Assembly: GCA_036504955.1 (NCBI GenBank)
Contig: DASXUI010000097.1
Location: 1 to 60,874 of the forward strand
Direction of reading: 5' to 3'
Source of the DNA: Armatimonadota bacterium
Lineage (GTDB): Bacteria; Armatimonadota; DTGP01; DASXUI01
DNA: 60,874 nt
Positions 1 to 60,874 of this stretch are shown here, piece after piece. Numbering within the stretch: the first letter of the stretch is position 1; each line of letters opens with the position of its first letter. The translations under genes and the position numbers were made by a program. The notes under the pieces were generated by a model, which saw only the letters and a list, made by a program, of their open reading frames with translations, was not told the origin of the DNA and searched no databases.

Positions 1-885
1 TGTGCGGTAGCGTATGAGTGCCGCTCCCTCAGACCCGAGCCAGGTGATGACCATCTCGCCGGGCGAACCCTCAGGGACCCAGTCGCCTGAGGCGGTGTCA
101 ATGCACTCAATGAGGAAGCCGTCCGCCCACACGTGCCAGCCCCCGGCCTCGGAGCACTGGTAGGACATAACTCCACCGAAGGCCGGCAGAGGGCTGAAGC
201 AGGAGCAGGGAGTCACCCCATAGAGGCGATCGAGGTCCTCCCCGTGGTCGTTGGAGGTGCAATCGTGCTTGAGGACCAGCGAGGAGACGCGGGGTCCCCG
301 CAGGCGACCCTTCCGCTCGCGGAGCTGGTTGCCCAGCTCTCGAACGGCCGCGGGCGTACCACAGATGGCCGTCGGCCCCACGTCCAGGGCCGCCCTCAGG
401 GCCTCACTGTCGTCGGCGACACTCGCCGCCACCATGCACGCGCCCAGCGACTGTGCGCCCAGATGGTAGCCCCAGGCACCGCTCAAATGGTTGTAGGGAT
501 GAAGGTTGAGGAGCACGTCCCCCTCCCTCACCCCAGCCATCCAGAGCCCGCGAGCGGCGTAGCCCCCCAGGGCGCGATGGTCCTTGCGACTGAAGAAGAG
601 CACGGGGGTGCGGAGCTTGCCGATGGTGCCCCCACTGGCGCCCATCAGGCTCTTGCGCGTGCCCATCGCCAGTCCGTGCGGCCCGGCCTCCTTCAGCGCT
701 GCCGAGTCCAAGAAGGGGAGGTTCTGCACATCCTCAAGGGCGCGCACCTCCTGCGGCGTTACGCCGCCCTCCTCGTAGAGGCCACGATAGAAGCGGTTCC
801 CGTGGTAGGCGCGATCGACCGCCTCGCGGAGGCGCGTGAGCTGGATCCGCTCTAGCTCCTCGCGGGGTGCGGCCTCATGCTCCAT
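1..885 (-). CDS. phenylacetate-CoA ligase / coenzyme F390 synthetase-like adenylate-forming enzyme (3' end outside window)
   Basis: Absent from the ORF track because there is no stop in the window. My minus-strand translation from ATG 885 reads MEHEAAPREELERIQLTRLREAVDRAYHGNRFYRGLYEEGGVTPQEVRALEDVQNLPFL...MGASGGTIGKLRTPVLFFSRKD...GDVLLNLHPYNH, which matches the PaaK-family N-terminal layout. An alternative TTG start lies at 906. The 133..855 plus ORF is its shadow. Confidence 0.65.
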   Translation of the reverse strand, partial: MEHEAAPREELERIQLTRLREAVDRAYHGNRFYRGLYEEGGVTPQEVRALEDVQNLPFLDSAALKEAGPHGLAMGTRKSLMGASGGTIGKLRTPVLFFSRKDHRALGGYAARGLWMAGVREGDVLLNLHPYNHLSGAWGYHLGAQSLGACMVAASVADDSEALRAALDVGPTAICGTPAAVRELGNQLRERKGRLRGPRVSSLVLKHDCTSNDHGEDLDRLYGVTPCSCFSPLPAFGGVMSYQCSEAGGWHVWADGFLIECIDTASGDWVPEGSPGEMVITWLGSEGAALIRYRT

Positions 886-987
886 ATCGTGGAACGCCTT
901 AGCCAAGTCGCTCGCCTCTGTCCTCAGATCCCAGGGGGCCGAGCCCCCCTTCGCGGTGACGCACCGCGCCCAGGTATGCGGGTCATC

Positions 988-1593
988 TCAAGGGCACGCT
1001 GGGCCCATCGGCTGGCCTCCGATCCGGCCCGCCGACGCATCCTTCACATAGGCCAGGACCTGCCGGAATTCGGCCGTGCCTGCCATACCCAGCCACTCAA
1101 ACACCACCGTCTCGGCGGAGGTCACAACGCCGCCCGCCTCGCGAGCCTTGTCGAGCCCTACCCAGCAGTTCTCCTCCGTGCTGGAGCCAACGGCGTCCCT
1201 CGGAATGTGCACCCGGTAGCCGGCCTCCAGGAGGCCATGGGCGGTCTGGTTCACGCACACGTGGGCTTCAACACCGCACAGCACCACGGTGAGACGCTGA
1301 GTCGCGCGAAGCGCCCCCTTCAGATCAGACGCCGCGCAGCAGCTAAAGGCCATCTTGCCGACGGGCGCCATGCCACCCAGCAGTTCGCGTATCGCGGGGG
1401 TCGTCGGCCCAAGCCGCTCCGGGTTCTGCTCCGTGGCCAGCACGGGAATGCCCAAGACCTTCGCCGTCCGAAGGAGGAGTGCGCTGTTCGCCAGTACCCT
1501 ATCGGGCTGTTGGACCGTCTTCAGCAGCGTATCCTGAAGGTCGACCACCAGCAGCACCGAGTCGTCTCGCCGGGCCAGCCGGGGGTGGGCCAT
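988..1593 (-). CDS. isochorismatase-family cysteine hydrolase
   Basis: 201-aa ORF with the LLVVDLQ strand near the N-terminus and the catalytic-Cys context VVLCGVEAHVCV. Confidence 0.8.
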   Translation of the reverse strand: MAHPRLARRDDSVLLVVDLQDTLLKTVQQPDRVLANSALLLRTAKVLGIPVLATEQNPERLGPTTPAIRELLGGMAPVGKMAFSCCAASDLKGALRATQRLTVVLCGVEAHVCVNQTAHGLLEAGYRVHIPRDAVGSSTEENCWVGLDKAREAGGVVTSAETVVFEWLGMAGTAEFRQVLAYVKDASAGRIGGQPMGPACP

Positions 1594-1597
1594 GGAG

Positions 1598-2665
1598 CTA
1601 GAGTTCCGCGATGATGGCGTCCGCCATGGCCGCCGTACCGACCGCCGATGGGTCGTTGCGGTCCGCCTTCAGGTCGTAGGTCACGCTCTTGCCGGCACCA
1701 ATGACGGCGCCGACGGCGCGCTCCAGCCGGTCGGCGGCGTCCTGCTCCCCCAGATGCCTCAGCATGAGCATCCCCGAGAGGATCAGTGCGGTGGGGTTCA
1801 CCTTGTCCTTACCGGCGTAGCGGGGAGCGGAGCCGTGGGTGGGCTCGAAGAGCGCGGTATCCACGCCAATGTTGGCACCGGGCGCCACGCCGAGGCCGCC
1901 CACCAGGCCGGCGCAGAGGTCCGACAGGATGTCGCCGTAGAGGTTGGGCAGCACCAGGATGTCGAAGTCCTGGGGCCGCTTCACGAGCTGCATGGACATG
2001 ATGTCCACCAGCCACTCCTCGTACTCCACCCGGCCCTTGTACTCCTCAGCGACCTCACGGGCCACGCGGTAGAAGAGGCCGTCCGTACACTTCATGATGT
2101 TGGCCTTGGCGACGGCCGTGACCTTGCGACGGCCGTTCGCCACCGCGTAGTCGAAGGCGTACTTCACGATGCGCCGGCTGCCCGAGACCGAGATCGGCTT
2201 GATGGAGATGGCTGAGTCCTCGCGGATCTTGCCGCCGCTCATGCCGATCACCTGCTTGGCCTCCGGGCTGCCCATCTCCCACTCGACGCCCGCGTACAGG
2301 TCCTCGGTGTTCTCGCGGACGATCACGAGGTCTACCTGCTTGAAGGGGGAAGGTACGCCGGGGTAGAGCTTGCAGGGCCGCACGCAGGCGAAGAGGTCCA
2401 GCTCCTTGCGGAGAGCCACGTTCACGCTGCGGAACCCGGTGCCAATGGGCGTGGTTATGGGGCCCTTAAGGGCGACCTTGTTGCGGCGGATCGAGTCCAG
2501 CACCTGCTCGGGGAGCGGGGTGCCGTACTTCTCCATCACGTCGGCGCCGGCCTCCTGCTCGTCCCAGTCGAAGGAGACGCCCGTCGCCTCCAGCACGCGC
2601 CTGGCGGCCTGGGTGAGCTCCGGACCGGTACCGTCACCGGGGATTAGAGTGACTCGATGGGCCAA
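1598..2665 (-). CDS. isocitrate dehydrogenase (isocitrate/isopropylmalate dehydrogenase family, short type)
   Basis: 355 aa with [31 protein letters not shown] and [10 protein letters not shown] family signatures. Confidence 0.85.
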
Positions 2666-3027
2666 AGGATCCCTCCTGATATGGACAGCGCACCCGACCC
2701 GCCGCCGAGGGCGCCTGCTCAGTCAGAAGGCAGGCAGGCTCCATCCAGGCACTGCCGATCTGGGGGCGAGATTCGCGGGGTTTGACTGCTCCTACTTCTA
2801 GTTAGCACGCCGCGAATCCTGCCGCCGCCTCCAGCCGAACGGGTCAGTCGGCACCATCTGTACCTACTGCCTGGGCGCCGTTGGCACGATCGGGGCGTCC
2901 ATGAGTCCTCCCCCAAACCAAGGCGGGGCTTCCGACGAGCCTATCTCAAGCGACAACTAACGAGCAACGGACGGCTGGCGCCCAACATCAGCGTGAGCTT
3001 CGGGATCTGCCTGCAACATGCCACCGA

Positions 3028-3873
3028 ATGAAGCATCAGAACGTACGGAGGCTTCAGCCCTACCCAAGAGGACTGGAACCTATCGATTGTCAACTAGACC
3101 TGCAACCATGCGGATGTGGAGCGCCTTCACTGGGGCCCCTCAGGAGGTTGGAAATTAGACTTAGACCGCTTCCTTTCCTAGCTTGCGCCGTGGCCATGCA
3201 AGCGTTGATGGGTGCCTGTGCAGCCGCAGAAGCTCCGCGGGTGATCGTGCTCCGCAGCTACTCCTCCGCAGGGAACGCAGGCACCCTGCGGAGTCTGTTT
3301 GGGACTCCCGGCGGCGTTGTCATTGGCACCGTCTCTGAGATCGGCCCACCCAAGCTCTTCGAACGCGCCGATGCCGACGGCTTCGCCATGGGCGTCCCGA
3401 ACATCGTAAGGGTCTACCGTGACGCAACCATTCGGCCGCTGAGGTGGCTGAGACCCCATCCCGGCATCACTCTCAGCATCGGAACTCCGCTGGTCGTGCG
3501 TTATGACACCCAAGACGTGGCCGGCGGATTCCAGGTGAAGTGTGACGAGTACCCAACGCTGGAACCTGCGGAGCTAGTGCTGCTGTTCCTGGACGAGGAC
3601 CGCGTCACGGGGCAGGTAGGCCCCGCCCACGCTGACATCAAGGGAGTGGGAGACGGCAAGCTGACTGCAAAGAACGGAGCGTTCGTTCGGACCGGCGGAA
3701 GCCCCGCATCCTGGCGCCTGAACGAGCTGACTGCCGCGGCGGCCAACATCACCCCTCAGGCCCCGGGGCCCCTGATAGGTCCCAGATTCGGGCTGTACAA
3801 GGGGCCCGAGGCTCTTTGGCCTGCGCCAGCGCCCAGCGCCCCCAAGAGCACGCCAGATCAGCCCACCAGATAG
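3028..3873 (+). CDS. hypothetical protein, possibly secreted
   Basis: 281-aa ORF in a slightly lower-GC stretch. It has an internal hydrophobic signal-like segment LPFLACAVAMQALMGACAAAEA and I recognise no family. The start is uncertain. Confidence 0.35.
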   Translation: MKHQNVRRLQPYPRGLEPIDCQLDLQPCGCGAPSLGPLRRLEIRLRPLPFLACAVAMQALMGACAAAEAPRVIVLRSYSSAGNAGTLRSLFGTPGGVVIGTVSEIGPPKLFERADADGFAMGVPNIVRVYRDATIRPLRWLRPHPGITLSIGTPLVVRYDTQDVAGGFQVKCDEYPTLEPAELVLLFLDEDRVTGQVGPAHADIKGVGDGKLTAKNGAFVRTGGSPASWRLNELTAAAANITPQAPGPLIGPRFGLYKGPEALWPAPAPSAPKSTPDQPTR

Positions 3874-4110
3874 CCACCGTCGCCAGCCCACTGATGTGGG
3901 CGCCCTCCGGCGAAGCAGCAGGGACCCTGCTTCAGGCCTCCACGGCGGGCTAGCGTCTGATGGTCGCGCACCGCTTACGGCCCTGCGACCGATTGCGATG
4001 ATCCAACGTCCATGTCGGGGAGCCCGCTTCCACACGCTGGAGGCGGGCCCCCCGCTTGAGACGGGAGGGGCGCGGGTGCCCCATGGTGACTGGGCTGCCA
4101 CTTCCTTTGT

Positions 4111-5256
4111 TCAGCCGGATGAACGCCTACCAAGCAGCAGTAGTCTTGTTGCCTCTTCCGCGGCGCGAGCCAGAAGGATGGCGGCATCCTGAACCATGCA
4201 GTTGAGGCTAGCCGGCCCGGCGGCAATGGAGAGCGCCGCCGCCAGCCCCAAACCCCTTAGCTCGGCCGAATCACTTTTTATTGAACCGCAGAGGGCCACC
4301 ACCGGTGTGCCCGCGCCCCTCGCGGCCTCGCAGACTCCGGCGATCGTTTTGCCGTAGGCGGTCTGAGCATCGAGACGTCCCTCGCCCGTGATCACGAGGT
4401 CGGCCCTCGCGGCCCGCGCGTCCAGGCCCGCGACCTCACGCAGGAGCCGCACGCCAGGCACGAGCCGTGCGCCCAGGAAGGCCATCAGCGCGAAGCCCAG
4501 GCCGCCCGCGGCCCCCGCGCCGGGCGCCTGAGACCAGTCGCGCCCCAGCTCCAGCGCACAGACCTCCGCCCAACGCGCCAGAGCCCCGTCTAGCTCCTCA
4601 ACCATCAGTGGCGTAGCGCCCTTCTGAGGGCCGAAGACCGCGGAGGCCCCCTCTGGGCCGCACAGTGGGTTGGTAACGTCCGCCGCCGCCACGACCTCCG
4701 GCCCTGGGTTCGGCCATCGCCAGCCGATCCTATCGATCCGCGCGAGCCGCGCCAGAGCGGCACCGCCGGGCGGCAGATCCCCGCCCCCCTCATCCAGCAG
4801 ACGAGCGCCCAGGGCCCGCAGCATCCCCGCGCCCCCATCGTTGGTGGCACTGCCCCCGATGCCCAGGACCACTCGCGCCGCTCCAGCCTCCACGGCCGCG
4901 AGCAGCAGCTCCCCCAGCCCGTAAGTGGTGGTCAAGCACGGGTCCCTGCGGTCTTCAGGCACCAGCGGCAGCCCGCAGGCCATCGCGGACTCCAGCACCA
5001 CCGTCAGCCCATCCGCCAGCACCCCGTAGTGCGCCTCGACCGGCGTGCCCAGCGGCCCTGTCACCCATGCCAATCGCGCCTCGCCGCCCACCGCCGTCAG
5101 GTAGGCCTCCAGGGTCCCCTCTCCGCCATCCGCCATGGGGCAGAGGTCCACCTCCACCTCCGGGCAGGCGCGTCGACAGCCGTCAGCCATAGCCGCCGCC
5201 ACTTGCGCGGCACTCAGGCTGCCCTTGAACGAATCAGGAGCGATCAGAATCCGCAT
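4111..5256 (-). CDS. glycerate kinase
   Basis: 381 aa with the canonical N-terminus MRILIAPDSFKGSLSA and MADGGEGT, full length. Confidence 0.9.
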   Translation of the reverse strand: MRILIAPDSFKGSLSAAQVAAAMADGCRRACPEVEVDLCPMADGGEGTLEAYLTAVGGEARLAWVTGPLGTPVEAHYGVLADGLTVVLESAMACGLPLVPEDRRDPCLTTTYGLGELLLAAVEAGAARVVLGIGGSATNDGGAGMLRALGARLLDEGGGDLPPGGAALARLARIDRIGWRWPNPGPEVVAAADVTNPLCGPEGASAVFGPQKGATPLMVEELDGALARWAEVCALELGRDWSQAPGAGAAGGLGFALMAFLGARLVPGVRLLREVAGLDARAARADLVITGEGRLDAQTAYGKTIAGVCEAARGAGTPVVALCGSIKSDSAELRGLGLAAALSIAAGPASLNCMVQDAAILLARAAEEATRLLLLGRRSSG

Positions 5257-5285
5257 GAGCCACCCCTTGGGGGCTAAGGGGACAG

Positions 5286-5394
5286 AGGGGCTAAGGGGAC
5301 TGAAGGGGCTGAGGGGGCTTAGGGGAGGGGCCTCAGATGGCCGCCCTGGGTCCCCCCGTAAGCCCCTTCAGCCCCTTCAGTCCCCTCAGCCCCT
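5286..5394. repeat. 36-bp imperfect inverted repeat built from GGGGCT(N) units (REP-like hairpin / terminator)
   Basis: Arm 5286-5321 AGGGGCTAAGGGGACTGAAGGGGCTGAGGGGGCTTA pairs with arm 5359-5394 with 2 mismatches. The right arm overlaps the stop codon of the 5386..6456 gene. A further GGGGCTAAGGGGA copy lies at about 5268. Confidence 0.75.
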
Positions 5395-6456
5395 ACGTCC
5401 CACGAAGGCTTGCACTTTCTGCCGGATTGTCTCGTCGCAGCCGGGGACGCTCAGGACGTCGCACTCGCTGCCCAGGATGAAGGGGTGACCGACTTGGCGC
5501 ATCTTGGCGACCAGCTCATCGGCCGTGCTGGCGACCTCGTCAACAGAGATCAGGTCGTCGGAGTAGAAGCGCTTGGAGGGCAGGTTGCCGTAGAGAACGA
5601 TATCCTTGGGAACGATGGCGGCGTCCTGCCACAGCTTCCTGGAGCTTCCCAGGCTGAGCAGCTTGGGCTGAAGCTCCGTGAAGGCCGCCAGCATCGAGTC
5701 CGTGAGCTCTCCGCAGCAGTGGAACAGGAGGTCAACGCCGGCGTCCCCCACCATCTTGCGAATCTGGAGGTTGGGCTCCAGGGCGTAGCGCCGGAAGATG
5801 GGGGAGCCCTTCTCCATCTGCTTCGGCGAGAAGTACACCTGGTTGGCCGCCGGCTCCGCGACCATCACGGCCTTCGCGCCAGCCTCGATCTGCGCCTTCA
5901 GGGAGCGGAGTACAGTCTTCAGCGCCAGGTCGAGAGCGCACTCCAGAGCCTTGACCTCCGGGTCGTCCTCGGCAGTCGCTCCTGAGCCGGCCAGAAAGAC
6001 CGGCGTGATGGGGTCAGCCAGCAGCTTGGTGGCCAGCGAGAAAGGCCCAATACTCATGCCGACCGGCACAAGGTCAGTTCTAGTGGCGATGTAGGAGACC
6101 GCCCCCACGTTCGCCTCCATGCGAGGACTCAGCGGCCCACGGAGGCCCTCCTCGAGAACGGCGATCTGCTGGGGGTCGGGACACTGGGCGAAGTGGTAGG
6201 TCGGCACGTCGGCCTCCGGAAGCCCGAGGGCAGCCAGAAGTGAGGCCTTCTCGACCTGCAGGTCCATCTGCGGGATGGCCAGAGGGGTCCCATACCGGCG
6301 GGCAGCCTCCTCCACCACTCGCCCAAGGCGCTCTCCATCCAGCAGTATGGCGGCCGCGTCCTTCTTCTCGTGAAGGACGAGGTCTGTTCCTATCGGCATT
6401 CGGAGCCCGGACTCAGCCAGGCGAAGGTAGAAGTCGCTCGTCAAGTGCCCAATCAC
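5386..6456 (-). CDS. uroporphyrinogen decarboxylase (URO-D)/MtaA-like family protein
   Basis: 356-aa ORF whose length and C-terminal HPFILGSECDV block resemble the URO-D/methylcobamide methyltransferase barrel family. This assignment is from memory only. Confidence 0.55.
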   Translation of the reverse strand: MIGHLTSDFYLRLAESGLRMPIGTDLVLHEKKDAAAILLDGERLGRVVEEAARRYGTPLAIPQMDLQVEKASLLAALGLPEADVPTYHFAQCPDPQQIAVLEEGLRGPLSPRMEANVGAVSYIATRTDLVPVGMSIGPFSLATKLLADPITPVFLAGSGATAEDDPEVKALECALDLALKTVLRSLKAQIEAGAKAVMVAEPAANQVYFSPKQMEKGSPIFRRYALEPNLQIRKMVGDAGVDLLFHCCGELTDSMLAAFTELQPKLLSLGSSRKLWQDAAIVPKDIVLYGNLPSKRFYSDDLISVDEVASTADELVAKMRQVGHPFILGSECDVLSVPGCDETIRQKVQAFVGRRG

Positions 6457-6843
6457 TTTCGTTGCCTAGGCCCGCGCCGCGGAGCCGTAGCCCTGGCTCG
6501 TGGACAGCGCGGGCCCCCACGAGCCTGGAGTGTGCGTCGGGGTCCGGCCCCCGCCGCCGGGCAAGATCCAGCCAGGCGGGCCAGGCTACCACCCCTCCAC
6601 CCTACTCTTCCGCTGAGGCCCGGCCAAGGCCTCCCCACCTCTCCTTGGCGATGGAGGTGGCCTCGTGGGCCCTCAAGGGGGGCCACTCCGGAGTCGATAA
6701 ACGCCAGGGGCCTGAAGCTTCGCGGCGGTCCACCCCACCTCATCTGCGCCGCGGGCCGCTAGTGCATGTGCCGGTGTCTGGGGGAGCCCTGAACACCGAG
6801 GGCGAGCACCGGCGGCGGGACCAGTAGTGCGGGCCCGAGGTCT

Positions 6844-8595
6844 ATGAACCGACACCAAAAACTTGGAGAGATTCTCCTTCAAAACCGCGTCATATCGCAG
6901 GAGCAACTGGAGCGCGCCCTCGAGGCCAAGGTAGGCACCCGGCAGCGCCTCGGCCAGGTGCTCTCCTCCCTAGGGTTTGCCACTGAGACGCAGATCGCCC
7001 GCGTGCTCGCCCTCCAGTTGGGCCTCCCCATGGTCGACCTGGCCCATGAGGACATCGACCCAGAGGTACTAGGCCTGCTCACGCGAGCCGTCGTGTCTCA
7101 GCACAACGTCGTCCCCCTCCGCGTAGTCGACGGCACGCTGCACCTGGCCATGGCGGATCCCCTAGATCTGCGTGCCGAGGACACGGTCCGCGACCTCCTC
7201 AAGATGCCGGTCAAGCCCTTCGTGGCCTCCGAGAGCCAGGTTCTTGACCTCATCATGCAGCGCTACTCCCACGATGACGAGGCCTACGACCTTCTCGAGC
7301 AACTGATTCCGGAGTCGGGCGAGATCGCCATCGCCTCCGCGGATGGCCCCGTGGACAAGGCCGCACTGCTGAAGGCCAGCGGCTTCGAGTCCGTCGTCAA
7401 GGCGGTCAACGCTCTCTTGGCCGACGCCGTAAAGCGGATCGCCAGCGACATCCACCTGGAACCCTTCGACCAGAGCATCCGCCTCCGGTACCGCATCGAC
7501 GGCCGCCTGCGCCACATCGCCTTCCTGCCGGTTCAGGCGTACCCGGCGCTGGTGTCCCGGCTGAAGCTGCTCGCGAACCTGGACATCACGGAGACCCGGC
7601 GCCCGCAGGATGGCTCCTTCCGTGCGACAATCAGCCACCGTGTGATGAGCTGCCGGGTATCCACCCTCCGCACGGGCTACGGCGAGAAGGTTGTCATCCG
7701 CCTTCTGGACAACACCATGCGCAAGGTGGGCCTAGACGGTCTGGGCCTACTGCCGCAGGACCGCTCCGCGCTGGAGGGACTTCTCGCGCAGCCTCAGGGG
7801 CTGGTGCTCGTCACGGGGCCAACTGGCAGCGGCAAGACCACCACCCTCTACGCGGCGCTCAACCACATCCACAGCGACGAACTGAACATCATCACCATCG
7901 AGGATCCCATCGAGTCACAAATCCACGGGGTGAACCAGGTCCAGGTGGACGAGGGATGCAACCTGACCTTCGCCCGGGCGCTGAGGAGCATACTCCGCCA
8001 GGACCCCAACGTTATCATGGTGGGCGAGGTGAGAGATACGGAGACGGCCGAGATCGCGGTGCGCGCCTCGCTGACCGGTCACCTGGTGCTGGCGACTCTG
8101 CACACCAATGACGCCTGCTCGGCGCCCCTGCGGCTCATCGACATGGGCGTGGAGCCCTATCTGCTGGGGGCCAGCCTGATCGGGGTACTGGCGCAGCGGT
8201 TGGTACGCCGCCTGTGCCCAGAGTGCTCTCAGAGGGAGGGAAGGCCAGTAGGCTGCCGAGCGTGCGGGCTATCCGGTTACTCGGGTCGAGTGGGCCTATA
8301 CGAGCTGCTTAGCGTGGACGCCCGGGTGCGCGACGCGATGCACACCAAGGCCGGCCCCTCCGCGCTGGAGAAGATGGCCCGCCGAAGCGGCTTCAGGACG
8401 CTTCAGGAGGACGCCGCCGAGAAGGTGTCGATGGGATGGACCACCCACGAGCAGGTGGCCCTGGCGCTTGGCGTCCCAAGCTGGGAGGTCCTGTCCGAGG
8501 CTTCCACTCAGGACTCCTGGCCAGACACCGAGCCCCAAGAGCCGGCCCTCCCAGGTCTGCTCCTTCCGAACTTCCGCAAGGGCAACGCCGCCTGA
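6844..8595 (+). CDS. pilB: type IV pilus / type II secretion assembly ATPase (PilB/GspE family)
   Basis: 583 aa. Contains a GspE_N-type N-domain (LGEILLQNRVISQEQLERAL), Walker A GPTGSGKTTT, Asp box ITIEDPIE, Walker B LRQDPNVIMVGEVRD, His box ATLHTNDA and a C-terminal CPEC..CRAC. Confidence 0.93.
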   Translation: MNRHQKLGEILLQNRVISQEQLERALEAKVGTRQRLGQVLSSLGFATETQIARVLALQLGLPMVDLAHEDIDPEVLGLLTRAVVSQHNVVPLRVVDGTLHLAMADPLDLRAEDTVRDLLKMPVKPFVASESQVLDLIMQRYSHDDEAYDLLEQLIPESGEIAIASADGPVDKAALLKASGFESVVKAVNALLADAVKRIASDIHLEPFDQSIRLRYRIDGRLRHIAFLPVQAYPALVSRLKLLANLDITETRRPQDGSFRATISHRVMSCRVSTLRTGYGEKVVIRLLDNTMRKVGLDGLGLLPQDRSALEGLLAQPQGLVLVTGPTGSGKTTTLYAALNHIHSDELNIITIEDPIESQIHGVNQVQVDEGCNLTFARALRSILRQDPNVIMVGEVRDTETAEIAVRASLTGHLVLATLHTNDACSAPLRLIDMGVEPYLLGASLIGVLAQRLVRRLCPECSQREGRPVGCRACGLSGYSGRVGLYELLSVDARVRDAMHTKAGPSALEKMARRSGFRTLQEDAAEKVSMGWTTHEQVALALGVPSWEVLSEASTQDSWPDTEPQEPALPGLLLPNFRKGNAA

Positions 8596-8605
8596 CACGC
8601 CACGG

Positions 8606-11305
8606 CTACCGCCCGGCGGACGGGCTCGGCGGGATTGGCACGAGAGTCAGCCACCGTAGCGATCCGTAGGTGTCAAGGGCCACGGTCAAGGGCCCTCCCT
8701 CGGTCCGCACTCGGACTTCCGCCACCGAACCACCTGGACTGGCCGCGATGCTGGTGGGCGAGCCCGCTCCACCCGTCACCACCACCTTGCCCTGGGAGCC
8801 CACGCTGAGGCCCACCCGCAGCCGGTAGTCGCCGCGCTTCACGGTGAAGCGGAACCCCTGACCCGCCGACACCTTGCAGGCGGAGCGATCCAGCACCCCC
8901 GATTCCCACGGCCGTTCGTCCGGTGCGGCAGGACCGGGCGAGAAGCCGTACCCCCGCTCCGGAGTGAAGGTGTCACCCGCCGCCACGGTGGTGTAGGGGC
9001 GCTCCTTGCCCGCGTACAGCGTCTCGCCCTCCACGGGAGAGCCGAACTTGTACAGGTAGGCGTCCTGCCGGGCAAGCCAAGCCCGACCGCGCTCCTGCAC
9101 GCGTTGGAAGGCCCTGGCCGCTGCCTCAAGCGACCGCGAACCCCTCGGGTCAGTGAACCCCTCAAGGTATCGCGGGAATGCGCTGAGCCCAAGCCCTCCG
9201 GACAACGACTGGCGGGAACGCCGCCCAAAGGCATCGGTGACCATCGCCGTCCCCTGCCCAAGGGTGATCCGTGCCGTGCCCTCGACGGTCCAGGCGGAGA
9301 GCAGAGGTCCCCTTGGCCCCTGCCACAGGTACAGCCGCACGTTCGGGTTGGGGTACGGCAACCGGAGGGCGCCGCCCTTCACACCCGAAAGCGCGCGAAT
9401 GAGGGTGGCGTAGGTCAGGAACGAAGGCTTGTAGGAGCCATCGTCGCGCAGGACCCCCGACGCGGCGTGCATGCTGGCCGTGGAGCCGCTCTCCCGGTAG
9501 ACGAAGACCTTATCCATCCCGTTCGCCAGGGCCAGCATCACGACGCGGGGAAGCCTCGCCGCCTGGGTCCTCTCGTCCGTGCCGAAGGGCCCGTCGCTGT
9601 CGTATCCCGTCTCGGACAGCCAGATGGGCATCCCAGGCTTCTCGCGGTCGCGCCACGCAACCAGCCTCCTGAACTCCTGCTCCACCGTCATGTCTGAGGT
9701 CTGCCGGGCGTTGAAGTCGTCCGTGGAGACTTCAGGGGCCACTCTGCCGCTGTAGAAGTGGACGTTCAGGATGTCCACGAAGTCCAGGGGACGCTTCCCA
9801 TCCGCGTATCGGTGCGCGGCCAGCTCGCCAACGGTCCTCACCTGGATGCCGGCGTACCCACCATTGGTGACGCGCGCGGTGGGGTCCGCCCGCTTCACGG
9901 CCTCGGAGCCCGCCCTCAGCAGATCGAGGTACTGGGCACTGGTGCCCACCCAAGGACCCCAGCCGGGATCAGTCAGGTTGGGCTCGTTCCAGATCTCGTA
10001 GGTGTCTACGTAGCCCAGGCCGCTCCGCCCGTCGCTCGTCTTCAGATCAGAGGCAGTCAGCCGCCGCGAGCCGTACCGAGCTGCGGCCTGGTAGGCGAAC
10101 TCCCCGAACATCCGGGGGTCCTTCGGAGGGTAGAAGGCGCGGCGGTCCTCCTTCACGTCGGCGGGCGCCCCAGAGGCGTAGCCCGTGTTCATGAACAGGA
10201 AGGGCAGCACGCTGATCCCCGCCTGGCGGTACTCACGGAAGATGCCATCCACATCCACCTGCCAGGGCTTCACGGACCCATCAAAGTGGTACTCCCCCTC
10301 CTTCGGTGAGACGAAGGGCCATTTGAGGTTCTCGAAGCGCACCCAGCCGACGCCAAGCCGCTTGAGCACGGGCGCCCAGGATCCACGGGCGGCGTTGATC
10401 CCAAACCTGGAGCCAGCGCCAGGGGAGGGCATAGGCAGCGGTGCCACCTTCACCTGCTGGTAGACCAGCTCCCGATGCTCGCCGGACTGAAACCGGACCG
10501 CCAGCAGGTAAAGCCCCGGCGAGAGGCCTTTGGCGGTCCTCAGTACCGCCGTCCCCGTGCCGCAAGCCGGAGCGACTAGGGCCAGCCGCCCAGCATCCAG
10601 TTGGGCGCCAACCTTGGGGAGCTCCCAGCTTAGCCCTTCCGTGCCGCAGTAGACGCTCAGGGTCCTGGGCATCCTGAACACGGGCACCTTCTCGCCGTCC
10701 TTGTGGTACCGGAGGCGTAGGTAGCGCGCCCGGACGGGGGCATCAAGGGGCAGCGCAAGGGTGCCCCACCTCGACTGCATGACGATCCCCTGGCACCCCG
10801 CGACCGGCCTGTATGCCCTCCCGTCGGCGCTCGCATCAAGGTCCGCCTTCCAGGCGTGGTTGGCGTCGCCCGCCAGGTAGGTGACGCGGCGCACCGTACG
10901 GGCGCGGCCGAGGTCCACGTACTGGAACGCCTCCGCGGTCCCCTCGTTGGTCCAGTCCGTGCCGGTCTCCGTGTAGTCCTTGCCGTCCGTCAGGGACCCG
11001 CGCTCTATGACCTTGCCCTGCCACTCGGTCCAGCTCCGGGCGCCCAGGGCCTGATCCCTGCCATATACGGGGTCCGGCGCCGACTGGCTGAACAGGTCGC
11101 TGTCGCTCTGAAGGGAGTAGGTCACCTGCCACGTCTCCGGACGCGGGCCGGGGTTGGGGATGGAGAGACGTGCCGCGAGGCGCTGCCCGGGCTCCAGCAG
11201 GTCGGGAACCTTCACCGACGCAGGCCGAGCCGGGGTGACAGCAAGCAAGCTCAGCAGCGCTATGGCCGCTGCCCAAGCCAACCTACCTCTGACGACCAGA
11301 CCCAT
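8606..11305 (-). CDS. secreted glycoside hydrolase (clan GH-A barrel, GH5/GH39-like) with discoidin-like N-terminal domain
   Basis: Catalytic-type motifs YEIWNEPN and WLSETGYD are present, with a discoidin-like block upstream (...VRRVTYLAGDANHAWKADLDAS..YLRLRYH). The start is set at ATG 11305, which has GGAGGGGGG 8 nt upstream and gives the signal peptide MGLVVRGRLAWAAAIALLSLLAVTPARPA. The 90-aa N-terminal extension in the track crosses the prophage junction. Confidence 0.75.
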   Translation of the reverse strand: MGLVVRGRLAWAAAIALLSLLAVTPARPASVKVPDLLEPGQRLAARLSIPNPGPRPETWQVTYSLQSDSDLFSQSAPDPVYGRDQALGARSWTEWQGKVIERGSLTDGKDYTETGTDWTNEGTAEAFQYVDLGRARTVRRVTYLAGDANHAWKADLDASADGRAYRPVAGCQGIVMQSRWGTLALPLDAPVRARYLRLRYHKDGEKVPVFRMPRTLSVYCGTEGLSWELPKVGAQLDAGRLALVAPACGTGTAVLRTAKGLSPGLYLLAVRFQSGEHRELVYQQVKVAPLPMPSPGAGSRFGINAARGSWAPVLKRLGVGWVRFENLKWPFVSPKEGEYHFDGSVKPWQVDVDGIFREYRQAGISVLPFLFMNTGYASGAPADVKEDRRAFYPPKDPRMFGEFAYQAAARYGSRRLTASDLKTSDGRSGLGYVDTYEIWNEPNLTDPGWGPWVGTSAQYLDLLRAGSEAVKRADPTARVTNGGYAGIQVRTVGELAAHRYADGKRPLDFVDILNVHFYSGRVAPEVSTDDFNARQTSDMTVEQEFRRLVAWRDREKPGMPIWLSETGYDSDGPFGTDERTQAARLPRVVMLALANGMDKVFVYRESGSTASMHAASGVLRDDGSYKPSFLTYATLIRALSGVKGGALRLPYPNPNVRLYLWQGPRGPLLSAWTVEGTARITLGQGTAMVTDAFGRRSRQSLSGGLGLSAFPRYLEGFTDPRGSRSLEAAARAFQRVQERGRAWLARQDAYLYKFGSPVEGETLYAGKERPYTTVAAGDTFTPERGYGFSPGPAAPDERPWESGVLDRSACKVSAGQGFRFTVKRGDYRLRVGLSVGSQGKVVVTGGAGSPTSIAASPGGSVAEVRVRTEGGPLTVALDTYGSLRWLTLVPIPPSPSAGR

Positions 11306-11463
11306 CCAGCCCCCCCTCCGTCTGCAAGCTTCGACGAGCTCGCGCGCCAAATGACCACTTTCCTCAACTATGCGTGAGCAGGCCAATGCCAACCCACTGA
11401 CAGACAACCGCCACGGATTGGACGCCACCGGGCGCTCACTATCCTTGGGTTCGGCGTCGGGCT

Positions 11464-11508
11464 CCCAGAAAGAGGAAGGGCCGGCCCCCAATGGAGGACC
11501 GGCCCTTC
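11464..11508 (-). terminator. rho-independent terminator, candidate original groEL terminator displaced by the prophage
   Basis: 10-bp GC stem GAAGGGCCGG (11475-84) / CCGGCCCTTC (11499-508) with a 14-nt loop, followed on the minus strand by CTCTTTCT. It lies 40 nt downstream of the left copy of the groEL-end 13-mer. Confidence 0.6.
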
Positions 11509-11547
11509 TCAGGCACTTCAGCAACACATCGCTCCCTAGCAGGGAGT

Positions 11548-11633
11548 TACATGTCGTAGTGTCCAGTATGGGCACTCCTGAGCGTGGATCTGGCGCCAGC
11601 CGGCCGGAATGTAGCTGTGCGTGTAGCTGTGCG
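11548..11633. other. attL (core 13-mer plus phage-side arm repeats)
   Basis: Core TACATGTCGTAGT at 11548-60. CCGGAATGTAGCTGT at 11604-18, with TGTAGCTGT repeated at 12-bp spacing (11610-18 and 11622-30), ends 16 nt before the int stop codon. Confidence 0.65.
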
Positions 11634-11648
11634 TTTCGGGACGCCCCG

Positions 11649-12755
11649 CTAGGCGCCCTTCAGGCCGAGGTACTGGCTCAGGTCCTCCAGGGCCTGTGCC
11701 TGCCGCTTCTGCAGCACCTCCACGTAGACCCGCTCCGTCACGGCGGTGCCGCTGTGGCCCAGGAGCCGACTCACCACCTCCATCGACTGGCCCGAGTCGA
11801 ACTGGAGGGTGGCGAAGGTCTTCCGGAGGTCGTGAAGCCGAACCTCCTTCGTCAGCCCCGCCGCCTCCCGCACCTGGCCCCACAGGCGCTCGATGCTGCT
11901 GTCCCCGAGCTGCTTCCCGCCGCGACCGGGGAAGAGGTAGCCCTCGTCGCTCCATGTGGGGTCGAAGCGTCGCTGGAGCTGCGCCAACTGGTGCGCTCTC
12001 AGCCGAGGCAGCAGGGACTCCGGAACCTGCAGGGTGCGCCGACTGGTGGCGCTCTTCGTGCCCTGCACCTCCAGGGCGCCGGTCGTGAGGTCGAGGTGCT
12101 GCCACTGGAGGCGGAGCAGCTCGCCGCGGCGCAGGCCCAGCAGCAGAGCCAGGATGAACAGGAGCCCCATCGGGTGCTCCTCGCAGACACCCAGGAGGGT
12201 GATGGCCTGCTCTCGCGTCAGCGCGACGTGCTCATAGGTCGCGCCTCGCGGTGTGTCGGCGCGGGAGGCCGCGTTGTAGGGCACCAGCGACAGCTTCACC
12301 GCTCGCCCCAGGGCGGCCCGGATGGTGGCCTTGATGAGCCGCAGGGTGTTGTCCGCCGCGCCACCCTGAGCCGCGTGCCTCAGCATCCGATCCACGTCCT
12401 GCGGCAGCACCTGGGCGAGGCGCTTCCGGCCCAGCGCCGGCAGGATGTGGACCCGGCACATCTGGTCATAGTTGCGCCAGGTGTCGGGCGCCCGCTCTCG
12501 CTTCACCACCTCCAACCACTCGGCCAGGAACTGCGCGAAGGGCTGCAGGGCGCCGGAGGTATCCACTCCCATCTGCAGGTCCTTCACCGCGTTGGAGAGC
12601 AGCCTCCGTGCCTCTGCCCTCGTGTTCCGCTTAGGCGGGCAGTACAGGACCCGGCGCTTACCCTCCAGGTCCCGATAGGAGGCGCAGTAGCGCCCGTCGC
12701 TGGCCCGCTGGTAAACACTCCCCTCCCCGTTGCCACGTCTTCCCGCCTTGCCCAT
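11649..12755 (-). CDS. int: tyrosine recombinase / phage integrase
   Basis: N-terminal GSVYQRASDGRY.. SAM-like arm-binding region. C-terminal catalytic region HDLRKTFATL...LLGHSGTAVTERVY (R..HxxR..Y). ATG 12755 has GGGAGG 4 nt upstream; the track starts 6 codons earlier at GTG 12773. Confidence 0.95.
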   Translation of the reverse strand: MGKAGRRGNGEGSVYQRASDGRYCASYRDLEGKRRVLYCPPKRNTRAEARRLLSNAVKDLQMGVDTSGALQPFAQFLAEWLEVVKRERAPDTWRNYDQMCRVHILPALGRKRLAQVLPQDVDRMLRHAAQGGAADNTLRLIKATIRAALGRAVKLSLVPYNAASRADTPRGATYEHVALTREQAITLLGVCEEHPMGLLFILALLLGLRRGELLRLQWQHLDLTTGALEVQGTKSATSRRTLQVPESLLPRLRAHQLAQLQRRFDPTWSDEGYLFPGRGGKQLGDSSIERLWGQVREAAGLTKEVRLHDLRKTFATLQFDSGQSMEVVSRLLGHSGTAVTERVYVEVLQKRQAQALEDLSQYLGLKGA

Positions 12756-12784
12756 CGCGCCTCCCAATCCCACCTTGGCGGGCG

Positions 12785-13055
12785 ATGGGAGGGCTCCTGC
12801 CGGGCCTTCACCCTGACGGAGACGCTGGTGGTGCTGGTCGCCCTCGCCCTCCTGCTGGCGCTGCTGCTGCCCTCCCTGCTGGGCTGCAAGCGGGCGGCGG
12901 AGGCGGTGGTGGCGCGCGAGAGCCAGCGGCAGGACGGGTTGGCGTACCTGGCGCGGGAGGGCGGGCGGTACTCGGGCGCCGGGTGGGCGTGGGAGCAGCG
13001 TGTGGAGGGGGACGCGGAGAGCACGGAGCCCTACGAGTGGCAGCCGTGCTGGTGA
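12785..13055 (+). pseudogene. prepilin-type N-terminal domain protein, 1-nt out of frame with its only ATG
   Basis: The frame ending at 13055 encodes ..CRAFTLTETLVVLVALALLLALLLPSLLGCKRAAEAVV.., a class III prepilin signal and hydrophobic helix, but has no ATG/GTG/TTG upstream. The ATG at 12785 is in the adjacent frame. Removing one base restores either MGGLLPG/FTLTE or MEGSCRA/FTLTE. Confidence 0.6.
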
Positions 13056-13067
13056 GGAGGTAGGGGG

Positions 13068-13388
13068 ATGATATTCGAGGCACTGAGCGAGGCTGCTGAT
13101 CGTGGCGAGCTGCTGCTAGTGGACGGCGGCATCTGCCACTACCACCTACGCCGGGATGGGCAGATCACCATCCGCGAGATACTGGTGCTGCCGGAGCGGC
13201 GCCACCAAGGCATCGGTACCGCGATGCTGGAGCACCTCCGGCAGGTACCTGGGGCCGTATGCATCAGGGCATGGATGCCCTCCGACCTGCCAGCGCGTCG
13301 CTGGTACGAGGAGCACGGGTTTGTGGAGAAGGACCGCAAGCGCTCAGGGGCAGGTAGGAGCCTCACGCTATGGCACCTCGACCTCTGA
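13068..13388 (+). CDS. small GNAT-family N-acetyltransferase
   Basis: 106 aa with GGAGG 6 nt upstream. GNAT motif A ILVLPERRHQGIGTAML plus WYEEHGF. Confidence 0.75.
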   Translation: MIFEALSEAADRGELLLVDGGICHYHLRRDGQITIREILVLPERRHQGIGTAMLEHLRQVPGAVCIRAWMPSDLPARRWYEEHGFVEKDRKRSGAGRSLTLWHLDL

Positions 13389-14035
13389 GGTTGATCTACT
13401 GCCACGGCGGCAACAGGGCGGCGGCGAGCGTTGCCCGGGAGTGCGGATGGGACGTTGGGTCAAGGAGCGACAAGGTGATCTATGACGAGGCCAGGCCGTT
13501 GGCGCTCCTTGACATCCACTGGACCCGATACGACTGGCGTTCCCACCTAGCAGTAGCTAGCGCAGAGCATCCCTGGATGGCTGCGGTTCCTGACCTTGAG
13601 TCCCACGCACACCTTCGCCAGTGTATGGAGCAGGCTGAGGATCTGGCCCCCCATTGCACGCGCCTGATGCTCATACCCAAGGCGTATGATGCCATCGACC
13701 TGATCCCGGAGGTGGTCGGGGGCACCTCAGTAGTGCTTGGCTACTCCGTGCCTACCACCTACGGCGGTACCAGTGTCCCTCTCTGGGAGTTCGGTCAACG
13801 CCCAGTGCATCTGCTTGGTGGATCCCCGAGGGCACAAAAGGCAGTCGCCAGATACCTGAATGTGGTCAGCCTGGACGGGAACATGGCGTGGAAGATCGCC
13901 AGTCGGTTCACTCGCTCCTATGCTGCGGATGGATCCCACGGAGGCCAGGATGGGCAATCTATCGAGTCGGGTGCGCCAATGGAGGCTTTGCGTAAGTCGC
14001 TGATGAACCTACGCGAGTTCTGGGCCACCCCATGA
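13370..14035 (+). CDS. hypothetical protein (uncharacterised, alternating beta/alpha pattern)
   Basis: 221-aa ORF overlapping the GNAT gene by 19 nt. I recognise no family. Conserved-looking blocks are LMLIPKAYD, VLGYSVPTTYGGT and PVHLLGGSP. Confidence 0.55.
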   Translation: MAPRPLRLIYCHGGNRAAASVARECGWDVGSRSDKVIYDEARPLALLDIHWTRYDWRSHLAVASAEHPWMAAVPDLESHAHLRQCMEQAEDLAPHCTRLMLIPKAYDAIDLIPEVVGGTSVVLGYSVPTTYGGTSVPLWEFGQRPVHLLGGSPRAQKAVARYLNVVSLDGNMAWKIASRFTRSYAADGSHGGQDGQSIESGAPMEALRKSLMNLREFWATP

Positions 14036-14337
14036 GGCGCTCCATCGGCGGTCGCTCCGCCCCGCCCAGCCCCGAGATGGCAGAGTCCGCGGCCCGCAGG
14101 CGCGTCGGCCGGATGGTGGACGCGCTGCTGGAGGACGGGGAGGAGGAGGCCCGCCGGTGGCTGCGGCAGGAGCGGAGGCGCGCCCAGAACGCCGCACGGC
14201 CCAGCGCCTACTGGCGGGCCTACGAGGATGCTACGGCGGAGGCGTGCGCGGAGGAACTGGCGAAGCTGGGAGGTAGTGAGAGGAGGGAGCGCGTGGCTAC
14301 GGGGCTACCGCTGTTCGAGGAGGCAGGAAGGAGATAG
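14032..14337 (+). CDS. hypothetical charged helical protein
   Basis: 101 aa with an ATGA start/stop overlap with the upstream gene. Confidence 0.45.
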   Translation: MRRSIGGRSAPPSPEMAESAARRRVGRMVDALLEDGEEEARRWLRQERRRAQNAARPSAYWRAYEDATAEACAEELAKLGGSERRERVATGLPLFEEAGRR

Positions 14338-14341
14338 GGGG

Positions 14342-14824
14342 ATGCTAGACGAGGTAACGCTAGGTGCGCGAGAGGCGGTACTGGACCGGCTGAGGGAGTT
14401 CTACTCCGAACAGATCGTGATGGCGATGGCCCAGGCCGCTAGCGGAGACGCTAGACGCGATGCGACGCCCTGGGAGCTCGCCCTACAACACAGGGAAGAG
14501 CTCTACATGAACCCTTGGCTCAGGGCGGAGTTCGCGGCCCTGGAGGGCATCACGCCACACCAGGTCAACACGCTCATGGCCTCTGAGCATCTCTATTCGG
14601 GGAGCCTCGAGATCAGCAGGGGCGAGCTCACGGCCACTCTTCACAGGAACACGACTCTGACGGAGGAGGGTCCCTGGTCCGTGTGGTGGCGCCGAGGCGC
14701 AGGAGCGGAGAGGGTGACGTGGCACTCCTCCCTAGAGGACGCCTGGCGGGCCGCCAGATCAGGACAGCCCCCAACACCCTCTAGCCCCCCACCACCAACC
14801 GCAGCACCGCCGCCACGTCCCTGA
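14342..14824 (+). CDS. hypothetical protein
   Basis: ATG 14342 is preceded by GGAAGGAG (the track ORF starts earlier at 14228). 160 aa with a Pro-rich tail. The 3' end overlaps the convergent dockerin gene by 44 nt. Confidence 0.45.
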   Translation: MLDEVTLGAREAVLDRLREFYSEQIVMAMAQAASGDARRDATPWELALQHREELYMNPWLRAEFAALEGITPHQVNTLMASEHLYSGSLEISRGELTATLHRNTTLTEEGPWSVWWRRGAGAERVTWHSSLEDAWRAARSGQPPTPSSPPPPTAAPPPRP

Positions 14825-15428
14825 CGTCCACCCGACCATCCCCGTTCACGTCCGCCGGGCCCGCGCCACAGGGGCTCGGCGGAACCCCTGTCACCAGGTA
14901 CAGCCCTATCGCCTGCGCGTCCGCCAGCGTCACCCGCCCGTCGCCGTTCATGTCTCCGACCTGACAACCTGGCACCCTCAACGCCACCGTCGGCAGCAGC
15001 CCCACGTCTCGGACCTCAGCCCCGTAGAGGTCCGTCATCACCACTGAGGCGGGCCGCACGGTGTAGCTGTGGCCCGGTGGCGCGTCGGCCGGCACCTGTA
15101 GGCGCAGGGTCAGCATCGGACCGCCGGACCCCTGGCCGGGGTAGCTGGCCAACGCCACGTGCAGCGGGTCGGCCGTGCCCTGGGCGCACTGCCAGCCGAC
15201 CCCTACCCCTACGGGCGACCAGGTCGGCGACGTCAGGGCGGGGATGCCGGGTGTGTCCGGGGTCACCGTAACCTGCAGCTCCAGGCCTGTGATGATGCAA
15301 TCCACCATGCCGGGCAGGCTGTAGGTCACCACGGCCGCTGAGCCGGGAGTGACAGCGGAGACGGTGGCGGTGATGGGCTTGGGTGCGAAGGACAGCGCTA
15401 GCAGCGCCACCAGGGGTGCCAGGTTCAT
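14781..15428 (-). CDS. secreted cohesin-like + dockerin (type I repeat) domain protein
   Basis: Signal peptide MNLAPLVALLALSFAPKP, then a beta-rich cohesin-like domain, then two EF-hand dockerin repeats GDMNGDGRVTLADAQ and DVNGDGRVDVRDVAAVLRLVVGG. Start/stop ATGA overlap with the sigma factor gene. Confidence 0.7.
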   Translation of the reverse strand: MNLAPLVALLALSFAPKPITATVSAVTPGSAAVVTYSLPGMVDCIITGLELQVTVTPDTPGIPALTSPTWSPVGVGVGWQCAQGTADPLHVALASYPGQGSGGPMLTLRLQVPADAPPGHSYTVRPASVVMTDLYGAEVRDVGLLPTVALRVPGCQVGDMNGDGRVTLADAQAIGLYLVTGVPPSPCGAGPADVNGDGRVDVRDVAAVLRLVVGG

Positions 15429-16042
15429 CGAAGGACCTCCTGTAACCGTATCCGGGCGCGCTTGCGGAGTCGCCAGGCCTGCTGCTCAGAGCAGCCGAGG
15501 CGCCGACCCGCCTCCGCCATCGTGTAGCCCTCGGCCGATAAGCTGCAGACGGCTCGTTCCGCGGGCGGGAGGCGCCCAAGCTCCGATCGGAGCACCACTA
15601 GTCGGGGAATGGGGATGCGGGTATCGGCAGGTTCGGAGAGGCGTTCCCCGCACTCGCTCACATAGGGGTCGTCCAGAGAGAGCACCTGGCGTAACGCCAA
15701 GGGGGTGCCCTCCGGGTCCGACCCGGAGTAGCGCTCCTGCACCCAGGCGGCGACGCGGACTAGGGAGCCGCGGTCCCGCAGGGCGTGCAGGATGGCGCCC
15801 TGGGCCTGCTTGTAGGCGAAGGTGAGGAACTGCGCGCGACGCTCTGGGTTGAAGGCCTGGATAGCCTGAAGGATGCCCAGGGCGCCCTCCTGGTAGAGGT
15901 CTTCGCTCGGCGTGCCGGTGCCCCCGTAGCGGTTCGAGAGCCGAGTAAGGAGGGGATGCAGCACCGACAGAACCGCCGCCTTGGCCTCCTGGTCGCCGGC
16001 CTGCGCCCGCAGCGCCAGGGCAGTCAGTGCCTCGGGGCGCAC
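15425..16042 (-). CDS. sigma-70 family RNA polymerase sigma factor (regions 2 and 4)
   Basis: Region 2 DLYQEGALGILQAIQAFNPERRAQFLTFAYKQAQGAILHALRD and region 4 HTH LPPAERAVCSLSAEGYTMAEAGRRLGCSEQQAWRLRKRA. I place the start at GTG 16042. The 397-aa track ORF's N-terminus is a shadow over the amidase gene. Confidence 0.8.
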   Translation of the reverse strand: MRPEALTALALRAQAGDQEAKAAVLSVLHPLLTRLSNRYGGTGTPSEDLYQEGALGILQAIQAFNPERRAQFLTFAYKQAQGAILHALRDRGSLVRVAAWVQERYSGSDPEGTPLALRQVLSLDDPYVSECGERLSEPADTRIPIPRLVVLRSELGRLPPAERAVCSLSAEGYTMAEAGRRLGCSEQQAWRLRKRARIRLQEVLR

Positions 16043-16584
16043 AGCAGGGGCCTCGCCCAGGGTTGGGCCAGCAGGACGGCGCCGCGAAGGTCCGAGCGGT
16101 CCAGGCTGTTGCCGGGACAGCTCTTGTGGGCCTCTGGGAAGTCCCGGTGGAAGTGAAGATGGCTGATCGGGAGCCCGTAGCGCTCCATCAGGCCGCCCAG
16201 CAGCCCCAGGGTGGCGTGCCGCTGGAGCCCCTCCAGCACGTCGTGCCCCCGGTCGAAGTTCCCCACCATGGACACGGCCACACAGTGCCGGTTGGCCTCC
16301 TGGTCGCTGTTGGCGTTCAGCACAGGCGCCAGGTCCACAAAGGGCGCGTAGATGACGCCTCCGGGACTGACCAGCAGGTGGTACCCAGGCGGGCGCTCCC
16401 AGCCCTCCCGCTGGCGCCGCTCCTCCCAGTAGGAGAGCATCCCCGAGACGCTCGGGTCGCCCTTCCACTGGGCATGGGTGGGCGCGGAGGTGTGGTGCAG
16501 CACCACGCCGTTGATGTGCCTCCCGCCGTCGTTCAGAGCGCGCAACGACGGCAGGAGGTCTTCGACCCGCAGCCAGCGGTTCAC
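16024..16584 (-). CDS. N-acetylmuramoyl-L-alanine amidase endolysin (amidase_2/PGRP, T7-lysozyme type)
   Basis: VVLHHTSAP and HFHRDFPEAHKSCPGNS zinc-ligand motifs. GTG 16584 overlaps the holin stop (GTGA). Confidence 0.85.
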   Translation of the reverse strand: MNRWLRVEDLLPSLRALNDGGRHINGVVLHHTSAPTHAQWKGDPSVSGMLSYWEERRQREGWERPPGYHLLVSPGGVIYAPFVDLAPVLNANSDQEANRHCVAVSMVGNFDRGHDVLEGLQRHATLGLLGGLMERYGLPISHLHFHRDFPEAHKSCPGNSLDRSDLRGAVLLAQPWARPLLCAPRH

Positions 16585-16766
16585 CTCTCGTAGGTGCCCT
16601 GCTGCACCTTGGCCGCATCGATCTTGCTCTGGCCGTAGATGAGCGTCCAGGCGGTACCGGCGGCGAGGGCGGCGGCCTCCTTCAGGCTCAGGCCGTGGCC
16701 CATGGCGCCAAAGAACGCGCCGGCGATGGTCAACAGGCCGAGGGTCCACTTCTTGCTGATCTTCAT
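16581..16766 (-). CDS. holin-like small membrane protein
   Basis: 61 aa from ATG 16766 (GAGGAG upstream). Hydrophobic segments WTLGLLTIAGAFFGAMG and AAALAAGTAWTLIYG, directly upstream of the amidase. Confidence 0.55.
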   Translation of the reverse strand: MKISKKWTLGLLTIAGAFFGAMGHGLSLKEAAALAAGTAWTLIYGQSKIDAAKVQQGTYER

Positions 16767-16774
16767 CTCACTCC

Positions 16775-17110
16775 TCACTTTCCTAGAACGTGGTTGCCAC
16801 CCACCTGGAAGAGGTAGATGGCTATCCCTACCAGCAGGGTAAGCACTGCCCCGCTGACGCGCTCCACCCAGGGGTTCGGGCGCCGGGCCTCCGCCTGGGC
16901 TGCTTGGAGCTGGTCGATCCGTGAGGACATGCCGTCCATGCGAGCGGACATCCCCGCGACAGTGATACAGACCGACTGGAGCTGCCCCCCTTGGTGCTCC
17001 TGTCGCGTCTCGATACGGCCGATGGCATCGCCCAGACTGCCTGCTAGCGTGCGGGCCACTGCCGCGTCCTCCCGCGCCTTCCCGTTCACAGCTCCGTCGG
17101 TCGGTACCAT
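16775..17110 (-). CDS. XhlA-like lysis-associated membrane protein
   Basis: 111 aa with an N-terminal coiled coil and a C-terminal TM VSGAVLTLLVGIAIYLFQV. The order XhlA-like, holin, amidase mirrors the PBSX xhlA-xhlB-xlyA cassette. Confidence 0.5.
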   Translation of the reverse strand: MVPTDGAVNGKAREDAAVARTLAGSLGDAIGRIETRQEHQGGQLQSVCITVAGMSARMDGMSSRIDQLQAAQAEARRPNPWVERVSGAVLTLLVGIAIYLFQVGGNHVLGK

Positions 17111-17129
17111 CTAGCTCCCCCCAGGCATG

Positions 17130-17160
17130 AAAAAGGCGGCTCGGTCAGTGACCGTCCGCC
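17130..17160 (-). terminator. rho-independent terminator between the Skp-like gene and the lysis cassette
   Basis: The minus strand reads GGCGGACGGTCACTGACCGAGCCGCC (nested GGCGG/CCGCC and CGGTC/GACCG stems) followed by TTTTT, 20 nt before the XhlA-like ATG. Confidence 0.6.
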
Positions 17161-17206
17161 GTCTGCGCAACTATCGATCTATCAGATCATATGGATCGAT
17201 GGATCC

Positions 17207-17743
17207 CTACTTCGCCTTCTTCAGCGCCTCCACTACCTGCGCCGTCACGTCACGCCCGCCGGCCCAGCATAGCTCGGCGTCCACAAGGGCCGCCAGCCCC
17301 TCCGCAGCCAGCACCACCCCACACGCAGCCCGCAACGCGCTCCGGGCTTCCGCGTCCGCCGCCTGCTGGCGCTGGGCCAGCTCGCGGTTCAGCCGCGCCT
17401 CCAGCGCCTTGAGCTGCTGAGCGATGCCGTCGTGCTTCTCCTGCAACACCGTTCGGGCGACGCTTTGGCCCGAGGGCAGCTTGCGGATCTCCGCCTTCAG
17501 CCGCGCCTGCTCCTTCGCCGCCGCGTTGCGTGCGTCGTTGAACTCCTTGTCCGCCGCCTCCTTGGCCGCCTTCAGCGCCTGCTGTGTGGCAGGCAGGCCC
17601 GGCCAGGCGCTCAGCGCCCTCCGTGCGTCCAGGGTGCCGATAGCCGGCCCGTCCGCCGCCCACAGGCGCGGGAGGGGGGTGCCCAGCAGCAGCAGGGCGA
17701 GGGCGGCCGCGACGCCGCCACCGATGCGCGTTCGTGTGCTCGT
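17207..17743 (-). CDS. OmpH/Skp-like periplasmic chaperone homologue (start codon unresolved)
   Basis: My translation gives (ACG)STRTRIGGGVAAALALLLLGTPLPRLWA/ADGPAIGTLD...coiled coil...LRAACGVVLAAEGLAALVDAELCWAGGRDVTAQVVEALKKAK. This is collinear with E. coli Skp (ADKIAIVN... and ...DLVVDANAVAY..DIT..V). GGAGG lies 5 nt upstream of ACG 17743. The first ATG/GTG/TTG in frame is not until 17449. Confidence 0.6.
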   Translation of the reverse strand, partial: TSTRTRIGGGVAAALALLLLGTPLPRLWAADGPAIGTLDARRALSAWPGLPATQQALKAAKEAADKEFNDARNAAAKEQARLKAEIRKLPSGQSVARTVLQEKHDGIAQQLKALEARLNRELAQRQQAADAEARSALRAACGVVLAAEGLAALVDAELCWAGGRDVTAQVVEALKKAK

Positions 17744-17753
17744 GGTTGCCTCC

Positions 17754-20700
17754 TTATGAGCCTGTGTAGCCTGTAATGATGCCGCCTACGACCGTGATGG
17801 TCCCGGTTGCCGTGGTGATGGAGCCAGACCAGCCTGCTGTAGTCGCGTAGCCGCGAACCACCGCAAAGCTACTGCTCGTCTTGATGACTCCCGATGCCCC
17901 GATGGTCCCGGTAACCTCGATCGCCGCGTCAGCGCTGCTTGCCGCGTTGACCCGGATGCCCATTCCGGCTGAGCTGAGTTGCTGCACCTGTAGCGAGGGA
18001 TATGAACTACTGGCCGTGCAGAACACAGTGCCGTTGGGGCCGTAGGACAGGCTGCTGTCGTAGAGACCCCACCCATCGCTGGGGTTCGAGGTTAGCTGGC
18101 TGACGAACGGGAAAATGCCGTTCGAGATGCCAGCCCTTACCACTGAGTTGGTGTTGGTCAGGCTCTTCCAGCTCCGCACCCCCGCCGCCGTGCTGCTCAG
18201 CACCATCCCGTCGGTGGCGGGATTGCCGAGGCCCGGCTCCTTGCCAGCGAAGGAGTTGTAGGTGCCGCTTGCCAGCATCCCGTCGTGCGTGCTGTCCGCG
18301 TACTGACTGCTCAACGCTTGGCCGGCCAGCGTGAGCCCTCCGGAGGACGCGCCTAGCGTCACCGCCGAGTGGAACCGCGCATCGTTGCCCTGCGCCGCCG
18401 TGCCCGCCGTGGATCCATAGGTCACGGAGACCTGTTGCCCCGATAGGCTGACGCCAGCCCCTGCGGTCACCGCGTCATGAAAGCGGCTATCGTTACCCTG
18501 GGCAGAGGTGCCCGCCGTGGTGCCGTAGGTCACGCTCACCTGCTGCCCCGAGAGCCCGATGCCCGTCCCGGCCGTCACCGCCGCGTGCCGCTGGCTGATG
18601 GCGCTCGTGAGGTCCGCCGTCGCCGCCACGATGCTCAGCGCCCCCGTAGTCGCCGTCGCCCCCACCACCCCGCCGGCCGAGAGGTTGGGCAACAGCACAC
18701 TGGAGCCGGCCCCGTTCGCGGTCAGCGACAGGTTGCCGTTGGAGGAGGAGAGGGAGAGGCGTCCACTTGGCAACGCTTGCAGGTTGTAGAGGCCGGCGCC
18801 TTGGTCCCACAGGAAGAAGCTGTTGTCGTCAGCTTGCTTGCCCAGCGTCCACTTGGCGACAGCGGCATCGGCGAAGGTCAGGAACGCCTGGTAGGTGTTC
18901 GCCACCGGCGTATTGAGGATCAGGTTCGCCGCCCCGGACCCCAGGATCTTGGCCCCCAGCATCGACGTGACGCCGACGGCATCCACGCTCAGGGCGGGGT
19001 CAGGGCTCCCGCCCGAGGCAGCGAGACTGCTGTGGACGTGCCCCAGGAGGCTGTACCGCGTGTCGTGGTTGTGGGGTCCGTCCGCCACTTGGCCCACGCC
19101 TGGCCCCACGGAGAGGCCGAAGGTGCCGGTCGTGCCGTTGTAGGTCAGGGGCGCGGTGGCGCTCACCAGCCCCCGCACGCCCGCCGTGAAGGGCTGCCAG
19201 GTCCGGTCGCCCCTCAGATACGAGGTCCAGTCCCCGCCGGCAGGCAGGCCCTCCTTGGCGTTGAGTTGCGCTTGGATGCCGGAGGTCACCCCGTCTAGGC
19301 GCCCCAGCTCCGTCATATCCACCGCCGCCGGCCAGCCGGAGAGGTCGCTCGCCGCCGCCCCGCCCGAGAGGGTGCCGCCGGCGCTCTTCACGACGCCGGA
19401 GACGATGCTCGGCACCGCCAGCACTCCGGCAGCGTCCAGTGTGGCCTTGGGGGCGCCCGTGTTGGTGTAGATCGCCAGCGGGTTGCTGATGGCGTCCGAC
19501 CCCAGCCTGTTGGTGGCGGTCCCGTCGATCGTTTGGCCCAGCATCCAGTTCGCGCCGGCCCGCACCGCCTGCCCCTGCGGCAGGGAGAGACCCCCAGCCG
19601 TGGCCTCCAGGCTTCCCGCCTTGGCCGCGCCCGTCACCCACAGCCCGCCTGTCTGGCTGGCCGCTGGCGTCGCGGCCTGCAGCTGCACCTGCGGCACGTT
19701 GGCGAGCTGGTCGAGCCCCAGATTGACGCGCGCTCCGGCCGCCGTCCCGGCTCCGGTACCGCCGCTGATTACCGGGAGGAGCCCGCCCACCTGGGAGGCC
19801 AGATTGACGGCGCTCGACGAGTAGAGGTGGCCGCTGCTGTCAGCCATCAGGAACCCGCCCGTACCGATCAGGTCCGCGAGGATGAGGCTGCCCTTGGTGG
19901 CGTGGCTGGTGCTGCCGAGGGTGAGGTTGCCGCTCGCGACGTTGCTCCCGTACAGCGTCTGCCCGGAGCCGCGCCCCGCCAGGCGCGCGTATTGGGTGTG
20001 GTAGTCGCCCACGTCCGGGCCCGTCACGTCCGCATGGGCCACCGCGCCACCGAAGCTGACCCAGGCGGTGCCGTTGAAGACGTAGGATTTCGCCTCGTCG
20101 CCCACCAGCAGCGCGAGGTTGGTGGTCTGAGCACCACTGGCGGGCGTGAAAGTCCAGGCGGCGCCGCTCCACTCAGCGATGGCGTTGTCATGCGTGGCCC
20201 AGGCGCCCGTACCCGTGGGCCACACGATGTAACGTTGGCCCACCGCGGGGGTGCCAGGGGGCGTCGATAGGTCCTTGTCCAGGACCGACGCCGCCCAGGT
20301 GATGCCGGAGGCGCGGCTGTCTACGTAGGCCATCGTGGCGGCATCGCTGCCCGCCGAGGGGGTGCCGAGCCCGGTGATGCGGTACCCGCCCGCCGGCAGG
20401 TTGCCGGTCAGGGCGCGCCCGCCGTCGGCCCGCAGGTAGAGGGGATGATCGTCGGCCGTCAGGCCCGAGAGGCCGCTGTGGGGCAGCGTGGGCAGCGCCG
20501 TGCTGGCGATATGGCCGTCCGCCACCGTCAACGCCACGCCGCCGCTGCCCGCGTACAGGATGCCCGCCGTGGTCAGGGTGCCGGCGAAATACCCGTTGCC
20601 GGCCGCGCTCACCGTGAAGCGACCGACTCCGGAGGAGCTGTCGAGACTCAGCCCGTTGGCGACAGTGGAGCTGCCCAGGGTGATGAGGTTGGTACCGGCC

Positions 20701-21014
20701 GCCTGCGACAGGAGGTGCTGAGTGCCGTTGGCCCGCACGCTCCCCGCGCCGAGGTACAGGTGGCCGCCCGTGCCGATCGTCAGGCTCGCGGCCCGTACCA
20801 TCGGCGTGTCGGTGGCAACGCCCAGCACCTCCACACTGCCGGAGGTCTGCACGCGCAGCACGTTCGCGCCGTCCACGGTCGGGCGCACCAAGTGGGATCC
20901 GGTCTCCAGGTTGATAGTTGAGCGTACCTGTCTGCCGCTGTCCACCACGAAGTCCGCCCAGGAGGGCGAGACGAGGCAGGCAAGGGCGAGTAGAGCAAGG
21001 GACAGACGCCGCAT
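17754..21014 (-). CDS. tail fibre-like protein with Sec-type N-terminal signal sequence
   Basis: 1086 aa in the fibre position downstream of Tal. Fibre motifs LTADDHPLYLRADGGRALTGNL..ITGLGTPSAGSDAATMAYVDS and repeated ..YG.TAGT.AQGND.RFH. AGGAGG lies 5 nt before ATG 21014. The N-terminus is MRRLSLALLALACLVSPSWA/DF. Confidence 0.75.
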   Translation of the reverse strand: MRRLSLALLALACLVSPSWADFVVDSGRQVRSTINLETGSHLVRPTVDGANVLRVQTSGSVEVLGVATDTPMVRAASLTIGTGGHLYLGAGSVRANGTQHLLSQAAGTNLITLGSSTVANGLSLDSSSGVGRFTVSAAGNGYFAGTLTTAGILYAGSGGVALTVADGHIASTALPTLPHSGLSGLTADDHPLYLRADGGRALTGNLPAGGYRITGLGTPSAGSDAATMAYVDSRASGITWAASVLDKDLSTPPGTPAVGQRYIVWPTGTGAWATHDNAIAEWSGAAWTFTPASGAQTTNLALLVGDEAKSYVFNGTAWVSFGGAVAHADVTGPDVGDYHTQYARLAGRGSGQTLYGSNVASGNLTLGSTSHATKGSLILADLIGTGGFLMADSSGHLYSSSAVNLASQVGGLLPVISGGTGAGTAAGARVNLGLDQLANVPQVQLQAATPAASQTGGLWVTGAAKAGSLEATAGGLSLPQGQAVRAGANWMLGQTIDGTATNRLGSDAISNPLAIYTNTGAPKATLDAAGVLAVPSIVSGVVKSAGGTLSGGAAASDLSGWPAAVDMTELGRLDGVTSGIQAQLNAKEGLPAGGDWTSYLRGDRTWQPFTAGVRGLVSATAPLTYNGTTGTFGLSVGPGVGQVADGPHNHDTRYSLLGHVHSSLAASGGSPDPALSVDAVGVTSMLGAKILGSGAANLILNTPVANTYQAFLTFADAAVAKWTLGKQADDNSFFLWDQGAGLYNLQALPSGRLSLSSSNGNLSLTANGAGSSVLLPNLSAGGVVGATATTGALSIVAATADLTSAISQRHAAVTAGTGIGLSGQQVSVTYGTTAGTSAQGNDSRFHDAVTAGAGVSLSGQQVSVTYGSTAGTAAQGNDARFHSAVTLGASSGGLTLAGQALSSQYADSTHDGMLASGTYNSFAGKEPGLGNPATDGMVLSSTAAGVRSWKSLTNTNSVVRAGISNGIFPFVSQLTSNPSDGWGLYDSSLSYGPNGTVFCTASSSYPSLQVQQLSSAGMGIRVNAASSADAAIEVTGTIGASGVIKTSSSFAVVRGYATTAGWSGSITTATGTITVVGGIITGYTGS
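18358..18573 (-). repeat. 2 x 108-bp in-frame tandem repeat (plus partial third) inside the fibre gene
   Basis: Units start at 18358, 18466 and 18574 (GTCACCGC...). They encode H.AVTAG.G..LSGQQVSVTYG.TAGT.AQGND.RF. Confidence 0.85.
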
Positions 21015-21015
21015 C

Positions 21016-23634
21016 TTAGCCTCCTGGGGTGAACTCGACGGTCACCACCTGATCGAGGATCGGGTGGCAACCGGCCGCGAAGGTGATCGTGTAGTCGGAG
21101 ATCGACCATTCCTTGATGGGGATGTGGTAGTTCTTGCCGACCCAGACGCGCACTAGCGTTCCCGGTATCGGTGCCTTGGGCGTTACCCCGTCGGAGGCAT
21201 ACAGCGTGAGGGTCCGAGTGCCGCCCGCCAGGGTGTCCGGGTTGGCGTCCCAGGTCCGGGCGTACACTCCGGGCTCGCTCGGCCCGTACTGCGCCAGAAC
21301 GGGCAGCGTGCTGCTGCCAGGGTCTCCGGTCGGCACGCTGTTGCCCGGAGTGCTGACCAGGTTGGAGCCTCCCCGGTGCCCGCCGCCCCCGCCCCGCCCC
21401 TTCTTGCCGCCGAGGGCGTAGAGCAACAACAGCGCCGGGTCCGGACGCCGGTTGTCCAGGTCCAGGTCGCAGCGCTCCCCGCCGTGCTCGGCCATCGTGT
21501 ACTGCACGCGGGTGGGGTAGCTGATTAGGGGCACCGTCAGCCCGTCCACCCGCACCAGGCCGGTGGTCGCCAGGGCGTCCGTGGAGGTGTCCACCTGGCA
21601 CACCAGCGTGTCGGCCGGATCGATGCTCACCTGCCCGGTTCGGACGGGCGAGGCATAGCGGTTGAGCCAGCCGGCCGCGTAGGCCCGCGCCTGTTTCAGG
21701 GTGGTGATCTCCTCGGCGTCCACCACCTTCTCCCGCAGACCGTAGGTGCTGATGCTGGCCTGCGCCGCGGCGGAGAGGGCGCCCGCGCCCGTGGTCGGCA
21801 GCGCCACGGCCGGCGTCGCGTTGTCGCCCCGGAACACCCATTCGCAGGTTTCGCCGGGCATGAACTCGTCGTCACCCGCTACCCCATCCTCGCGGAGCAT
21901 ACAGCAGTCCACGTCCAGCACTCCGGCGGAGCAGACGGCCAGCGCCGCCCGAAGGCCGGTGGCGTGCTCGTTGCCCTCCGTGACGATCACCGCCTTGATG
22001 CGCTGCCAGGTCCCTAGCCCGTTGGTCACCACCGTGTTCCCGCTCATGGGCAGCCAATGCTTGACCGACCCGCCAGGGTCGTCCACGTAGAGGCCGAGGC
22101 TCACCGTCATGGCGGTGGAGCTGCGAAGCCAGAAGTAGAGGGCGAACGCCGTGTACTTGCGGAAGGGCGACCCGTGGTCGTTCGTTGGGATCAGCGTGAC
22201 CTTGCGGCCGCCGTAGCTCAGCACCTTGCCCGTGGTGTCGATCCGCACGCAGGAGGAGCCATACAGGGGCGACGCGTTGCAGCTCCAGTCCACCGGCACG
22301 TCGGTGACCAGCTTCTTGGCGTCGGTATCGTACAGCACCCAGCCGTCCTGGCTGGTTTTGTCGCCCCGGAACAGCCACAGGTCGTCCAGGAGGATGCCGG
22401 TGGTGCCCGCCGTCCAAGTCACCGTTACCTTGATGTACTTGGCCGTCGTGAGGGCGGCCGCGACATGGAACACCTCGCGGTGCTCCTGGTAGCTGCGCCA
22501 GGTAACGCCGAAGCTGCCATTGATGGGCGTGGCCAGCACGGCCAGGGCCGCGTTCAACACCTCCACCTTCACGCCGACCGTCGCGCTGCCCGCGACCCAG
22601 AGGGCCGTGTTCAGCAGGAACAGGAAGGGGGTGTCGGCGCCCACCAGGAGTTGCGCGCTCACGTCCACCGTCTGGGCCACGCTGCTGCCCGCCACGGAGC
22701 CCAGGATGGCGACGTAGTTGCCGGACCGCGCGTAGGCACCGCTCCACCGCTCGGAGGGCCGCTTGCGGGCGTCCCCCGTCTCCACCCAGGGGTCGGAGGC
22801 GTTATGGTGCCACACGGTGCCCGTCTCGAAGGACGGGTCGATCAGCAGGTTGCCCGCAACCGTCTCGCCGGGAAGCAGGGCTTGAGCGAACCGGCTGTTG
22901 TAGACCGTGTTTCCCGCCGCCCCCGCGTTGCCGCCGACCAGTTTGATCGCGTTGACGACCCCCGCCAGGTCCTCCGGCTGCGCCAGATAGGTGACCTCTC
23001 GGCCGGCGCGGAAGCGGTAGTCCTCCAGCGTGACGGCGATGGGCATCGCCCGCACGTACAGCACGTTCCCGCCGCCCGTTGGGTCCACGGCGAAGCCCCA
23101 CAGCAATCCGCGCATGGAGGCGTCGGCCAGCTTGTCGAAGGCGGCCCGGAGGTCGGTATCGAAGAACTCGGCGCGCTCCAGCGTGTAGCCGATGGGCGTG
23201 TCGATGCTGACCGTGAGGCCCGGAAGGGCCGGCAGCAGGTAGCGGTGGGCGAGCTGGGCGAAGAACTCGCTCACGTCGGCGCCGCCGGCCTTGACGATGG
23301 CGGAGTCCACCAGGAGAGTGCCGCAGCGCCCCATTAGGCCGCAGCCGGTCAGCGTGAGGCTCGGGGTATCCTGCAGGCTCCGCTCCACCTGCTCCACCCA
23401 GCCGCGGTAAACGCACGCGCTGCCCCACCAGAACTCCACGCGCCAGTTGCTGGCGGGCATCGCGCCCAGCAGGGCCGTGATCTCCACGTCCTCATAGGCC
23501 GCCACCAGGTCCAGTGTGAAGGTGTCGCACCCGCCCCGCTCGGTCAGGATGAAGTCACGGGAGAGCACCCAGGCGCGCGGGCACGGAACGCGGGTGCCAG
23601 CCGCCGTGTAGAGCCTTGTCTCGAAGGCGAGCAT
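21016..23634 (-). CDS. tail-associated (Tal-like) baseplate/tip protein with CBM4_9-like carbohydrate-binding modules
   Basis: 872 aa immediately after Dit. The N-terminal siphovirus tail-tip region is followed by NLLIDPSFETGTVWHH...ILLDDLWLF-type CBM blocks. Confidence 0.65.
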   Translation of the reverse strand: MLAFETRLYTAAGTRVPCPRAWVLSRDFILTERGGCDTFTLDLVAAYEDVEITALLGAMPASNWRVEFWWGSACVYRGWVEQVERSLQDTPSLTLTGCGLMGRCGTLLVDSAIVKAGGADVSEFFAQLAHRYLLPALPGLTVSIDTPIGYTLERAEFFDTDLRAAFDKLADASMRGLLWGFAVDPTGGGNVLYVRAMPIAVTLEDYRFRAGREVTYLAQPEDLAGVVNAIKLVGGNAGAAGNTVYNSRFAQALLPGETVAGNLLIDPSFETGTVWHHNASDPWVETGDARKRPSERWSGAYARSGNYVAILGSVAGSSVAQTVDVSAQLLVGADTPFLFLLNTALWVAGSATVGVKVEVLNAALAVLATPINGSFGVTWRSYQEHREVFHVAAALTTAKYIKVTVTWTAGTTGILLDDLWLFRGDKTSQDGWVLYDTDAKKLVTDVPVDWSCNASPLYGSSCVRIDTTGKVLSYGGRKVTLIPTNDHGSPFRKYTAFALYFWLRSSTAMTVSLGLYVDDPGGSVKHWLPMSGNTVVTNGLGTWQRIKAVIVTEGNEHATGLRAALAVCSAGVLDVDCCMLREDGVAGDDEFMPGETCEWVFRGDNATPAVALPTTGAGALSAAAQASISTYGLREKVVDAEEITTLKQARAYAAGWLNRYASPVRTGQVSIDPADTLVCQVDTSTDALATTGLVRVDGLTVPLISYPTRVQYTMAEHGGERCDLDLDNRRPDPALLLLYALGGKKGRGGGGGHRGGSNLVSTPGNSVPTGDPGSSTLPVLAQYGPSEPGVYARTWDANPDTLAGGTRTLTLYASDGVTPKAPIPGTLVRVWVGKNYHIPIKEWSISDYTITFAAGCHPILDQVVTVEFTPGG

Positions 23635-24407
23635 TAGAGGTAGCGTCCGCGCCAGGTGGTGATAAGGCTCGCCAGGGTCAGGGGCGCGGCAAAGGTCAGC
23701 ACCAGGTTGTTACTGCCGGGGATGAGGCCGAAGAAGCTGCCCGCCGTCAGGAGGCTCAGGGCGTTGGCGCCGTTGCGCGTCACCGTCTGCGCCAGGGCGT
23801 CCACCACCAGCACGTCGCCGGCCGTGAAGGTCCCGGTGAGGGTGAAGGACTTGACCGGCGAGGGGCTGGAGCGCTGCAGCACGATCGTTCCGGTCCCGCC
23901 CACGCCGATCGTGAGGGTGTAGGCTGGCAGGGCCTCCGCCGTCCCGGTGGCGATGACGTTGTGGCCGGGCGCGCCCGCCGCCGGGGTCAGGACGGTATCG
24001 GTGCTCGCGAGGGCCGCGTACAGGTAGGGGTCCGGGCAGCGGAAGTGCGCCTCAAAGGTGCAGGTGTTCTTCATCCGGTTGTTGAGCCCGATCGTTGGCA
24101 GCCCCACCGGGCAGGCGCGTCGATACCGATCGTCCCAGCGGTAGAGGTTGGCGTAGCCGGTGCCGGGGTTGTGGGCCGCCAGGAAGGCATCGAGGGCCGA
24201 CCGCCAGAGGGCCGCGCTGGAGGCGGAGATGCGCCCCGAAACCGTCACCTCGCGAGGTCCCAGCAGCGCCTGCGTCTCCCGCGCCCGGTCGCTGCCCGGC
24301 ACCGCGATCGCCTCGCCCCGGTCCCCAATCCGCTCCTGCCAGTCGCTGACATGGGCGCTGTTGGAGGCGTAGACGTAGCTGCCAAACTGGTAGGCCAGGC
24401 TTGCCAT
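23634..24407 (-). CDS. distal tail protein (Dit)-like
   Basis: 257 aa. Called from its position directly after the tape measure gene and from its size. Confidence 0.6.
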   Translation of the reverse strand: MASLAYQFGSYVYASNSAHVSDWQERIGDRGEAIAVPGSDRARETQALLGPREVTVSGRISASSAALWRSALDAFLAAHNPGTGYANLYRWDDRYRRACPVGLPTIGLNNRMKNTCTFEAHFRCPDPYLYAALASTDTVLTPAAGAPGHNVIATGTAEALPAYTLTIGVGGTGTIVLQRSSPSPVKSFTLTGTFTAGDVLVVDALAQTVTRNGANALSLLTAGSFFGLIPGSNNLVLTFAAPLTLASLITTWRGRYL

Positions 24408-24418
24408 CTCTACGCCTC

Positions 24419-27400
24419 CTAAGCGGCGGTGGGAGCGGTGCGGAGGGAGCGGCGGAAGGCGTCGGCCAGTTCCGCGCCCACCTGGCGCGCGCCCTCGCGC
24501 CCGTGGACGTGGACGGTCCCCATGTTGATGGTCACGGAGGTGCCGGTGAGCTGCTCGTTGGGGATGATGGTGCCGGAGTTGCGAGGCAGGAAGAGCTCTG
24601 GCCCGCGCTCGCCCACGATGGCGGCTTGACCACGCGCCAGCGTCCCTCCCTCGGCCATCAGGGGGATGCCGAAGAGGCCTCCGAGAAAGCCGACCACCTT
24701 CTTGGCCGCGACCTCCGCGATTATCTGAAGGATCATGTCCTTGAAGCCGCCCAGAAGAGTGCTGAACATGCCCTTGGCGCCCTTGCCGATGTTAAGGAAG
24801 CCCTGAGCGAAGATTGCCTGCATGTCCTGGCTGGTGCGGGCCCAGAACTCCTGATTGGCCCGCTGCTCAGGGGTCCTGTTCCGCTTGGCGGCTTCCTTGT
24901 TCGCTCGCGCCACTCTGTCGGACTCGATGGCCGCGACCTTCTCAGAGTCGAAGCTGAGCCCAGAGGCGCCAGGGCCGACGTTCCCGTAGCTGCTCCCCTC
25001 GGGCGTTCTGTGGCGCTCCATAATGCGCTCTACGTAGGCATCGGCCATCTTCGCGGCGATGCGCTCGGAGTCCACGTTGCCCTGAGCCCACTCGGGAATG
25101 GGGAGGTTGTCCCCAACCAGGGCCGGACGCACCGGAACCGCCATCTCCGCCTGGCGCAGTTCACGGCGCCGCCATTCGAACCGTGCCGGGCTCGGAGGCC
25201 CCATCTCGTCGCCCAAGCCCTGCAGCGACTTCAGCCGGGATTCCGCCGTCCATCGACGCGCGACGTCCTCCGGGACCCCCTTCTTGCGGAAGTAGAGCTC
25301 CAGGTCCGCCAAGCGGTCCTCAAAGTCGCGCTGGAAGTCGGTCTCGCGGGCGGCCAGGTTCGCCTTCAGGGCCTCCATGTAGCGCTTGCGTGCCGCTTCG
25401 GACTCCCGAGCCGTCTTCTTGAGGGCGTCCCTCTCCTTCTGGGCCGCCTCCCGCTGGATCTTCTGGATGTCGCGCCCGAGCTCGGCCTCCAGGCTGCTGA
25501 TCGCCTGATGCTGCTTGGCCGTGGACAGAGCGGAGGCCCGGATCTCATCGACCTTGACGCGGGTGGCCTCGCGGCGCACGGCGATCTCCCGTCTGGTGTC
25601 ATCGGAGATGCCGGCAATGACGGAGTCACGGTAGAGCTTGTCTGCCTTGCGCGCCTCCTCAACGTCAGCGGCAGCCTTGGCGGCCCACGCCTCGCGGTTC
25701 TTGTTGGCGTGGGCGAGCTGCTCCCAGTTGCTGGAGCCGCCAGGCGCGGCCAGATGAAGGTGCTCGTTCCACTTTGAGCTCTTGGTCCTGAAGGCATATC
25801 CCAGACCTGCCGCCTCCAGCGCCTGCTGTACCGTGGAGCGCTGGGCTTCTGACCACCCCTTGGTATCAACGTCCAAGGAGTGCCCGGTCTTGTGGGTGTA
25901 CTTGCTTAGCTCGTCGAAAGGGTGAACCCCTCGCGTAGTATGGCTCTCAAGCAGTTTCCTCACGTTGGCTGGCAACTGCTTGAGCATAGAGGATAACTCG
26001 GTCGCAACATAGACGCTACCGACTTTGGCATAGCCGCCGCGCTGAGAGAGGTCCTTACTGGCCGCCTCCATGCGTCGCTGGAGCTCGCTCTGCAGCTTCT
26101 GAAGCAGGGGGGATCCCTTAGGCAGGCCATAGGGATCGGCGATGCCCAGAGCCTTGGCGGCCCTCTCGATCTCGACCATGGCTGGCTGCCCCACGCCGCT
26201 GTCTGTGAGTGCTTGCTTTCTTAGGGTGCTTCTGGTCTCCTCCAGGGCGGCGCCCGACATGCCAGGCATGTAGGCAGGCATAGCACGCGACGGCCAGCCC
26301 TTCTCGCGAGCGTCCCTAACGCCCCAAATGGCCTCACGCAGCACGCCCGCGCGGTTCCCGCCTGCGGTGTCTCGCTCCTTCTCGGCCGCCTTCCACTTGT
26401 CGTAGGCGTCCTTGCCCTCCGTGAGCAGCTTGTAGATCCCCAGGGTTGCCAGTGAGTACAGGCCGAACCGCGCGGCCGCGGCTGCCTGCGGGATCTCCGC
26501 GAGGATGGTCTTGACGCGCATCAGGCGATCAGCCACGGTCACGAAGCTGGAGGCCAGCAGCAGCGCCCCGCCCACTAGGCCCGCCGTCGATCCAAGTCCG
26601 GTACCCAGGGACACCAGGAGGTCCTGCGCCCCACTGCTGAGACCACGGAACCACTCGATGGCCTTCCGGGCCGTCTCGGACAGTCGCAGCATCGTGTCGC
26701 CCAGGGCGTCGAAGGGTGCCCTGAGGGCCGTCATGGCCTGCGCGTCCTGGGTGAGGGCTGTAAAACTCTTCAGGATGGTTCCCAGCGCCTTGGTGATGTC
26801 GGGCGTGAACTTGGACGTCAGGCGTGACGTGAACTCATTGAAGGCGTCCCCGAAGTTGGACAGGATCATCGGGAGCGTGCCGGCCAACTTCTGCTGGGCT
26901 CCGCCGAACTGCTGCTGCATGCCCGCCACCAGGGCATCAGCGACCTGCTGGCCGGTGACATGCGCCCGCTGCAGGGCCTCCGTGTCAGCCGTGCCAAAGC
27001 GTCTCTTGAGCACACCCGCCACGTTGAGGCCAGGCATGTTGAGCAGTACCTGGTTGAGGTCCTGCTGAGACGCAGAGCCGCGAGAGAGGATCTGCCGGAA
27101 GCCCAGCAGGGCCCGCTCCTGAGCGTCTCGCGAGATTCCCAGGGCCGTGGCGGTGTCCCCGAAGGCCCTCATGGTTGGGATGACCTTGCCCAAGCCGTTA
27201 GGCCCATAGGCGGCCGCCAGGCTCTGGGCGATCGGCAGCATCTCCTTGAACTCCAGACGGGAGGACAGCGCCTCCCGGCGGAGGTCTTTGATGAGCTTCG
27301 CGGCGCCCCCAGAGGAGCCGGTGATGAGTGTCAGGGCGGCCTGAGTCTGAGTCAGGGTCACGTTCATGTCGGTGCCACTCTTGGCAACCGCCGCCATTCC

Positions 27401-27829
27401 CAACACCATGCCGCCGAAGGCTGCCGTGAGGCCCCACCCGACTCCGCGTAGCCCCTCCAGTGTGGTGCTGAGGCGCGAGAGGCGCTGCCCTGCGTCCACG
27501 GTGGCCTTGTCCAGGCCCCGCATCTCCTTCGACGCCGCCTTGATCTGGGCCACGCGAGCCGCGACGGCCTTTCGCTCCGCCTCCACCGACTCGTAGGTGG
27601 CCTTGATGCGCGCTTCTTTCTCCTCGGCCACGCGCGCCTTCAGGTCCTGAAGTTCCTTGTTCCCGAGGCGCTCCTTCTCGGTGACGCGCTCCTTCTCAAC
27701 GTCGGTCATCCGTTTGGCAGACGCGCGGACGGTGGCTTCGGCGTCCTTGGTGGCCTTGTTTACCGCCGTCTCCAACTCGCGCACGTCAGCGCCGAGCTTT
27801 AGCACAATGTCTGCCAGTTGGATGCTCAC
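24419..27829 (-). CDS. tail tape measure protein
   Basis: 1136 aa, helical and coiled-coil with hydrophobic Gly/Ala-rich central segments. It follows the G/GT chaperone pair. Start is GTG 27829. Confidence 0.9.
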   Translation of the reverse strand: MSIQLADIVLKLGADVRELETAVNKATKDAEATVRASAKRMTDVEKERVTEKERLGNKELQDLKARVAEEKEARIKATYESVEAERKAVAARVAQIKAASKEMRGLDKATVDAGQRLSRLSTTLEGLRGVGWGLTAAFGGMVLGMAAVAKSGTDMNVTLTQTQAALTLITGSSGGAAKLIKDLRREALSSRLEFKEMLPIAQSLAAAYGPNGLGKVIPTMRAFGDTATALGISRDAQERALLGFRQILSRGSASQQDLNQVLLNMPGLNVAGVLKRRFGTADTEALQRAHVTGQQVADALVAGMQQQFGGAQQKLAGTLPMILSNFGDAFNEFTSRLTSKFTPDITKALGTILKSFTALTQDAQAMTALRAPFDALGDTMLRLSETARKAIEWFRGLSSGAQDLLVSLGTGLGSTAGLVGGALLLASSFVTVADRLMRVKTILAEIPQAAAAARFGLYSLATLGIYKLLTEGKDAYDKWKAAEKERDTAGGNRAGVLREAIWGVRDAREKGWPSRAMPAYMPGMSGAALEETRSTLRKQALTDSGVGQPAMVEIERAAKALGIADPYGLPKGSPLLQKLQSELQRRMEAASKDLSQRGGYAKVGSVYVATELSSMLKQLPANVRKLLESHTTRGVHPFDELSKYTHKTGHSLDVDTKGWSEAQRSTVQQALEAAGLGYAFRTKSSKWNEHLHLAAPGGSSNWEQLAHANKNREAWAAKAAADVEEARKADKLYRDSVIAGISDDTRREIAVRREATRVKVDEIRASALSTAKQHQAISSLEAELGRDIQKIQREAAQKERDALKKTARESEAARKRYMEALKANLAARETDFQRDFEDRLADLELYFRKKGVPEDVARRWTAESRLKSLQGLGDEMGPPSPARFEWRRRELRQAEMAVPVRPALVGDNLPIPEWAQGNVDSERIAAKMADAYVERIMERHRTPEGSSYGNVGPGASGLSFDSEKVAAIESDRVARANKEAAKRNRTPEQRANQEFWARTSQDMQAIFAQGFLNIGKGAKGMFSTLLGGFKDMILQIIAEVAAKKVVGFLGGLFGIPLMAEGGTLARGQAAIVGERGPELFLPRNSGTIIPNEQLTGTSVTINMGTVHVHGREGARQVGAELADAFRRSLRTAPTAA

Positions 27830-28445
27830 TTGTGGCTCCGCTTCGCCTTCTCGATCAGCTCAGTCTGGACGTCTGCCTCTACCTTCGCAAAGGCGAGGGC
27901 ATGGAGGAGGTACTCGTCAGGCTGCTGCTCCAGCTCCCAGGGGGCGACCTTCAGCCATCGCGCCGCCTGAAAGAGGTTCCAGCGGTCGATGAGGGGCTCT
28001 ATGCCCTCTGGGTCCCCGTAACCGGCTAGGTACCAGAAGAGTCGGTCGAGGTCTCCACCGGGGGGCGGCGGTCGTCCCAGATGGCCGAGTAGATGGCGCC
28101 CAGGAAGTCGAAGTCTAGGGACTCCAGGAGCTCCTGAGTGATGGGCACGGGCTTGGCGCCGTCCAGGACTGTCCAGGACTCCAGAATGACGGAGAGGTCA
28201 TAGACCATCACCGCCTTCAGGGCTTCCTCGGTCGCCCGGTCCGCGTCGTCCTCCGTCGCCCGCGCGGCCTTCTCGACGGCCCGACGCTCGGCATCATACT
28301 GTCGGGACAGGATGCCCCTGCGATAGGTGACCTCGAACTTCTCGCCCTCGAACTCCACGGGTACGGTGTGGGTCCGGTTGCGGATCGTGCTGAGCTGCAG
28401 GCCCTGCGGCTTCTCTGCCGTCCGTGCCTTCGTGCCCTCTGCCAT
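27826..28445 (-). CDS. tail assembly chaperone long form via predicted -1 programmed frameshift (gpGT-like)
   Basis: The -1 frame is open from inside the chaperone gene to TGA 27828-26 and encodes ..GGDLDRLFWYLAGYGDPEGIEPLIDRWNLFQAARWLKVAPWELEQQPDEYLLHALAFAKVEADVQTELIEKAKRSHK. The candidate slippery heptamer C_CCC_CCG is at 28065-28059. Confidence 0.55.
28026..28445 (-). CDS. tail assembly chaperone (gpG-like)
   Basis: 139 aa from ATG 28445 (AGAGGAGAA upstream), acidic, located between the major tail protein and the TMP. Confidence 0.65.
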   Translation of the reverse strand: MAEGTKARTAEKPQGLQLSTIRNRTHTVPVEFEGEKFEVTYRRGILSRQYDAERRAVEKAARATEDDADRATEEALKAVMVYDLSVILESWTVLDGAKPVPITQELLESLDFDFLGAIYSAIWDDRRPPVETSTDSSGT

Positions 28446-28456
28446 CGCTTCTCCTC

Positions 28457-28487
28457 TCACAAACCAGAAGGGGGCCCGAAGGCCCCC
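28457..28487 (-). terminator. stem-loop / partial terminator after the major tail protein gene
   Basis: The minus strand reads GGGGGCC-TTCG-GGCCCCC followed by TTCTGGTTTG. It lies between stop 28514 and the chaperone start. Confidence 0.5.
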
Positions 28488-28513
28488 CCCACATCCCCGG
28501 TTGCCGGCGCGGA

Positions 28514-29803
28514 TTAGGCCACCGCCTGCAGCATGCTGTTGATTCGGACTCGCAGGAAGCCGCCCAGCGCCGTGGAACTGGCGGGCCCGTCATAGAGGCT
28601 CACCAGGTCGTAGGCATAGGTCTTCAGGTTGTCGGTGTCGCCCCGGCTCTGCTTGCTAACACTGCACGGCATCGTCCACTGGAACGAGTAGGTGGCGGTC
28701 CCGTCGGCCGTCGGCCCCGTCACCGTCACCTCGAAGTAGAGCAGATCGCCGGCCCGGAGGTTGTTCAGGTAGGCATCCGTCGAGCCGCTCTTCGGAACCA
28801 CGATCTGCGCTGTCGGTTTTCCGTGGAGTTCCACGGTGTCGTCGTAGCTCTCGGAGGCGTTCAGGTAGTAGATCCCCTGTCGGCGGCTTCCCACCTGCAG
28901 GCTTACGCTCAGGACGTTGCTGAGGGCGGCCATGTTGTTGAGCGCCGTCCCCATCTTGACCGAGATGGCCTTGGGGGGCAGGGGTACGAACGCAATCCGG
29001 GTCGGGGTGATGCCATCCAGGCAGTAGCCGACGCTGACTCCCGGGCTGGTGCCGCCCGTCAGAGTAGCGCCGTTGGCCGTGATGGCCGTCGCGGTCGTGT
29101 TGGCCAGCGTGCCGGCGAGCTCTATGCTCCACGGACCGCCCAGCGGGCCCAGCACGTTCACGTTGCCGGCACCGACGGTCGTCAGCGCCTCCAGGGCGCT
29201 CTTCACGGCCGCGGCAGCGGCGTTGTAGGCGATGCCGGCGCTCGTCTGGCCCCCGTAGCTGAGCGTGAAGGTGCCGCCGGTCGGCGACCCGGTGATCCAC
29301 ACGTTCTGTACCCGGAGACCGTCGAGCAGCTTCCTGGCCAGGAGCTTGCCGCTCAGGGAGATGGCCTGCCGGGTCAACTCAATCTTGAGGTCGTTGAACG
29401 TCAGGCCTGACACCCGCGAGGCATGGGCGGAGCTCCCCAGCCCGGCCGTGAAGGTCTTGTAGGCGTCGGGATCCGACTGGCTGGGCAGGAACTCATGCTG
29501 CTTGGCCGTCACTCCGCCTGAGGCTGCTGAGACGACGGGGCTGCAGAGCAGCGAGGAGAGGACGTAGGCCAGCTCATTGAACCCGGCGGCCTTGCCGTTG
29601 TAGGTCCCGCCAGTCTCCTCCTTGCCGATAATGGTGTCGACGGCCGCCTTGCTGCCGTCCTCCTCCACCTCCACCACCGGGATATCGGGCTCCAGCGTCA
29701 CCGTCATACCCAGGAGGCGGTTCGTCGGCTGCACCGCCGTCCCGTCCGTGGACTCCAGCGCGAGCTGGAGTCGTTCCAGTGTTGCAGGGGTAGCCTGTGC
29801 CAT
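28514..29803 (-). CDS. major tail protein (with inserted Ig-like/decorating domain)
   Basis: 429 aa from ATG 29803 (AGGAGGAG 6 nt upstream). It sits between the tail-completion genes and the chaperones, with an internal block GGTFTLSYGGQTSAGIAYNAAAAAVKSALEALTTVGAGNVNV. Confidence 0.65.
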   Translation of the reverse strand: MAQATPATLERLQLALESTDGTAVQPTNRLLGMTVTLEPDIPVVEVEEDGSKAAVDTIIGKEETGGTYNGKAAGFNELAYVLSSLLCSPVVSAASGGVTAKQHEFLPSQSDPDAYKTFTAGLGSSAHASRVSGLTFNDLKIELTRQAISLSGKLLARKLLDGLRVQNVWITGSPTGGTFTLSYGGQTSAGIAYNAAAAAVKSALEALTTVGAGNVNVLGPLGGPWSIELAGTLANTTATAITANGATLTGGTSPGVSVGYCLDGITPTRIAFVPLPPKAISVKMGTALNNMAALSNVLSVSLQVGSRRQGIYYLNASESYDDTVELHGKPTAQIVVPKSGSTDAYLNNLRAGDLLYFEVTVTGPTADGTATYSFQWTMPCSVSKQSRGDTDNLKTYAYDLVSLYDGPASSTALGGFLRVRINSMLQAVA

Positions 29804-29884
29804 GGGGGTCTCCTCCTGGCGCATGGAAAAGGCCCCTGGCGGTGGTCTGCCAGAGGCCTGAGTGCTAGTCTATGGGGTGCCCGA

Positions 29885-30319
29885 TTAGGCCGGGGCTATG
29901 TCCAGGCGGTAGAGCCCGCCGATGTAGCGTAGGTCGGTCTTGTCCTCCACCTGGGCGTAACGCACCGTGCGCTCACGCACGCAGGAGAGGATGGTGTAGG
30001 TCTTGGATCCGAGGGTGACGACCTCTGGGACCGTGAGGGTCAGCACCTCATCGATGCGGTTGATGAGCTGCTCATAGACCGCCACGCTGCCGGTGTTGGT
30101 CACCAGGTTGACCAGGTAGAGGGGACGCGCGAGCAGCCGGTCCCCCGCCGCCCCCACCACGTCCTGCTCGCTGTTGTTGCTCAGGATGATGAGCGGGTAA
30201 CTGGACCCGTTGGGTGCCACGTCCGAGTAGATCCGGCTCCCGATGAGGCCCTGTAGGGTGGTGTCGGCGGTCAGCTTCGCGTAGAGCCAGCGCTCGGCGC
30301 CCAGCAGTTCGTTAGCCAC
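29885..30319 (-). CDS. tail terminator / tail completion protein (DUF3168-like)
   Basis: 144 aa. Called from position and size; the family assignment is from memory. Confidence 0.55.
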   Translation of the reverse strand: MANELLGAERWLYAKLTADTTLQGLIGSRIYSDVAPNGSSYPLIILSNNSEQDVVGAAGDRLLARPLYLVNLVTNTGSVAVYEQLINRIDEVLTLTVPEVVTLGSKTYTILSCVRERTVRYAQVEDKTDLRYIGGLYRLDIAPA

Positions 30320-30758
30320 GGGTCACCTCTCTGATGGCCAGCTCCACGCTCAGGGTCAGCAGCTCTTTGATCTCCGGAAGGCTCGGCTCAATGAAGGGGC
30401 GGGGGGCCATCCGTACCGTGCCGTGCTCCAGGAAGTCGGCGATGCCGTCCTGGTTGCCGATCACGACCGCCCAGGTGAGGCCGTCGCCCGGCACCTCTTG
30501 GTAGCGGATGCTGTCCTGCAGGGCTCCCGTCCAGTTCGCGGGGCTCTCGCCCGGCGCGGAGGCCTGGTGGGGCAGAGGCTGCGGGCCATGGGTGTAGACG
30601 CGTCCGGTTTTGGGCCCGCGCAGTATCTTCTCCCGCAGGATAAGCTGCGAGTTCTCCGCCGTGGCGGCCACGGCTCGAGCGGCCGCAGAGTGGACCGCCG
30701 CGGTGAGCTTGCCCGCGTTGTTGGCGCGGGTGACGACCGTATAGCTGACGCGCGGCAC
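30312..30758 (-). CDS. HK97 gp10-family head-tail joining protein
   Basis: 148 aa with the FLEHGTVRMAPRPFIEPS motif typical of the HK97 gp10 family. Confidence 0.7.
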   Translation of the reverse strand: MPRVSYTVVTRANNAGKLTAAVHSAAARAVAATAENSQLILREKILRGPKTGRVYTHGPQPLPHQASAPGESPANWTGALQDSIRYQEVPGDGLTWAVVIGNQDGIADFLEHGTVRMAPRPFIEPSLPEIKELLTLSVELAIREVTRG

Positions 30759-30759
30759 G

Positions 30760-31128
30760 TCAGAGGCTCTGCTGCAGGTAGAGGGTGATGCAGGGCGCGC
30801 CGTTCTCTCCCACGTTGGTCTGTAGGACCTCGTAGGTCCGCCCGCCGCTCACCAGCCGGTCCTGGGGGCCCACGCTGGTGCCCAGCGGCACCGCGCCCTG
30901 CCAGCTCAGGAGGGAGGTGAGGGCGCCGCCCCGCTCCTCGGAGACGGCCTGCTGGCGCGCGGTGAAGAGTCGGCAGGGGATGGTGCCCCCTACCTGCACC
31001 CACGTCTCCGCGCTCCCTCCGGCGCCATCCGAGACCAGCGTCCGCCGCTGAATCACGCAGGTGGCGTCCAGCGTCGCGGCTATCTCGGCGGCAAAGGTGG
31101 GCGCGATGGCGGTCGATGCCTGCCGCAT
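30760..31128 (-). CDS. head closure / head-tail adaptor protein
   Basis: 122 aa. Called from its position in the connector block. Confidence 0.55.
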   Translation of the reverse strand: MRQASTAIAPTFAAEIAATLDATCVIQRRTLVSDGAGGSAETWVQVGGTIPCRLFTARQQAVSEERGGALTSLLSWQGAVPLGTSVGPQDRLVSGGRTYEVLQTNVGENGAPCITLYLQQSL

Positions 31129-31511
31129 TACTCCACCACCGGGGGATCGAAGATGCCGCGCCAGGTCGGCCGATACTCCTCCAGCATCTCCTGGTCGCTG
31201 CTCACTAGAATGCCGGTCTCCGCCCCGATCGGCAGGGCGCCCTTCCGCAGCGCGTCGGCCAGTTTCAACAGATCCGCGATGGCGTGCTTCTCGGTCTTGT
31301 AGGTGCCGCTCTGCACCACCCGGGCCAGGCGTGCCCGGTCCCGGGCCAGCGTCTCGTAGGCCTCGGCGGCCGCCAGCGGCACGTTGTTGCGGCTCGCGAT
31401 CAGGAACTCGCTGATCTCCGCATCGCTGAAGAGGGCCAGGGCGATGTCGGTGTCGCAGATCCGCAAGCGGACCTTGCCGATATTCGTTGCCAAATCGTAG
31501 GTGGCTGCCAT
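31128..31511 (-). CDS. gp6-like head-tail connector protein
   Basis: 127 aa from ATG 31511 (MAATYDLATNIGKVRLRICDTD...). The track ORF's N-terminal 55 aa overlap the upstream gene. Confidence 0.55.
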   Translation of the reverse strand: MAATYDLATNIGKVRLRICDTDIALALFSDAEISEFLIASRNNVPLAAAEAYETLARDRARLARVVQSGTYKTEKHAIADLLKLADALRKGALPIGAETGILVSSDQEMLEEYRPTWRGIFDPPVVE

Positions 31512-31513
31512 CT

Positions 31514-33424
31514 CTACTCCGGCCACACGTACCAGGCGTCGCCCGTGCCCTCGTAGGCGCGAGCCAGCCTCCAGGCCAGCAGGCGGTCTCCGGCCTGCAG
31601 GAAATGCACCTGGTCTAGGGTCAAGCTGTTCTGTTTCTCCCGCAGGGAGTTGATGCTCCCCAGGTCCATCACCCACGGGACCGTGTTGGCGACGAACACG
31701 CCCCGGTGGGCGCCCAGGGTGAGGAGAAGGCGGTTGAACAGATGGCGAGACTTCGTGTTGTACCAGGGAGAGACATCTTGGGAGTCGGCCGCGTAGGGGG
31801 GCACGTCGCTCAGGACGACCTCATTGTTGTAGGCGCGCGCCTGGCCGACCCAGGTCAGGAGGTCCGCGAACTCCCGGCGCACCGAGGCCATCATGGCCTC
31901 TTCCGTGCCCCAGAACGCCGTCCTCAGATCATTGGTCGCTCCGCACTCTACCAGGCAGACGGTCGCATCCCGCACCTCGCGAATGTCGTGACGACCGATG
32001 ACGCTGTTGGCGTGCCCTCCCCAGCGAACCCAGAAGGGTGTCTTGGTGGCGTCGTAGCTGTCGGGGCTGAACCCCTTGCCAGGGATGCCGAGGCCGATGA
32101 TGTAGGGTTGCGCCGCGAAGTACCCCAGGGTGCTGTCCTGCAGCTCCGCTCCTACGTGCTGGAGCGGGTAGGTGTACACGTAACTGTCCGCGCCCGCGAA
32201 CCAGGGCCGGCGCGCTACCACCAGCTTGCCGAGGGTGGGGATGCCGCCGCTCGAACTGATGGCGACACGGGTGATGTCGATCCACTCGTTGTTCACCGCG
32301 TCGATCTGGTCTCGGCTGCCCCTCACGCCAAGGGCCTTTACGGCGTGGCAGATGAGCGTGGTATCGCCAGCATCGGAGCCGCCCGCCTGGCCCACGGTCT
32401 TGTCGATGTAGTACAGGTCCGCCTTCTTCAGCGCCGGGTCGATGTGGACAGCGAAGGAGAACCTGCCCGCCGCCTCGCCCGCCCCTAGCGCGTTGCTGCG
32501 TCCCGCCCAGGTCACCTGATCGACGGCCCCGAGGTCGAGCACAAGCGTCTGTGCGGTGACCAGTGTCGCCTTGGTGGTAGCCGGGTTGTCCGTCCCTCGG
32601 ATGCCCTGGAGCGCGAGGGTCAGCGTCTGACCGTCCACGCCAATCACGTCATCGAAGATGAGGTAGTAGGGGCTCTGGAAGGCCGGCACCTTGTAGGTGT
32701 TGCCCGGAGCCGGGCTGGCCGTCTCCATGCGCTTGCAGGTCGTCTTGATGCAGGCCCGCAGCAGGATCGGGTAGGTCTGGTTTACGAGGCTGGCGGTGGG
32801 GATGGGGTCCGTAGACCAGACACCCACTAGCGAGCGGCAGGTCCCGCTGCCGCTCGCGCTCGCGCCCAGGGTCGGGTTGGAGGCGCCCGAGGCGTCGAGG
32901 TGGACCCCCACCAGATCCCCCGTGGCGATCGGCCCGATCCCGTTGGTGGTGCCGCCCGCCGTCAGGTCGATGGTCTGGTTGGCGCCGCCAGCGGGGTCGG
33001 TCGCGGTCCAGGCTACCGGTGTGCCGACCAACGCCAGGTTGGCGCCGCTCGTGCGGTACACACAAACCTTGCCGCCCGCCGCGTTGACGGAGGTCAGTGT
33101 GACGGAGGTAAGGTAGTGGCTGCCCAGCGCCGCCACCTCGGCCGGGAGCGTAATGGCATCGTCGGCGACGATCCACCCGTGCAGCCCTCCGGGGTTGCGC
33201 CAGGCGGCCACCGCGACGCTGGCCGCCGCGTTGTGGTCGTGGCCGTAGCCCCCGACCTGCAGCTCGTAGGCGCCGATGTCCCCGGTAGTGGAGGTCAGCA
33301 CCACGCTCTTGGCGCGGATGCCCTTCTGGGGCGTGGCGGCCCAGGCCTGTCCCCAGAGGAGGGTGAGGGCGACGAACAGGAGGGAGAGGGCGACGAACAG
33401 GAGGGAGAGGCGGTGAGTCCTCAT
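31514..33424 (-). CDS. exported SGNH/GDSL-type hydrolase-like protein embedded in the head-tail module
   Basis: 636 aa with the signal peptide MRTHRLSLLFVALSLLFVALTLLWGQAWA/ATP. The C-terminal half has VECGATNDL and LDQVHFLQAGDRLLAW (DxxH-type block V) consistent with SGNH esterases. Its start overlaps the upstream stop (TGATG). Confidence 0.6.
   Translation of the reverse strand: MRTHRLSLLFVALSLLFVALTLLWGQAWAATPQKGIRAKSVVLTSTTGDIGAYELQVGGYGHDHNAAASVAVAAWRNPGGLHGWIVADDAITLPAEVAALGSHYLTSVTLTSVNAAGGKVCVYRTSGANLALVGTPVAWTATDPAGGANQTIDLTAGGTTNGIGPIATGDLVGVHLDASGASNPTLGASASGSGTCRSLVGVWSTDPIPTASLVNQTYPILLRACIKTTCKRMETASPAPGNTYKVPAFQSPYYLIFDDVIGVDGQTLTLALQGIRGTDNPATTKATLVTAQTLVLDLGAVDQVTWAGRSNALGAGEAAGRFSFAVHIDPALKKADLYYIDKTVGQAGGSDAGDTTLICHAVKALGVRGSRDQIDAVNNEWIDITRVAISSSGGIPTLGKLVVARRPWFAGADSYVYTYPLQHVGAELQDSTLGYFAAQPYIIGLGIPGKGFSPDSYDATKTPFWVRWGGHANSVIGRHDIREVRDATVCLVECGATNDLRTAFWGTEEAMMASVRREFADLLTWVGQARAYNNEVVLSDVPPYAADSQDVSPWYNTKSRHLFNRLLLTLGAHRGVFVANTVPWVMDLGSINSLREKQNSLTLDQVHFLQAGDRLLAWRLARAYEGTGDAWYVWPE
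33365..33406 (-). repeat. perfect 21-bp tandem duplication inside the signal-peptide coding region
   Basis: GAGGGCGACGAACAGGAGGGA occurs twice (33365-85 and 33386-406) and encodes the duplicated LSLLFVA. Confidence 0.9.
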
Positions 33425-33708
33425 CACATCACCGCCTCTTCCGCCGTGAAGGGCTGGCCCGTGGTGTCGCCGATGATGTAGACGGCGCAGGCCGGCACCG
33501 CGTTGTCCCAGATGATGTCCTGCCCCTGGGTCAGGAGCCAGTAGCCCTTCCCCACCACGGCCGCCTGCCCCAGCCTCACGTAGAGAGGCAAGGGGCTCCG
33601 GCTAACCACCCGGAGGTAGCGGCGCTGGCGGGCCGGGTAGACCTGCTGCGAGACACCGCCGGCCGTGATGGTGCCCTCGGTCTCCACTGGGTCTATGATG
33701 TGCATCAT
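33424..33708 (-). CDS. hypothetical small beta-rich protein
   Basis: 94 aa, translationally coupled on both sides. Confidence 0.45.
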   Translation of the reverse strand: MMHIIDPVETEGTITAGGVSQQVYPARQRRYLRVVSRSPLPLYVRLGQAAVVGKGYWLLTQGQDIIWDNAVPACAVYIIGDTTGQPFTAEEAVM

Positions 33709-33953
33709 CAGCCTCCCGGAGCCTTCTTGCGGCTCCCGGCCTTCGGGGCGGGCGTGGGGGTTGGGGCAGGAGTGGACTCGGTGCAGTGCTCGCCGGGCGC
33801 CTGCGACTGTGCGAGGGCGAGGAGCTCCGCCAGGGAGTCTCGCACCTCGCAGGTAACGTCGAGTAGAGCGGCGAGGAGCCGCAGGTCAGGCCGCATGTCG
33901 TCAGACAGCGGGCGTCCCAGCAGCTCCTCGCTCAGTCGTGCCTCCGCGCTCAT
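33708..33953 (-). CDS. hypothetical protein
   Basis: 81 aa with ATGA-type overlaps with the MCP gene and the next ORF. Confidence 0.4.
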   Translation of the reverse strand: MSAEARLSEELLGRPLSDDMRPDLRLLAALLDVTCEVRDSLAELLALAQSQAPGEHCTESTPAPTPTPAPKAGSRKKAPGG

Positions 33954-34957
33954 TAGTTGGTGAGGCGGAAGGTCGGGTTGGTGTAGGTGGTGGTGGCGAC
34001 GATCTGCCGCGCCACACCCGCCCCCAGGTGAGCCACCACGAAGCCGTAGCGGTCCTTGAAGTAGCTGCCCGCCAGGGGATACTTCTCGTTGAAGCTCTCC
34101 TGGTACATCTTGAGGCCCTGCGCGGAGGGGTCGTAATGCACCCGCTTGGCGATGGGGGCCAGGCTGCGATCGACCACGGCGAAGTACCCGCTGGGCACGT
34201 TGTCGTCGAAAACGAACTCGATGCCGGCGTACCGGATTCCGGAGCCGTAGGCGCCCTGATCCTGAGCCTTGATGCGCTCGGGAGTCGTCAGGCTGCTGGC
34301 CACCGAAATGTTCAGCAGTCCCTCAATGGTCGCCGCCGCGTCCGTATTGAAGAACGCGAGGAGGCTGTTGGGTCCCAGGCCGTAGCCGTGGTGACGGATG
34401 TGGGCCGCGGCAGCCGTCACGTGGCTGAGGGCCAGCGTGGTGGTGTTGATGCCCGCGAAGTGGGTGTGAGCGGACCCGAAGTGGGAGTTGTTCTTGTAGT
34501 TGGGGACGTCGGTCTCGCCGTTGTACCAGGAGGCCCGGTAGGCGGTCCCGACGGAGCCGGCGGTCTGGCTGGTGAAGAGGGTGCGGAAGAATTCCGCGTC
34601 CTCGCGCTCTGAGGCGCCCGCCATCACCGCGTCGAAGGTCTGCTGGAACTCGCCCGGCTTGGCGTCCTGCAGACCCTCAATGGTCCACATCACGCCGCTC
34701 TCGAAGCCCTCCAGGGGCACGGAGATGAGCCGGTAGCTCTGGCGCTGCGACTCAGGGCTGCCCCCGTCGGCGGAGCGCCGGAACTGGATGGGCGCCTGGG
34801 CGATCCGCATGACCTCGCGGACATCCCGGAAGCTCAGGTCATTGATCAGCGGGTTGACCGACTGGTTGTAGACCGCCAGTCCGTCCACGACCGCCTGAAG
34901 CATCTGGGTCTGGTCGGCAACCATCCCCTGGGCGTAGCCTACGCTGCCGCTTGCCAT
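33953..34957 (-). CDS. major capsid protein
   Basis: 334 aa, following the scaffold and decoration genes. The size and beta/alpha pattern fit an HK97-fold MCP. The call is made mainly from gene order. Confidence 0.7.
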   Translation of the reverse strand: MASGSVGYAQGMVADQTQMLQAVVDGLAVYNQSVNPLINDLSFRDVREVMRIAQAPIQFRRSADGGSPESQRQSYRLISVPLEGFESGVMWTIEGLQDAKPGEFQQTFDAVMAGASEREDAEFFRTLFTSQTAGSVGTAYRASWYNGETDVPNYKNNSHFGSAHTHFAGINTTTLALSHVTAAAAHIRHHGYGLGPNSLLAFFNTDAAATIEGLLNISVASSLTTPERIKAQDQGAYGSGIRYAGIEFVFDDNVPSGYFAVVDRSLAPIAKRVHYDPSAQGLKMYQESFNEKYPLAGSYFKDRYGFVVAHLGAGVARQIVATTTYTNPTFRLTN

Positions 34958-34974
34958 GGTGCGCTCCTTTCAGC

Positions 34975-35382
34975 TTAGGCCAGGGTCGAGGTGCCGGCGA
35001 CCTGGGCGGTCGCGAAGTAGCTGCCCAGGCTGAACAACACCTTAGTTGCGCTGACGGCGACCCCCACAGGCTGAATCGCGGTGCCCGCGGTGGTCGGGCG
35101 GGTCTGGGTGACGCCCCCCGCCGTGTCGAGGTAAACGGTGCCACTGAGGGTCAGGCCGGTGAAGCCGTCCACGATGGCCCAGGTGGCGACCGCCACATAC
35201 TGGTTGCTGGCGCCCTTGGCGGCCTTGACCGCGACCCCCACCGCCTGCACGATGGCGCCGGAGGCATTGGTCGCCACGATGGCGTTGCCGGAGGAGTCCA
35301 CTCCGACCAGCTTGCCCTCGGCGATGTCAGCAGCAGCGGCCGCCTTCAGGGTGAGGGTGTTACCCTGCTTGGTTACAGCCAT
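34975..35382 (-). CDS. head decoration / DUF2190-like protein
   Basis: 135 aa, Ala/Gly/Val-rich beta protein (GKLVGVDSSGNAIVA..VGVAV) between scaffold and MCP. Confidence 0.6.
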   Translation of the reverse strand: MAVTKQGNTLTLKAAAAADIAEGKLVGVDSSGNAIVATNASGAIVQAVGVAVKAAKGASNQYVAVATWAIVDGFTGLTLSGTVYLDTAGGVTQTRPTTAGTAIQPVGVAVSATKVLFSLGSYFATAQVAGTSTLA

Positions 35383-35398
35383 GTTGGTCTCTCCCGAA

Positions 35399-35941
35399 TC
35401 AGCCGCCGGGCATCACCCGCCCCCGAAGAGAGCGGTAGGTGCTCTTGGTCTGATCCACGGTGGGGCCGTTCGAGCCTCCGGGGTTGCGCCCCCCGGAGTT
35501 CGGTAGGCCACCTGCGGGCTTCAGCTTGTCGGCTGCCTCCCGCGCCTGCGCGAGCCATGACAGTTGCTTCTGCGGGGGTCCCTCGGGAAGCAGCGCCTGC
35601 AGCTCCGGAGGCAGAGCCGCCTTCTGGCGCTCCACCTCGGTGGTCACGACGGCCGTCAGCTCCTGCACCTGGGGCGCCAACTGCTCGGCCAGCGCCGCCT
35701 TCTCGGCGAGCTTCTGGGCCTCCGACTTGCTGGCTTCCTCGATGCCGGAGAGCTTGGCTTCCGCCGCCTCGCGCTTCTTCTGCTCCGCCTCGAACAGCCG
35801 CCTGAACTTGGCTGCCTCGCCGTCCTGCTCGCCCTCGCCCGGTTTGGGGGCGGGAGGTGTCGCGGGGGGCGGGGTGCCTGCCGGGGGCGGGGTGCCTGCC
35901 GGGGGCGGGGTGCCTGGGGTCCCGCTCGGTTCCTCTGCCAT
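35399..35941 (-). CDS. scaffolding protein
   Basis: 180 aa from ATG 35941 (AGGAGGAG upstream). A Pro-rich repeat is followed by a long charged coiled coil (AAKFRRLFEAEQKKREAAEAKL...). Confidence 0.6.
   Translation of the reverse strand: MAEEPSGTPGTPPPAGTPPPAGTPPPATPPAPKPGEGEQDGEAAKFRRLFEAEQKKREAAEAKLSGIEEASKSEAQKLAEKAALAEQLAPQVQELTAVVTTEVERQKAALPPELQALLPEGPPQKQLSWLAQAREAADKLKPAGGLPNSGGRNPGGSNGPTVDQTKSTYRSLRGRVMPGG
35865..35918 (-). repeat. 3 x 18-bp tandem repeat (GTPPPA)3 in the scaffold gene
   Basis: GGGGGCGGGGTGCCTGCC is repeated at 35865, 35883 and 35901, the last copy imperfect. Confidence 0.85.
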
Positions 35942-36024
35942 GGGGTCTCCTCCTGTTGCCAAACGTGCGCGAGCGCACGACAGGGTCTCGGCTGGCGCAA
36001 GTGCCTGCTCCGGGCCGTCCGGGT

Positions 36025-36057
36025 CAAAACGCAAAAGGCCCACCCGTAGGGTGAGCC
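36025..36057 (-). terminator. rho-independent terminator inside the head module
   Basis: The minus strand reads GGCTCACCC-TAC-GGGTGGGCC followed by TTTTGCGTTTTG, between stop 36161 and the scaffold start 35941. Confidence 0.6.
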
Positions 36058-36160
36058 TCAGTCAAAGCTGTAGGTTGGGGGCGCCTATCGGACGGGCGTT
36101 ACCCAGTCCGCGGCCTCATAGAGCCAGTAGGCCAGCCATAGGCGCAGCGCGTGCGAGAGG

Positions 36161-36430
36161 TCAGTCAGCCACCGCCTCATAGGTCGCCTCGAAGATGTCG
36201 GGCTTGCAGGGGTAGACCTCTCCCGCGATGCCGCGAATCACGTAGTCACCGGGGCTCGCGCTCATGTCGCCTTCCAACGTCTCAATGACGACCGGAAGCC
36301 CCATGACCTGGGCTGCCTCAAGTGCCATCTGGCTCATGCCTGGGTACGCGAACGCCAGGACCTCGGCTTGGTTCTTGCCCGTGAACTGGACGGCCTCCAC
36401 CACCACCGGCTTCTTGCGGTACCTCGCCAT
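36161..36430 (-). CDS. hypothetical phage protein
   Basis: 89 aa from ATG 36430 (GAGGAAGG upstream). Sequence MARYRKKPVVVEAVQF...PGDYVIRGIAGEVYPCKPDIFEATYE. Confidence 0.5.
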   Translation of the reverse strand: MARYRKKPVVVEAVQFTGKNQAEVLAFAYPGMSQMALEAAQVMGLPVVIETLEGDMSASPGDYVIRGIAGEVYPCKPDIFEATYEAVAD

Positions 36431-36442
36431 GCTCACCCTTCC

Positions 36443-36820
36443 TCAGTCGGTAACCGGGGCCATTCGGGGCCCAAGCAGCCTCAGACGACGGAACCTCTGG
36501 CGGCCACTCCAGCCCAGAATCAGGCCGACCTCGTAGTAGGTCGCGAGGTCGGGCCTCGCATCCCCTCGCGTCCGCCATCCTGCTGACAGGGGGCCCACGA
36601 TCACACGAAACAGCCATTGCTGGGAACACTGCCCGATGGGCGCCGCGACCTTCAGCATCAGGCGGGGTTGCCACCAGGGGATGCGGTACACCTGGCGTCC
36701 CGTGGGTGGCAGCCTCGCGAGCCCAAAAGCGAGCGTCCCGAACCGCAGGCCCAAGAGAGCCCAGGCTTCAGTCTGCGAGCTGTATGTCCCTGGTCGCCAG
36801 TAGAACCTTAGTCTCCTCAT
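36443..36820 (-). CDS. hypothetical Trp/Arg-rich protein
   Basis: 125 aa with an ATGA overlap with the upstream gene. The composition is odd, so confidence is low. Confidence 0.35.
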   Translation of the reverse strand: MRRLRFYWRPGTYSSQTEAWALLGLRFGTLAFGLARLPPTGRQVYRIPWWQPRLMLKVAAPIGQCSQQWLFRVIVGPLSAGWRTRGDARPDLATYYEVGLILGWSGRQRFRRLRLLGPRMAPVTD

Positions 36821-37605
36821 CCTTCCTCCGCGTTTGTGAAGCCCTTAGCCCCTGTGTTGGTGACCACGACGCACTTACACGCTGTGAGGCAGGCGCTACT
36901 CCCGTCACCGGGCCACCGCGTGAACTCCGAGAGCGGCCGCCAGCCCTGCGAGGCCTCCTCGATGCAGTCCTGGCAGTGCTCGGCGTTGCCCAGCACCCAC
37001 AGGCCCATCACCTCGCCCGGTAGGCCCTGGAGCGGAGAGCCGCCCAGCCTCGCCTCTAGCGGCGTGGTGCCCGGCTGCAGCTCCGCCGCCACCAGGTCTC
37101 CGGTCGGCCCGCTGCCCAGGCCTCCGGTCGCTGCAGTGCCCGCCGTCCCCTCCTGTGCCGCCTGCGTCCGCAGGGCCGTCGCCCAGGCCTCGTTCGCTGT
37201 GCCGGTGAGTCGCTGCCCGTACAGCACCGCCCTCGCCTTGCGACCCGCTCCCGTGGCTGCCCTCGCCACCGCTCGCCCCGCGTCCGTGGCACCCTCGGTC
37301 GCCGCCTTCACGTCCGACAGGAAGCCCCGCAGGAAGCTGACCTGCGCCAGCGCTACCCGCTCGCCCACAGGAGCCGCGAGGAGCTGCTGGAGCTCCTGAG
37401 AGCCCAGGGCACGCGCCCGCAGATACCCGAGGGTCGCGGCCGCCCGGTGCGCCTTCAGCAGCAGGGTCCGACCCCGCGCCTGCGCCTCCTGAGCCGTGAG
37501 GTCGCCACGCCGGTACCGGGCGAGCAGCAGGAAGAGGGCGTAGGACAGGCGGCGCTTCAGCTTGCGGAGGCCCTCGTCGGTCTGCTGCTCGGGGTCGTCA
37601 GGCAT
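36817..37605 (-). CDS. head morphogenesis / minor head protein (SPP1 gp7-like) with C-terminal Cys cluster
   Basis: 262 aa, downstream of the portal. C-terminal NAEHCQDCIEEA...CLTACKC. Confidence 0.5.
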   Translation of the reverse strand: MPDDPEQQTDEGLRKLKRRLSYALFLLLARYRRGDLTAQEAQARGRTLLLKAHRAAATLGYLRARALGSQELQQLLAAPVGERVALAQVSFLRGFLSDVKAATEGATDAGRAVARAATGAGRKARAVLYGQRLTGTANEAWATALRTQAAQEGTAGTAATGGLGSGPTGDLVAAELQPGTTPLEARLGGSPLQGLPGEVMGLWVLGNAEHCQDCIEEASQGWRPLSEFTRWPGDGSSACLTACKCVVVTNTGAKGFTNAEEG

Positions 37606-37612
37606 CGTCGTG

Positions 37613-37966
37613 TTACCTGCAGTCGGACGCGGCGAAGAAGCTCCGAAGTAAGCCCTGGATGGTCTGGCGCAGGGTTGGCTTGCTCCCTGGCTCCGGTCCC
37701 GCGTCCTGAAGAGCCGTGAAGTGTAGCTTGCAGGGCTGTCCCCATGTCGTTGGATTCTGGCAGAAGACCTCCCAACCGTGCTCTGAGTAGCGGCTGGTCA
37801 GGTCGCTGATCAGCGCAGGACCGAAGCAGCGCCCGTCCGGGAACTCGCACTCAATCTCGCGACTCCCCGAGGCCAGCCGCTTGTCGACACACTCCTCTGC
37901 CCCAGCGACGTACTCTTCCCAGGACCTTCTCTCCCGGTCCTTCGCCTCCCATGGCGTCAGTGCCAT
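37613..37966 (-). CDS. hypothetical protein
   Basis: 117 aa from ATG 37966 (ATGA overlap with the upstream ORF). Sequence MALTPWEAKDRERRSWEEYV... Confidence 0.45.
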   Translation of the reverse strand: MALTPWEAKDRERRSWEEYVAGAEECVDKRLASGSREIECEFPDGRCFGPALISDLTSRYSEHGWEVFCQNPTTWGQPCKLHFTALQDAGPEPGSKPTLRQTIQGLLRSFFAASDCR

Positions 37967-38160
37967 CAGTCCGCGCCCGCCAACGCACCCGGCTCCAGGC
38001 CGGCCTGCGTCCATGCGTTCATGATGGTCGCCCACATCTCAGTGGCCATCTTCTCCATCTCCGCGATGGTTGTGGTTCCTGGCAGCCTTCGGAACAAGAG
38101 GTTGTTGACCTCGTTCTTCAGCTCGTTGGCCCACCAGTCCATGTCTGTCTCTGGATTCAC
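37966..38160 (-). CDS. hypothetical small protein
   Basis: 64 aa with an ATGA overlap with the portal stop. Confidence 0.45.
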   Translation of the reverse strand: MNPETDMDWWANELKNEVNNLLFRRLPGTTTIAEMEKMATEMWATIMNAWTQAGLEPGALAGAD

Positions 38161-39683
38161 TCTGCCCCCTCACCCTCTCCGGCGCCTTCCCGCGCCTGCC
38201 CCTGGGCCAAGTTGTCTTCCTCGGCCGCCACAATCTCATCGAACTTGGCGAGCAGCTCCTCAACCGCCGTCGCGATGTCCTGCTCGGTCGGAGCCTGCGC
38301 CAGGGCCGCCTTCTGCCCCGGAGCGCCTGGCTTGCCCGCCGGCATCCCCTTGCCGCCCGCCATCGCGCCAGGAGGCCCCTGTAGGGCCATGGGGGCGGGC
38401 GCGGCGGCCTCCAGCAACTTCTGCTCCACCACCACGCGCTTGAGCTCGTCGCCGGGGTTCTCGATTCCGAGCGTCGTCATGGCTGTCCGCCGGCTCTTGA
38501 GCTTGTTGGTGACCAGCGAGACCTCATCGGCCACCAACGCCGCCACGTCCTCCGGGACCGCGCAGGGCCACCGCACATTCACGGCCTCCAGCGGCACGTC
38601 ATGGCCCGCCGTCACCAGCGCCCGCCACATCACGCGCTCCAGCGCCGGACCCCAGTTGGCCTGCTTCATGGCGGTCTTCGCCAGCAGCGGCCCGTAGAGG
38701 ATGCGGAGCGCCACGCCGCTGATCTGCGAAAGCCCGCTGTCCGCTTGCCCGAAGGCGACGGCCGGAACCTGGCTCACCTCGGCGATAGCGTTGCGGATGC
38801 GAGTCAGCTGCTCCTCGACCGCCGGGACGTTGCCACTCCACTCCAGGAAGTGCGCGTCGGCGTTCTCGCCTGGAAGCCAGAGCACCGTCCGCATGTCCTT
38901 CTTGATCTCGTCGCTCTTCTGGACGCCCTGGATCACGATCGTCGGGCCGGCGTAGTAGTCGATGATCTGGGTCTGCTTGCCGCACAGGTGATCGTACTGC
39001 TCCACCAGGTCCAGGATGCCGTCCAGGTCGCTGAGCCCGTAGGCGCTCCCCGGCACCGAGAGGTTGCGGACCCACGCGGCCGGCAGCACGTCGTAGGTCA
39101 GGCTCCGGCTCGTGTCCTCCGTGTCGCCGTCGTAGACCGTCAGGCTGGTCTCATCGTAGATCTCCCGATGCAGGATCCGTTCGCCCTGGCGGTCCGTGAC
39201 CTCGTAGGCGATCTCCAGGCCGATCAGCTTGCTGTAGTCGGCGCCGTCGAAGGTGGGCAGGCACAGGCTCGGGTCGATGCACTCCACGCGAGGCTGACCG
39301 TCGGCGCCCTGGGTCGCCAGCAGTACCGCGTCCCCGTAGATGCCCGCCGTCAGGGCGTGCTCCAGCATGGCGCGGTCGCTGCCAGAGCGGTCCCAGATGC
39401 CCTCAGCGGTCGCCGTCGCTGCCTCGTCGTCGTCCACCTCCCAGCCCAACGCGCCTCCGCACAGGAAGGCAGCGCCCAGGTTGGCGATGGGGCGGCTGAA
39501 GTTGAAGGCAACCCGCTTGGTCTCCGTGGGGACGGAGCTGCCCAGGGTGCCCCGCACGCTGTAGCCCTGATAGGCCCGCAGGCAGCGCGCATACCCCGCC
39601 TTGCGGCGGGTGTCCTGCTGCTGGAACTCCAGGCTCCCGCTCTGGCGCCTCCGACCGAAACCCAGACTCTGCAGCCAGCCCAT
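38157..39683 (-). CDS. portal protein (SPP1 gp6-like)
   Basis: 508 aa, immediately downstream of terL (overlap at 39683), with an acidic C-terminal tail. Confidence 0.85.
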   Translation of the reverse strand: MGWLQSLGFGRRRQSGSLEFQQQDTRRKAGYARCLRAYQGYSVRGTLGSSVPTETKRVAFNFSRPIANLGAAFLCGGALGWEVDDDEAATATAEGIWDRSGSDRAMLEHALTAGIYGDAVLLATQGADGQPRVECIDPSLCLPTFDGADYSKLIGLEIAYEVTDRQGERILHREIYDETSLTVYDGDTEDTSRSLTYDVLPAAWVRNLSVPGSAYGLSDLDGILDLVEQYDHLCGKQTQIIDYYAGPTIVIQGVQKSDEIKKDMRTVLWLPGENADAHFLEWSGNVPAVEEQLTRIRNAIAEVSQVPAVAFGQADSGLSQISGVALRILYGPLLAKTAMKQANWGPALERVMWRALVTAGHDVPLEAVNVRWPCAVPEDVAALVADEVSLVTNKLKSRRTAMTTLGIENPGDELKRVVVEQKLLEAAAPAPMALQGPPGAMAGGKGMPAGKPGAPGQKAALAQAPTEQDIATAVEELLAKFDEIVAAEEDNLAQGQAREGAGEGEGAE

Positions 39684-41242
39684 CAGCGGTTCCCCCAGAA
39701 CTCAGCGTAGAGCTCGTCGTCGGTCTGAAGCTCCATCGGCACTGCTAGTTCGTTGAAGGCGTCGGCCGCGGCGTCCACCTGGTCGTCATGGGCGCCGCCC
39801 GGGAAGGCTCGGAGCTCCTCCACAAAGGCCTTGTTCCAGGCGCCCCGCACCAGTGTGACGTTCCCGGCGTTCACCTGCGAACTGAAGGGGTCGGCCCTCA
39901 CCGACTTATCGCCGCTGACCTTGTGGGTCTTGGCGGTCCAGCCGGCGAGCTTGCGGACAAAGGCCTTCGCGGTATCGACGCCCGCGCTGCCGGGGTCCTG
40001 GGGGCCCAGGATCGGCACCTCGCGCCCGTCCAACTCCGCCGTGCTCCTGATCTCGCGGTCGCGATGGTCGGTGGACCATTGGCCCCACGCGATATTGAGC
40101 ACGAAATAACGGCCCTCCCGGTCCACCCCCATCTTGACGCCGGCCGTATAGTCGCCGTCATCCTCGGTGGCGGCCAGGTCCCAGGCTCGCACCAACCGAA
40201 GCCCCACCGGCGCGGCGTCCACGTACTGGAGCTGTGAGACCTTGAAGAAGGCACCCTCTCGGGGCGTCGGGTGCTGCTGGTAGAGCGCTCCAAAGCTGTA
40301 GGTGCCCAGCACCTTCTGAGCCCGCCCGAGGGCCTCCTCGTCGTAGCGCTCCGGACACAGGGCCTCGCCGGGGTTGCGGCCCAGCGGGTCGTTCTCCTCC
40401 GCCAGGGCCGGGAGGTTCACCACCTCCCAGGTTTCGCCCTCGCCGCTCTCCATCTCGGCCAGAAGCCGGCCCGCCAGGTCGTCCTCATGCCAGCGGGTCA
40501 TGATGAGGACGATGGCGCAGCCAGGCTCCTGGCGTGTCCACAGGTCGTCCGTGTACCAGTCCCAGACTCGGTTCCGGTAGGTCTCGCTCTCCGCCTCGGC
40601 CCGGTTCTTCACCGGGTCGTCAATCAGGATCAGGTGGCCGCCCTGGCCCGTGATGCCGGAGCCCACGCCGATACTGCGGTAGCCGCCGCCCTCGGGGGTC
40701 TCCCAGTCGTCTACGGCCGTGCGGTCGGAGGCCAGCGTGATTCGACGCTCCGCGATACGCCGGCTCTTGCGCCCAAACTTGCTCGCGAAGCTGCTGTTGT
40801 AGGCGCCAACGATGATGCGGGTTTCGGGGTTCTGCTCCAGCCGGTAGACCGGATACCGAACCGTCAGCATCTCCGACTTGCCGTGGCGCGGTGGCATGAA
40901 GACCATGGCGCGCCGGCACTCGCCGGAGGTCACCCGCGCCAGCAGCTCCTGAACCTTCAGCAGGTGGGGCCACTCCCAATGCCAGGAGGGCGTGACCTGC
41001 TCCAGCCAGGGGCGGAACTCAGTCGGACTGTTCTCCCTCCTCGGCTCCTCGCTGGAGGGCTTCGAGAAGGCGAATCGCTTTGTCGGTCTGAACGCCGTGG
41101 AGGATCGCAAGCTCGGAGGCGTGCTGTTCCTTGAGCCAGGCCGGGTCTCGGAAGTGCCGAGCTTGAACAGCAAGGGTCGTGAGGGTTTCCTCGAGGTAGG
41201 TGAAGAGGAGCTCATCGGCCCGCTCTGCTTTTTGGGTTGCAA
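39683..41242 (-). CDS. terL: terminase large subunit (true start uncertain, conserved part begins near 41015)
   Basis: Walker A-like FMPPRHGKSEM, Walker B HLILIDDP and a nuclease half WDLAATEDDGDYTAGV. The first ~75 codons of the track ORF overlap terS and are low complexity. Confidence 0.85.
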   Translation of the reverse strand: MQPKKQSGPMSSSSPTSRKPSRPLLFKLGTSETRPGSRNSTPPSLRSSTAFRPTKRFAFSKPSSEEPRRENSPTEFRPWLEQVTPSWHWEWPHLLKVQELLARVTSGECRRAMVFMPPRHGKSEMLTVRYPVYRLEQNPETRIIVGAYNSSFASKFGRKSRRIAERRITLASDRTAVDDWETPEGGGYRSIGVGSGITGQGGHLILIDDPVKNRAEAESETYRNRVWDWYTDDLWTRQEPGCAIVLIMTRWHEDDLAGRLLAEMESGEGETWEVVNLPALAEENDPLGRNPGEALCPERYDEEALGRAQKVLGTYSFGALYQQHPTPREGAFFKVSQLQYVDAAPVGLRLVRAWDLAATEDDGDYTAGVKMGVDREGRYFVLNIAWGQWSTDHRDREIRSTAELDGREVPILGPQDPGSAGVDTAKAFVRKLAGWTAKTHKVSGDKSVRADPFSSQVNAGNVTLVRGAWNKAFVEELRAFPGGAHDDQVDAAADAFNELAVPMELQTDDELYAEFWGNR

Positions 41243-41390
41243 CGTGTTGCAACGCCTCCGGCTGCTCCGCGCGCCACCGGCTGCAGGTCGACTTGTCGAT
41301 GCCGTAGCGCTTGGCGACCTCGCAGATGCCCTGGCCTGCCATCAGCGCAGCCATCACGGCGGCCTTGACCTCGGGGGTATGTGGTCGCAT
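41019..41390 (-). CDS. terS: terminase small subunit (HTH type)
   Basis: 123 aa with the N-terminal HTH GQGICEVAKRYGIDKSTCSRW, directly upstream of terL. Confidence 0.6.
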   Translation of the reverse strand: MRPHTPEVKAAVMAALMAGQGICEVAKRYGIDKSTCSRWRAEQPEALQHVATQKAERADELLFTYLEETLTTLAVQARHFRDPAWLKEQHASELAILHGVQTDKAIRLLEALQRGAEEGEQSD

Positions 41391-41411
41391 GGCAGTATCT
41401 CAGGGTAGGGG

Positions 41412-41452
41412 CCCGCCGGCAGGTGAGAGGAAGGGCAGAGCCTGCCGGCGGG
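41412..41452. promoter_or_regulatory. perfect 12-bp GC stem-loop upstream of terS
   Basis: CCCGCCGGCAGG (41412-23) pairs with CCTGCCGGCGGG (41441-52) around a 17-nt loop, 21 nt upstream of the terS start. There is no U tract. Confidence 0.5.
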
Positions 41453-41564
41453 TTGGCTGGTGGAGCCATCTAGGTCGGGAGCGAGGGCCCTCGTCGTGCG
41501 CCTGGGCCCCGGCTCCCTCCGGCTTGCGAGGGCCGGGTGTGCGCCGCGTGTTCGGCGCAAAGGG

Positions 41565-41903
41565 TTAGCCGATCGTGACCGTCACGCTGTCGAGGAGCTG
41601 CCGCTCGTACTCGCGGCGGGTGAGCTTACCCTTGGGCAGCCAGGGCCTGCCGTGGGGGCCTCGGTCGTCCGAGAAGGCCGCGATCTGGGGAGTCTGCTTG
41701 CCGCGCTCAGGGCGGCTGTAATCCTGGGCGGCCCGGGCCTCGTCGGCCAGGTCCCCGGCGGGGGCGGGTAGTACGTGGGTCAGGCGCAGGGGACGCGCGG
41801 GCTTCTGAGCCTCTGCCTCGCGGCGTTTGCGCTCCTCCAGGGCCTGGATGGGCCCCTTCCAGCTAGACGCCTCGTTCCCTCTCCGCCATGCCGCCACGCT
41901 CAT
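41565..41903 (-). CDS. hypothetical basic protein
   Basis: 112 aa from ATG 41903. I recognise no family. Confidence 0.4.
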   Translation of the reverse strand: MSVAAWRRGNEASSWKGPIQALEERKRREAEAQKPARPLRLTHVLPAPAGDLADEARAAQDYSRPERGKQTPQIAAFSDDRGPHGRPWLPKGKLTRREYERQLLDSVTVTIG

Positions 41904-42261
41904 ACGCACCCCCCAATGCAAAGGGCCCCCTCGCCAGAGACGAGAGAGCCCTATACTGACACCTGCCGCGCCGGTGACCCGTAGCTTGGTTGTGAGTCGT
42001 CAAGACCTACTAAAAGTCTACCCCCACCCCCCTACAGTCGGCAAGAGTCTGGAGTGTGCCAGTTTGTGGCCGCAGGGTCTGCACCGTTGGCGCTTCCCAC
42101 GGTCCTGTGATACTGAGGCCCCGTCAGCCGCCCCAGACACCCTGACTACTATCGTGCGTAACGCACGACCCGTGGGAGCGACCTGCGGGGCCTCCTGCCG
42201 GGCGCACCGCACGCGCCCAACACTCTGTAGTTCCTGGTTCTGCTAGCCGACCTTACCCCTG

Positions 42262-42474
42262 ATGGATCCCAAGTACCTGTACATCGTCCCCGTCGTCACT
42301 CCCCGTGGCCTCGTGCAGCTGCACCTCTACCAGGCGCCCTGTGGCGTCTACGTGCAGGCGGGGCCCGGAGCTAGGTCGAAGCCACGCGCGGACCCGGAGG
42401 GCGAGGCGCTGCTGGGCAAGCACATCGAGGGATGCGCGGAGTGCCGGCGGCTCATGGAGTGGGAGGAGTTCTGA
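42262..42474 (+). CDS. hypothetical small protein with C-terminal CxxC
   Basis: 70 aa. It is the only plus-strand ORF in the accessory island and is preceded by 340 bp of lower-GC non-coding DNA. Confidence 0.4.
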   Translation: MDPKYLYIVPVVTPRGLVQLHLYQAPCGVYVQAGPGARSKPRADPEGEALLGKHIEGCAECRRLMEWEEF

Positions 42475-42477
42475 GGG

Positions 42478-43257
42478 TCAGGGGACTTCACGATAGAGCA
42501 CCAGCGGGGTTACCCGCACACCATCCACCGGCAGCACCATCGCGCTGAGGGCATCTGCCGCCACCTGTGAAGTGGCGATCAGCGGCCCCTCCAGGGGGAG
42601 GTCTGAGGGGGAGGGATGCTCTACCAGACCGACCAGGTGTACCTCCGAGAGGCCCAGAGACCCATGGCGGAAGTAGTAGGAGGAGATAGGCTCCTCCATT
42701 CCGTTATCCTTAACCGTCCCTACCAGCGCCGTGCCGTCGTCGCAGCGCAGCAGGAAGCAGGAGGGCATTAGCATGGTTTCCAGCGACTTCTTCAACGCCC
42801 GGGCGTTGCGGGACTCGTCGCTCTCCCGCTTGCCCCGAGGCCGAGTAGAGGGATCCTCCACCGAGAAGCCGAGGCTGCTAGCCGCTATGAGCAACATGGT
42901 GCGGTCGATGAAGCCGATAGACCCTCGCGCGTGTACCAGGGCGCCATGGGTCGCTCTGTGGGGGTCGTCCTGGACCCGTCCCGACCCCATGAGTTCCGCC
43001 AAGACATCGATCACCAGCAGGTCATGGGGGTCGACGGAATCGCGGACGGAATTGGTCAGCTCGCGGCCGTTGAGCAGGTCGGAAGCGAATACCCCAAGAC
43101 TGGCTTTGGTGTCAGAGGAATGACTCTCTCGGGTGGTGGTGGTCTTCTCGTGGGCGGAGAGACGGCCCCCGAAGAGCTGGGCGTAGTACGAGGCGATACG
43201 GTTATGGTCTCGGTACAGTAGGTCGATTAAGCCGACCGTCCGTGCGTCGTGCTCCAC
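42478..43257 (-). CDS. hypothetical protein (uncharacterised 259-aa cargo protein)
   Basis: GTG start. N-terminal block GLIDLLYRDHNRIASYYAQLFGG. No motif I can assign. Confidence 0.5.
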   Translation of the reverse strand: MEHDARTVGLIDLLYRDHNRIASYYAQLFGGRLSAHEKTTTTRESHSSDTKASLGVFASDLLNGRELTNSVRDSVDPHDLLVIDVLAELMGSGRVQDDPHRATHGALVHARGSIGFIDRTMLLIAASSLGFSVEDPSTRPRGKRESDESRNARALKKSLETMLMPSCFLLRCDDGTALVGTVKDNGMEEPISSYYFRHGSLGLSEVHLVGLVEHPSPSDLPLEGPLIATSQVAADALSAMVLPVDGVRVTPLVLYREVP

Positions 43258-43435
43258 GGGCTATCCTCCCTCGTGCTTCCTCGAAGCGGCGGTCAAACTC
43301 CGCCTTCTGCTCGGGGGCACGAGAGACTTCATCAGCCAGCAGGCGGAAGGCACCTCGCACGACCTCGCCCATCCGCTCCTGGACCTCTTCAGTAATCCCG
43401 AAGCGCTCACAGGCCTGCTTCTGTCGGTCGGTCAT
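43202..43435 (-). CDS. hypothetical small helical protein
   Basis: 77 aa. Its 3' end overlaps the 259-aa ORF by 56 nt. Confidence 0.4.
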   Translation of the reverse strand: MTDRQKQACERFGITEEVQERMGEVVRGAFRLLADEVSRAPEQKAEFDRRFEEARGRIARGARRTDGRLNRPTVPRP

Positions 43436-43618
43436 AGTTCGGTCCTCCTGCTGGCGTGAAGCAACGACACCCCCGTTATACCATGCGCTGACGGTCCGGG
43501 ATAGCCTCTCAGTGCCGCCGTCCCCACCACTCCCCCAGCGTCGGCCCTCCCCGCGCCCACTCCAGCAGCCGCCCCCACAGCCGCCACACGCGCCACGCCC
43601 CGCCCGCTCCCGCCATGG

Positions 43619-44269
43619 TCAGCGGTCTCCCACCCGCAGGACGAAGTAGGATGCGCTGGTCTCCGGGAACCCGACCTTGCCGACGGCCTCTGCGGGAACA
43701 CTGTCTGCGATGTGCCATCCCAGTTCGCACATAGACTCTCGGATTCCCCGGTCCCTGAGCTTCTGCTGAAGCATGTTGACGGTGTTCCCGAAGCCCTTCT
43801 CATTGCCATCAGGGAACTTGCGCGCCAACCCGTCCAGCATCGCCTGATAGTCCCGCTCTGCGTCCTCCGTGCAGGCGGTGTCCTGCTCGATCACGCAGAG
43901 CATGTGAGCCATGCTTGCCGGCGCTTGGGACGGTTCGGCTGCCGCTGGTATTGCGGAGTTATCTGGCGGGTCTGGTGACTGCAACTCGGGCTTCGCTCCA
44001 GGCTGCATTGCCGCCCACACGAACAGGGACACCAGCAGGAGCAGCACCACGGAAGCCCACACGCCCGTGGTCGGTGTCTGCTTGGGGCGATAGGGTGATC
44101 CGGTAGCCGTTCGGTCACTCGAAGGCAGACGGGAGAGGTCGAACTCTCGTACCGCCCCCTCATCCGGTGGCTCTGGTGACGGCTCCTGGGCTGCCTCCAC
44201 CGGCGCCTCACGCTTCGCCTTCTCCTCCAGGTAGATTCGTTCGCGCTCTTCCGGCGTCAGGTCTGGCAT
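43619..44269 (-). CDS. hypothetical single-pass membrane protein
   Basis: 216 aa with a charged N-terminus, TM VWASVVLLLLVSLFVWAAM and a C-terminal globular domain. Confidence 0.5.
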   Translation of the reverse strand: MPDLTPEERERIYLEEKAKREAPVEAAQEPSPEPPDEGAVREFDLSRLPSSDRTATGSPYRPKQTPTTGVWASVVLLLLVSLFVWAAMQPGAKPELQSPDPPDNSAIPAAAEPSQAPASMAHMLCVIEQDTACTEDAERDYQAMLDGLARKFPDGNEKGFGNTVNMLQQKLRDRGIRESMCELGWHIADSVPAEAVGKVGFPETSASYFVLRVGDR

Positions 44270-44279
44270 GGCGTCCCCC

Positions 44280-45137
44280 TCACCCCAGCCCCACCACCAG
44301 CCGCAGCAGCCGTATGGCGTCCTTCACCGTCACCTTGCCGTCCCCGTCTAGGTCCCCCGCGACGGGTGCGGGCGGCGGAGGTGGCGCCGGGAGGGTGTAC
44401 TCCCACAGGGCGACGCAGTCCAGGCCCATTCGATTCTCGAACATCTCAGGCTGGAATACGAGGACGCGCCGGGGGTTGTTGGGGTCCGTGGAGAGTTGAG
44501 CCGTAGGGGCGAAGGCTGGGCCAGCCAGCCCCTTCTGCCGCAGCTGCCAACTGATGCCTCCGTCATCGCTGAACTCCGGCACCACCGTCCATGGGCTGGG
44601 GGTCCATCCCCAGTCGTATGCTTGGCGTAGCCTCCATACCTCAGTGCCTGACAACCACGCACCCTTGCGGGTCGTGCGGGTCGGTGTCTGCCACCGTGGC
44701 TCTGTCAGCGCCCAGGTGGCTCCCCCGTCATGGCTGGTAGCGGTTTGGCCTCCCTCTGCCACTGTGCGGAACTGCACACTGTCGCGGTCGCTTGGGTCTA
44801 CCACCCCTTCCATCGACACGAGGACGCACCCCACACCCACGGGCAGATCGGCGGGTCGTTTCAGGGCGCTGGCGTCCATCGTTGGCCCCTGGAACTGCCG
44901 CCAAGACACTCCAAAGTCATCCGAACGCAGCAGTCCATAGCCAGGCTCGTTGATGCCTGCCTTGTTCGGGCCAAAGCTGGTGAGCACGTACAGCCGCGTG
45001 GGCTTACCTCCTACCGCCAGCACGCCCTCGTTGTCCTGCATGGAGGCCAGCAGGCAGGTCCACTCCCCTTCGCCGGCCCACGCGGCCCCGACACTCACCA
45101 GCGCCAGCAACCCCCACACCACCACCCGCTTGCCCAT
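44280..45137 (-). CDS. secreted BNR/Asp-box repeat protein with C-terminal dockerin-type repeat
   Basis: ATG 45137 with GAGGAGG upstream. Signal peptide MGKRVVVWGLLALVSVGAAWA, Asp boxes SDDFGVSW, SHDGGATW and SDDGGISW, and C-terminal GDLDGDGKVTVKDAIRLLRLVVGLG. Confidence 0.7.
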   Translation of the reverse strand: MGKRVVVWGLLALVSVGAAWAGEGEWTCLLASMQDNEGVLAVGGKPTRLYVLTSFGPNKAGINEPGYGLLRSDDFGVSWRQFQGPTMDASALKRPADLPVGVGCVLVSMEGVVDPSDRDSVQFRTVAEGGQTATSHDGGATWALTEPRWQTPTRTTRKGAWLSGTEVWRLRQAYDWGWTPSPWTVVPEFSDDGGISWQLRQKGLAGPAFAPTAQLSTDPNNPRRVLVFQPEMFENRMGLDCVALWEYTLPAPPPPPAPVAGDLDGDGKVTVKDAIRLLRLVVGLG

Positions 45138-45803
45138 AGTGAGCCTCCTCACGGGCGCCATTCTGCATCCGTTCGCCATCTCCTCTACACTATCCGGCGA
45201 TCTCACGGTCCTGTACTTGTGAGAACAAGTGTTTGGTGTGGCTGGCGCGCGAAAACCACAGAGGTAACAAGGGGTGGAAGGTGGAATCACTCCTTGGCAG
45301 TGGCCGACCGGCAAGCGACCGCTGCTCAGATACCGCGCACCTTTGGGCCTCTGGCCCAGGGGGCCTCTGTCGCTGGGTGACCAGCCGGGCCGCGCGCGGA
45401 CCCGTCTTGCCGGAGCAGGACCCCCTGGGCTAGGGGCCTGCTGTTGTTATAGACCGCCGGACAAAACGCCTTCAGCAGCAGGGGAGGAGTTGGTAGCGGG
45501 GGCTCAGAAGAGGACAAGCAAGAGCTACACCCTCCCCCACCACGGGGAGAGCCAGGGGACGGAGCGGCAAACTCACATCCCCCGGCATACGCGCGGAGAC
45601 CCAACCAGGGACGGCCATCCCTAGAGAGGCGTCGGTGCGATGGGCACCTTACTCCAGAGACCTATTCGGCGTCACCCCTCGTTTTCCTCACGTCCCGTAA
45701 GTGCCACAAGCAGGCAGCCCCACCCGTTTCTCCGCCGGACCTCTCTCGGCGCTCGTTCCAACCCCACCAGCTAGGCCCCACCGCGCCTGTCGTGAGCGTG
45801 AAC

Positions 45804-45914
45804 TCCCACAGTTTTGAGTGTCGGAGTACACGTCACCCCGGTACGCTATCCTGCGGGAGTGTGTTTCACGACAAGCGAGCGCACGGACTCCGGTTGACAC
45901 TCAAAACTGTGGGA
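45804..45914. repeat. perfect 19-bp inverted repeat separated by 73 bp in the non-coding switch region
   Basis: TCCCACAGTTTTGAGTGTC (45804-22) is the exact reverse complement of GACACTCAAAACTGTGGGA (45896-914). Confidence 0.9.
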
Positions 45915-45943
45915 ATCGGATCCAGAAACACCCCAGAAACCGC

Positions 45944-45973
45944 TTGACGCACATTCCACGCATATGGTATATA
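45944..45973 (+). promoter_or_regulatory. sigma-70-type promoter with extended -10, facing the early operon
   Basis: TTGACG (45944-49), then an 18-nt spacer ending in TGg, then TATATA (45968-73). It is an AT-rich island in GC-rich DNA, 150 nt upstream of the first early ORF. Confidence 0.5.
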
Positions 45974-46119
45974 TGGGGTGTAGGGTGCATCGGGCACCCA
46001 CTACACATGAGCCACGGGGAGGGACACCGGCTCTGTTCCTCCCCGCGCAACGGGAGCCAGCCATGGTTGTAGCAACACCAGCCCCCAGGTCTAGTGTTCA
46101 ACGTGACCGAGGGTCAATC

Positions 46120-46344
46120 ATGCCAAAGCCTCAACGGCGTGCCACTGGCTCAGAGAACCGGAAGCGCTACTCCATGCCCATTTCCAACGGCTACAAGACC
46201 GTCGCCGCCATGATCGCCAAGCTCTACGAGGTGGACGAGGGCGACGTTTACGAGCAAGCCGCGAAGGACTGGGTAGACGCTGAGGCTGCGAAGTTTGGGC
46301 TGACGCACCTGCTGCCCAAGGCTGAGGAGCCGCAAGAGGGGTAA
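46120..46344 (+). CDS. small putative ribbon-helix-helix-like regulator (first early gene)
   Basis: 74 aa from ATG 46120, MPKPQRRATGSENRKRYSMPISNGYKTVAAMIAKLY.., showing a basic arm, beta-strand and helix pattern. The track ORF starts earlier in non-coding DNA. Confidence 0.45.
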   Translation: MPKPQRRATGSENRKRYSMPISNGYKTVAAMIAKLYEVDEGDVYEQAAKDWVDAEAAKFGLTHLLPKAEEPQEG

Positions 46345-46428
46345 CTGAGCCCCCAAGAAGAGGAACCCCGGCCGCCGATCATTCTTCCCGGAGCGAGCGA
46401 CGGCACGGGGCCTGTGGAGGACATTCGA

Positions 46429-46653
46429 ATGTCTCCATCCCGTATTGTACCCCAATGTGCCACGTCTAAGCAACCTGACGGACACAAACCTGCACCGGCG
46501 TCCAGCCGACGCACCTTCGACCTCCTCGGCTGGTTCCTCGTCGCCCTCACCGTCGGCGCGATGGCCTACGGTCTGGTGGGCGCGGCCCTCGACCAGGACG
46601 CTCAGATGCTCCGCGCCCAGGCCGTGGCTCGGCAGAAGGCGGGGCTGCGATGA
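46429..46653 (+). CDS. hypothetical small membrane protein
   Basis: ATG 46429 with GGAGGA 7 nt upstream. TM LLGWFLVALTVGAMAYGLVGAAL. Confidence 0.45.
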   Translation: MSPSRIVPQCATSKQPDGHKPAPASSRRTFDLLGWFLVALTVGAMAYGLVGAALDQDAQMLRAQAVARQKAGLR

Positions 46654-46943
46654 TCTGCCTCGCCAGCCCCACCCCCCAGGTCACTCGCAACCAGCAGCTC
46701 TGGCGCCGCACGCGAGAGGTCCTCACCTCTCGCCCCCAGGGCTACCACCAGCGCCTCTTCGCGGAGCGGGCCCGCACGCCCCACACCTGCCGGGACTGCG
46801 GCGCCCCCATCCAGCGTGGAGAGATGTACGGCGGCATCTTCCTGCCCCGCACCACCCTCTACCACTGCCTGGCCTGCTGCCTCACCGAGGACCCGGAGCC
46901 TGACGCGCGCCCCTTCGCCGTCCACCGCGGGGTGGCCCGATGA
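46650..46943 (+). CDS. hypothetical Cys-rich (zinc-ribbon-like) protein
   Basis: 97 aa with an ATGA overlap. Contains CRDCGAP...CLACC. Confidence 0.45.
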   Translation: MICLASPTPQVTRNQQLWRRTREVLTSRPQGYHQRLFAERARTPHTCRDCGAPIQRGEMYGGIFLPRTTLYHCLACCLTEDPEPDARPFAVHRGVAR

Positions 46944-47149
46944 GCGACCAGGACATGGCCGAACTGGACAGGGCCATCTGCTCGCTCGGCAGCGCTCTCT
47001 ACTCCCTCAAACGGGCCCAAGAGGCCCTCAGCACGGCGGGCGACCTGGACGGTAGCCTCGCAGGTACCGCTGAGGAGGTAGTCGACGACTGCGAGTGGCT
47101 GCTCCGCGATTGCCGGAAGGCTCGGTACGGTACAGGAGGTGCCCGATGA
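46940..47149 (+). CDS. hypothetical protein
   Basis: 69 aa with an ATGA overlap. Confidence 0.4.
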   Translation: MSDQDMAELDRAICSLGSALYSLKRAQEALSTAGDLDGSLAGTAEEVVDDCEWLLRDCRKARYGTGGAR

Positions 47150-47415
47150 GCGGCACCGTCCCCTGCCGCGTCTGCGGCGCCGAGTTGGACCCCGAGACCG
47201 AGGCCCGCGCCGTCGCCCTCTACCCGGAGCGCGCGATGAGCCCGGCCGTCACTCTCTGCAAGGCCTGCTACGAGGAGGAGCCGGTTCGCGTATACGCCGT
47301 CGCCGAGGCCGTCAAGGTCCACCAGGCCGGCCTGAAGCGCCAGCAGGAGCTGCTGACTCGCACCCGAGCCCGCGCCGGCCACCTGGCCCACGCCAAAAGA
47401 GGGGGGCTTCTGTGA
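47146..47415 (+). CDS. hypothetical zinc-ribbon-like protein
   Basis: 89 aa from ATG 47146 (ATGA overlap). Contains CRVCGAEL...CKACY. Confidence 0.45.
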   Translation: MSGTVPCRVCGAELDPETEARAVALYPERAMSPAVTLCKACYEEEPVRVYAVAEAVKVHQAGLKRQQELLTRTRARAGHLAHAKRGGLL

Positions 47416-47624
47416 TGGCGACCCTTCGCATCCGCCGCAACGCCGCCCGCGCCCTGGGGCAGATCACGCCCCACCTGTACGTGGGCAGCCCCAAGGAGCT
47501 CAAGACGAGGGCGTACCTGCTCTCCCAGGTGCTGGGCCTGCACCCGGCCTGGATAGACCGCTGCTGCACGCGACCGCAGCCCTTCCAACCTGCCGACAAA
47601 GCGGCCAGCAAAACCATCCACTAG
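47415..47624 (+). CDS. hypothetical protein
   Basis: 69 aa with a TGATG overlap with the upstream stop. Confidence 0.4.
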   Translation: MATLRIRRNAARALGQITPHLYVGSPKELKTRAYLLSQVLGLHPAWIDRCCTRPQPFQPADKAASKTIH

Positions 47625-47715
47625 GGGCACAAGGAGGATCCGGGGTCGGGTAGAACAGTAGGGTGCTAAGCGATCAATAGTCTGTTTGCTATTCCGAACA
47701 GACAGGGCAGGCCCG

Positions 47716-48039
47716 ATGGATGAAAGCTTTGAGGAGGTGGATCCCATGTACCGACTGCTCGTAGAGCGCGGATGGCTGAGGGTGTTGTCCATGCAGGCCG
47801 TGGCGCTCTGGAACCACCTGGCGCAGCTTAGGCGCGCGGAAGCCGAAGCCGGCTACCCCATGCGAGAGCTGGCGCTAGAGTTCGGCGTCGGGCACGTCAC
47901 CCTCTACGAGCGCCTCCGAGAGCTGGAGGACAACGGCCTAGTCACGGTCGAGCGCCACGGACGCCGGCACCCACTCCAGATCACCCTCGTGACCAACATT
48001 CCCGTGGCGCCGCTTGAGCGCGTCACTCGGGAGGCTTAG
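47716..48039 (+). CDS. winged-helix DNA-binding protein
   Basis: 107 aa from ATG 47716. HTH MRELALEFGVGHVTLYERLRELEDNGLVTV. The track's TTG 47686 lies inside a 7-bp hairpin. Confidence 0.55.
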   Translation: MDESFEEVDPMYRLLVERGWLRVLSMQAVALWNHLAQLRRAEAEAGYPMRELALEFGVGHVTLYERLRELEDNGLVTVERHGRRHPLQITLVTNIPVAPLERVTREA

Positions 48040-48041
48040 CC

Positions 48042-48656
48042 ATGAGCGAGTACACCGACCAGCAAGACGAGCAGTTGGAAGAGATAGTGGCCCGGCTCTG
48101 GAGCGAGGACCTGGAGACGGCAGCGCAGGCCTTCGAGGACCATGACCGCCTGGTGGACGGCACCTGCGACCCGCCTTCCCTCGTCGTGGCGGACTCCAAT
48201 GACGCTGTGCGGATCCTGCGCCGCATGTCCGGCCTGCGACAGGCCCTCGACGCCCTGTCGGCCCCCTTCACCGAGGAGATCCGGCGGCTGCAGGAGCGCC
48301 AGGAAGAGGTCACCCGCACCTACCGCCAGATGCTGAACTGGCTCGACGCCGCCTCCAAGGAGCCGCTGAGGACCTTCGCCCTCGCGAACCTGCCGGACGG
48401 ACGCAAGAGCCTGCCCCTGCCCTACGGCACGCTGAAGCTCCGGCAGGCGCCCGCCAAGCTGGACGTGACCGACCCGGAGGCCTTCTGCGAGTGGGCCCGC
48501 GCCCAGGGCTACGGCGACGAGTTGATCCGCACCAAGGAGGAGCCCAACAAGCGCGCCCTGGCGTCCTGGTTCAAGGGCGCGGAGGGCGAGGTCCCGGAGG
48601 GCACGGTCTTCGTCCCGGAGCACACCGACTTCTCGGTAGAGCTGAGGAGGGAGTGA
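48042..48656 (+). CDS. Mu Gam-like host-nuclease inhibitor family protein
   Basis: 204 aa. A coiled-coil N-half is followed by ...KSLPLPYGTLKLRQAPAKLDVTDPEAFCEWARAQG..LIRTKEEPNKRAL, the Gam-family pattern. It is adjacent to the recombinase. Confidence 0.65.
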   Translation: MSEYTDQQDEQLEEIVARLWSEDLETAAQAFEDHDRLVDGTCDPPSLVVADSNDAVRILRRMSGLRQALDALSAPFTEEIRRLQERQEEVTRTYRQMLNWLDAASKEPLRTFALANLPDGRKSLPLPYGTLKLRQAPAKLDVTDPEAFCEWARAQGYGDELIRTKEEPNKRALASWFKGAEGEVPEGTVFVPEHTDFSVELRRE

Positions 48657-48859
48657 TGGGGACCTTTCTGCTGGAGGAAGTGCTGCCCCTGGTCGGGGTG
48701 GTGGTTGTGCTGAAGACCCTGGAGCTGCGGTTCCGGCCTCGCGTGCCGAGCCTGAAGACCTGGGACCCGAAGGCGCTGGACCGACTGGCGCGAGACGTGA
48801 TGTACAGCGAGGCCGAGGAGCTGGTTGAGCGCGCCTTCGCGGAGGAGGAGATACGCTGA
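48656..48859 (+). CDS. hypothetical small membrane protein
   Basis: 67 aa with a TGATG overlap. N-terminal hydrophobic LLEEVLPLVGVVVVL. Confidence 0.4.
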   Translation: MGTFLLEEVLPLVGVVVVLKTLELRFRPRVPSLKTWDPKALDRLARDVMYSEAEELVERAFAEEEIR

Positions 48860-49881
48860 TGGGAACCGCTGCTGAGCTGGTCGCTACCAGCTACGCCCCC
48901 GTGGTGCGTCAGGTGCCTCGGGAAGACTATGAGCTCATCCACGCGACGGTCGCCAAGGGTTCCACGGACGCGGAGTTCCGGCTGTTGGTCCACATGGCCA
49001 ACAACTACGGACTGGACCCGCTGCTGAAAGAGATCTGGTGCGTCAAGCGCAACCAGAACGACCCGGCCCTCATCATGTGCAGCCGGGACGGCTACCTGAA
49101 GGTCGCCCAGGACCATCCCGACTACGAGGGCCTGCTGTCCTTCGTGGTGCGGGAGGGCGATGAGTTCTCCATCGACGCCTCAGAGTACAGCATCACCCAC
49201 CGGATGGGCGCCAAGCGCGGCGCCATCCTGGGAGCCTGGGCCCGCTGTGACCGTCGCGGCCGGCGCCCCCAGATCTGCTTCGTGGACTTCGAGGAGTACA
49301 AGGGCAACAGCCCCGTCTGGAGCAAGTACCCCTCCGCCATGATTCAGAAGGTCGCGGAGGTGTTCGTCCTCAAGCGCCAGTTCACCATCAACGGACTGGT
49401 GACCAAGGAGGAGCTGGACGCGGGCGAGGTCCCCAGCCCGCCCGTCATCGACGCCCAGTACAGCATCGCCGCCCCGGAGCCGTCCCCCAAGATGGCCTGC
49501 GAGACCTGCGGCGCCGAGTTGACCCAGGGCCAGGCCAACTACAGCCAGACGGCCTACCACAAGAGCCTATGCCCCAAGCATCAGAAGTCAGCCGCGGCGG
49601 CTCAGGTGAAGACCGCAGGCAGGGCCGCCGAGGCCCCCGCCCCCGAACCCGTCGTCAGCTCCTCCGACCCTTCAGCGCGCATCACCGCCTCCACCCTGGC
49701 CACTCTGACCAAGAAGGTCGATGCCTGGAAGGCACTGGGCGCTGACGACGTGGCGGTGGCCTCCCTGATGAGCAAGTACGGCTCCGCCACTCCTGAGCAC
49801 CTCACCGAGCTCCGCGCCCTGGACCTGATCGACGCCCTGCAGGCCCAGATCGACAACCCAGACCCCTTCGTTAACGAGTAG
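48859..49881 (+). CDS. RecT/Bet-family single-strand annealing recombinase
   Basis: 340 aa. Motifs YGLDPLLKEIWCV...SRDGYLKVAQDHPDYEGL..VVREGDEFS...SPVWSKYPSAMIQKVAEVFVLKR. The C-terminal extension carries CETCG..CPKH. Confidence 0.8.
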   Translation: MGTAAELVATSYAPVVRQVPREDYELIHATVAKGSTDAEFRLLVHMANNYGLDPLLKEIWCVKRNQNDPALIMCSRDGYLKVAQDHPDYEGLLSFVVREGDEFSIDASEYSITHRMGAKRGAILGAWARCDRRGRRPQICFVDFEEYKGNSPVWSKYPSAMIQKVAEVFVLKRQFTINGLVTKEELDAGEVPSPPVIDAQYSIAAPEPSPKMACETCGAELTQGQANYSQTAYHKSLCPKHQKSAAAAQVKTAGRAAEAPAPEPVVSSSDPSARITASTLATLTKKVDAWKALGADDVAVASLMSKYGSATPEHLTELRALDLIDALQAQIDNPDPFVNE

Positions 49882-49885
49882 GCCC

Positions 49886-50836
49886 ATGCACGACACGACC
49901 CCTGGGGCCCCTCTGAGGGACCTCAAAAACGCGGAGATGAGGGTGACCCTGGCGCTTCAACGCCGGGGCCCCCTCACTGCCCTGGAGATCTGCGAGGAGT
50001 CCGGCATGACGCGCAACACGGTAAGTGTTGGGGTGGCCTTCGGCATGGGGCGCGGAACCATCGTCGAAGGTCGCCGAGGACGCTTTCGCGAGTACCAGCT
50101 AGCTGAGAATCTCACATTCTCAGATTCTGAGAATCTCACATTCTCAGAATCTGAGCAGTTGGAGGCATCCGCAGAGGCCCCAACTTCTCAGAATGTGAGA
50201 AGTTCAGACCCGGAAGAGTCCTCCAGGTGCTCAGATTCTGAGAAGTTCAGCCCCGAAGAGCCCTCCAACTTCTCAGAATGTGAGAATGTGAGAAGTTCCG
50301 TCGTGGGGGGTAGGGGGGTTAAAGACTCTCTTACACCCAGAACCAAGGAGAGAAAGACTAGACCCCAACCCGGAGGGGGTGCAGGGGGAACCGTACCCGC
50401 CGTCGCCAAGCCCGCCCGCGCCACACCCTCGACCTCCGAGCGGTTCGAGCAGTTCTGGGCGGCCTACCCCCGCAGCATGCGCAAGGGCGACCGACTCACG
50501 GCCTGGAGGAGGTGGCAGCGCCTCGCCAAGCACCCCGAGAACCCCCTGTCTCCCGACACCTCGGCCCAGGACTTCCAGGACCTGATGGACGGCCTGGAGC
50601 GCTGGAAGAACTCGCAGTTCTGGGCGAACGACGGCGGCCAGTACATCCACATGCCCGCCACCTGGCTCAACAAGTGCCTCTGGACCGAGCATCCCCTTCC
50701 GGTACGGGTAACCCAGAGCATCCCCGTGGGCCCACGGTCGCAGGCCCCCGCTCCCGCCCTCACCCAGGCCGACCGCGACCACGAGGAGTTCATGGCGCGG
50801 GCCCGCCGTAACCAGGAGGCCTACGATGGCGACTGA
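49886..50836 (+). CDS. replication organiser/initiator (N-terminal wHTH, C-terminal DnaD-like FWAAYPR domain)
   Basis: 316 aa with N-terminal MRVTLALQRRGPLTALEICEESGMTRNTVS and C-terminal FEQFWAAYPRSMRKGDRLTAWRRW. The central part is encoded by the iteron cluster. Confidence 0.65.
   Translation: MHDTTPGAPLRDLKNAEMRVTLALQRRGPLTALEICEESGMTRNTVSVGVAFGMGRGTIVEGRRGRFREYQLAENLTFSDSENLTFSESEQLEASAEAPTSQNVRSSDPEESSRCSDSEKFSPEEPSNFSECENVRSSVVGGRGVKDSLTPRTKERKTRPQPGGGAGGTVPAVAKPARATPSTSERFEQFWAAYPRSMRKGDRLTAWRRWQRLAKHPENPLSPDTSAQDFQDLMDGLERWKNSQFWANDGGQYIHMPATWLNKCLWTEHPLPVRVTQSIPVGPRSQAPAPALTQADRDHEEFMARARRNQEAYDGD
50103..50295. repeat. iteron cluster / candidate phage replication origin inside the organiser gene
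   Basis: A 24-bp tandem CTGAGAATCTCACATTCTCAGA occurs at 50103 and 50127, with a partial third at 50151. Palindromes CTTCTCAGAATGTGAGAAG (50184), CTCAGATTCTGAGAAG (50230) and CTTCTCAGAATGTGAGAATGTGAGAAG (50269) follow. The region is a local low-GC island. Confidence 0.7.
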
Positions 50837-51689
50837 CTTCGAGCGCCTCAGCTTCCGCAACCTCCCGGTCAGGCCCCGAGTCCTGAGCCCCACCCGCCCC
50901 GAGGACTGGCTCTGCTCCGAGGGCTGCCGGATGCCCTGGCGCGAGGCGGGCCACAACTGGCTGCGCGACCAGTGCCTCCACGAGGCGGAAGCGGCCCTGC
51001 GGGAGACCGAGCGGATCGAGGCGCAGCGCCAGGCCCGCCGCGAGGCCCGCGAGGCCTCGGACGCCGCGCAACTCCGGCTAGACTCACGCATCAGCCAGAT
51101 CCTGGCCGGCTGCACCTTCGCCAACTTCCGCGTGGAGCACCGCGCCATGCGGGCCATCATGGCCGACGTTCGGCTGATGTCGGAGCACCCCCAGGGCGCC
51201 CTCTACCTGGACGGCCCCACCGGGACCGGCAAGAGCCACCTGGCCGCGGCGGCCTGTAACGCCGTGCTGGACCGAGGGCAACGCGCCGTCATGCGCTACA
51301 GCCACGAACTCTTCGCGGAGCTCTTCGAGGAGGTACGTCGCCAGGAGGACCGAGACAGCGCCTCCCGCTCCCTGCTGGAGTCCCTGCACCGCTCCCGGCT
51401 GCTGGTGCTAGACGACTACGCGCTAGTGAGGCCCAAGGCGCTGGAGGCAGACCACCTGCTGGAGATTCTGCACCACCGCATGGCTCACGGCGGGGGGCTC
51501 ATCATCACCAGCAACGTGCCCATGACGGCGCTCAAGGGCCGCTACGTCGAGGCTGGCGCCGCCCTCTTCTCCCGCCTGAGTGGCCTCTGCCGCCGAGAGG
51601 ACGGAGAGCCTCGCATCTACACCGTGCCGGCCAGCATCACCGACCACCGCATCCGTCCCCTCGCGGCGAAGGAGGCCCGCCATGCCTAG
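50826..51689 (+). CDS. DnaC/IstB-like AAA+ helicase loader
   Basis: 287 aa with Walker A GPTGTGKSHLAAA, Walker B LLVLDDY and IITSN. Confidence 0.85.
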   Translation: MATDFERLSFRNLPVRPRVLSPTRPEDWLCSEGCRMPWREAGHNWLRDQCLHEAEAALRETERIEAQRQARREAREASDAAQLRLDSRISQILAGCTFANFRVEHRAMRAIMADVRLMSEHPQGALYLDGPTGTGKSHLAAAACNAVLDRGQRAVMRYSHELFAELFEEVRRQEDRDSASRSLLESLHRSRLLVLDDYALVRPKALEADHLLEILHHRMAHGGGLIITSNVPMTALKGRYVEAGAALFSRLSGLCRREDGEPRIYTVPASITDHRIRPLAAKEARHA

Positions 51690-51852
51690 GACTCTACCGC
51701 TCCCCCTGCAAGACCACCTGCGCTCCGTCCAGGTCGTGGACTGGGAGGCGCGCCGCCAGGGCCGCAACACGACCCGCGAGCGGATCCGCCTCGGCCACAC
51801 GCTGCGCCTGCGCTGGCCAGCGTCCCCGAAGGTCCGGAGGGTTCAGCGATGA
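51682..51852 (+). CDS. hypothetical small basic protein
   Basis: 56 aa from ATG 51682, overlapping the loader stop by 8 nt. Confidence 0.35.
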   Translation: MPRTLPLPLQDHLRSVQVVDWEARRQGRNTTRERIRLGHTLRLRWPASPKVRRVQR

Positions 51853-51977
51853 CACGAGCACTCAGACCTCTGGGAGTCCGGAGGGTGCGGCCCCTGAAGG
51901 CCGAGCATCCCCACTACTACAAGCGGATCCGCCGAGTCGGTCGCCGCGTGCTCAGGAAGCTGGGCCTCTGCCATGCC
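51849..51977 (+). CDS. hypothetical 42-aa basic protein (below ORF-track cutoff)
   Basis: My translation gives MTRALRPLGVRRVRPLKAEHPHYYKRIRRVGRRVLRKLGLCHA. ATGA overlaps at both ends fill the gap exactly. Confidence 0.35.
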
Positions 51978-52284
51978 TGACACCCTGACCCTACAGGCCG
52001 GAGAGCGCACCCTCACCCTCGCCGGCGATGAGGCCCACGCCCTGATCGAGCGCTACTTCCCCGCCGAGGAGTCCGCCCCGGCCCCCGAGCCCATCGACCC
52101 CCGCCGCGCGGCCGAGGAGGAGGCCCAGGAGGCCCTGCGGACCCTCTGGGCCGACACGCCCGACTACCTGCGGCTCTGCTGGGGTGTGGAGCGCGTGCAG
52201 GACCTCACAGAGCGCGGCCTTCGAGAACTGCTGGCCCGCATCCCCAGCCGCCGAGCCTGGCTGTCGCACGGGAGGAGACGATGA
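51973..52284 (+). CDS. hypothetical protein
   Basis: 103 aa, coupled on both sides. Confidence 0.45.
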   Translation: MPDTLTLQAGERTLTLAGDEAHALIERYFPAEESAPAPEPIDPRRAAEEEAQEALRTLWADTPDYLRLCWGVERVQDLTERGLRELLARIPSRRAWLSHGRRR

Positions 52285-52424
52285 AGAACCGAGCACACAG
52301 TTTTCGCAAGCGACGGGCCCGCTCCTGGATCGCCGTGGAGTGCCGGCTCTGGAAGGCGCAGCGCCCCTGGAGCCACCTGCTGCGCCAGGTCCGCCGGCTG
52401 GAGCGCCTGGAGGTGGGGCTGTGA
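52281..52424 (+). CDS. hypothetical 47-aa basic protein (below ORF-track cutoff)
   Basis: MKNRAHSFRKRRARSWIAVECRLWKAQRPWSHLLRQVRRLERLEVGL. ATGA overlap upstream and GTGA overlap with the methyltransferase start. Confidence 0.35.
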   Translation: MKNRAHSFRKRRARSWIAVECRLWKAQRPWSHLLRQVRRLERLEVGL

Positions 52425-53707
52425 CGGCTACCTACCAGATCCTCGAGGGCGACGTGCGCGAGCAGCTGGCTACCCTGCCGGCGGAGTCGGTCCACTGCTG
52501 CGTGACCAGCGTCCCCTATTGGGGCCTTCGGGCGTACAACACAGAGCCGCAGGTGTGGGCGGACGGTTGGCGCGGAGAGCTCGGCCAGGAGCCGACGCCG
52601 GACCTGTACGTGGCGCACATGGTCGAGGTATTCCAGGCCGTGCGGCGCGTGCTGCGGAAGGACGGCACCCTCTGGCTCAACTGCGGGGACTCCTACGCCA
52701 CTGGTGCCGGCCGCGTGGGCGAGTGCCCAGGCGGAGGAGAGCAGGGAGAGCGTTGGGCCGGCTACAGAGGCACCCGCGACGGTAGCCCCAAGCACACGGC
52801 GGGCATCGGCCCCATGATTCAGCCTAACAGGATGCCCTTGCCTGGCCTCAAGCCGAAAGACCTCCTGCTGATGCCCGCGCGCCTCGCCCTAGCGTTGCAG
52901 GCGGACGGGTGGTGGCTGCGCTCTGACATCATCTGGCAGAAGCCGACCTGTATGCCGGGTAGCCAGACGGATCGTCCGACCAGCAGCCACGAGCACATCT
53001 TCCTGCTGGCGAAGGCAGAGCGATACTTCTACGACCGCTGGGCCATCGCGGAGCCATCGGCAGGCGGGAACCACGGAACGGCGGCCAGCTTCAGGCGCAC
53101 CGCCTCTGCCCGTGGACAGGTGCTCCAACCCGGTAACACCGCCACTCATAGGCCGGACCGCGAAGAGGTCTGCTATGACGGGCCTACACGCAACGCCCGC
53201 GACGTGTGGAGCATCCGCTCCGAGGCGTCCCCCTTTGAGCACTACGCCGCCTTCCCTCCGGAGCTGCCCCGACGCTGCATCCTAGCGGGTACGAGCCAGG
53301 CCGGCGTATGCCCTGAGTGCGGGGCACCGTGGGCGCGAGTGGAGGGGAACCGCGAGGGTGTGCGCCCGCCGAAGCGGACCCGGCACCCCGAGGGACAGCA
53401 CCCCTTTGACGACTACCACGGGCGGACGCCTACGGTCCGGCATCTGACCGGAGCATGGGCTCCTACCTGCACCTGTGACGCCGGCTCTCCGGTCCCCGCT
53501 ACCGTGCTCGATCCCTTCTCGGGGACCGGCACCACTGCTGCGGAGGCGCTGCTGCTGGGCCGCAACGGAACCGGGATCGAGCTGTCGCCGGAGTATGCCG
53601 AGATGAGCCGGACGCGCTGTCAGGCGGCCGCCAACGGGCGGGTGCTGAAGCGGCGGAGGACGGAGGAGATCGAAGGTCAGCTATCCCTCGAGGAGGTGAA
53701 CCTATGA
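52421..53707 (+). CDS. DNA methyltransferase (N4/N6 type, PF01555-like, beta class order)
   Basis: 428 aa from GTG 52421. Catalytic motif CVTSVPYWG (SPPY-like), IIWQKP..., and the C-terminal AdoMet motif VLDPFSGTGTTAAEA. No cognate nuclease is nearby. Confidence 0.85.
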   Translation: MTATYQILEGDVREQLATLPAESVHCCVTSVPYWGLRAYNTEPQVWADGWRGELGQEPTPDLYVAHMVEVFQAVRRVLRKDGTLWLNCGDSYATGAGRVGECPGGGEQGERWAGYRGTRDGSPKHTAGIGPMIQPNRMPLPGLKPKDLLLMPARLALALQADGWWLRSDIIWQKPTCMPGSQTDRPTSSHEHIFLLAKAERYFYDRWAIAEPSAGGNHGTAASFRRTASARGQVLQPGNTATHRPDREEVCYDGPTRNARDVWSIRSEASPFEHYAAFPPELPRRCILAGTSQAGVCPECGAPWARVEGNREGVRPPKRTRHPEGQHPFDDYHGRTPTVRHLTGAWAPTCTCDAGSPVPATVLDPFSGTGTTAAEALLLGRNGTGIELSPEYAEMSRTRCQAAANGRVLKRRRTEEIEGQLSLEEVNL

Positions 53708-54675
53708 GCCGCGTCCTCATCCACCCCGAGCGCCTGCGGGAACTCTTCGACGCCGGCATGCCCTACCGCGACATCGCCCAGGAGCTAGGAGTGCGGGAGC
53801 AGTCCGTGAAGGCGCGCCTCGGACGGATGGGCTTGCACCGCCAGCCCCGGCACTGGACGCCCGCCGAGGAGCAGCAGCTCCGCAACTTGGCGGGCCTCTA
53901 CCCGCCGACCGAGATCGCCCTGCACCTGGAGCGCGGAGCGACGGCCATCAGGGTTCGGATGGCGCGCCTGGGCATCAGCACCAAGCCCCGGCAGCCGCAG
54001 GCCCTGACGGTGCCGGTCATCGCCCGAGCCCTCGGGGTGGACGCCTCGACCGTCAAGGGCTGGGTGCGGGAGGGCCTGCTGCGGTGCCGACCCTGGGAGG
54101 GGCGCGGAGGCTACGTGCCGGGAGTGCTCATCTACCCGGAGCCCCTGCGAGAGTTCCTAACCCAGCACCCGGAGCGCCTCGACCTGGCGAAGGTCCCGGC
54201 CGGCCCCTATCGGCTGCTGCTAGAGCGCGTCTGGACGCCAGAGGCGAGGGCCGAATACTGGTCTGCCGCCCACCGGACCGAAGGACACGGGCTCTGGACG
54301 ACTCCACTGCTGGCCTCGGCGCTGGGAGCAGACCCGGTTTCGGTGCTGGCAGGCATCCGGTCCGGACGCTTCCCGGCCCGCCGCGAGGGCTCCGGCGGCT
54401 ATGTGATGCGCCCGCAGGACGTGCTGCCCGCCAGCGCCCTCATCCCCACCTGGCACGACGCCTCTTCCTGCCCTCCGCTCTGCCTCACCTGCCGGCGTGC
54501 CATGCTGGTGGCGCCCGAGGGGGTGCTGCGGATCGGCCACGAGTTCCGGCGCCCCATCGAGACCGGCCACCGGCGCCGCTGGCACCAGCGAGACTACACC
54601 TGGCGCGCCCAGCGCCAACTGACGCAGTGCGACCCCTGCCACCAGGAGGGCCGCAGGCTGGAGATGCCGAGATGA
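53704..54675 (+). CDS. multi-HTH DNA-binding protein
   Basis: 323 aa with several HTH-like segments (YRDIAQELGVREQSVKARL; VPVIARALGVDASTVKGWVREG; LLASALGADPVSVLAGIRSG) and a C-terminal Cys/His cluster. Confidence 0.5.
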   Translation: MSRVLIHPERLRELFDAGMPYRDIAQELGVREQSVKARLGRMGLHRQPRHWTPAEEQQLRNLAGLYPPTEIALHLERGATAIRVRMARLGISTKPRQPQALTVPVIARALGVDASTVKGWVREGLLRCRPWEGRGGYVPGVLIYPEPLREFLTQHPERLDLAKVPAGPYRLLLERVWTPEARAEYWSAAHRTEGHGLWTTPLLASALGADPVSVLAGIRSGRFPARREGSGGYVMRPQDVLPASALIPTWHDASSCPPLCLTCRRAMLVAPEGVLRIGHEFRRPIETGHRRRWHQRDYTWRAQRQLTQCDPCHQEGRRLEMPR

Positions 54676-54893
54676 GAGACCATACCTGGCCGCGCCCGGG
54701 GACCCACTGCCACCGGCTGCTGGCCGTCCTGAAGGCGAGCCCCGGCGACTGGTGCGCCAACCTCTACCAGCGCCTGGGCGTGATGGTCCACAGCCGAGTG
54801 GCGGACCTGCGGAGCCACGGCTATCGCGTGGAGAGCCGCTGCGCCGGCCGTGGGCGCTACGAGTATCGGATCGTGACGGAGGAGCCGCGATGA
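54672..54893 (+). CDS. small winged-helix protein
   Basis: 73 aa from ATG 54672 (ATGA overlap). Contains ..VHSRVADLRSHGYRVESR..GRYEYRIV. Confidence 0.5.
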   Translation: MRDHTWPRPGTHCHRLLAVLKASPGDWCANLYQRLGVMVHSRVADLRSHGYRVESRCAGRGRYEYRIVTEEPR

Positions 54894-55135
54894 ACCGCCC
54901 ACAGAAGGACCCCGAGGCGGTCGCCTACGGGAGGCGCCTCAAGAGACTGCGGGTCATCGCCCGACTGACCCGCCCGCAGCTCGCCAAGATCAGCCTGGCC
55001 TCGGAGGATAGCATCAAGCACTACGAGTCCGGGCTCCGGATGCCCTCCTCTGAGTACCGCGCCAACCTGGAGCGTGTGCTGGCCGAGCGAGTCGGCCCCT
55101 GCGCCCACTGTCCGCTGAGGGAGGGGACGGCATGA
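54890..55135 (+). CDS. XRE-family HTH transcriptional regulator
   Basis: 81 aa from ATG 54890. Contains YGRRLKRLRVIARLTRPQLAKISLASEDSIKHYESGLRMPS. Confidence 0.7.
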   Translation: MNRPQKDPEAVAYGRRLKRLRVIARLTRPQLAKISLASEDSIKHYESGLRMPSSEYRANLERVLAERVGPCAHCPLREGTA

Positions 55136-55488
55136 GCGAGCAGAGAGAGCCCTACACCTGGCCCGAGGGAGGCGCACCCGAGGCCCCCACCGACACCGCC
55201 AAGCCCGCCGGAACGCGGGTGGACCCCCGGAGCTTCGACCACCGCTGGACCCGCGCCAAGCACGCGGTGGTGGCGGCCGTGAAGCTCGGCCGTGGGGTCG
55301 AGTACGCGGTGCTGGAGGGCTGGCGGGAGCTGCTGCCCTATCCTGGGGCTCGGGAGAAGATTGCGGCCATCATCCAGACTTCGAACCTCCTCTGCGAAAC
55401 GGCAGAGGCCGCGCTGGAGTCCAGCCACAAGGCCGCCAGCCGCAAGAGTCGGAAGGCGGCCACGCTGCCGCTGGAGGTGGAGGCATGA
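55132..55488 (+). CDS. hypothetical protein
   Basis: 118 aa with an ATGA overlap. Confidence 0.45.
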   Translation: MSEQREPYTWPEGGAPEAPTDTAKPAGTRVDPRSFDHRWTRAKHAVVAAVKLGRGVEYAVLEGWRELLPYPGAREKIAAIIQTSNLLCETAEAALESSHKAASRKSRKAATLPLEVEA

Positions 55489-55658
55489 AGCGGACAAGGC
55501 AATACGGCAGAGCCCGTTGGGGCAAGCCTAACCCTCTCACCAAGAAGGCGATCCGCGAGCACAACAAGGCGCTTGACTACGAGAATGGATGGATTGAGCC
55601 CACTTCAGCAGACCGGGACGCGGCCAGAGAGCAGCCAGAGACAGAGGTGACGCCGTGA
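55485..55658 (+). CDS. hypothetical 57-aa protein (below ORF-track cutoff)
   Basis: MKRTRQYGRARWGKPNPLTKKAIREHNKALDYENGWIEPTSADRDAAREQPETEVTP. ATGA overlap upstream and GTGA overlap downstream. Confidence 0.4.
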   Translation: MKRTRQYGRARWGKPNPLTKKAIREHNKALDYENGWIEPTSADRDAAREQPETEVTP

Positions 55659-56122
55659 GCACCCTCACGAAGCCCCGCAAGTCGCGAGTCGTGACCGAGC
55701 GGGAAGACGCCGTACAGAGGCGCATCCTCAGCACCTGGGACGCCATCAACAACGGCCTGCAGACCCCCTATGAGGTGCTGAGCACCAGCCGCCAGGCCCG
55801 CAACTACACGCGCGGGGGCGGCGCTGGCGTCACCCAGGGAGTGCCGGACCTGCTGTTCGCTCACCCGGCCTGGGGCGGCATCCTGGTCGGCCAGGAGGTC
55901 AAGACGCACGACCGCACCAGCAAGCCCAGCGAGGCCCAAGCGAGGCTCGCGGAGATGGGCGTGTATGCCATCGTGCGCGATGAGCTGCAGAGCGTGGGCG
56001 CCCTGGCGATGTGGGAGTACCACCACCGGCCGGAGGGCTGGCTGGGGCGCTACGAGCACCTGATCCAGTGGCTGCGCGCCAACGGAGGGCCGGTAGTGAG
56101 GGAGGTACGGCACCATGGATAG
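55655..56122 (+). CDS. VRR-NUC domain nuclease
   Basis: 155 aa with GVPDLLFAHPAWGGILVGQEVKTHDRTSKPSEAQARLAEMGVYAIV (the PD-(D/E)xK VRR-NUC pattern). Confidence 0.75.
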   Translation: MSTLTKPRKSRVVTEREDAVQRRILSTWDAINNGLQTPYEVLSTSRQARNYTRGGGAGVTQGVPDLLFAHPAWGGILVGQEVKTHDRTSKPSEAQARLAEMGVYAIVRDELQSVGALAMWEYHHRPEGWLGRYEHLIQWLRANGGPVVREVRHHG

Positions 56123-56480
56123 GCAGTGGCGGACGCTGACCGACACCCAGGCGTGGGAAGTCGCACGGCAGATGGACCCGCAGAACAGGGACCTGGAGAC
56201 CTATCAGCAGATAGTTCTTCGCTTAGCCCTCCGCGAGACGCTCTCGGACGTGGACACCCAGCGCGACACCATCGTGGCGCTGGAAGGAGAGGTCGCACGG
56301 CTGCGGGAGATGGTGGCGGGGGCAGACCGCTTCTGGTGCGGCGAAGTCAGAATCTGGGGCACACTCGCCGGCAGGTGGTGGTGCAGCGAGGGGCCATTTG
56401 AGGAGGAGCCTGGCAGCTTCCCCACCCTCGACGAGGCGTGGGATGCGGCGAAGGCGGCACTGAAGGAGGCAGCGGAGTGA
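56115..56480 (+). CDS. hypothetical protein
   Basis: 121 aa, overlapping the VRR-NUC stop by 8 nt. Confidence 0.45.
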   Translation: MDRQWRTLTDTQAWEVARQMDPQNRDLETYQQIVLRLALRETLSDVDTQRDTIVALEGEVARLREMVAGADRFWCGEVRIWGTLAGRWWCSEGPFEEEPGSFPTLDEAWDAAKAALKEAAE

Positions 56481-56672
56481 GCAATGCCCCGGTGCTGGCC
56501 ATGGGGATTGAGGACGCGGCACGGTCCGTGGGGCTGAGCTACCAGACGCTCCGGAAGGCGGTGGAGCGGCAGGAGCTGCCGGTGGTCAAGGAGGGGCGGC
56601 GGGTGCTGGTAACGGTCGCTAGTCTGAGGCGCTGGCTGGAGAGCAAAGAGGAGACCTGGCGATGCAGCCCCA

Positions 56673-56683
<11 letters not shown>
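56477..56683 (+). CDS. xis: excisionase-family HTH DNA-binding protein
   Basis: GTGA-coupled start at 56477 (or ATG 56501). Contains IEDAARSVGLSYQTLRKAVERQELPVVKEGRRVLVTVASLRRWLE. It is the last phage gene, and its stop codon lies inside the arm repeat CCGGAATGTAG. Confidence 0.7.
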
Positions 56684-58422
<1,739 letters not shown>

Positions 58423-58589
58423 TTACACTACCTCCTTGAAGTCACGCTCTCGCGCGAACCTGCTCGGGCGCCCGGTGGCGGCCCACTATCCCGCACACGG
58501 AGCCCCTGAAGTCTTAGCCTGCGATACGCATACTGGCCCCGAGGCCGCGCGCCCCACCAGCGGTGAGGGTGCCTCGGCAGCCGCGCGAG

Positions 58590-58883
58590 TTAGCCCTTGA
58601 TGGCGTAGATGGAATCCTCGTCGAGGATCACGAGCTCCTGACCATCCACCGTTACCTCGTTGCCGCCATACTTGGCGTAGACAACCTTATCGCCCACCTT
58701 CACAGACATGGGCTTGCGCTCACCAGTGTCCAGCACCCGGCCTGGACCCACGGCCACGACCTCGCCCTCCTGGGGCTTCTTCTTAGCGGAATCCGGCAGG
58801 ACGATGCCGCCCGCGGTGGTCTCCTCACCCTCGGTCGCCTTCACGACTACCTTGTCGCCCAACGGTTTGATCAAGTGTGTCAC
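58590..58883 (-). CDS. groES: co-chaperonin GroES (Cpn10)
   Basis: 97 aa. Contains IKPLGDKVVVK..TAGGIVLPDSAKKKPQEGEVVAVGPG. Confidence 0.97.
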   Translation of the reverse strand: MTHLIKPLGDKVVVKATEGEETTAGGIVLPDSAKKKPQEGEVVAVGPGRVLDTGERKPMSVKVGDKVVYAKYGGNEVTVDGQELVILDEDSIYAIKG

Positions 58884-59013
58884 CTCCCCAAGAGATAGCT
58901 GCTGCGCGTTGGCCTGCCCCGGAGGCGGGCCCAGAAGGCCTGCCTGCTAGCCACGAAGACCCGTGGTGCCCCGCCCATCCGCCCGGCGGGATTCGCCTCG
59001 CGCAGAGCGCGGA

Positions 59014-59040
59014 TTAGCACTCAGCAGTAGGGAGTGCCAA
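59014..59040. promoter_or_regulatory. CIRCE operator (HrcA binding site) upstream of groES
   Basis: TTAGCACTC-AGCAGTAGG-GAGTGCCAA compared with the consensus TTAGCACTC-N9-GAGTGCTAA (1 mismatch), 131 nt upstream of the groES start. Confidence 0.85.
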
Positions 59041-59174
59041 TCCCTTCGATATGCTAGCAGGAGGCCACTAAGGTGTCAACAGACCGCAGGCGGCCCATTG
59101 GGTCAGCTGCCAAGATGCCCCTACACCAGAAGGAGTGGGGCCCTTGCCTGCGCGAAGACTCTAGTGTGCCTCGC

Positions 59175-60566
59175 ATGACTCGTTACCCTCTCATCATCAG
59201 CCGGTCCCCCGGAAGCACGGGAGCAGGCGGCCCGCGCCTTGGCAGCGCCGCTGCCCTTGGGACCGCGATCGCGCTTATGCTGCTTTTGCTCCCCAGTTAC
59301 GCCAAGGCGGCGAGGCCGGCCACCGCCTCCCGCGCCCCGGTGACGAAGCGCGCTCCCAAGGCGGCCCCGCAGCCCGCCCGCCTGCTTGTGAAGCCATCTC
59401 GGCTTGAGGTGGGGCCCGGGGAGAAGGGCCTAGTCGTGGAGATCACGATCACGCCTCCGGGGCGCAAGCGGACCCAGGCCATGCTTTCCGCCGACCTACC
59501 GGCGGGCGTTACCCTCGATCCCGAGGCGTGGACCGGCGAGGTTCCGCCCTGGGGGGCCAAGGCGTACCTGAAGCTCGGCGCGCTCCCCGCGACAAGGGCT
59601 GGCGGCCTAGTTCGGTTCAGAGCCACCTTTCTGGTCTCTGGGGCTGCTGCCACGGGTGACCTGGTCGCGGAGGTGACGCCGCCCCTGGCCGTAGCGATCA
59701 AGCCGGACCCGGTCGGCAGCTCCGTGAAGGTATGGGTACGCAACCTTCTGAAGCAGCGGCCGCTGAGGGTGCGAGCCGCGATCACCAACAAGGATCGCTT
59801 CCTTCAGAACGTGGTCTCCGGGATGACGCCGGAACTGGGTCCGGGCAGGAGCGCCGAGGTGACCATCCCCGTCATCTCCGACGGCATCGCGCCCGACGTC
59901 CCCTACCGCTTCGAGGCGACCGCCCAGACCTTCCAGGGCTACCGGACGAAGGTGGCCCGGCAGCTCACCTTCCTCACCGCTCCGCGCCGCCCGCAGCCCC
60001 CAGTCGTGGACGGCTCGCTGAAGGGCTGGGAGGACGCCTATGTGGTGGTGGCACGAGGCGCCGTGGCAGGCCGGCTCTCCGGAGTCACGGGCCGTGTGGT
60101 CTGGGACGATGAGAACCTCTATCTCCAGGTGCGCGCCGTGGATCGCCGGACGGCGGCCCCGGGCCCGCGCGCGGGCGCTGGAGCCGTGGACAGCCTCCAG
60201 GTCGCCATCGACCCGGCGGGGCTCCACCTCCCCTACTCCCCCTGGATCCTCGTAACCGCTCAGCCCTCGTCCGAGCCTAGCGGCGCCTCAGTGTCGGCCG
60301 CCTACTCCGCCCATCCGGAGAGACATGGCCTGCCTGGTGCCAAGGCCACGTGGAGCTGGCGGGACGGGCTTGGGACCTACACGCTGGCCCTACCCTGGAG
60401 TGAGCTGGGGATGCAGGCGCGCGTGGGCCTCACCTTTGGCTTCAGCTTCCGAGCCGAGATCGCGGAGGGCAGCTCCCCCGGCGAGGGTCTGGGCTGGGGG
60501 ACGGGCATCGTCCCCACTCTGGACCCACAGCAGTTCGGTGACCTCACCTTGGGAGGTTCGGAGTAG
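59175..60566 (+). CDS. secreted protein with C-terminal CBM9/DOMON-like domain
   Basis: ATG 59175 (the track ORF starts at 59073). Hydrophobic signal AAALGTAIALMLLLLPSYAKA and C-terminal VDGSLKGWEDAYVV...VVWDDENLYLQVRAVD...DSLQVAIDP. Confidence 0.5.
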   Translation: MTRYPLIISRSPGSTGAGGPRLGSAAALGTAIALMLLLLPSYAKAARPATASRAPVTKRAPKAAPQPARLLVKPSRLEVGPGEKGLVVEITITPPGRKRTQAMLSADLPAGVTLDPEAWTGEVPPWGAKAYLKLGALPATRAGGLVRFRATFLVSGAAATGDLVAEVTPPLAVAIKPDPVGSSVKVWVRNLLKQRPLRVRAAITNKDRFLQNVVSGMTPELGPGRSAEVTIPVISDGIAPDVPYRFEATAQTFQGYRTKVARQLTFLTAPRRPQPPVVDGSLKGWEDAYVVVARGAVAGRLSGVTGRVVWDDENLYLQVRAVDRRTAAPGPRAGAGAVDSLQVAIDPAGLHLPYSPWILVTAQPSSEPSGASVSAAYSAHPERHGLPGAKATWSWRDGLGTYTLALPWSELGMQARVGLTFGFSFRAEIAEGSSPGEGLGWGTGIVPTLDPQQFGDLTLGGSE

Positions 60567-60568
60567 AA

Positions 60569-60874
60569 ATGAGCGATGAGCGGCCGGAGCTAGGAGTTGG
60601 GAGGGAGAAGCTTCGCGCCGGACCGCTTGTGCTTCTGGAGGGCCAGCCCGGGGCCCCAGAGGAGGGCCCAAAGGCGTTCTCCAAAGCCGTTACCTGGCGT
60701 TCCGTGCTCCTCGGCAGCATCCTCACACCCATTAACTGCTACTGGGTGATCCAGATGGAGCGGGTGCGCTACTCCGCTCACCCCACCACCATCTCCATCC
60801 TCTTCAACGCGGTCTTTGGCGTCCTCATCGTCTACATGCTGAACCGCCTGGTGGCCCGGCGGCGCCCCTCCTGG
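60569..60874 (+). CDS. membrane protein, N-terminal fragment (continues beyond window)
   Basis: Not in the track because there is no stop. ATG 60569 gives MSDERPELGVGREK...AVTWRSVLLGSILTPINCYWVIQMERVRYSAHPTTISILFNAVFGVLIVYMLNRL, with at least two TM segments. Confidence 0.5.
   Translation, partial: MSDERPELGVGREKLRAGPLVLLEGQPGAPEEGPKAFSKAVTWRSVLLGSILTPINCYWVIQMERVRYSAHPTTISILFNAVFGVLIVYMLNRLVARRRPSW

Follow-up and report, generated by a model that had tools for sequence, protein, structure and literature searches.

The known roles of phage sigma factors are those of an early or middle switch or of a regulator of lysogenic conversion, and many alternative sigma factors autoregulate their own operons. 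In the PBSX late operon of B. subtilis (xpf ... xhlA-xhlB-xlyA), xpf stands at the start and switches the operon on. A sigma factor is found together with a holin and an endolysin-like gene in release loci, namely TcdR-TcdE-TcdL of C. difficile and UviA-UviB of C. perfringens. In temperate siphoviruses, the moron slot lies between the endolysin and att, and bor of lambda follows the lysis genes. A classic moron is recognizable by a promoter and terminator of its own and by a composition which deviates from that of the phage. Cohesin-dockerin assembly has been described in cellulosomes and in a small number of further surface systems of bacteria; cohesin and dockerin genes of C. thermocellum are regulated by SigI-RsgI systems. 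Lastly, Bacillus phages encode SigF/SigG-like sigma factors (bcp25/26 of Bcp1, wip39 of Wip4, g120 of SP10; PMC2716549, PMC9429907). Cloned sigma factors of Bcp1 and Wip4 were expressed from their own promoters, and their action on host promoters sets a precedent (PMC2716549).

Here, we examine a prophage in which a sigma factor gene and a dockerin-protein gene follow the lysis genes. With two members known and an uncultured host, the account given below is a well-defined hypothesis rather than a discovery.

Organization of the lysis cassette

The window (the whole stretch of DNA analysed, 60,874 nucleotides) contains a 45-kb temperate siphovirus prophage of an uncultured soil bacterium of the phylum Armatimonadota. 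The integration site is the 3′ end of groEL, where the 13-bp att repeat is located. The genes for terminase, SPP1-type portal, tape measure, Dit and fibre share one strand and are separated by small gaps, and the early genes occupy the strand opposite to this late block. At its distal end, five co-oriented and closely spaced genes are found on the minus strand (17110-14781). The features discussed here are the following:

17173..17205, minus strand: AT-rich, GATC-rich island directly after the Skp/OmpH-like gene
17130..17160, minus strand: terminator-like hairpin GGCGGACGGTCACTGACCGAGCCGCC then TTTTT, 20 nt 5′ of the start codon of the first cassette gene
16775..17110, minus strand: protein of 111 aa, coiled coil and one C-terminal membrane helix (residues 84-106)
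16581..16766, minus strand: holin-like membrane protein of 61 aa, AGGAG ribosome-binding site, stop overlapping the endolysin GTG
16024..16584, minus strand: predicted Amidase_2 (N-acetylmuramoyl-L-alanine amidase) endolysin of 186 aa, Pfam 46.8 bits (cut-off 26), PHROG endolysin/amidase
15425..16042, minus strand: sigma-70 family factor of 205 aa, GTG start 19 nt within the amidase gene
14781..15428, minus strand: dockerin protein of 215 aa, N-terminal hydrophobic helix, cohesin-like beta-sandwich (residues ~20-150), one C-terminal dockerin module (158-209)
44280..45137, minus strand: exported BNR/Asp-box protein of 285 aa in the same prophage, outside the cassette, ending in one dockerin-type repeat ...DLDGDGKVTVKDAIRLLRLVVGLG

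The same five products (111, 61, 186, 205 and 215 aa) are obtained in an independent JGI gene call on a separate assembly of this DNA. The last four genes are chained by overlaps between the stop of one and the start of the next. GTGA (16584-16581) contains the holin stop and the amidase start. The amidase stop (16026-16024) and the sigma GTG at 16042 create an overlap of 19 nt, and GAGG is located 8 nt 5′ of this GTG. The sigma stop and the start of the dockerin gene share ATGA (15428-15425), with AGGAGG 7 nt upstream. The first gene ends with TGA at 16777-16775 and the holin ATG lies at 16766, 4 nt past AGGAG; an alternative holin start, GTG at 16778, would overlap the first gene's stop. All ORFs and junctions described in the initial annotation are present. 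Four-base overlaps are common in operons, and the packing is a sign of an operon and no oddity by itself. The oddity of the cassette is which genes occupy this position. The sigma and dockerin genes are the final two of the late/lysis block, ~3.2 kb from attL, and the cassette end adjoins a cargo operon and int. The unexpected placement of the sigma factor, downstream of the endolysin at the very end of the late region, is borne out. The 3′ end of the dockerin gene overlaps a convergent cargo gene by 44 nt.

Only one relative was found, a second Armatimonadota phage which derives from the same soil sample and is represented by two independent assemblies (L001 and L002). In L001, the order is fibre, Skp-like protein, hairpin, a 115-aa protein, a 61-aa holin, a 176-aa protein, a 205-aa sigma factor and a 216-aa dockerin protein. 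The coupled order of holin, sigma factor and dockerin protein is the same, with identities of 69%, 56% and 47%, respectively. The unusual ending of the cassette is retained in this sole known relative.

The 111-aa protein is probably a lysis accessory protein. It had been called XhlA-like, a description which holds for its architecture (coiled coil, C-terminal helix) but not for its family: XhlA (PF10779) gave no Pfam match at E<=1 and none was found in NCBIfam. A weak match to a PHROG ‘membrane protein’ was obtained (E 0.0098). Its counterpart in L001 is 29% identical in a local BLASTP alignment (E 3e-7) and 32% identical over 107 codons in a global alignment. The putative holin assignment of the second protein draws on size, position and hydrophobic segments, one strong (7-23) and one weak (31-45), followed by a charged tail, but not by family, as no holin match appeared in Pfam or PHROG. 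Just two members of this protein exist among 5.8 billion clusters. The third protein is a predicted phage endolysin with an Amidase_2 domain and the holin-like gene ahead. The H..H...K-x-C-P residues are present, and hydropathy indicates neither a signal nor a hydrophobic segment. The amidase ORF extends ~25 codons beyond the catalytic domain, into the region upstream of sigma.

The sigma factor and the dockerin protein

The 205-aa protein belongs to the sigma-70 family, as regions 2 and 4 are both matched in Pfam (Sigma70_r2, 51.5 bits against a cut-off of 24; Sigma70_r4_2, 27.2 bits against 25.7). Sigma-2 (residues 1-93) is modelled by AF2 with a pLDDT >80 and sigma-4 (146-204) is modelled as helical. 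The two are separated by a conserved unstructured linker; residues 95-148 are disordered in the model (pLDDT <50). Neither sigma-3 nor sigma-1.1 is present, and Sigma70_r3 has no Pfam match in the protein. The DLYQEG..G...A motif of region 2 is kept between both phages. Sigma-2 is of the group 1-3 type and carries a region-1.2-like N-terminal helix. Its closest PDB sequence match is SigF (1L0O), while the best fold matches are SigB, SigH, sigma-S, sigma-32 and WhiG, with no ECF factor among them. The nearest representative proteins carry r2-r3-r4, and the SigBFG subfamily model reaches 65.7 bits, below its cut-off of 234.

An ECF (group 4) identity was considered and rejected: the Sigma70_ECF signature scores 15.3 bits, below the cut-off of 21.1, the downstream protein has no cytoplasmic anti-sigma domain, and only the two-domain layout is common. 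On the question of group 3 versus ECF raised by the initial annotation, the factor thus has a group-3-like sigma-2 but no folded sigma-3, and the ECF signature is absent. No relatives at E<=1e-30 outside its own cluster were found among 1.84 billion representative proteins, in which the factor appears as an orphan lineage.

The 215-aa protein contains a type I dockerin (Dockerin_1, PF00404; residues 158-209, 40.3 bits against 22.9). The two calcium-binding loop-helix repeats (D-x-N-x-D-G...D) are encoded at 14954 and 14852. The ‘double dockerin’ initially proposed is a single module carrying the usual two calcium-binding repeats. Both repeats are kept in the L001 protein, whose module scores 45.1 bits. 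The cohesin part has no Pfam match. In the AF2 model (pLDDT 69, with a low-confidence stretch at residues 72-103), the top PDB fold matches are cohesin modules (2vo8, 2jh2 and 5nrk; TM 0.60-0.63 on target, E ~5e-5). The modelled beta-sandwich can be termed cohesin-like at the level of the fold and not of the sequence family. The N-terminal hydrophobic helix begins at residue 3 and is conserved in the relative. Sec export had been proposed, but the helix has no basic n-region, which makes export of the dockerin protein uncertain. No match to this protein was found among 50,697 phage records. Elsewhere in the prophage, the 285-aa BNR protein is a candidate partner.

Expression of the two accessory genes

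Two alternatives had been put forward: either the sigma and dockerin genes have their own promoter, or they are made together with the lysis proteins. The comparison leans to the second. We favour co-expression with the lysis genes, with a probability of about 0.5, because the pair is kept despite an endolysin exchange, no upstream promoter sequence is shared, no promoter-like site is detected and the composition is that of the phage core.

The endolysin slot of L001 holds a non-homologous 176-aa protein with a weak CHAP match (E 0.006), unrelated to the 186-aa amidase (E 0.014). The GTGA junction of holin and endolysin is present in both phages, and DNA homology restarts precisely at the sigma start codon. 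The exchange of the endolysin was modular and was bounded by the holin stop and the sigma start. Since homology resumes at the sigma start, no promoter sequence 5′ of sigma is common to both phages. Furthermore, a scan with an E. coli-type consensus, which would overlook promoters typical of Armatimonadota or recognized by alternative sigma factors, detected no sigma-70-type promoter-like site in either phage (13500-18500 of the window, 7900-12200 of L001). The composition of the sigma gene (GC 0.70, GC3 0.83) and of the dockerin gene (0.71, 0.87) is near that of the amidase, fibre and portal genes, and the cargo genes are lower (GC 0.61-0.65, GC3 0.70-0.78).

These observations weigh against expression as a moron in the lysogen, a reading which is possible though on the unlikely side. 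It places a prophage-state promoter in the 3′ part of the endolysin gene, maybe with a late read-through boost; the sigma factor would reprogramme host promoters and the dockerin protein would decorate the surface, for example in superinfection exclusion or adhesion. The start codons overlap the preceding genes, which also speaks against it, and a promoter upstream of the cassette would be unusable in lysogens because holin and endolysin would also be expressed. However, several points count for the lysogenic reading and against co-expression. The pair lies at the prophage end beside the cargo operon and int, and genes of lysogenic conversion classically sit between endolysin and att. A regulator and a surface protein suit such conversion, and suit a lysogen better than a cell near lysis. 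Each endolysin gene could hold its own non-homologous internal promoter, and formerly intergenic DNA may be embedded where the amidase ORF overruns its catalytic domain. In addition, phage sigma factors acting in lysogens have a precedent in Bcp1 and Wip4 (PMC2716549).

Under co-expression with the lysis genes, the region would form the far end of a temperate siphovirus's late transcription unit. The lysis cassette (membrane accessory protein, holin-like protein, zinc-amidase endolysin) would be extended by two accessory genes of the same operon, which would have no promoter of their own and would be made from the late mRNA encoding holin and endolysin. Late transcription would first pass the conserved terminator-like hairpin gating the cassette. 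The hairpin GGCGGACGGTCACTGACCGAGCCGCC occurs once in the window and is found in L001, L002 and L003; that of L001 is also scored as terminator-like. DNA conservation between the two phages is highest at this hairpin, within a block (GACGGCGG...CCTGGGGG) of ~94% identity. Hairpins of a similar kind also occur within the late block, which implies read-through of such structures in late transcription. The sigma factor, with sigma-2 and sigma-4, would bind the host core RNA polymerase in the late period and direct it to a small promoter set. The cohesin-like/dockerin protein would be inserted in or exported across the membrane and act as an adaptor in a cell-surface cohesin-dockerin network. It could bind its own dockerin, host dockerin proteins or the dockerin-type tail in which the BNR protein ends. 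Possible benefits at or after lysis include modification of the envelope or cell debris, and tethering.

A more far-reaching version, which we consider doubtful, is a cohesin-dockerin assembly system of the phage's own, wired to lysis. The sigma factor made from the lysis mRNA would amplify the cassette or activate exported dockerin proteins, and the adaptor would assemble these, including the BNR protein, on the envelope or debris at release. If true, it could mask receptors, tether, or condition the surroundings for progeny, and would be the first cohesin-dockerin system carried by a phage as well as a late phage function of a new class.

It is distinctly unlikely that the sigma factor drives a self-amplifying lysis switch from the AT-rich island of its own cassette, where a trickle of read-through would lead to a burst of holin, endolysin and sigma factor and to sharper lysis timing. 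The sigma gene does lie within the unit it would control, no second complete sigma gene was found in the phage, and the island (33 bp within surroundings of 68% GC) contains a TATGAT which aligns with TATGGT of the relative. Upstream of the cassette, no other patch is promoter-like, and no site in the island passes the consensus promoter scan. However, it is poorly conserved while the hairpin is conserved, and a transcript started in the island would meet the hairpin before reaching the genes. Shared words among the intergenic regions of the phage are at chance level, and no cognate sigma motif can be defined. The public assemblies break at the island.

Hitch-hiking or decaying cargo without current function is very unlikely for the two genes. 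The lineage is tiny, as this reading would have it, but both ORFs are intact in both phages, with start codons, ribosome-binding sites and overlaps preserved, and the core-binding and helix-turn-helix regions of the sigma factor are conserved. With synonymous sites close to saturation, dN/dS is 0.40 for sigma and 0.50 for the dockerin protein (0.49 for the tail fibre). Both genes evolve under purifying selection, in a sample of two phages from one soil sample with an uncultured host. The initial annotation had named a sigma ORF disrupted in related prophages as evidence against its proposal; in the relative, the ORF is intact.

The least credible reading is a sigma/anti-sigma-type pair of ECF or SigI-RsgI style, with the downstream membrane protein as anti-sigma factor or sensor: the ATGA-coupled order of a sigma factor and a protein with a hydrophobic helix and an extracytoplasmic domain resembles ECF operons, and SigI-RsgI is a precedent for control of cohesin and dockerin genes, but the architecture argues strongly against it, as a helix from residue 3 leaves no cytoplasmic anti-sigma domain, no anti-sigma, RsgI or zinc-finger family is matched, and the sigma factor is unlike ECF or SigI in sequence and fold.

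A sigma factor built into a lysis operon and kept through an endolysin exchange suggests a role at or near release, or a new tie of accessory genes to induction. The dockerin protein would extend cohesin-dockerin assembly to a phage, and two dockerin-type phage proteins hint at use of a host surface docking network. Both come from phages of a barely studied phylum.

Comparison with known systems

Among phage proteins, the sigma factors of Bacillus phages match most closely. They are likewise phage-borne members of the sigma-70 family, some from temperate phages, and sigma-2 is most like SigF (1L0O). In contrast, identities are 23-35% in local alignments and ~25% where most of the protein is covered, the host phylum differs, and the factor described here has no sigma-3. 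Most of the matching genes lie in large genomes (~130-165 kb), whereas here the gene is chained to an endolysin at the end of the late block. The precedent in Bacillus sporulation is only an analogy.

As in the moron slot, accessory genes lie past the lysis genes near the prophage end, where a late read-through boost is possible. The lack of a promoter-like site (E. coli-type consensus), the overlapping starts and the core-like GC and GC3 do not fit a classic moron. The genes overlap those for lysis, have a phage-core composition and are conserved across the endolysin swap.

The TcdR and UviA loci also bring together a small two-domain sigma factor, a holin, an endolysin-type gene and a released protein. 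However, they are not virions, and their sigma factor, of the TcdR group, lies upstream and drives the locus; the prophage is a complete phage with the sigma factor downstream and no TcdR-type match. PBSX, a phage-type element as well, shares a sigma-like factor and the lysis order of membrane accessory protein, holin and amidase, but xpf opens its late operon, and the first gene of the cassette fails the XhlA family test.

Lastly, non-cellulosomal cohesin/dockerin proteins and adaptor scaffoldins (C. perfringens GH33/GH84C, R. flavefaciens ScaA/ScaB) share the adaptor layout of one cohesin-like module and one dockerin. In contrast to these, the 215-aa protein is phage-encoded, is without a cohesin match at the sequence level or a counterpart in the phage records searched, and has no evident carbohydrate-active partner except the BNR protein. 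Its best structural matches are such non-cellulosomal and adaptor cohesins.

Gene layout of the prophage and its lysis cassette

Copies of a 13-bp direct repeat, TACATGTCGTAGT, located at 11548-11560 and 56783-56795, flank the 45-kb prophage; the right one forms the 3′ end of groEL. Another repeat, of 15 bp, CCGGAATGTAGCTGT, is located just within both ends (11604, 56673). The minus strand from ~41.2 down to 17.7 kb encodes the large terminase, an SPP1-type portal, the tape measure, Dit and a 1086-aa fibre, while the plus strand at 46.6-56.7 kb harbors Gam, RecT, a DnaC-like loader, a methylase, an XRE regulator and an excisionase-like protein. Within this layout the five cassette genes close the late block. 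A plus-strand cargo operon runs towards them, with a 44-nt overlap between the 3′ ends of the cargo and dockerin genes, and int lies beyond the cargo. The GC content of the cargo operon (0.61-0.65) is below that of the phage core.

Cassette genes and the converging operon
17110-16775, minus strand: 111-aa protein
16766-16581, minus strand: 61-aa protein, holin-like
16584-16024, minus strand: 186-aa Amidase_2 protein
16042-15425, minus strand: 205-aa sigma-70 family protein
15428-14781, minus strand: 215-aa protein with a dockerin at its C-terminus
12828-14824, plus strand: cargo operon (75-aa prepilin-type, 106-aa GNAT, DUF6610 at 154 bits, 101-aa and 160-aa proteins)

The overlapping junctions reported in the initial annotation are present as described: GTGA at 16584-16581, 19 nt shared at 16042-16024, and ATGA at 15428-15425. 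At the first junction, the holin ATG (preceded by AGGAG) leaves an 8-nt gap after the 111-aa gene, and an alternative GTG at 16778 would give a GTGA overlap. The third-position GC of the five reading frames is high (0.77-0.94), as is typical of real genes in this DNA, where the overall GC of the window is 67.7%. Furthermore, JGI called the same five products in its own, independent assembly of identical DNA. The packing is real yet unremarkable, short overlaps being the usual operon signature.

The amidase contains a full Amidase_2 domain and is devoid of a hydrophobic segment; a holin is therefore needed. For the 61-aa protein, family searches gave no match. Its sequence shows two hydrophobic segments, one strong and the other weak, and a charged tail; it can reasonably be taken as a putative holin. 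The 111-aa protein combines a coiled coil with a single C-terminal membrane helix. It had been described as XhlA-like, but the XhlA family model is not matched and the label holds for the architecture only.

Some features of the surrounding late block deserve mention. The 1086-aa protein in the fibre position (17754-21014, minus) and a 637-aa protein of the structural block (31514-33427, minus) both start with a canonical Sec-type signal peptide, which is odd for virion proteins. The Skp/OmpH-like gene at 17207-17744 (minus) has a signal-peptide-like N-terminus, and its first ATG, GTG or TTG occurs only at 17449; an ACG is found at the proper spacing after an AAGGAGG site.

The sigma factor and the dockerin protein

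The two distal genes encode the sigma factor and the dockerin protein, hereafter the pair. Regions 2 and 4 of the 205-aa protein exceed the Pfam thresholds, and no Pfam match to region 3 was obtained. In an AF2 model built from a nine-sequence alignment, sigma-2 (residues 1-93) and sigma-4 (residues 146-204) are confident and the segment between them is disordered. The sigma-2 domain belongs to the group 1-3 type. By sequence, SigF is its best match in the PDB; by fold, SigB, SigH, sigma-S, sigma-32 and WhiG come closest, and the nearest representative proteins have an r2-r3-r4 arrangement. For these reasons, sequence and model together identify the protein as a predicted two-domain factor whose ancestry lies in group 3 and which is distinct from ECF factors. 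It belongs to the sigma-70 family and, with region 3 absent, falls outside group 3 proper as well as outside ECF. The prophage yielded no second complete sigma gene.

This factor is an orphan: an exhaustive HMM search of 1.84 billion representative proteins returned matches at E ≤ 1e-30 only within its own cluster, and the next-best match reached 94 bits. Matches among GenBank phages are only distant. The distant factors recovered in genome and metagenome scans are chromosomal and uninformative on the phage arrangement: a 198-200-aa factor adjoining panB in Armatimonadota, a true Bacillota SigF encoded after spoIIAA/AB, and an ECF-like factor from a planctomycete. Conserved two-domain factors of 195-200 aa beside panB are common to Armatimonadota genomes (L008, 1819-2415; L009, 9977-10579; L010, 9977-10564). 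They contain the same RAQAGDQEA motif and are 29-32% identical to the phage factor. Capture of the pair from a small sigma factor of the host is unsupported, since the identity (29-32%) is no better than that with Bacillota SigF.

The 215-aa protein begins with a conserved N-terminal hydrophobic helix lacking basic residues. In a moderate-confidence model, its β-sandwich finds its best structural matches in cohesin modules. A double dockerin had been proposed, but the two Ca-binding repeats make up a single dockerin module. It has no match among GenBank phages. A protein combining cohesin and dockerin has an adaptor architecture. A further exported product of this prophage, of 285 aa (44280-45137, minus), starts with a canonical signal peptide and contains three BNR/Asp-box motifs. 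Its C-terminus consists of a lone dockerin-type repeat, ...DLDGDGKVTVKDAIRLLRLVVGLG. The dockerin protein ends in a similar stretch, ...DVNGDGRVDVRDVAAVLRLVVGG, and the final residues of the two (LRLVVGLG and LRLVVGG, respectively) are nearly alike. The cohesin-like domain may bind the tail of the BNR protein, a candidate ligand.

Conservation in a co-occurring phage

The sole relative found is a second phage of the same soil sample, which NCBI annotates as Armatimonadota; JGI (L001) and Logan (L002) recovered it in independent assemblies. The elements of this phage follow the order fibre, Skp/OmpH-like, hairpin, 115 aa, 61 aa, 176 aa, 205-aa sigma factor and 216-aa dockerin protein. One base separates the sigma start from the preceding stop, and the dockerin gene has the same ATGA overlap. 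Identities between the two phages are 42% for the Skp-like protein (the L001 homologue scores 48.7 bits on Pfam OmpH), 29-32% for the first lysis gene, 69% for the holin, 56% for the sigma factor and 47% for the dockerin protein. The disordered sigma linker is strongly conserved (WVQERY..DPEGTPL).

The public JGI and Logan contigs break inside an AT-rich island, leaving 17192-17239 uncovered. A chimeric join at 17.2 kb is argued against by the identical gene order across this point in both assemblies of the relative.

In the endolysin slot (16024-16584 versus L001 9272-9802), Amidase_2 is replaced by an unrelated 176-aa protein (E 0.014) with a weak CHAP signature (E 0.006). DNA homology ends at the holin stop, a GTGA in both phages, and restarts exactly at the sigma start codon. 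The endolysin module has been exchanged between the two co-occurring phages, with junctions exactly at the holin stop and the sigma start. On the other side, the neighbor of the dockerin gene also differs. The 160-aa cargo protein is absent from L001, and the 101-aa cargo protein farther along is 58% identical. The pair thus resembles a stable phage component set between exchangeable modules. The dN/dS ratios are 0.40 for the sigma factor, 0.50 for the dockerin protein and 0.49 for the fibre, with synonymous sites near saturation. Past the cargo genes, on the opposite strand, L001 12049-15616 contains an apparently truncated capsid-like frame, a Peptidase_S78_2 prohead protease and a GGDEF gene; another prophage, now degraded, may lie there beside the first.

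Scans of IMG/VR viral contigs with the sigma factor, the dockerin protein and the holin gave no matches. In a word-indexed search of 5.8 billion clusters, the sigma factor and the holin each matched only the one relative, and the dockerin protein gave weak matches confined to its dockerin part.

Expression of the pair and known systems

A terminator-like hairpin, GGCGGACGGTCACTGACCGAGCCGCC followed by TTTTT, is located 20 nt before the first cassette start codon, an interval too short for a promoter. This hairpin block is ~94% identical in the relative, far above the flanking genes. No other DNA of the region is as well conserved, and the window has a single copy of it. Upstream of it lies the AT-rich island, which comprises 33 bp, is rich in GATC and is poorly conserved; island and hairpin together span 17130-17205 (minus; L001 8640-8720). 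Two further, similar hairpins with T-runs are found inside the late block, after tail-region genes (28461-28513 and 29825-29884, minus); apart from these elements near 28.5 and 29.85 kb the block is gap-free. Late transcription therefore has to read through such structures, which implies read-through or antitermination. No consensus promoter-like site was detected in 13500-18500 or in the matching part of L001, nor any Rfam family in the region. Across the phage, a shared intergenic motif that could serve as cognate promoter was sought, and only chance-level 10-11-mers emerged. The region is present in one soil DNA run only and in zero RNA runs.

The initial annotation had left open whether the pair is expressed in the lysogen or together with the lysis proteins. 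A promoter upstream of the cassette would be unusable in a lysogen because the holin and endolysin would also be expressed from it. Expression in a lysogen would need a promoter inside the endolysin gene, and here the two phages share no sequence. This is the chief argument for co-expression. We put at about one half the probability that the pair forms an integral part of the lysis operon, extending it with late-expressed genes. In the late period, the sigma factor would then redirect the host polymerase to a small set of promoters, and the adaptor would go to the envelope.

Activity of the pair in lysogens, as a moron, is a less likely reading, though one with biological appeal. The position near att, the combination of a regulator with a surface protein and the precedents of Bacillus phage sigma factors acting in lysogeny (PMC2716549) speak for it, but it finds no sequence support here and the locus lacks those moron features that can be tested. 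Autoregulation of the cassette by its own sigma factor, amplifying lysis, is improbable: alternative sigma factors habitually autoregulate, but here the island is separated from the genes by the hairpin, and a cognate motif is not definable. An anti-sigma or SigI-RsgI pairing is ruled out on architecture, and decay of the pair by selection on both genes.

In the literature searched, neither a sigma gene located in a lysis cassette nor a phage cohesin-dockerin protein is described. The cassette feature is real, conserved and unusual in both position and content, with two members known. The locus resembles the conversion slot that follows the endolysin in temperate siphoviruses, yet it shows none of the moron features that could be tested. 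It also recalls the sigma-holin-endolysin release loci and PBSX, from which it differs in that the sigma gene lies downstream and the phage is complete.

Follow-up and report, generated by a model that had tools for sequence, protein, structure and literature searches.

A Skp/OmpH homologue encoded directly after a fibre-like gene with a predicted signal peptide at the end of a prophage tail operon

The tail operon of a prophage in an uncultured soil bacterium, a diderm that probably belongs to the Armatimonadota, is closed by two minus-strand genes (Table 1) that encode a fibre-like protein with a predicted signal peptide and a Skp/OmpH homologue. Beyond the window analysed here (the whole 60,874-nt stretch of DNA), the arrangement recurs in two further phage lineages, so a chance origin is implausible. 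Tentatively, giving it not quite an even chance, we read the pair as a Sec-exported fibre and a phage-borne periplasmic holdase that keeps hold of it.

Table 1. Features of the fibre–Skp region, in window coordinates
Feature	Position	Strand	Details and basis
Lysis cassette	16024..17110	(-)	directly downstream of terminator
Intrinsic terminator closing tail operon	17130..17160	(-)	RNA fold
Skp/OmpH-family gene	17207..17743	(-)	178 codons from ACG; PF03938, AF2, Foldseek
Predicted signal peptide, Skp-like protein	17657..17743	(-)	(M)STRTR / IGGGVAAALALLLLG / TPLPRLWA, cleavage before ADGP
ACG at start-codon position, Skp-like gene	17741..17743	(-)	5 nt past GGAGG
Junction TAAGGAGG	17749..17756	(-)	fibre stop codon overlaps Skp-like Shine-Dalgarno; sequence read
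Fibre-like gene	17754..21014	(-)	1086-aa precursor, ATG at 21014..21012; ORF list, DUF2793
DUF2793 domain of fibre (aa 242-319)	20058..20291	(-)	Pfam PF10983, E 5.6e-13
Predicted Sec-type signal peptide, fibre	20955..21014	(-)	MRR / LSLALLALACLV / SPSWA, cleavage before DF; sequence features
Shine-Dalgarno AGGAGG, fibre gene	21020..21025	(-)	5 nt 5' of ATG, spacer CTAAG; read from sequence
Tal-position gene	21016..23634	(-)	872 aa, stop TAA 21018..21016; adjoins fibre gene upstream
Dit	23634..24407	(-)	PF22768, phrog_33; upstream of Tal-position gene
TMP	24419..27829	(-)	upstream of Dit

The gene after the fibre had been taken for a Skp homologue in the initial annotation, and profile and predicted fold agree that its product is a true member of the Skp/OmpH family. 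The Pfam OmpH match spans profile positions 2-141 of 141 (E 1.3e-11, 45.3 bits, cut-off 32.4 bits), and the AF2 model (pLDDT 92.4) consists of N- and C-terminal strands and a long helical hairpin. Foldseek placed 4kqt first (OmpH-like, TM 0.77), then the Skp structures 1sg2 and 1u2m, with 8gl8 (SkpA of a type 9 secretion system, T9SS) also among the top matches. The protein reads ..WA/ADGPAIGTLD...ALVDAELCWAGGRDVTAQVVEALKKAK. It shares with the chaperones of E. coli (Skp 1SG2, 1U2M) and Caulobacter (CC_1914, 4KQT) the full-length PF03938 profile, a small beta body with a long helical hairpin (here predicted), an N-terminal signal peptide, a mature mass of ∼15–18 kDa and a basic pI: the predicted mature form has 149 aa and pI 9.3, the phage proteins fall at 9.3-9.8, and two cellular OmpH/Skp relatives computed alongside have 9.0 and 9.8. 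Unlike these chaperones, it is encoded at the tail-operon end of a prophage and not in bamA-skp-lpxD (the context of its nearest cellular relative), begins at ACG, is only ∼30% identical to the cellular homologues found, and has a fibre rather than a beta-barrel as its presumed client. Trimer formation and holdase activity are putative for the phage protein. A phage-borne Skp was also said to be unusual, which fits the lack of any PHROG family match and of any tblastn hit in 50,697 phage genomes. Spanin and Tfa-type identities were considered for this protein as well; OmpH profile and predicted fold rule them out.

The fibre assignment of the 1086-aa protein and its start, which had been placed behind AGGAGG at 5-nt spacing and 1 nt past the Tal stop, both stand. 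The protein carries DUF2793, the only portion shared with known phages, and matches the PHROG 'tail fiber protein'; in the related locus L001 the fibre ATG has GGGAG 6 nt upstream. Its predicted mature form has 1066 aa, 105 kDa, pI 5.8 and 1 Cys. An Armatimonadota MAG encodes a 1205-aa protein with 55-59% identity to it, and identity to a relative runs at 50-70% over the proximal two thirds and 28-31% over the distal third. The structure model has a pLDDT of 30.6, which we count against an exported fibre, and no barrel or anchor domain was found in the protein. The neighbouring Tal-position gene, named from position only as it has no Pfam or PHROG match, is 42% identical to an 882-aa gene in L001.

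The fibre N-terminus, MRRLSLALLALACLVSPSWA/DF, has every sequence feature of a Sec/SPase I signal, as first proposed, including an n-region charge of +2 and an h-region with a mean Kyte-Doolittle value of 3.03. These features are kept in L001, whose counterpart is MRRIALLLAMACGPTWA/YS. Between the window and L001, the sole relative with a fibre start (the L066-L068 contigs are all cut), the signal-like stretch is 60% identical and the next 29 residues 14%, which argues that the signal is under selection. Of the ∼60 DUF2793 proteins encoded in the loci fetched, those of the window and L001/L002 alone have such an N-terminus; it is absent from the ∼55 others, and among the same loci the Skp-like gene is likewise confined to the window and L001/L002. 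The signal-like fibre N-terminus thus tracks the Skp gene. Predicted signals across the prophage and its relatives all end in x-W-A or x-W-G, as if one peptidase cuts them all. A further suggestion, that the N-terminus is a baseplate-docking helix, loses ground on two counts: the h-region LSLALLALACLV lacks a polar face, and the x-W-A ending is common to the other predicted signals of the prophage.

These observations bear on an alternative that we consider unlikely, namely that an ordinary virion fibre is assembled in the cytoplasm with its N-terminus unused for export, while the Skp-like protein acts independently of it, as an exported accessory, on host outer-membrane proteins (OMPs). It could capture the receptor porin or other OMP precursors so that fewer receptors are displayed, giving superinfection exclusion and keeping progeny off debris, in the manner of the T5 Llp and Cor lipoproteins, whose genes neighbour receptor-binding genes. 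OMPs are established Skp clients, the low output expected from ACG fits a modulator more readily than a chaperone needed in stoichiometric amounts, and there are familiar cases of exported receptor-blocking proteins encoded beside receptor-binding protein (RBP) genes (T5 llp, phi80/N15 cor, lambda lom). To our knowledge, moreover, the fibres of tailed phages fold and attach in the cytoplasm, and we know of no route from periplasm to virion. However, an accessory of this kind leaves unexplained why the fibre N-terminus resembles the other signals of the prophage, is conserved unlike the adjacent linker and is found only with the Skp gene; MRR followed by a 12-residue purely hydrophobic core would not be expected to evade SRP/Sec; and a late-operon site tightly coupled to the fibre stop is odd, as exclusion genes are usually expressed from the prophage.

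A survey of relatives showed the fibre and Skp genes to be a conserved unit. The order of fibre, TAAGGAGG, signal-bearing Skp, terminator and lysis genes is common to three phage lineages (the window, L001/L002 and L066-L068) whose Skp proteins are 33-46% identical, that of the window being 45% identical to the L001/L002 protein and 33% to the L066-L068 protein. The Skp-like signals of the relatives read ..YALAACGLLVPLIAYLCTLWG/RP in L001 and MRLIGITLAALLLACVATWA/ADAP in L067, and the L066-L068 fibre fragment has the C-terminal ..IT..GGIIT motif of the window. All three lineages may go back to one ancestral event. The intrinsic terminator that had been noted after the Skp-like gene was recovered as a hairpin, GGCGG-A-CGGUC-ACU-GACCG-AG-CCGCC, with U5 and a centroid of –16.4 kcal/mol. 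It is almost identical in L001 despite diverged flanking genes, and L067 has an equivalent hairpin and T-run 3' of its Skp-like gene. The lysis cassette beyond it encodes a coiled-coil protein (111 aa, TM segment at the C-terminus), a holin-like membrane protein (65 aa) and an Amidase_2 endolysin; in L001 and L066-68 lysis genes likewise lie 3' of the Skp-like gene.

Given this neighbourhood, the Skp-like protein could itself be a lysis component, a membrane-tethered or periplasmic coiled coil that helps to break the outer membrane in place of a spanin. Its gene sits immediately 5' of the holin/amidase cassette in three lineages, the cassette has no recognised spanin, and the long helices behind a hydrophobic N-terminal segment recall i-spanin topology. 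We consider this very unlikely, as in all three lineages the conserved terminator lies between the Skp-like gene and the lysis genes and places the former in the fibre operon, the Skp profile and fold include the terminal strands of the trimer body, and there is no embedded or adjacent ORF for an o-spanin-like lipoprotein.

The start of the Skp-like gene is peculiar. Past the fibre stop the window reads TAAGGAGG-CAACC-ACG, and no ATG, GTG or TTG precedes the signal peptide in this frame; the first canonical start is a GTG at 17449, codon 112 of the open frame. The junction is TAGAAGGAGG in L001, which also has ACG, 6 nt past GGAGG, with no canonical start after the fibre stop, and TAAGGAGG in L067, where an ATG lies 4 nt past GGAGG; two of the three lineages thus have ACG at the start position and one has ATG. 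The missing canonical start was absent from the initial annotation. It qualifies the signal peptide proposed there for the Skp-like protein: the signal-like sequence is present, but its use requires a non-canonical start, here ACG. In E. coli, ACG initiates translation very poorly, and the supply of Skp-like protein may accordingly be small relative to a 105-kDa client needing several trimers.

It is conceivable, then, that the gene is dead, its ATG mutated to ACG, or that it is expressed only through a +1 frameshift that extends the fibre. The canonical start is indeed absent, and both in the window and in L001 the Skp-like gene lies in the +1 frame with respect to the fibre gene. We find this hardly credible, since ACG stands at start-codon spacing behind a strong Shine-Dalgarno in two lineages only 45% identical, with ATG at that position in the third; the frame is unbroken, its indels being net in-frame, and has a GC3 of 0.86 over its whole length; and the full-length OmpH profile and confident fold are retained. 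A frameshift product would moreover bury the signal peptide behind 1086 residues. The dN/dS of the gene, a saturated estimate, is only ∼0.6, and we count this against the exported fibre with its holdase.

Under that preferred reading, the last two tail-operon genes would form one functional module. The fibre, 105 kDa when mature, would be synthesised as a precursor bearing a Sec/SPase I signal and moved into the periplasm, and the next gene would supply a Skp/OmpH-family holdase with its own signal peptide. Ribosomes finishing the fibre would start Skp at ACG from the strong ribosome-binding site overlapping the fibre stop, presumably at a fixed yield lower than that of the fibre. A basic Skp trimer would then hold the long, acidic, aggregation-prone fibre chains in the periplasm until they trimerise. 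By the time the holin/amidase cassette opens the cell, fibres would already be in the envelope and could from there attach to released particles or cover receptors on envelope and debris. From the sequences we infer that both signals work and that the fibre is exported; binding of Skp to the fibre and the efficiency of ACG use are likewise assumed in this scheme, as is the final role of the exported fibre.

Several known systems share parts of the scheme. The slot directly after a fibre gene is the usual site of a fibre chaperone gene. Like phage Skp, the tail-fibre chaperones (lambda/P2 Tfa, T4 gp38, gp57A) are encoded directly 3' of the fibre gene, co-transcribed with it and conserved with it across lineages; they have no sequence or fold relation to phage Skp and are cytoplasmic without a signal peptide, whereas phage Skp is a putative holdase of periplasmic type. 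T5 Llp, phi80/N15 Cor and lambda Lom resemble it in bearing a signal and lying beside a fibre or RBP gene of a siphovirus infecting diderms, but, being small receptor-blocking or receptor-mimicking lipoproteins or OMPs, are unrelated to Skp, and their phages, unlike the window, have fibres that lack a signal peptide. PblA/PblB of phage SM1 are fibre-like proteins that double as Streptococcus mitis surface adhesins and, like the proposed fibre, reach the cell envelope; they do so without a signal peptide, by holin/lysin-mediated leakage, and unlike the window pair have a monoderm host and no chaperone partner. The Skp clients known so far are outer-membrane beta-barrels and autotransporters. 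The precedent for a different client is SkpA of the Flavobacterium johnsoniae type 9 extended translocon (8GL8, PMC10994853), a Skp homologue outside OMP biogenesis that matches the phage Skp model structurally and is needed to export the giant surface adhesin SprB. Unlike phage Skp, SkpA is built into a Bacteroidota translocon as a permanent structural component, where it holds the SprA N-terminus (PMC10994853). The host phylum differs from that of SkpA, and neither T9SS parts nor a C-terminal T9SS signal were found here.

The SprB precedent also serves the proposal that the pair is cell-surface cargo unconnected with the virion: a fibre-derived adhesin exported by Sec, chaperoned by phage Skp and carried across the outer membrane by a host machine, perhaps a type II secretion or type IV pilus-like system, to be displayed or released and to serve, like PblA/PblB, as a bacterial adhesin. 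The prophage has other predicted exported proteins (a 636-aa SGNH-like protein, BNR, dockerin), the window and L001 have a prepilin-like gene conserved between them, and a pilB-like ATPase gene of the host is situated 4 kb away from the prophage. Yet the fibre is translationally coupled to the Tal-position gene and is the only fibre/RBP candidate of the tail operon, expression that comes late, just ahead of lysis, gives little time for display, no signal for secretion across the outer membrane was found, and the prepilin-like gene of the window has no in-frame start; we regard the proposal as decidedly unlikely.

Possible roles for an exported fibre are late addition to virions, masking of the receptor and adhesion. 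We lean towards a real virion fibre maturing outside the cytoplasm: the tail module has no other candidate for a fibre, the gene is coupled to the Tal-position gene, and the conserved shaft and variable tip of the protein follow the evolutionary pattern of fibres. The recurrence of fibre and Skp in three lineages suggests that part of the life of this fibre takes place outside the cytoplasm.

The gene in the tail-fibre position reads as the initial annotation had described it: AGGAGG stands 5 nt 5' of the ATG, and this ATG lies, as claimed there, 1 nt past the stop of the 872-aa gene in the Tal position. TMP (PF20155), Dit (PF22768, phrog_33), the 872-aa gene and the fibre follow one another in the order of a tail module, and the same TMP, Dit, tip and fibre order is found in L001, a related prophage locus of a second lineage, and in L003, a more distant phage with a DUF2793 fibre. 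The protein belongs to the DUF2793 class (Pfam PF10983, E = 5.6e-13, aa 242-319), matches phrog_7049 'tail fiber protein' in PHROGs and shows repeats of the form VT.G.G..LSGQQVSV.YG...GT.AQGND.RFH. The DUF2793 domain, matched in 51 phage records, is the sole part of the fibre in common with described phages. A whole-fibre AF2 model built on a two-sequence alignment failed, with a pLDDT of 30.6; Pfam, on which the tests for an autotransporter-like anchor or docking domain are based, showed no barrel or anchor domain in the fibre.

Signals recognised by Sec and SPase I have a positive n-region, a hydrophobic h-region of 8-15 residues and small residues at -3 and -1. The fibre N-terminus, MRR-LSLALLALACLV-SPSWA↓DF (arrow, predicted cleavage site), has all three parts (MRR / LSLALLALACLV / S-W-A↓D), with a mean Kyte-Doolittle value of 3.03 over the h-region, and the L001 fibre, which starts MRRIALLLAMACGPTWA↓YS, carries the corresponding segment MRR / IALLLAMAC / T-W-A↓Y. 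A lipobox (A-L-A-C13) is a possible alternative reading of the fibre N-terminus, though with a short h-region. An amphipathic docking helix was rejected, the h-region lacking a polar face. Among about 60 DUF2793 ORFs scanned, a positive n-region followed by a strongly hydrophobic N-terminal core occurs in the window and in L001/L002 only. With its predicted signal, the fibre thus departs from the norm of its class, which is cytoplasmic and without a signal peptide.

Between the fibre of the window and that of L001, identity is 50-70% across aa 1-700 and falls to 28-31% across aa 700-1086, where indels are numerous. At the N-terminus the signal segment is 60% identical, the next 29 residues 14% and residues 50-83 85%; the Tal-position gene, at 42% identity, falls below the fibre shaft in conservation. 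Judged from these alignments, this is how a genuine fibre looks, its shaft conserved and its tip variable, with a conserved predicted signal and a free linker ahead of them.

Proteins of the Skp/OmpH family are basic (pI about 9-10) and periplasmic, carry a cleavable Sec signal and act as homotrimeric, ATP-independent holdases for unfolded clients; a bamA-skp-lpxD neighbourhood is usual for the family without being part of its definition. That the gene following the fibre encodes a Skp homologue, as had been proposed, is supported by both sequence and predicted structure. Its product matches PF03938 with 45.3 bits (cut-off 32.4) over profile positions 2-141 of 141, and a profile made from this protein and its relatives, run against 5.8 billion sequences, retrieved PF03938 proteins only and gave matches of 1e-19 to 1e-21 to crystal structures of Skp/OmpH. 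The AF2 model, a monomer from an alignment that included cellular OmpH sequences, has a pLDDT of 92.4 and shows a short strand at either end, as in the small beta body of Skp, and between them the long hairpin of helices, or 'tentacle' (E11-14, H26-64, H70-124, E128-131); its best Foldseek matches are the OmpH-like protein 4KQT (TM 0.77), E. coli Skp (1SG2 and 1U2M) and the T9SS protein SkpA (8GL8). The pI values of the three phage proteins are 9.26 (mature protein of the window), 9.57 and 9.76, those of two cellular relatives compared 9.0-9.8. A putative signal, with a positive n-region, a hydrophobic core and a site of the form L-W-A↓A, can be read in each of the three lineages; in the window and L001 the start codon ahead of it would be non-canonical. 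While P0011, the nearest cellular relative, stands in a bamA-skp-lpxD context, the phage gene lies between the fibre gene and the lysis cassette in all three lineages. The cellular homologues found reach an identity of just ~30%, and a recent capture of the host skp was rejected on that ground.

Two other assignments had been named beforehand as outcomes that would speak against Skp, namely the fold of a spanin or of a tail-fibre assembly protein; neither was seen, the predicted fold being that of Skp. A spanin is a type II membrane protein with a periplasmic coiled coil, encoded in the lysis cassette together with an embedded or adjacent gene for a small outer membrane lipoprotein. The Skp-like protein does not qualify as one: no lipoprotein-like ORF, and hence no embedded o-spanin, is found in the other frames of its gene or adjoining it, a terminator precedes the lysis genes, and the fold is different. 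Membership in the Tfa/gp38-like families was likewise rejected, with no match to them in Pfam, PHROG or NCBIfam; the gene shares the position of such fibre chaperones but no relation in sequence.

The intrinsic terminator reported after the Skp-like gene was recovered by explicit folding as a GC hairpin that carries a bulge and runs into U5; the built-in terminator scan missed the bulged form. The hairpin and the following CATGCCTGGGGG are ~95% identical between the window and L001, compared with ~60-65% for the flanking coding DNA. Just upstream lies a GATC/ATCGAT-rich AT patch, also remarked on in the initial annotation. No recognisable spanin was found in the lysis cassette, although the host is probably a diderm. 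The Skp-like protein could in principle serve as a lysis accessory, being encoded next to this cassette; the terminator between them and the Skp fold both argue against such a role, which we regard as very unlikely.

The frame of the Skp-like gene spans 193 codons from stop to stop with a GC3 of 0.86, a strong coding signal, and contains no ATG, GTG or TTG before codon 112. The elements listed in the initial annotation are all present; its observation is confirmed, the one correction being that this gene has no canonical start, and its interpretation is partly supported. After the fibre stop the window reads TAAGGAGG-CAACC-ACG and L001 reads TAGAAGGAGG-ACTCAG-ACG, with no canonical start downstream, while the junction in the third lineage (L067) is TAAGGAGG-CTTC-ATG. 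Because the junctions align in this way, ACG occupies the start position in two lineages whose Skp-like proteins are 45% identical, and the ACG of L001 is not an assembly error, since L001 and L002 are two independent assemblies. We read the gene as starting at ACG, aided by a strong RBS and by ribosomes terminating 10 nt upstream. This looks like non-canonical initiation conserved in two lineages, with probable coupling to translation termination in the fibre gene. The public gene call for the window places the start at an ATC six codons later, which has no counterpart in L001. A reading in which the gene is dead, or is fused to the fibre by a frameshift, we find scarcely credible in view of the coding signal and of ACG at the start position in two lineages, and both the +1 fusion and the pseudogene were rejected. 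The dN/dS of the Skp-like gene is ~0.6, a saturated estimate and weak as evidence.

The initial annotation had proposed a survey of related loci for the pair of fibre and Skp-like gene, and the pair turned up in three lineages. L001/L002 run from Dit through an 882-aa gene and a 1205-aa DUF2793 fibre to OmpH, after which come three small lysis-region genes, then a sigma factor and a dockerin protein. The third lineage, L066-L068, comes from three sources, JAKPEZ010001845.1, JGI 3300010338 and ERZ795060, and was recovered by HMMER search; its 188-aa OmpH protein (33% identity, signal MRLIGITLAALLLACVATWA↓ADAP) is encoded directly 3' of the end of a fibre-like gene, a fragment with the same repeat motif and a ..IT.RGGIIT ending, and is followed by a terminator-like hairpin, a holin and an Amidase_2 gene. 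Among about 60 fetched DUF2793 loci, the Skp-like gene is confined to the window and L001/L002, as is a signal-like N-terminus on the DUF2793 protein. In L003 the fibre is without a signal peptide and a GT4 glycosyltransferase gene sits where the Skp-like gene would be.

Relatives of the Skp-like protein are scarce. Among 1.84 billion representatives, an exhaustive HMMER search picked out two relatives that were close or informative, together with a few distant OmpH proteins from cells. Neither the Skp-like protein nor a cellular Skp matched any of 50,697 phage genomes by tblastn, and PHROGs gave only coiled-coil noise, with cellular Skp queries too; the Skp-like protein had no match in NCBIfam, no significant match as a single phmmer query against PDB, and found itself alone in a word-index search. 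The Skp alignment detected no related loci in genome and viral contigs, the fibre, searched against genome, viral and metagenome contigs, brought up DUF2793-domain relatives only, none of them with Skp, and searches with the fibre fragment and Skp of the third lineage did not recover the 5' end of its fibre gene. Full-text literature searches turned up nothing on a Skp encoded by a phage or on a tail fibre exported by Sec. The Skp homology of the L001 protein is already on record, because NCBI automatic annotation calls it 'OmpH family'; the module and its meaning are not.

The window, a contig of bacterial DNA assembled from a soil metagenome, carries a prophage, and the region is present in one public DNA run only, probably the source sample. 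Its prophage encodes RecT, Gam, a terminase, an SPP1-type portal, major head and major tail proteins, TMP and Dit, with the structural genes, both module genes included, on the minus strand. A diderm host of the phylum Armatimonadota is probable, since the nearest relatives of the fibre and the Skp-like gene lie on a contig that NCBI labels as such. Coordinates are collected in the table.

Coordinates of the module and neighbouring features (in the window unless another locus is named)
Feature	Position	Strand	Description
Host genes	1-11.5 kb		isocitrate/isopropylmalate dehydrogenase, glycerate kinase, PilB-type ATPase, GH39-like protein
Host pilB-type ATPase gene	6844..8595
Tyrosine integrase gene	11649..12773
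Prepilin-like gene	12780..13055	+
Prepilin-like gene, L001	11625..12062	-
Dockerin-domain protein	14781..15428	-	signal-like N-terminus
Sigma-70-type factor	15425..16040	-	coupled to dockerin gene, downstream of lysis cassette
Lysis cassette	16024..17110	-	111-aa coiled-coil protein with C-terminal TM; 65-aa holin-like protein; Amidase_2 endolysin
Hairpin plus following conserved sequence	17125..17172	-
The same, L001	~8690..8730
Terminator	17130..17160	-
AT patch	17173..17205
End of Skp-like frame	17207	-
Skp-like start position	17741..17743	-	ACG
Skp-like start position, L001	8102..8104		ACG
Skp-like start position, L067	832..834		ATG
Fibre ORF	17754..21014	-
636-aa protein	31514..33424	-
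BNR/Asp-box protein	44280..45062	-
Prophage end	~56.7 kb
Fibre/GT4 locus, L003	14950..15930		fibre without signal peptide, followed by GT4 glycosyltransferase gene

The fibre is not alone in its predicted signal. A crude scan of the structural genes gave one further strong case, a 636-aa protein whose gene is flanked by the major head gene and the head-tail genes and whose Sec-type signal (MRTHRLSLLFVALSLLFVALTLLWGQAWA↓AT) ends A-W-A↓AT; by its sequence it is a second large, predictedly exported protein within the late operon. It has no PHROG or phage-genome match. By eye, SGNH/GDSL-like blocks (FAGADSY, ECGATNDL, LDQVHF) can be made out in its C-terminal third, and Pfam gives only E = 0.023 for Lipase_GDSL_2. 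The BNR/Asp-box protein carries a signal read by eye (MGKRVVVWGLLALVSVGAAWA↓GE, ending A-W-A↓GE), which the composition filter of the scan skipped, and in L001 the sigma factor and dockerin genes are likewise kept together. Each predicted signal of these phages has an x-W-A or x-W-G ending, which fits one host peptidase specificity and argues that the fibre N-terminus would be the same kind of element. Both prophages also carry a homologous prepilin-like gene (..AFTLTETLVVL..) as conserved cargo, the copy in the window lacking an in-frame ATG, GTG or TTG (the nearest ATG, at 12785, is in another frame). This gene speaks for a module that delivers a secreted adhesin as cargo, perhaps via a host pilus or T2SS-like machine; the position of the fibre at the end of an ordered tail module is that of a virion part, and we consider the adhesin explanation quite improbable.

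Taken together, we tentatively favour, as a serious possibility short of a probable one, a reading in which the fibre would be exported by Sec and served by a phage-supplied Skp-type holdase, both being expressed late from the last genes of the tail operon, with lysis to follow. Gene anatomy, homology, predicted fold and conservation are what the sequences show, while export, the fibre as client of the holdase, the efficiency of ACG and the final role are inferred from them. In textbook tailed-phage assembly all parts, fibres included, are made in the cytoplasm, and all fibre chaperones known to us are cytoplasmic. An ordinary cytoplasmic fibre beside an independent, OMP-directed Skp would agree with this; it would leave the shared signal-like N-terminus and the constant pairing of the two genes as separate matters, and appears to us unlikely. 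The closest functional precedent for the favoured reading is T9SS SkpA, a Skp homologue that serves the export of a giant adhesin (PMC10994853). Phage DGR target proteins are reported to be without signal peptides, unlike the bacterial surface versions (PMC6199706).

As to the final role of a Sec-exported fibre with its own holdase, we lean slightly towards a virion fibre that would mature outside the cytoplasm and join particles at lysis; alternatively, it may mask the receptor or serve as a decoy, both on the envelope and on debris. Since extracytoplasmic fibre maturation is, to our knowledge, unprecedented, we state it apart from the core reading: a tailed phage whose fibres are Sec-exported, folded with the aid of a phage Skp in the periplasm and attached to particles complete in all else only once holin and endolysin open the cell is an unlikely proposition at present.

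A fibre with a predicted signal beside a phage-borne, predicted periplasmic holdase, a pair of genes conserved in three lineages, stands in contrast to textbook cytoplasmic assembly, and its points are testable with cloned genes although the host is uncultured. ACG kept in two lineages and ATG in the third would make the Skp-like gene a rare natural case of non-canonical, termination-coupled initiation in bacteria. If export is true, the phage either finishes a virion part beyond the cytoplasm or sends a copy of its receptor-binding protein into the host envelope, and either outcome bears on receptor handling, exclusion and release in phages of little-known diderm phyla; it would also put the Skp scaffold to a second use other than OMPs, T9SS SkpA being the first. 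Finally, if the extracytoplasmic fibre step itself is true, the combination of a signal-bearing fibre and Skp would mark such a class of phages in diderms beyond the well-studied phyla.
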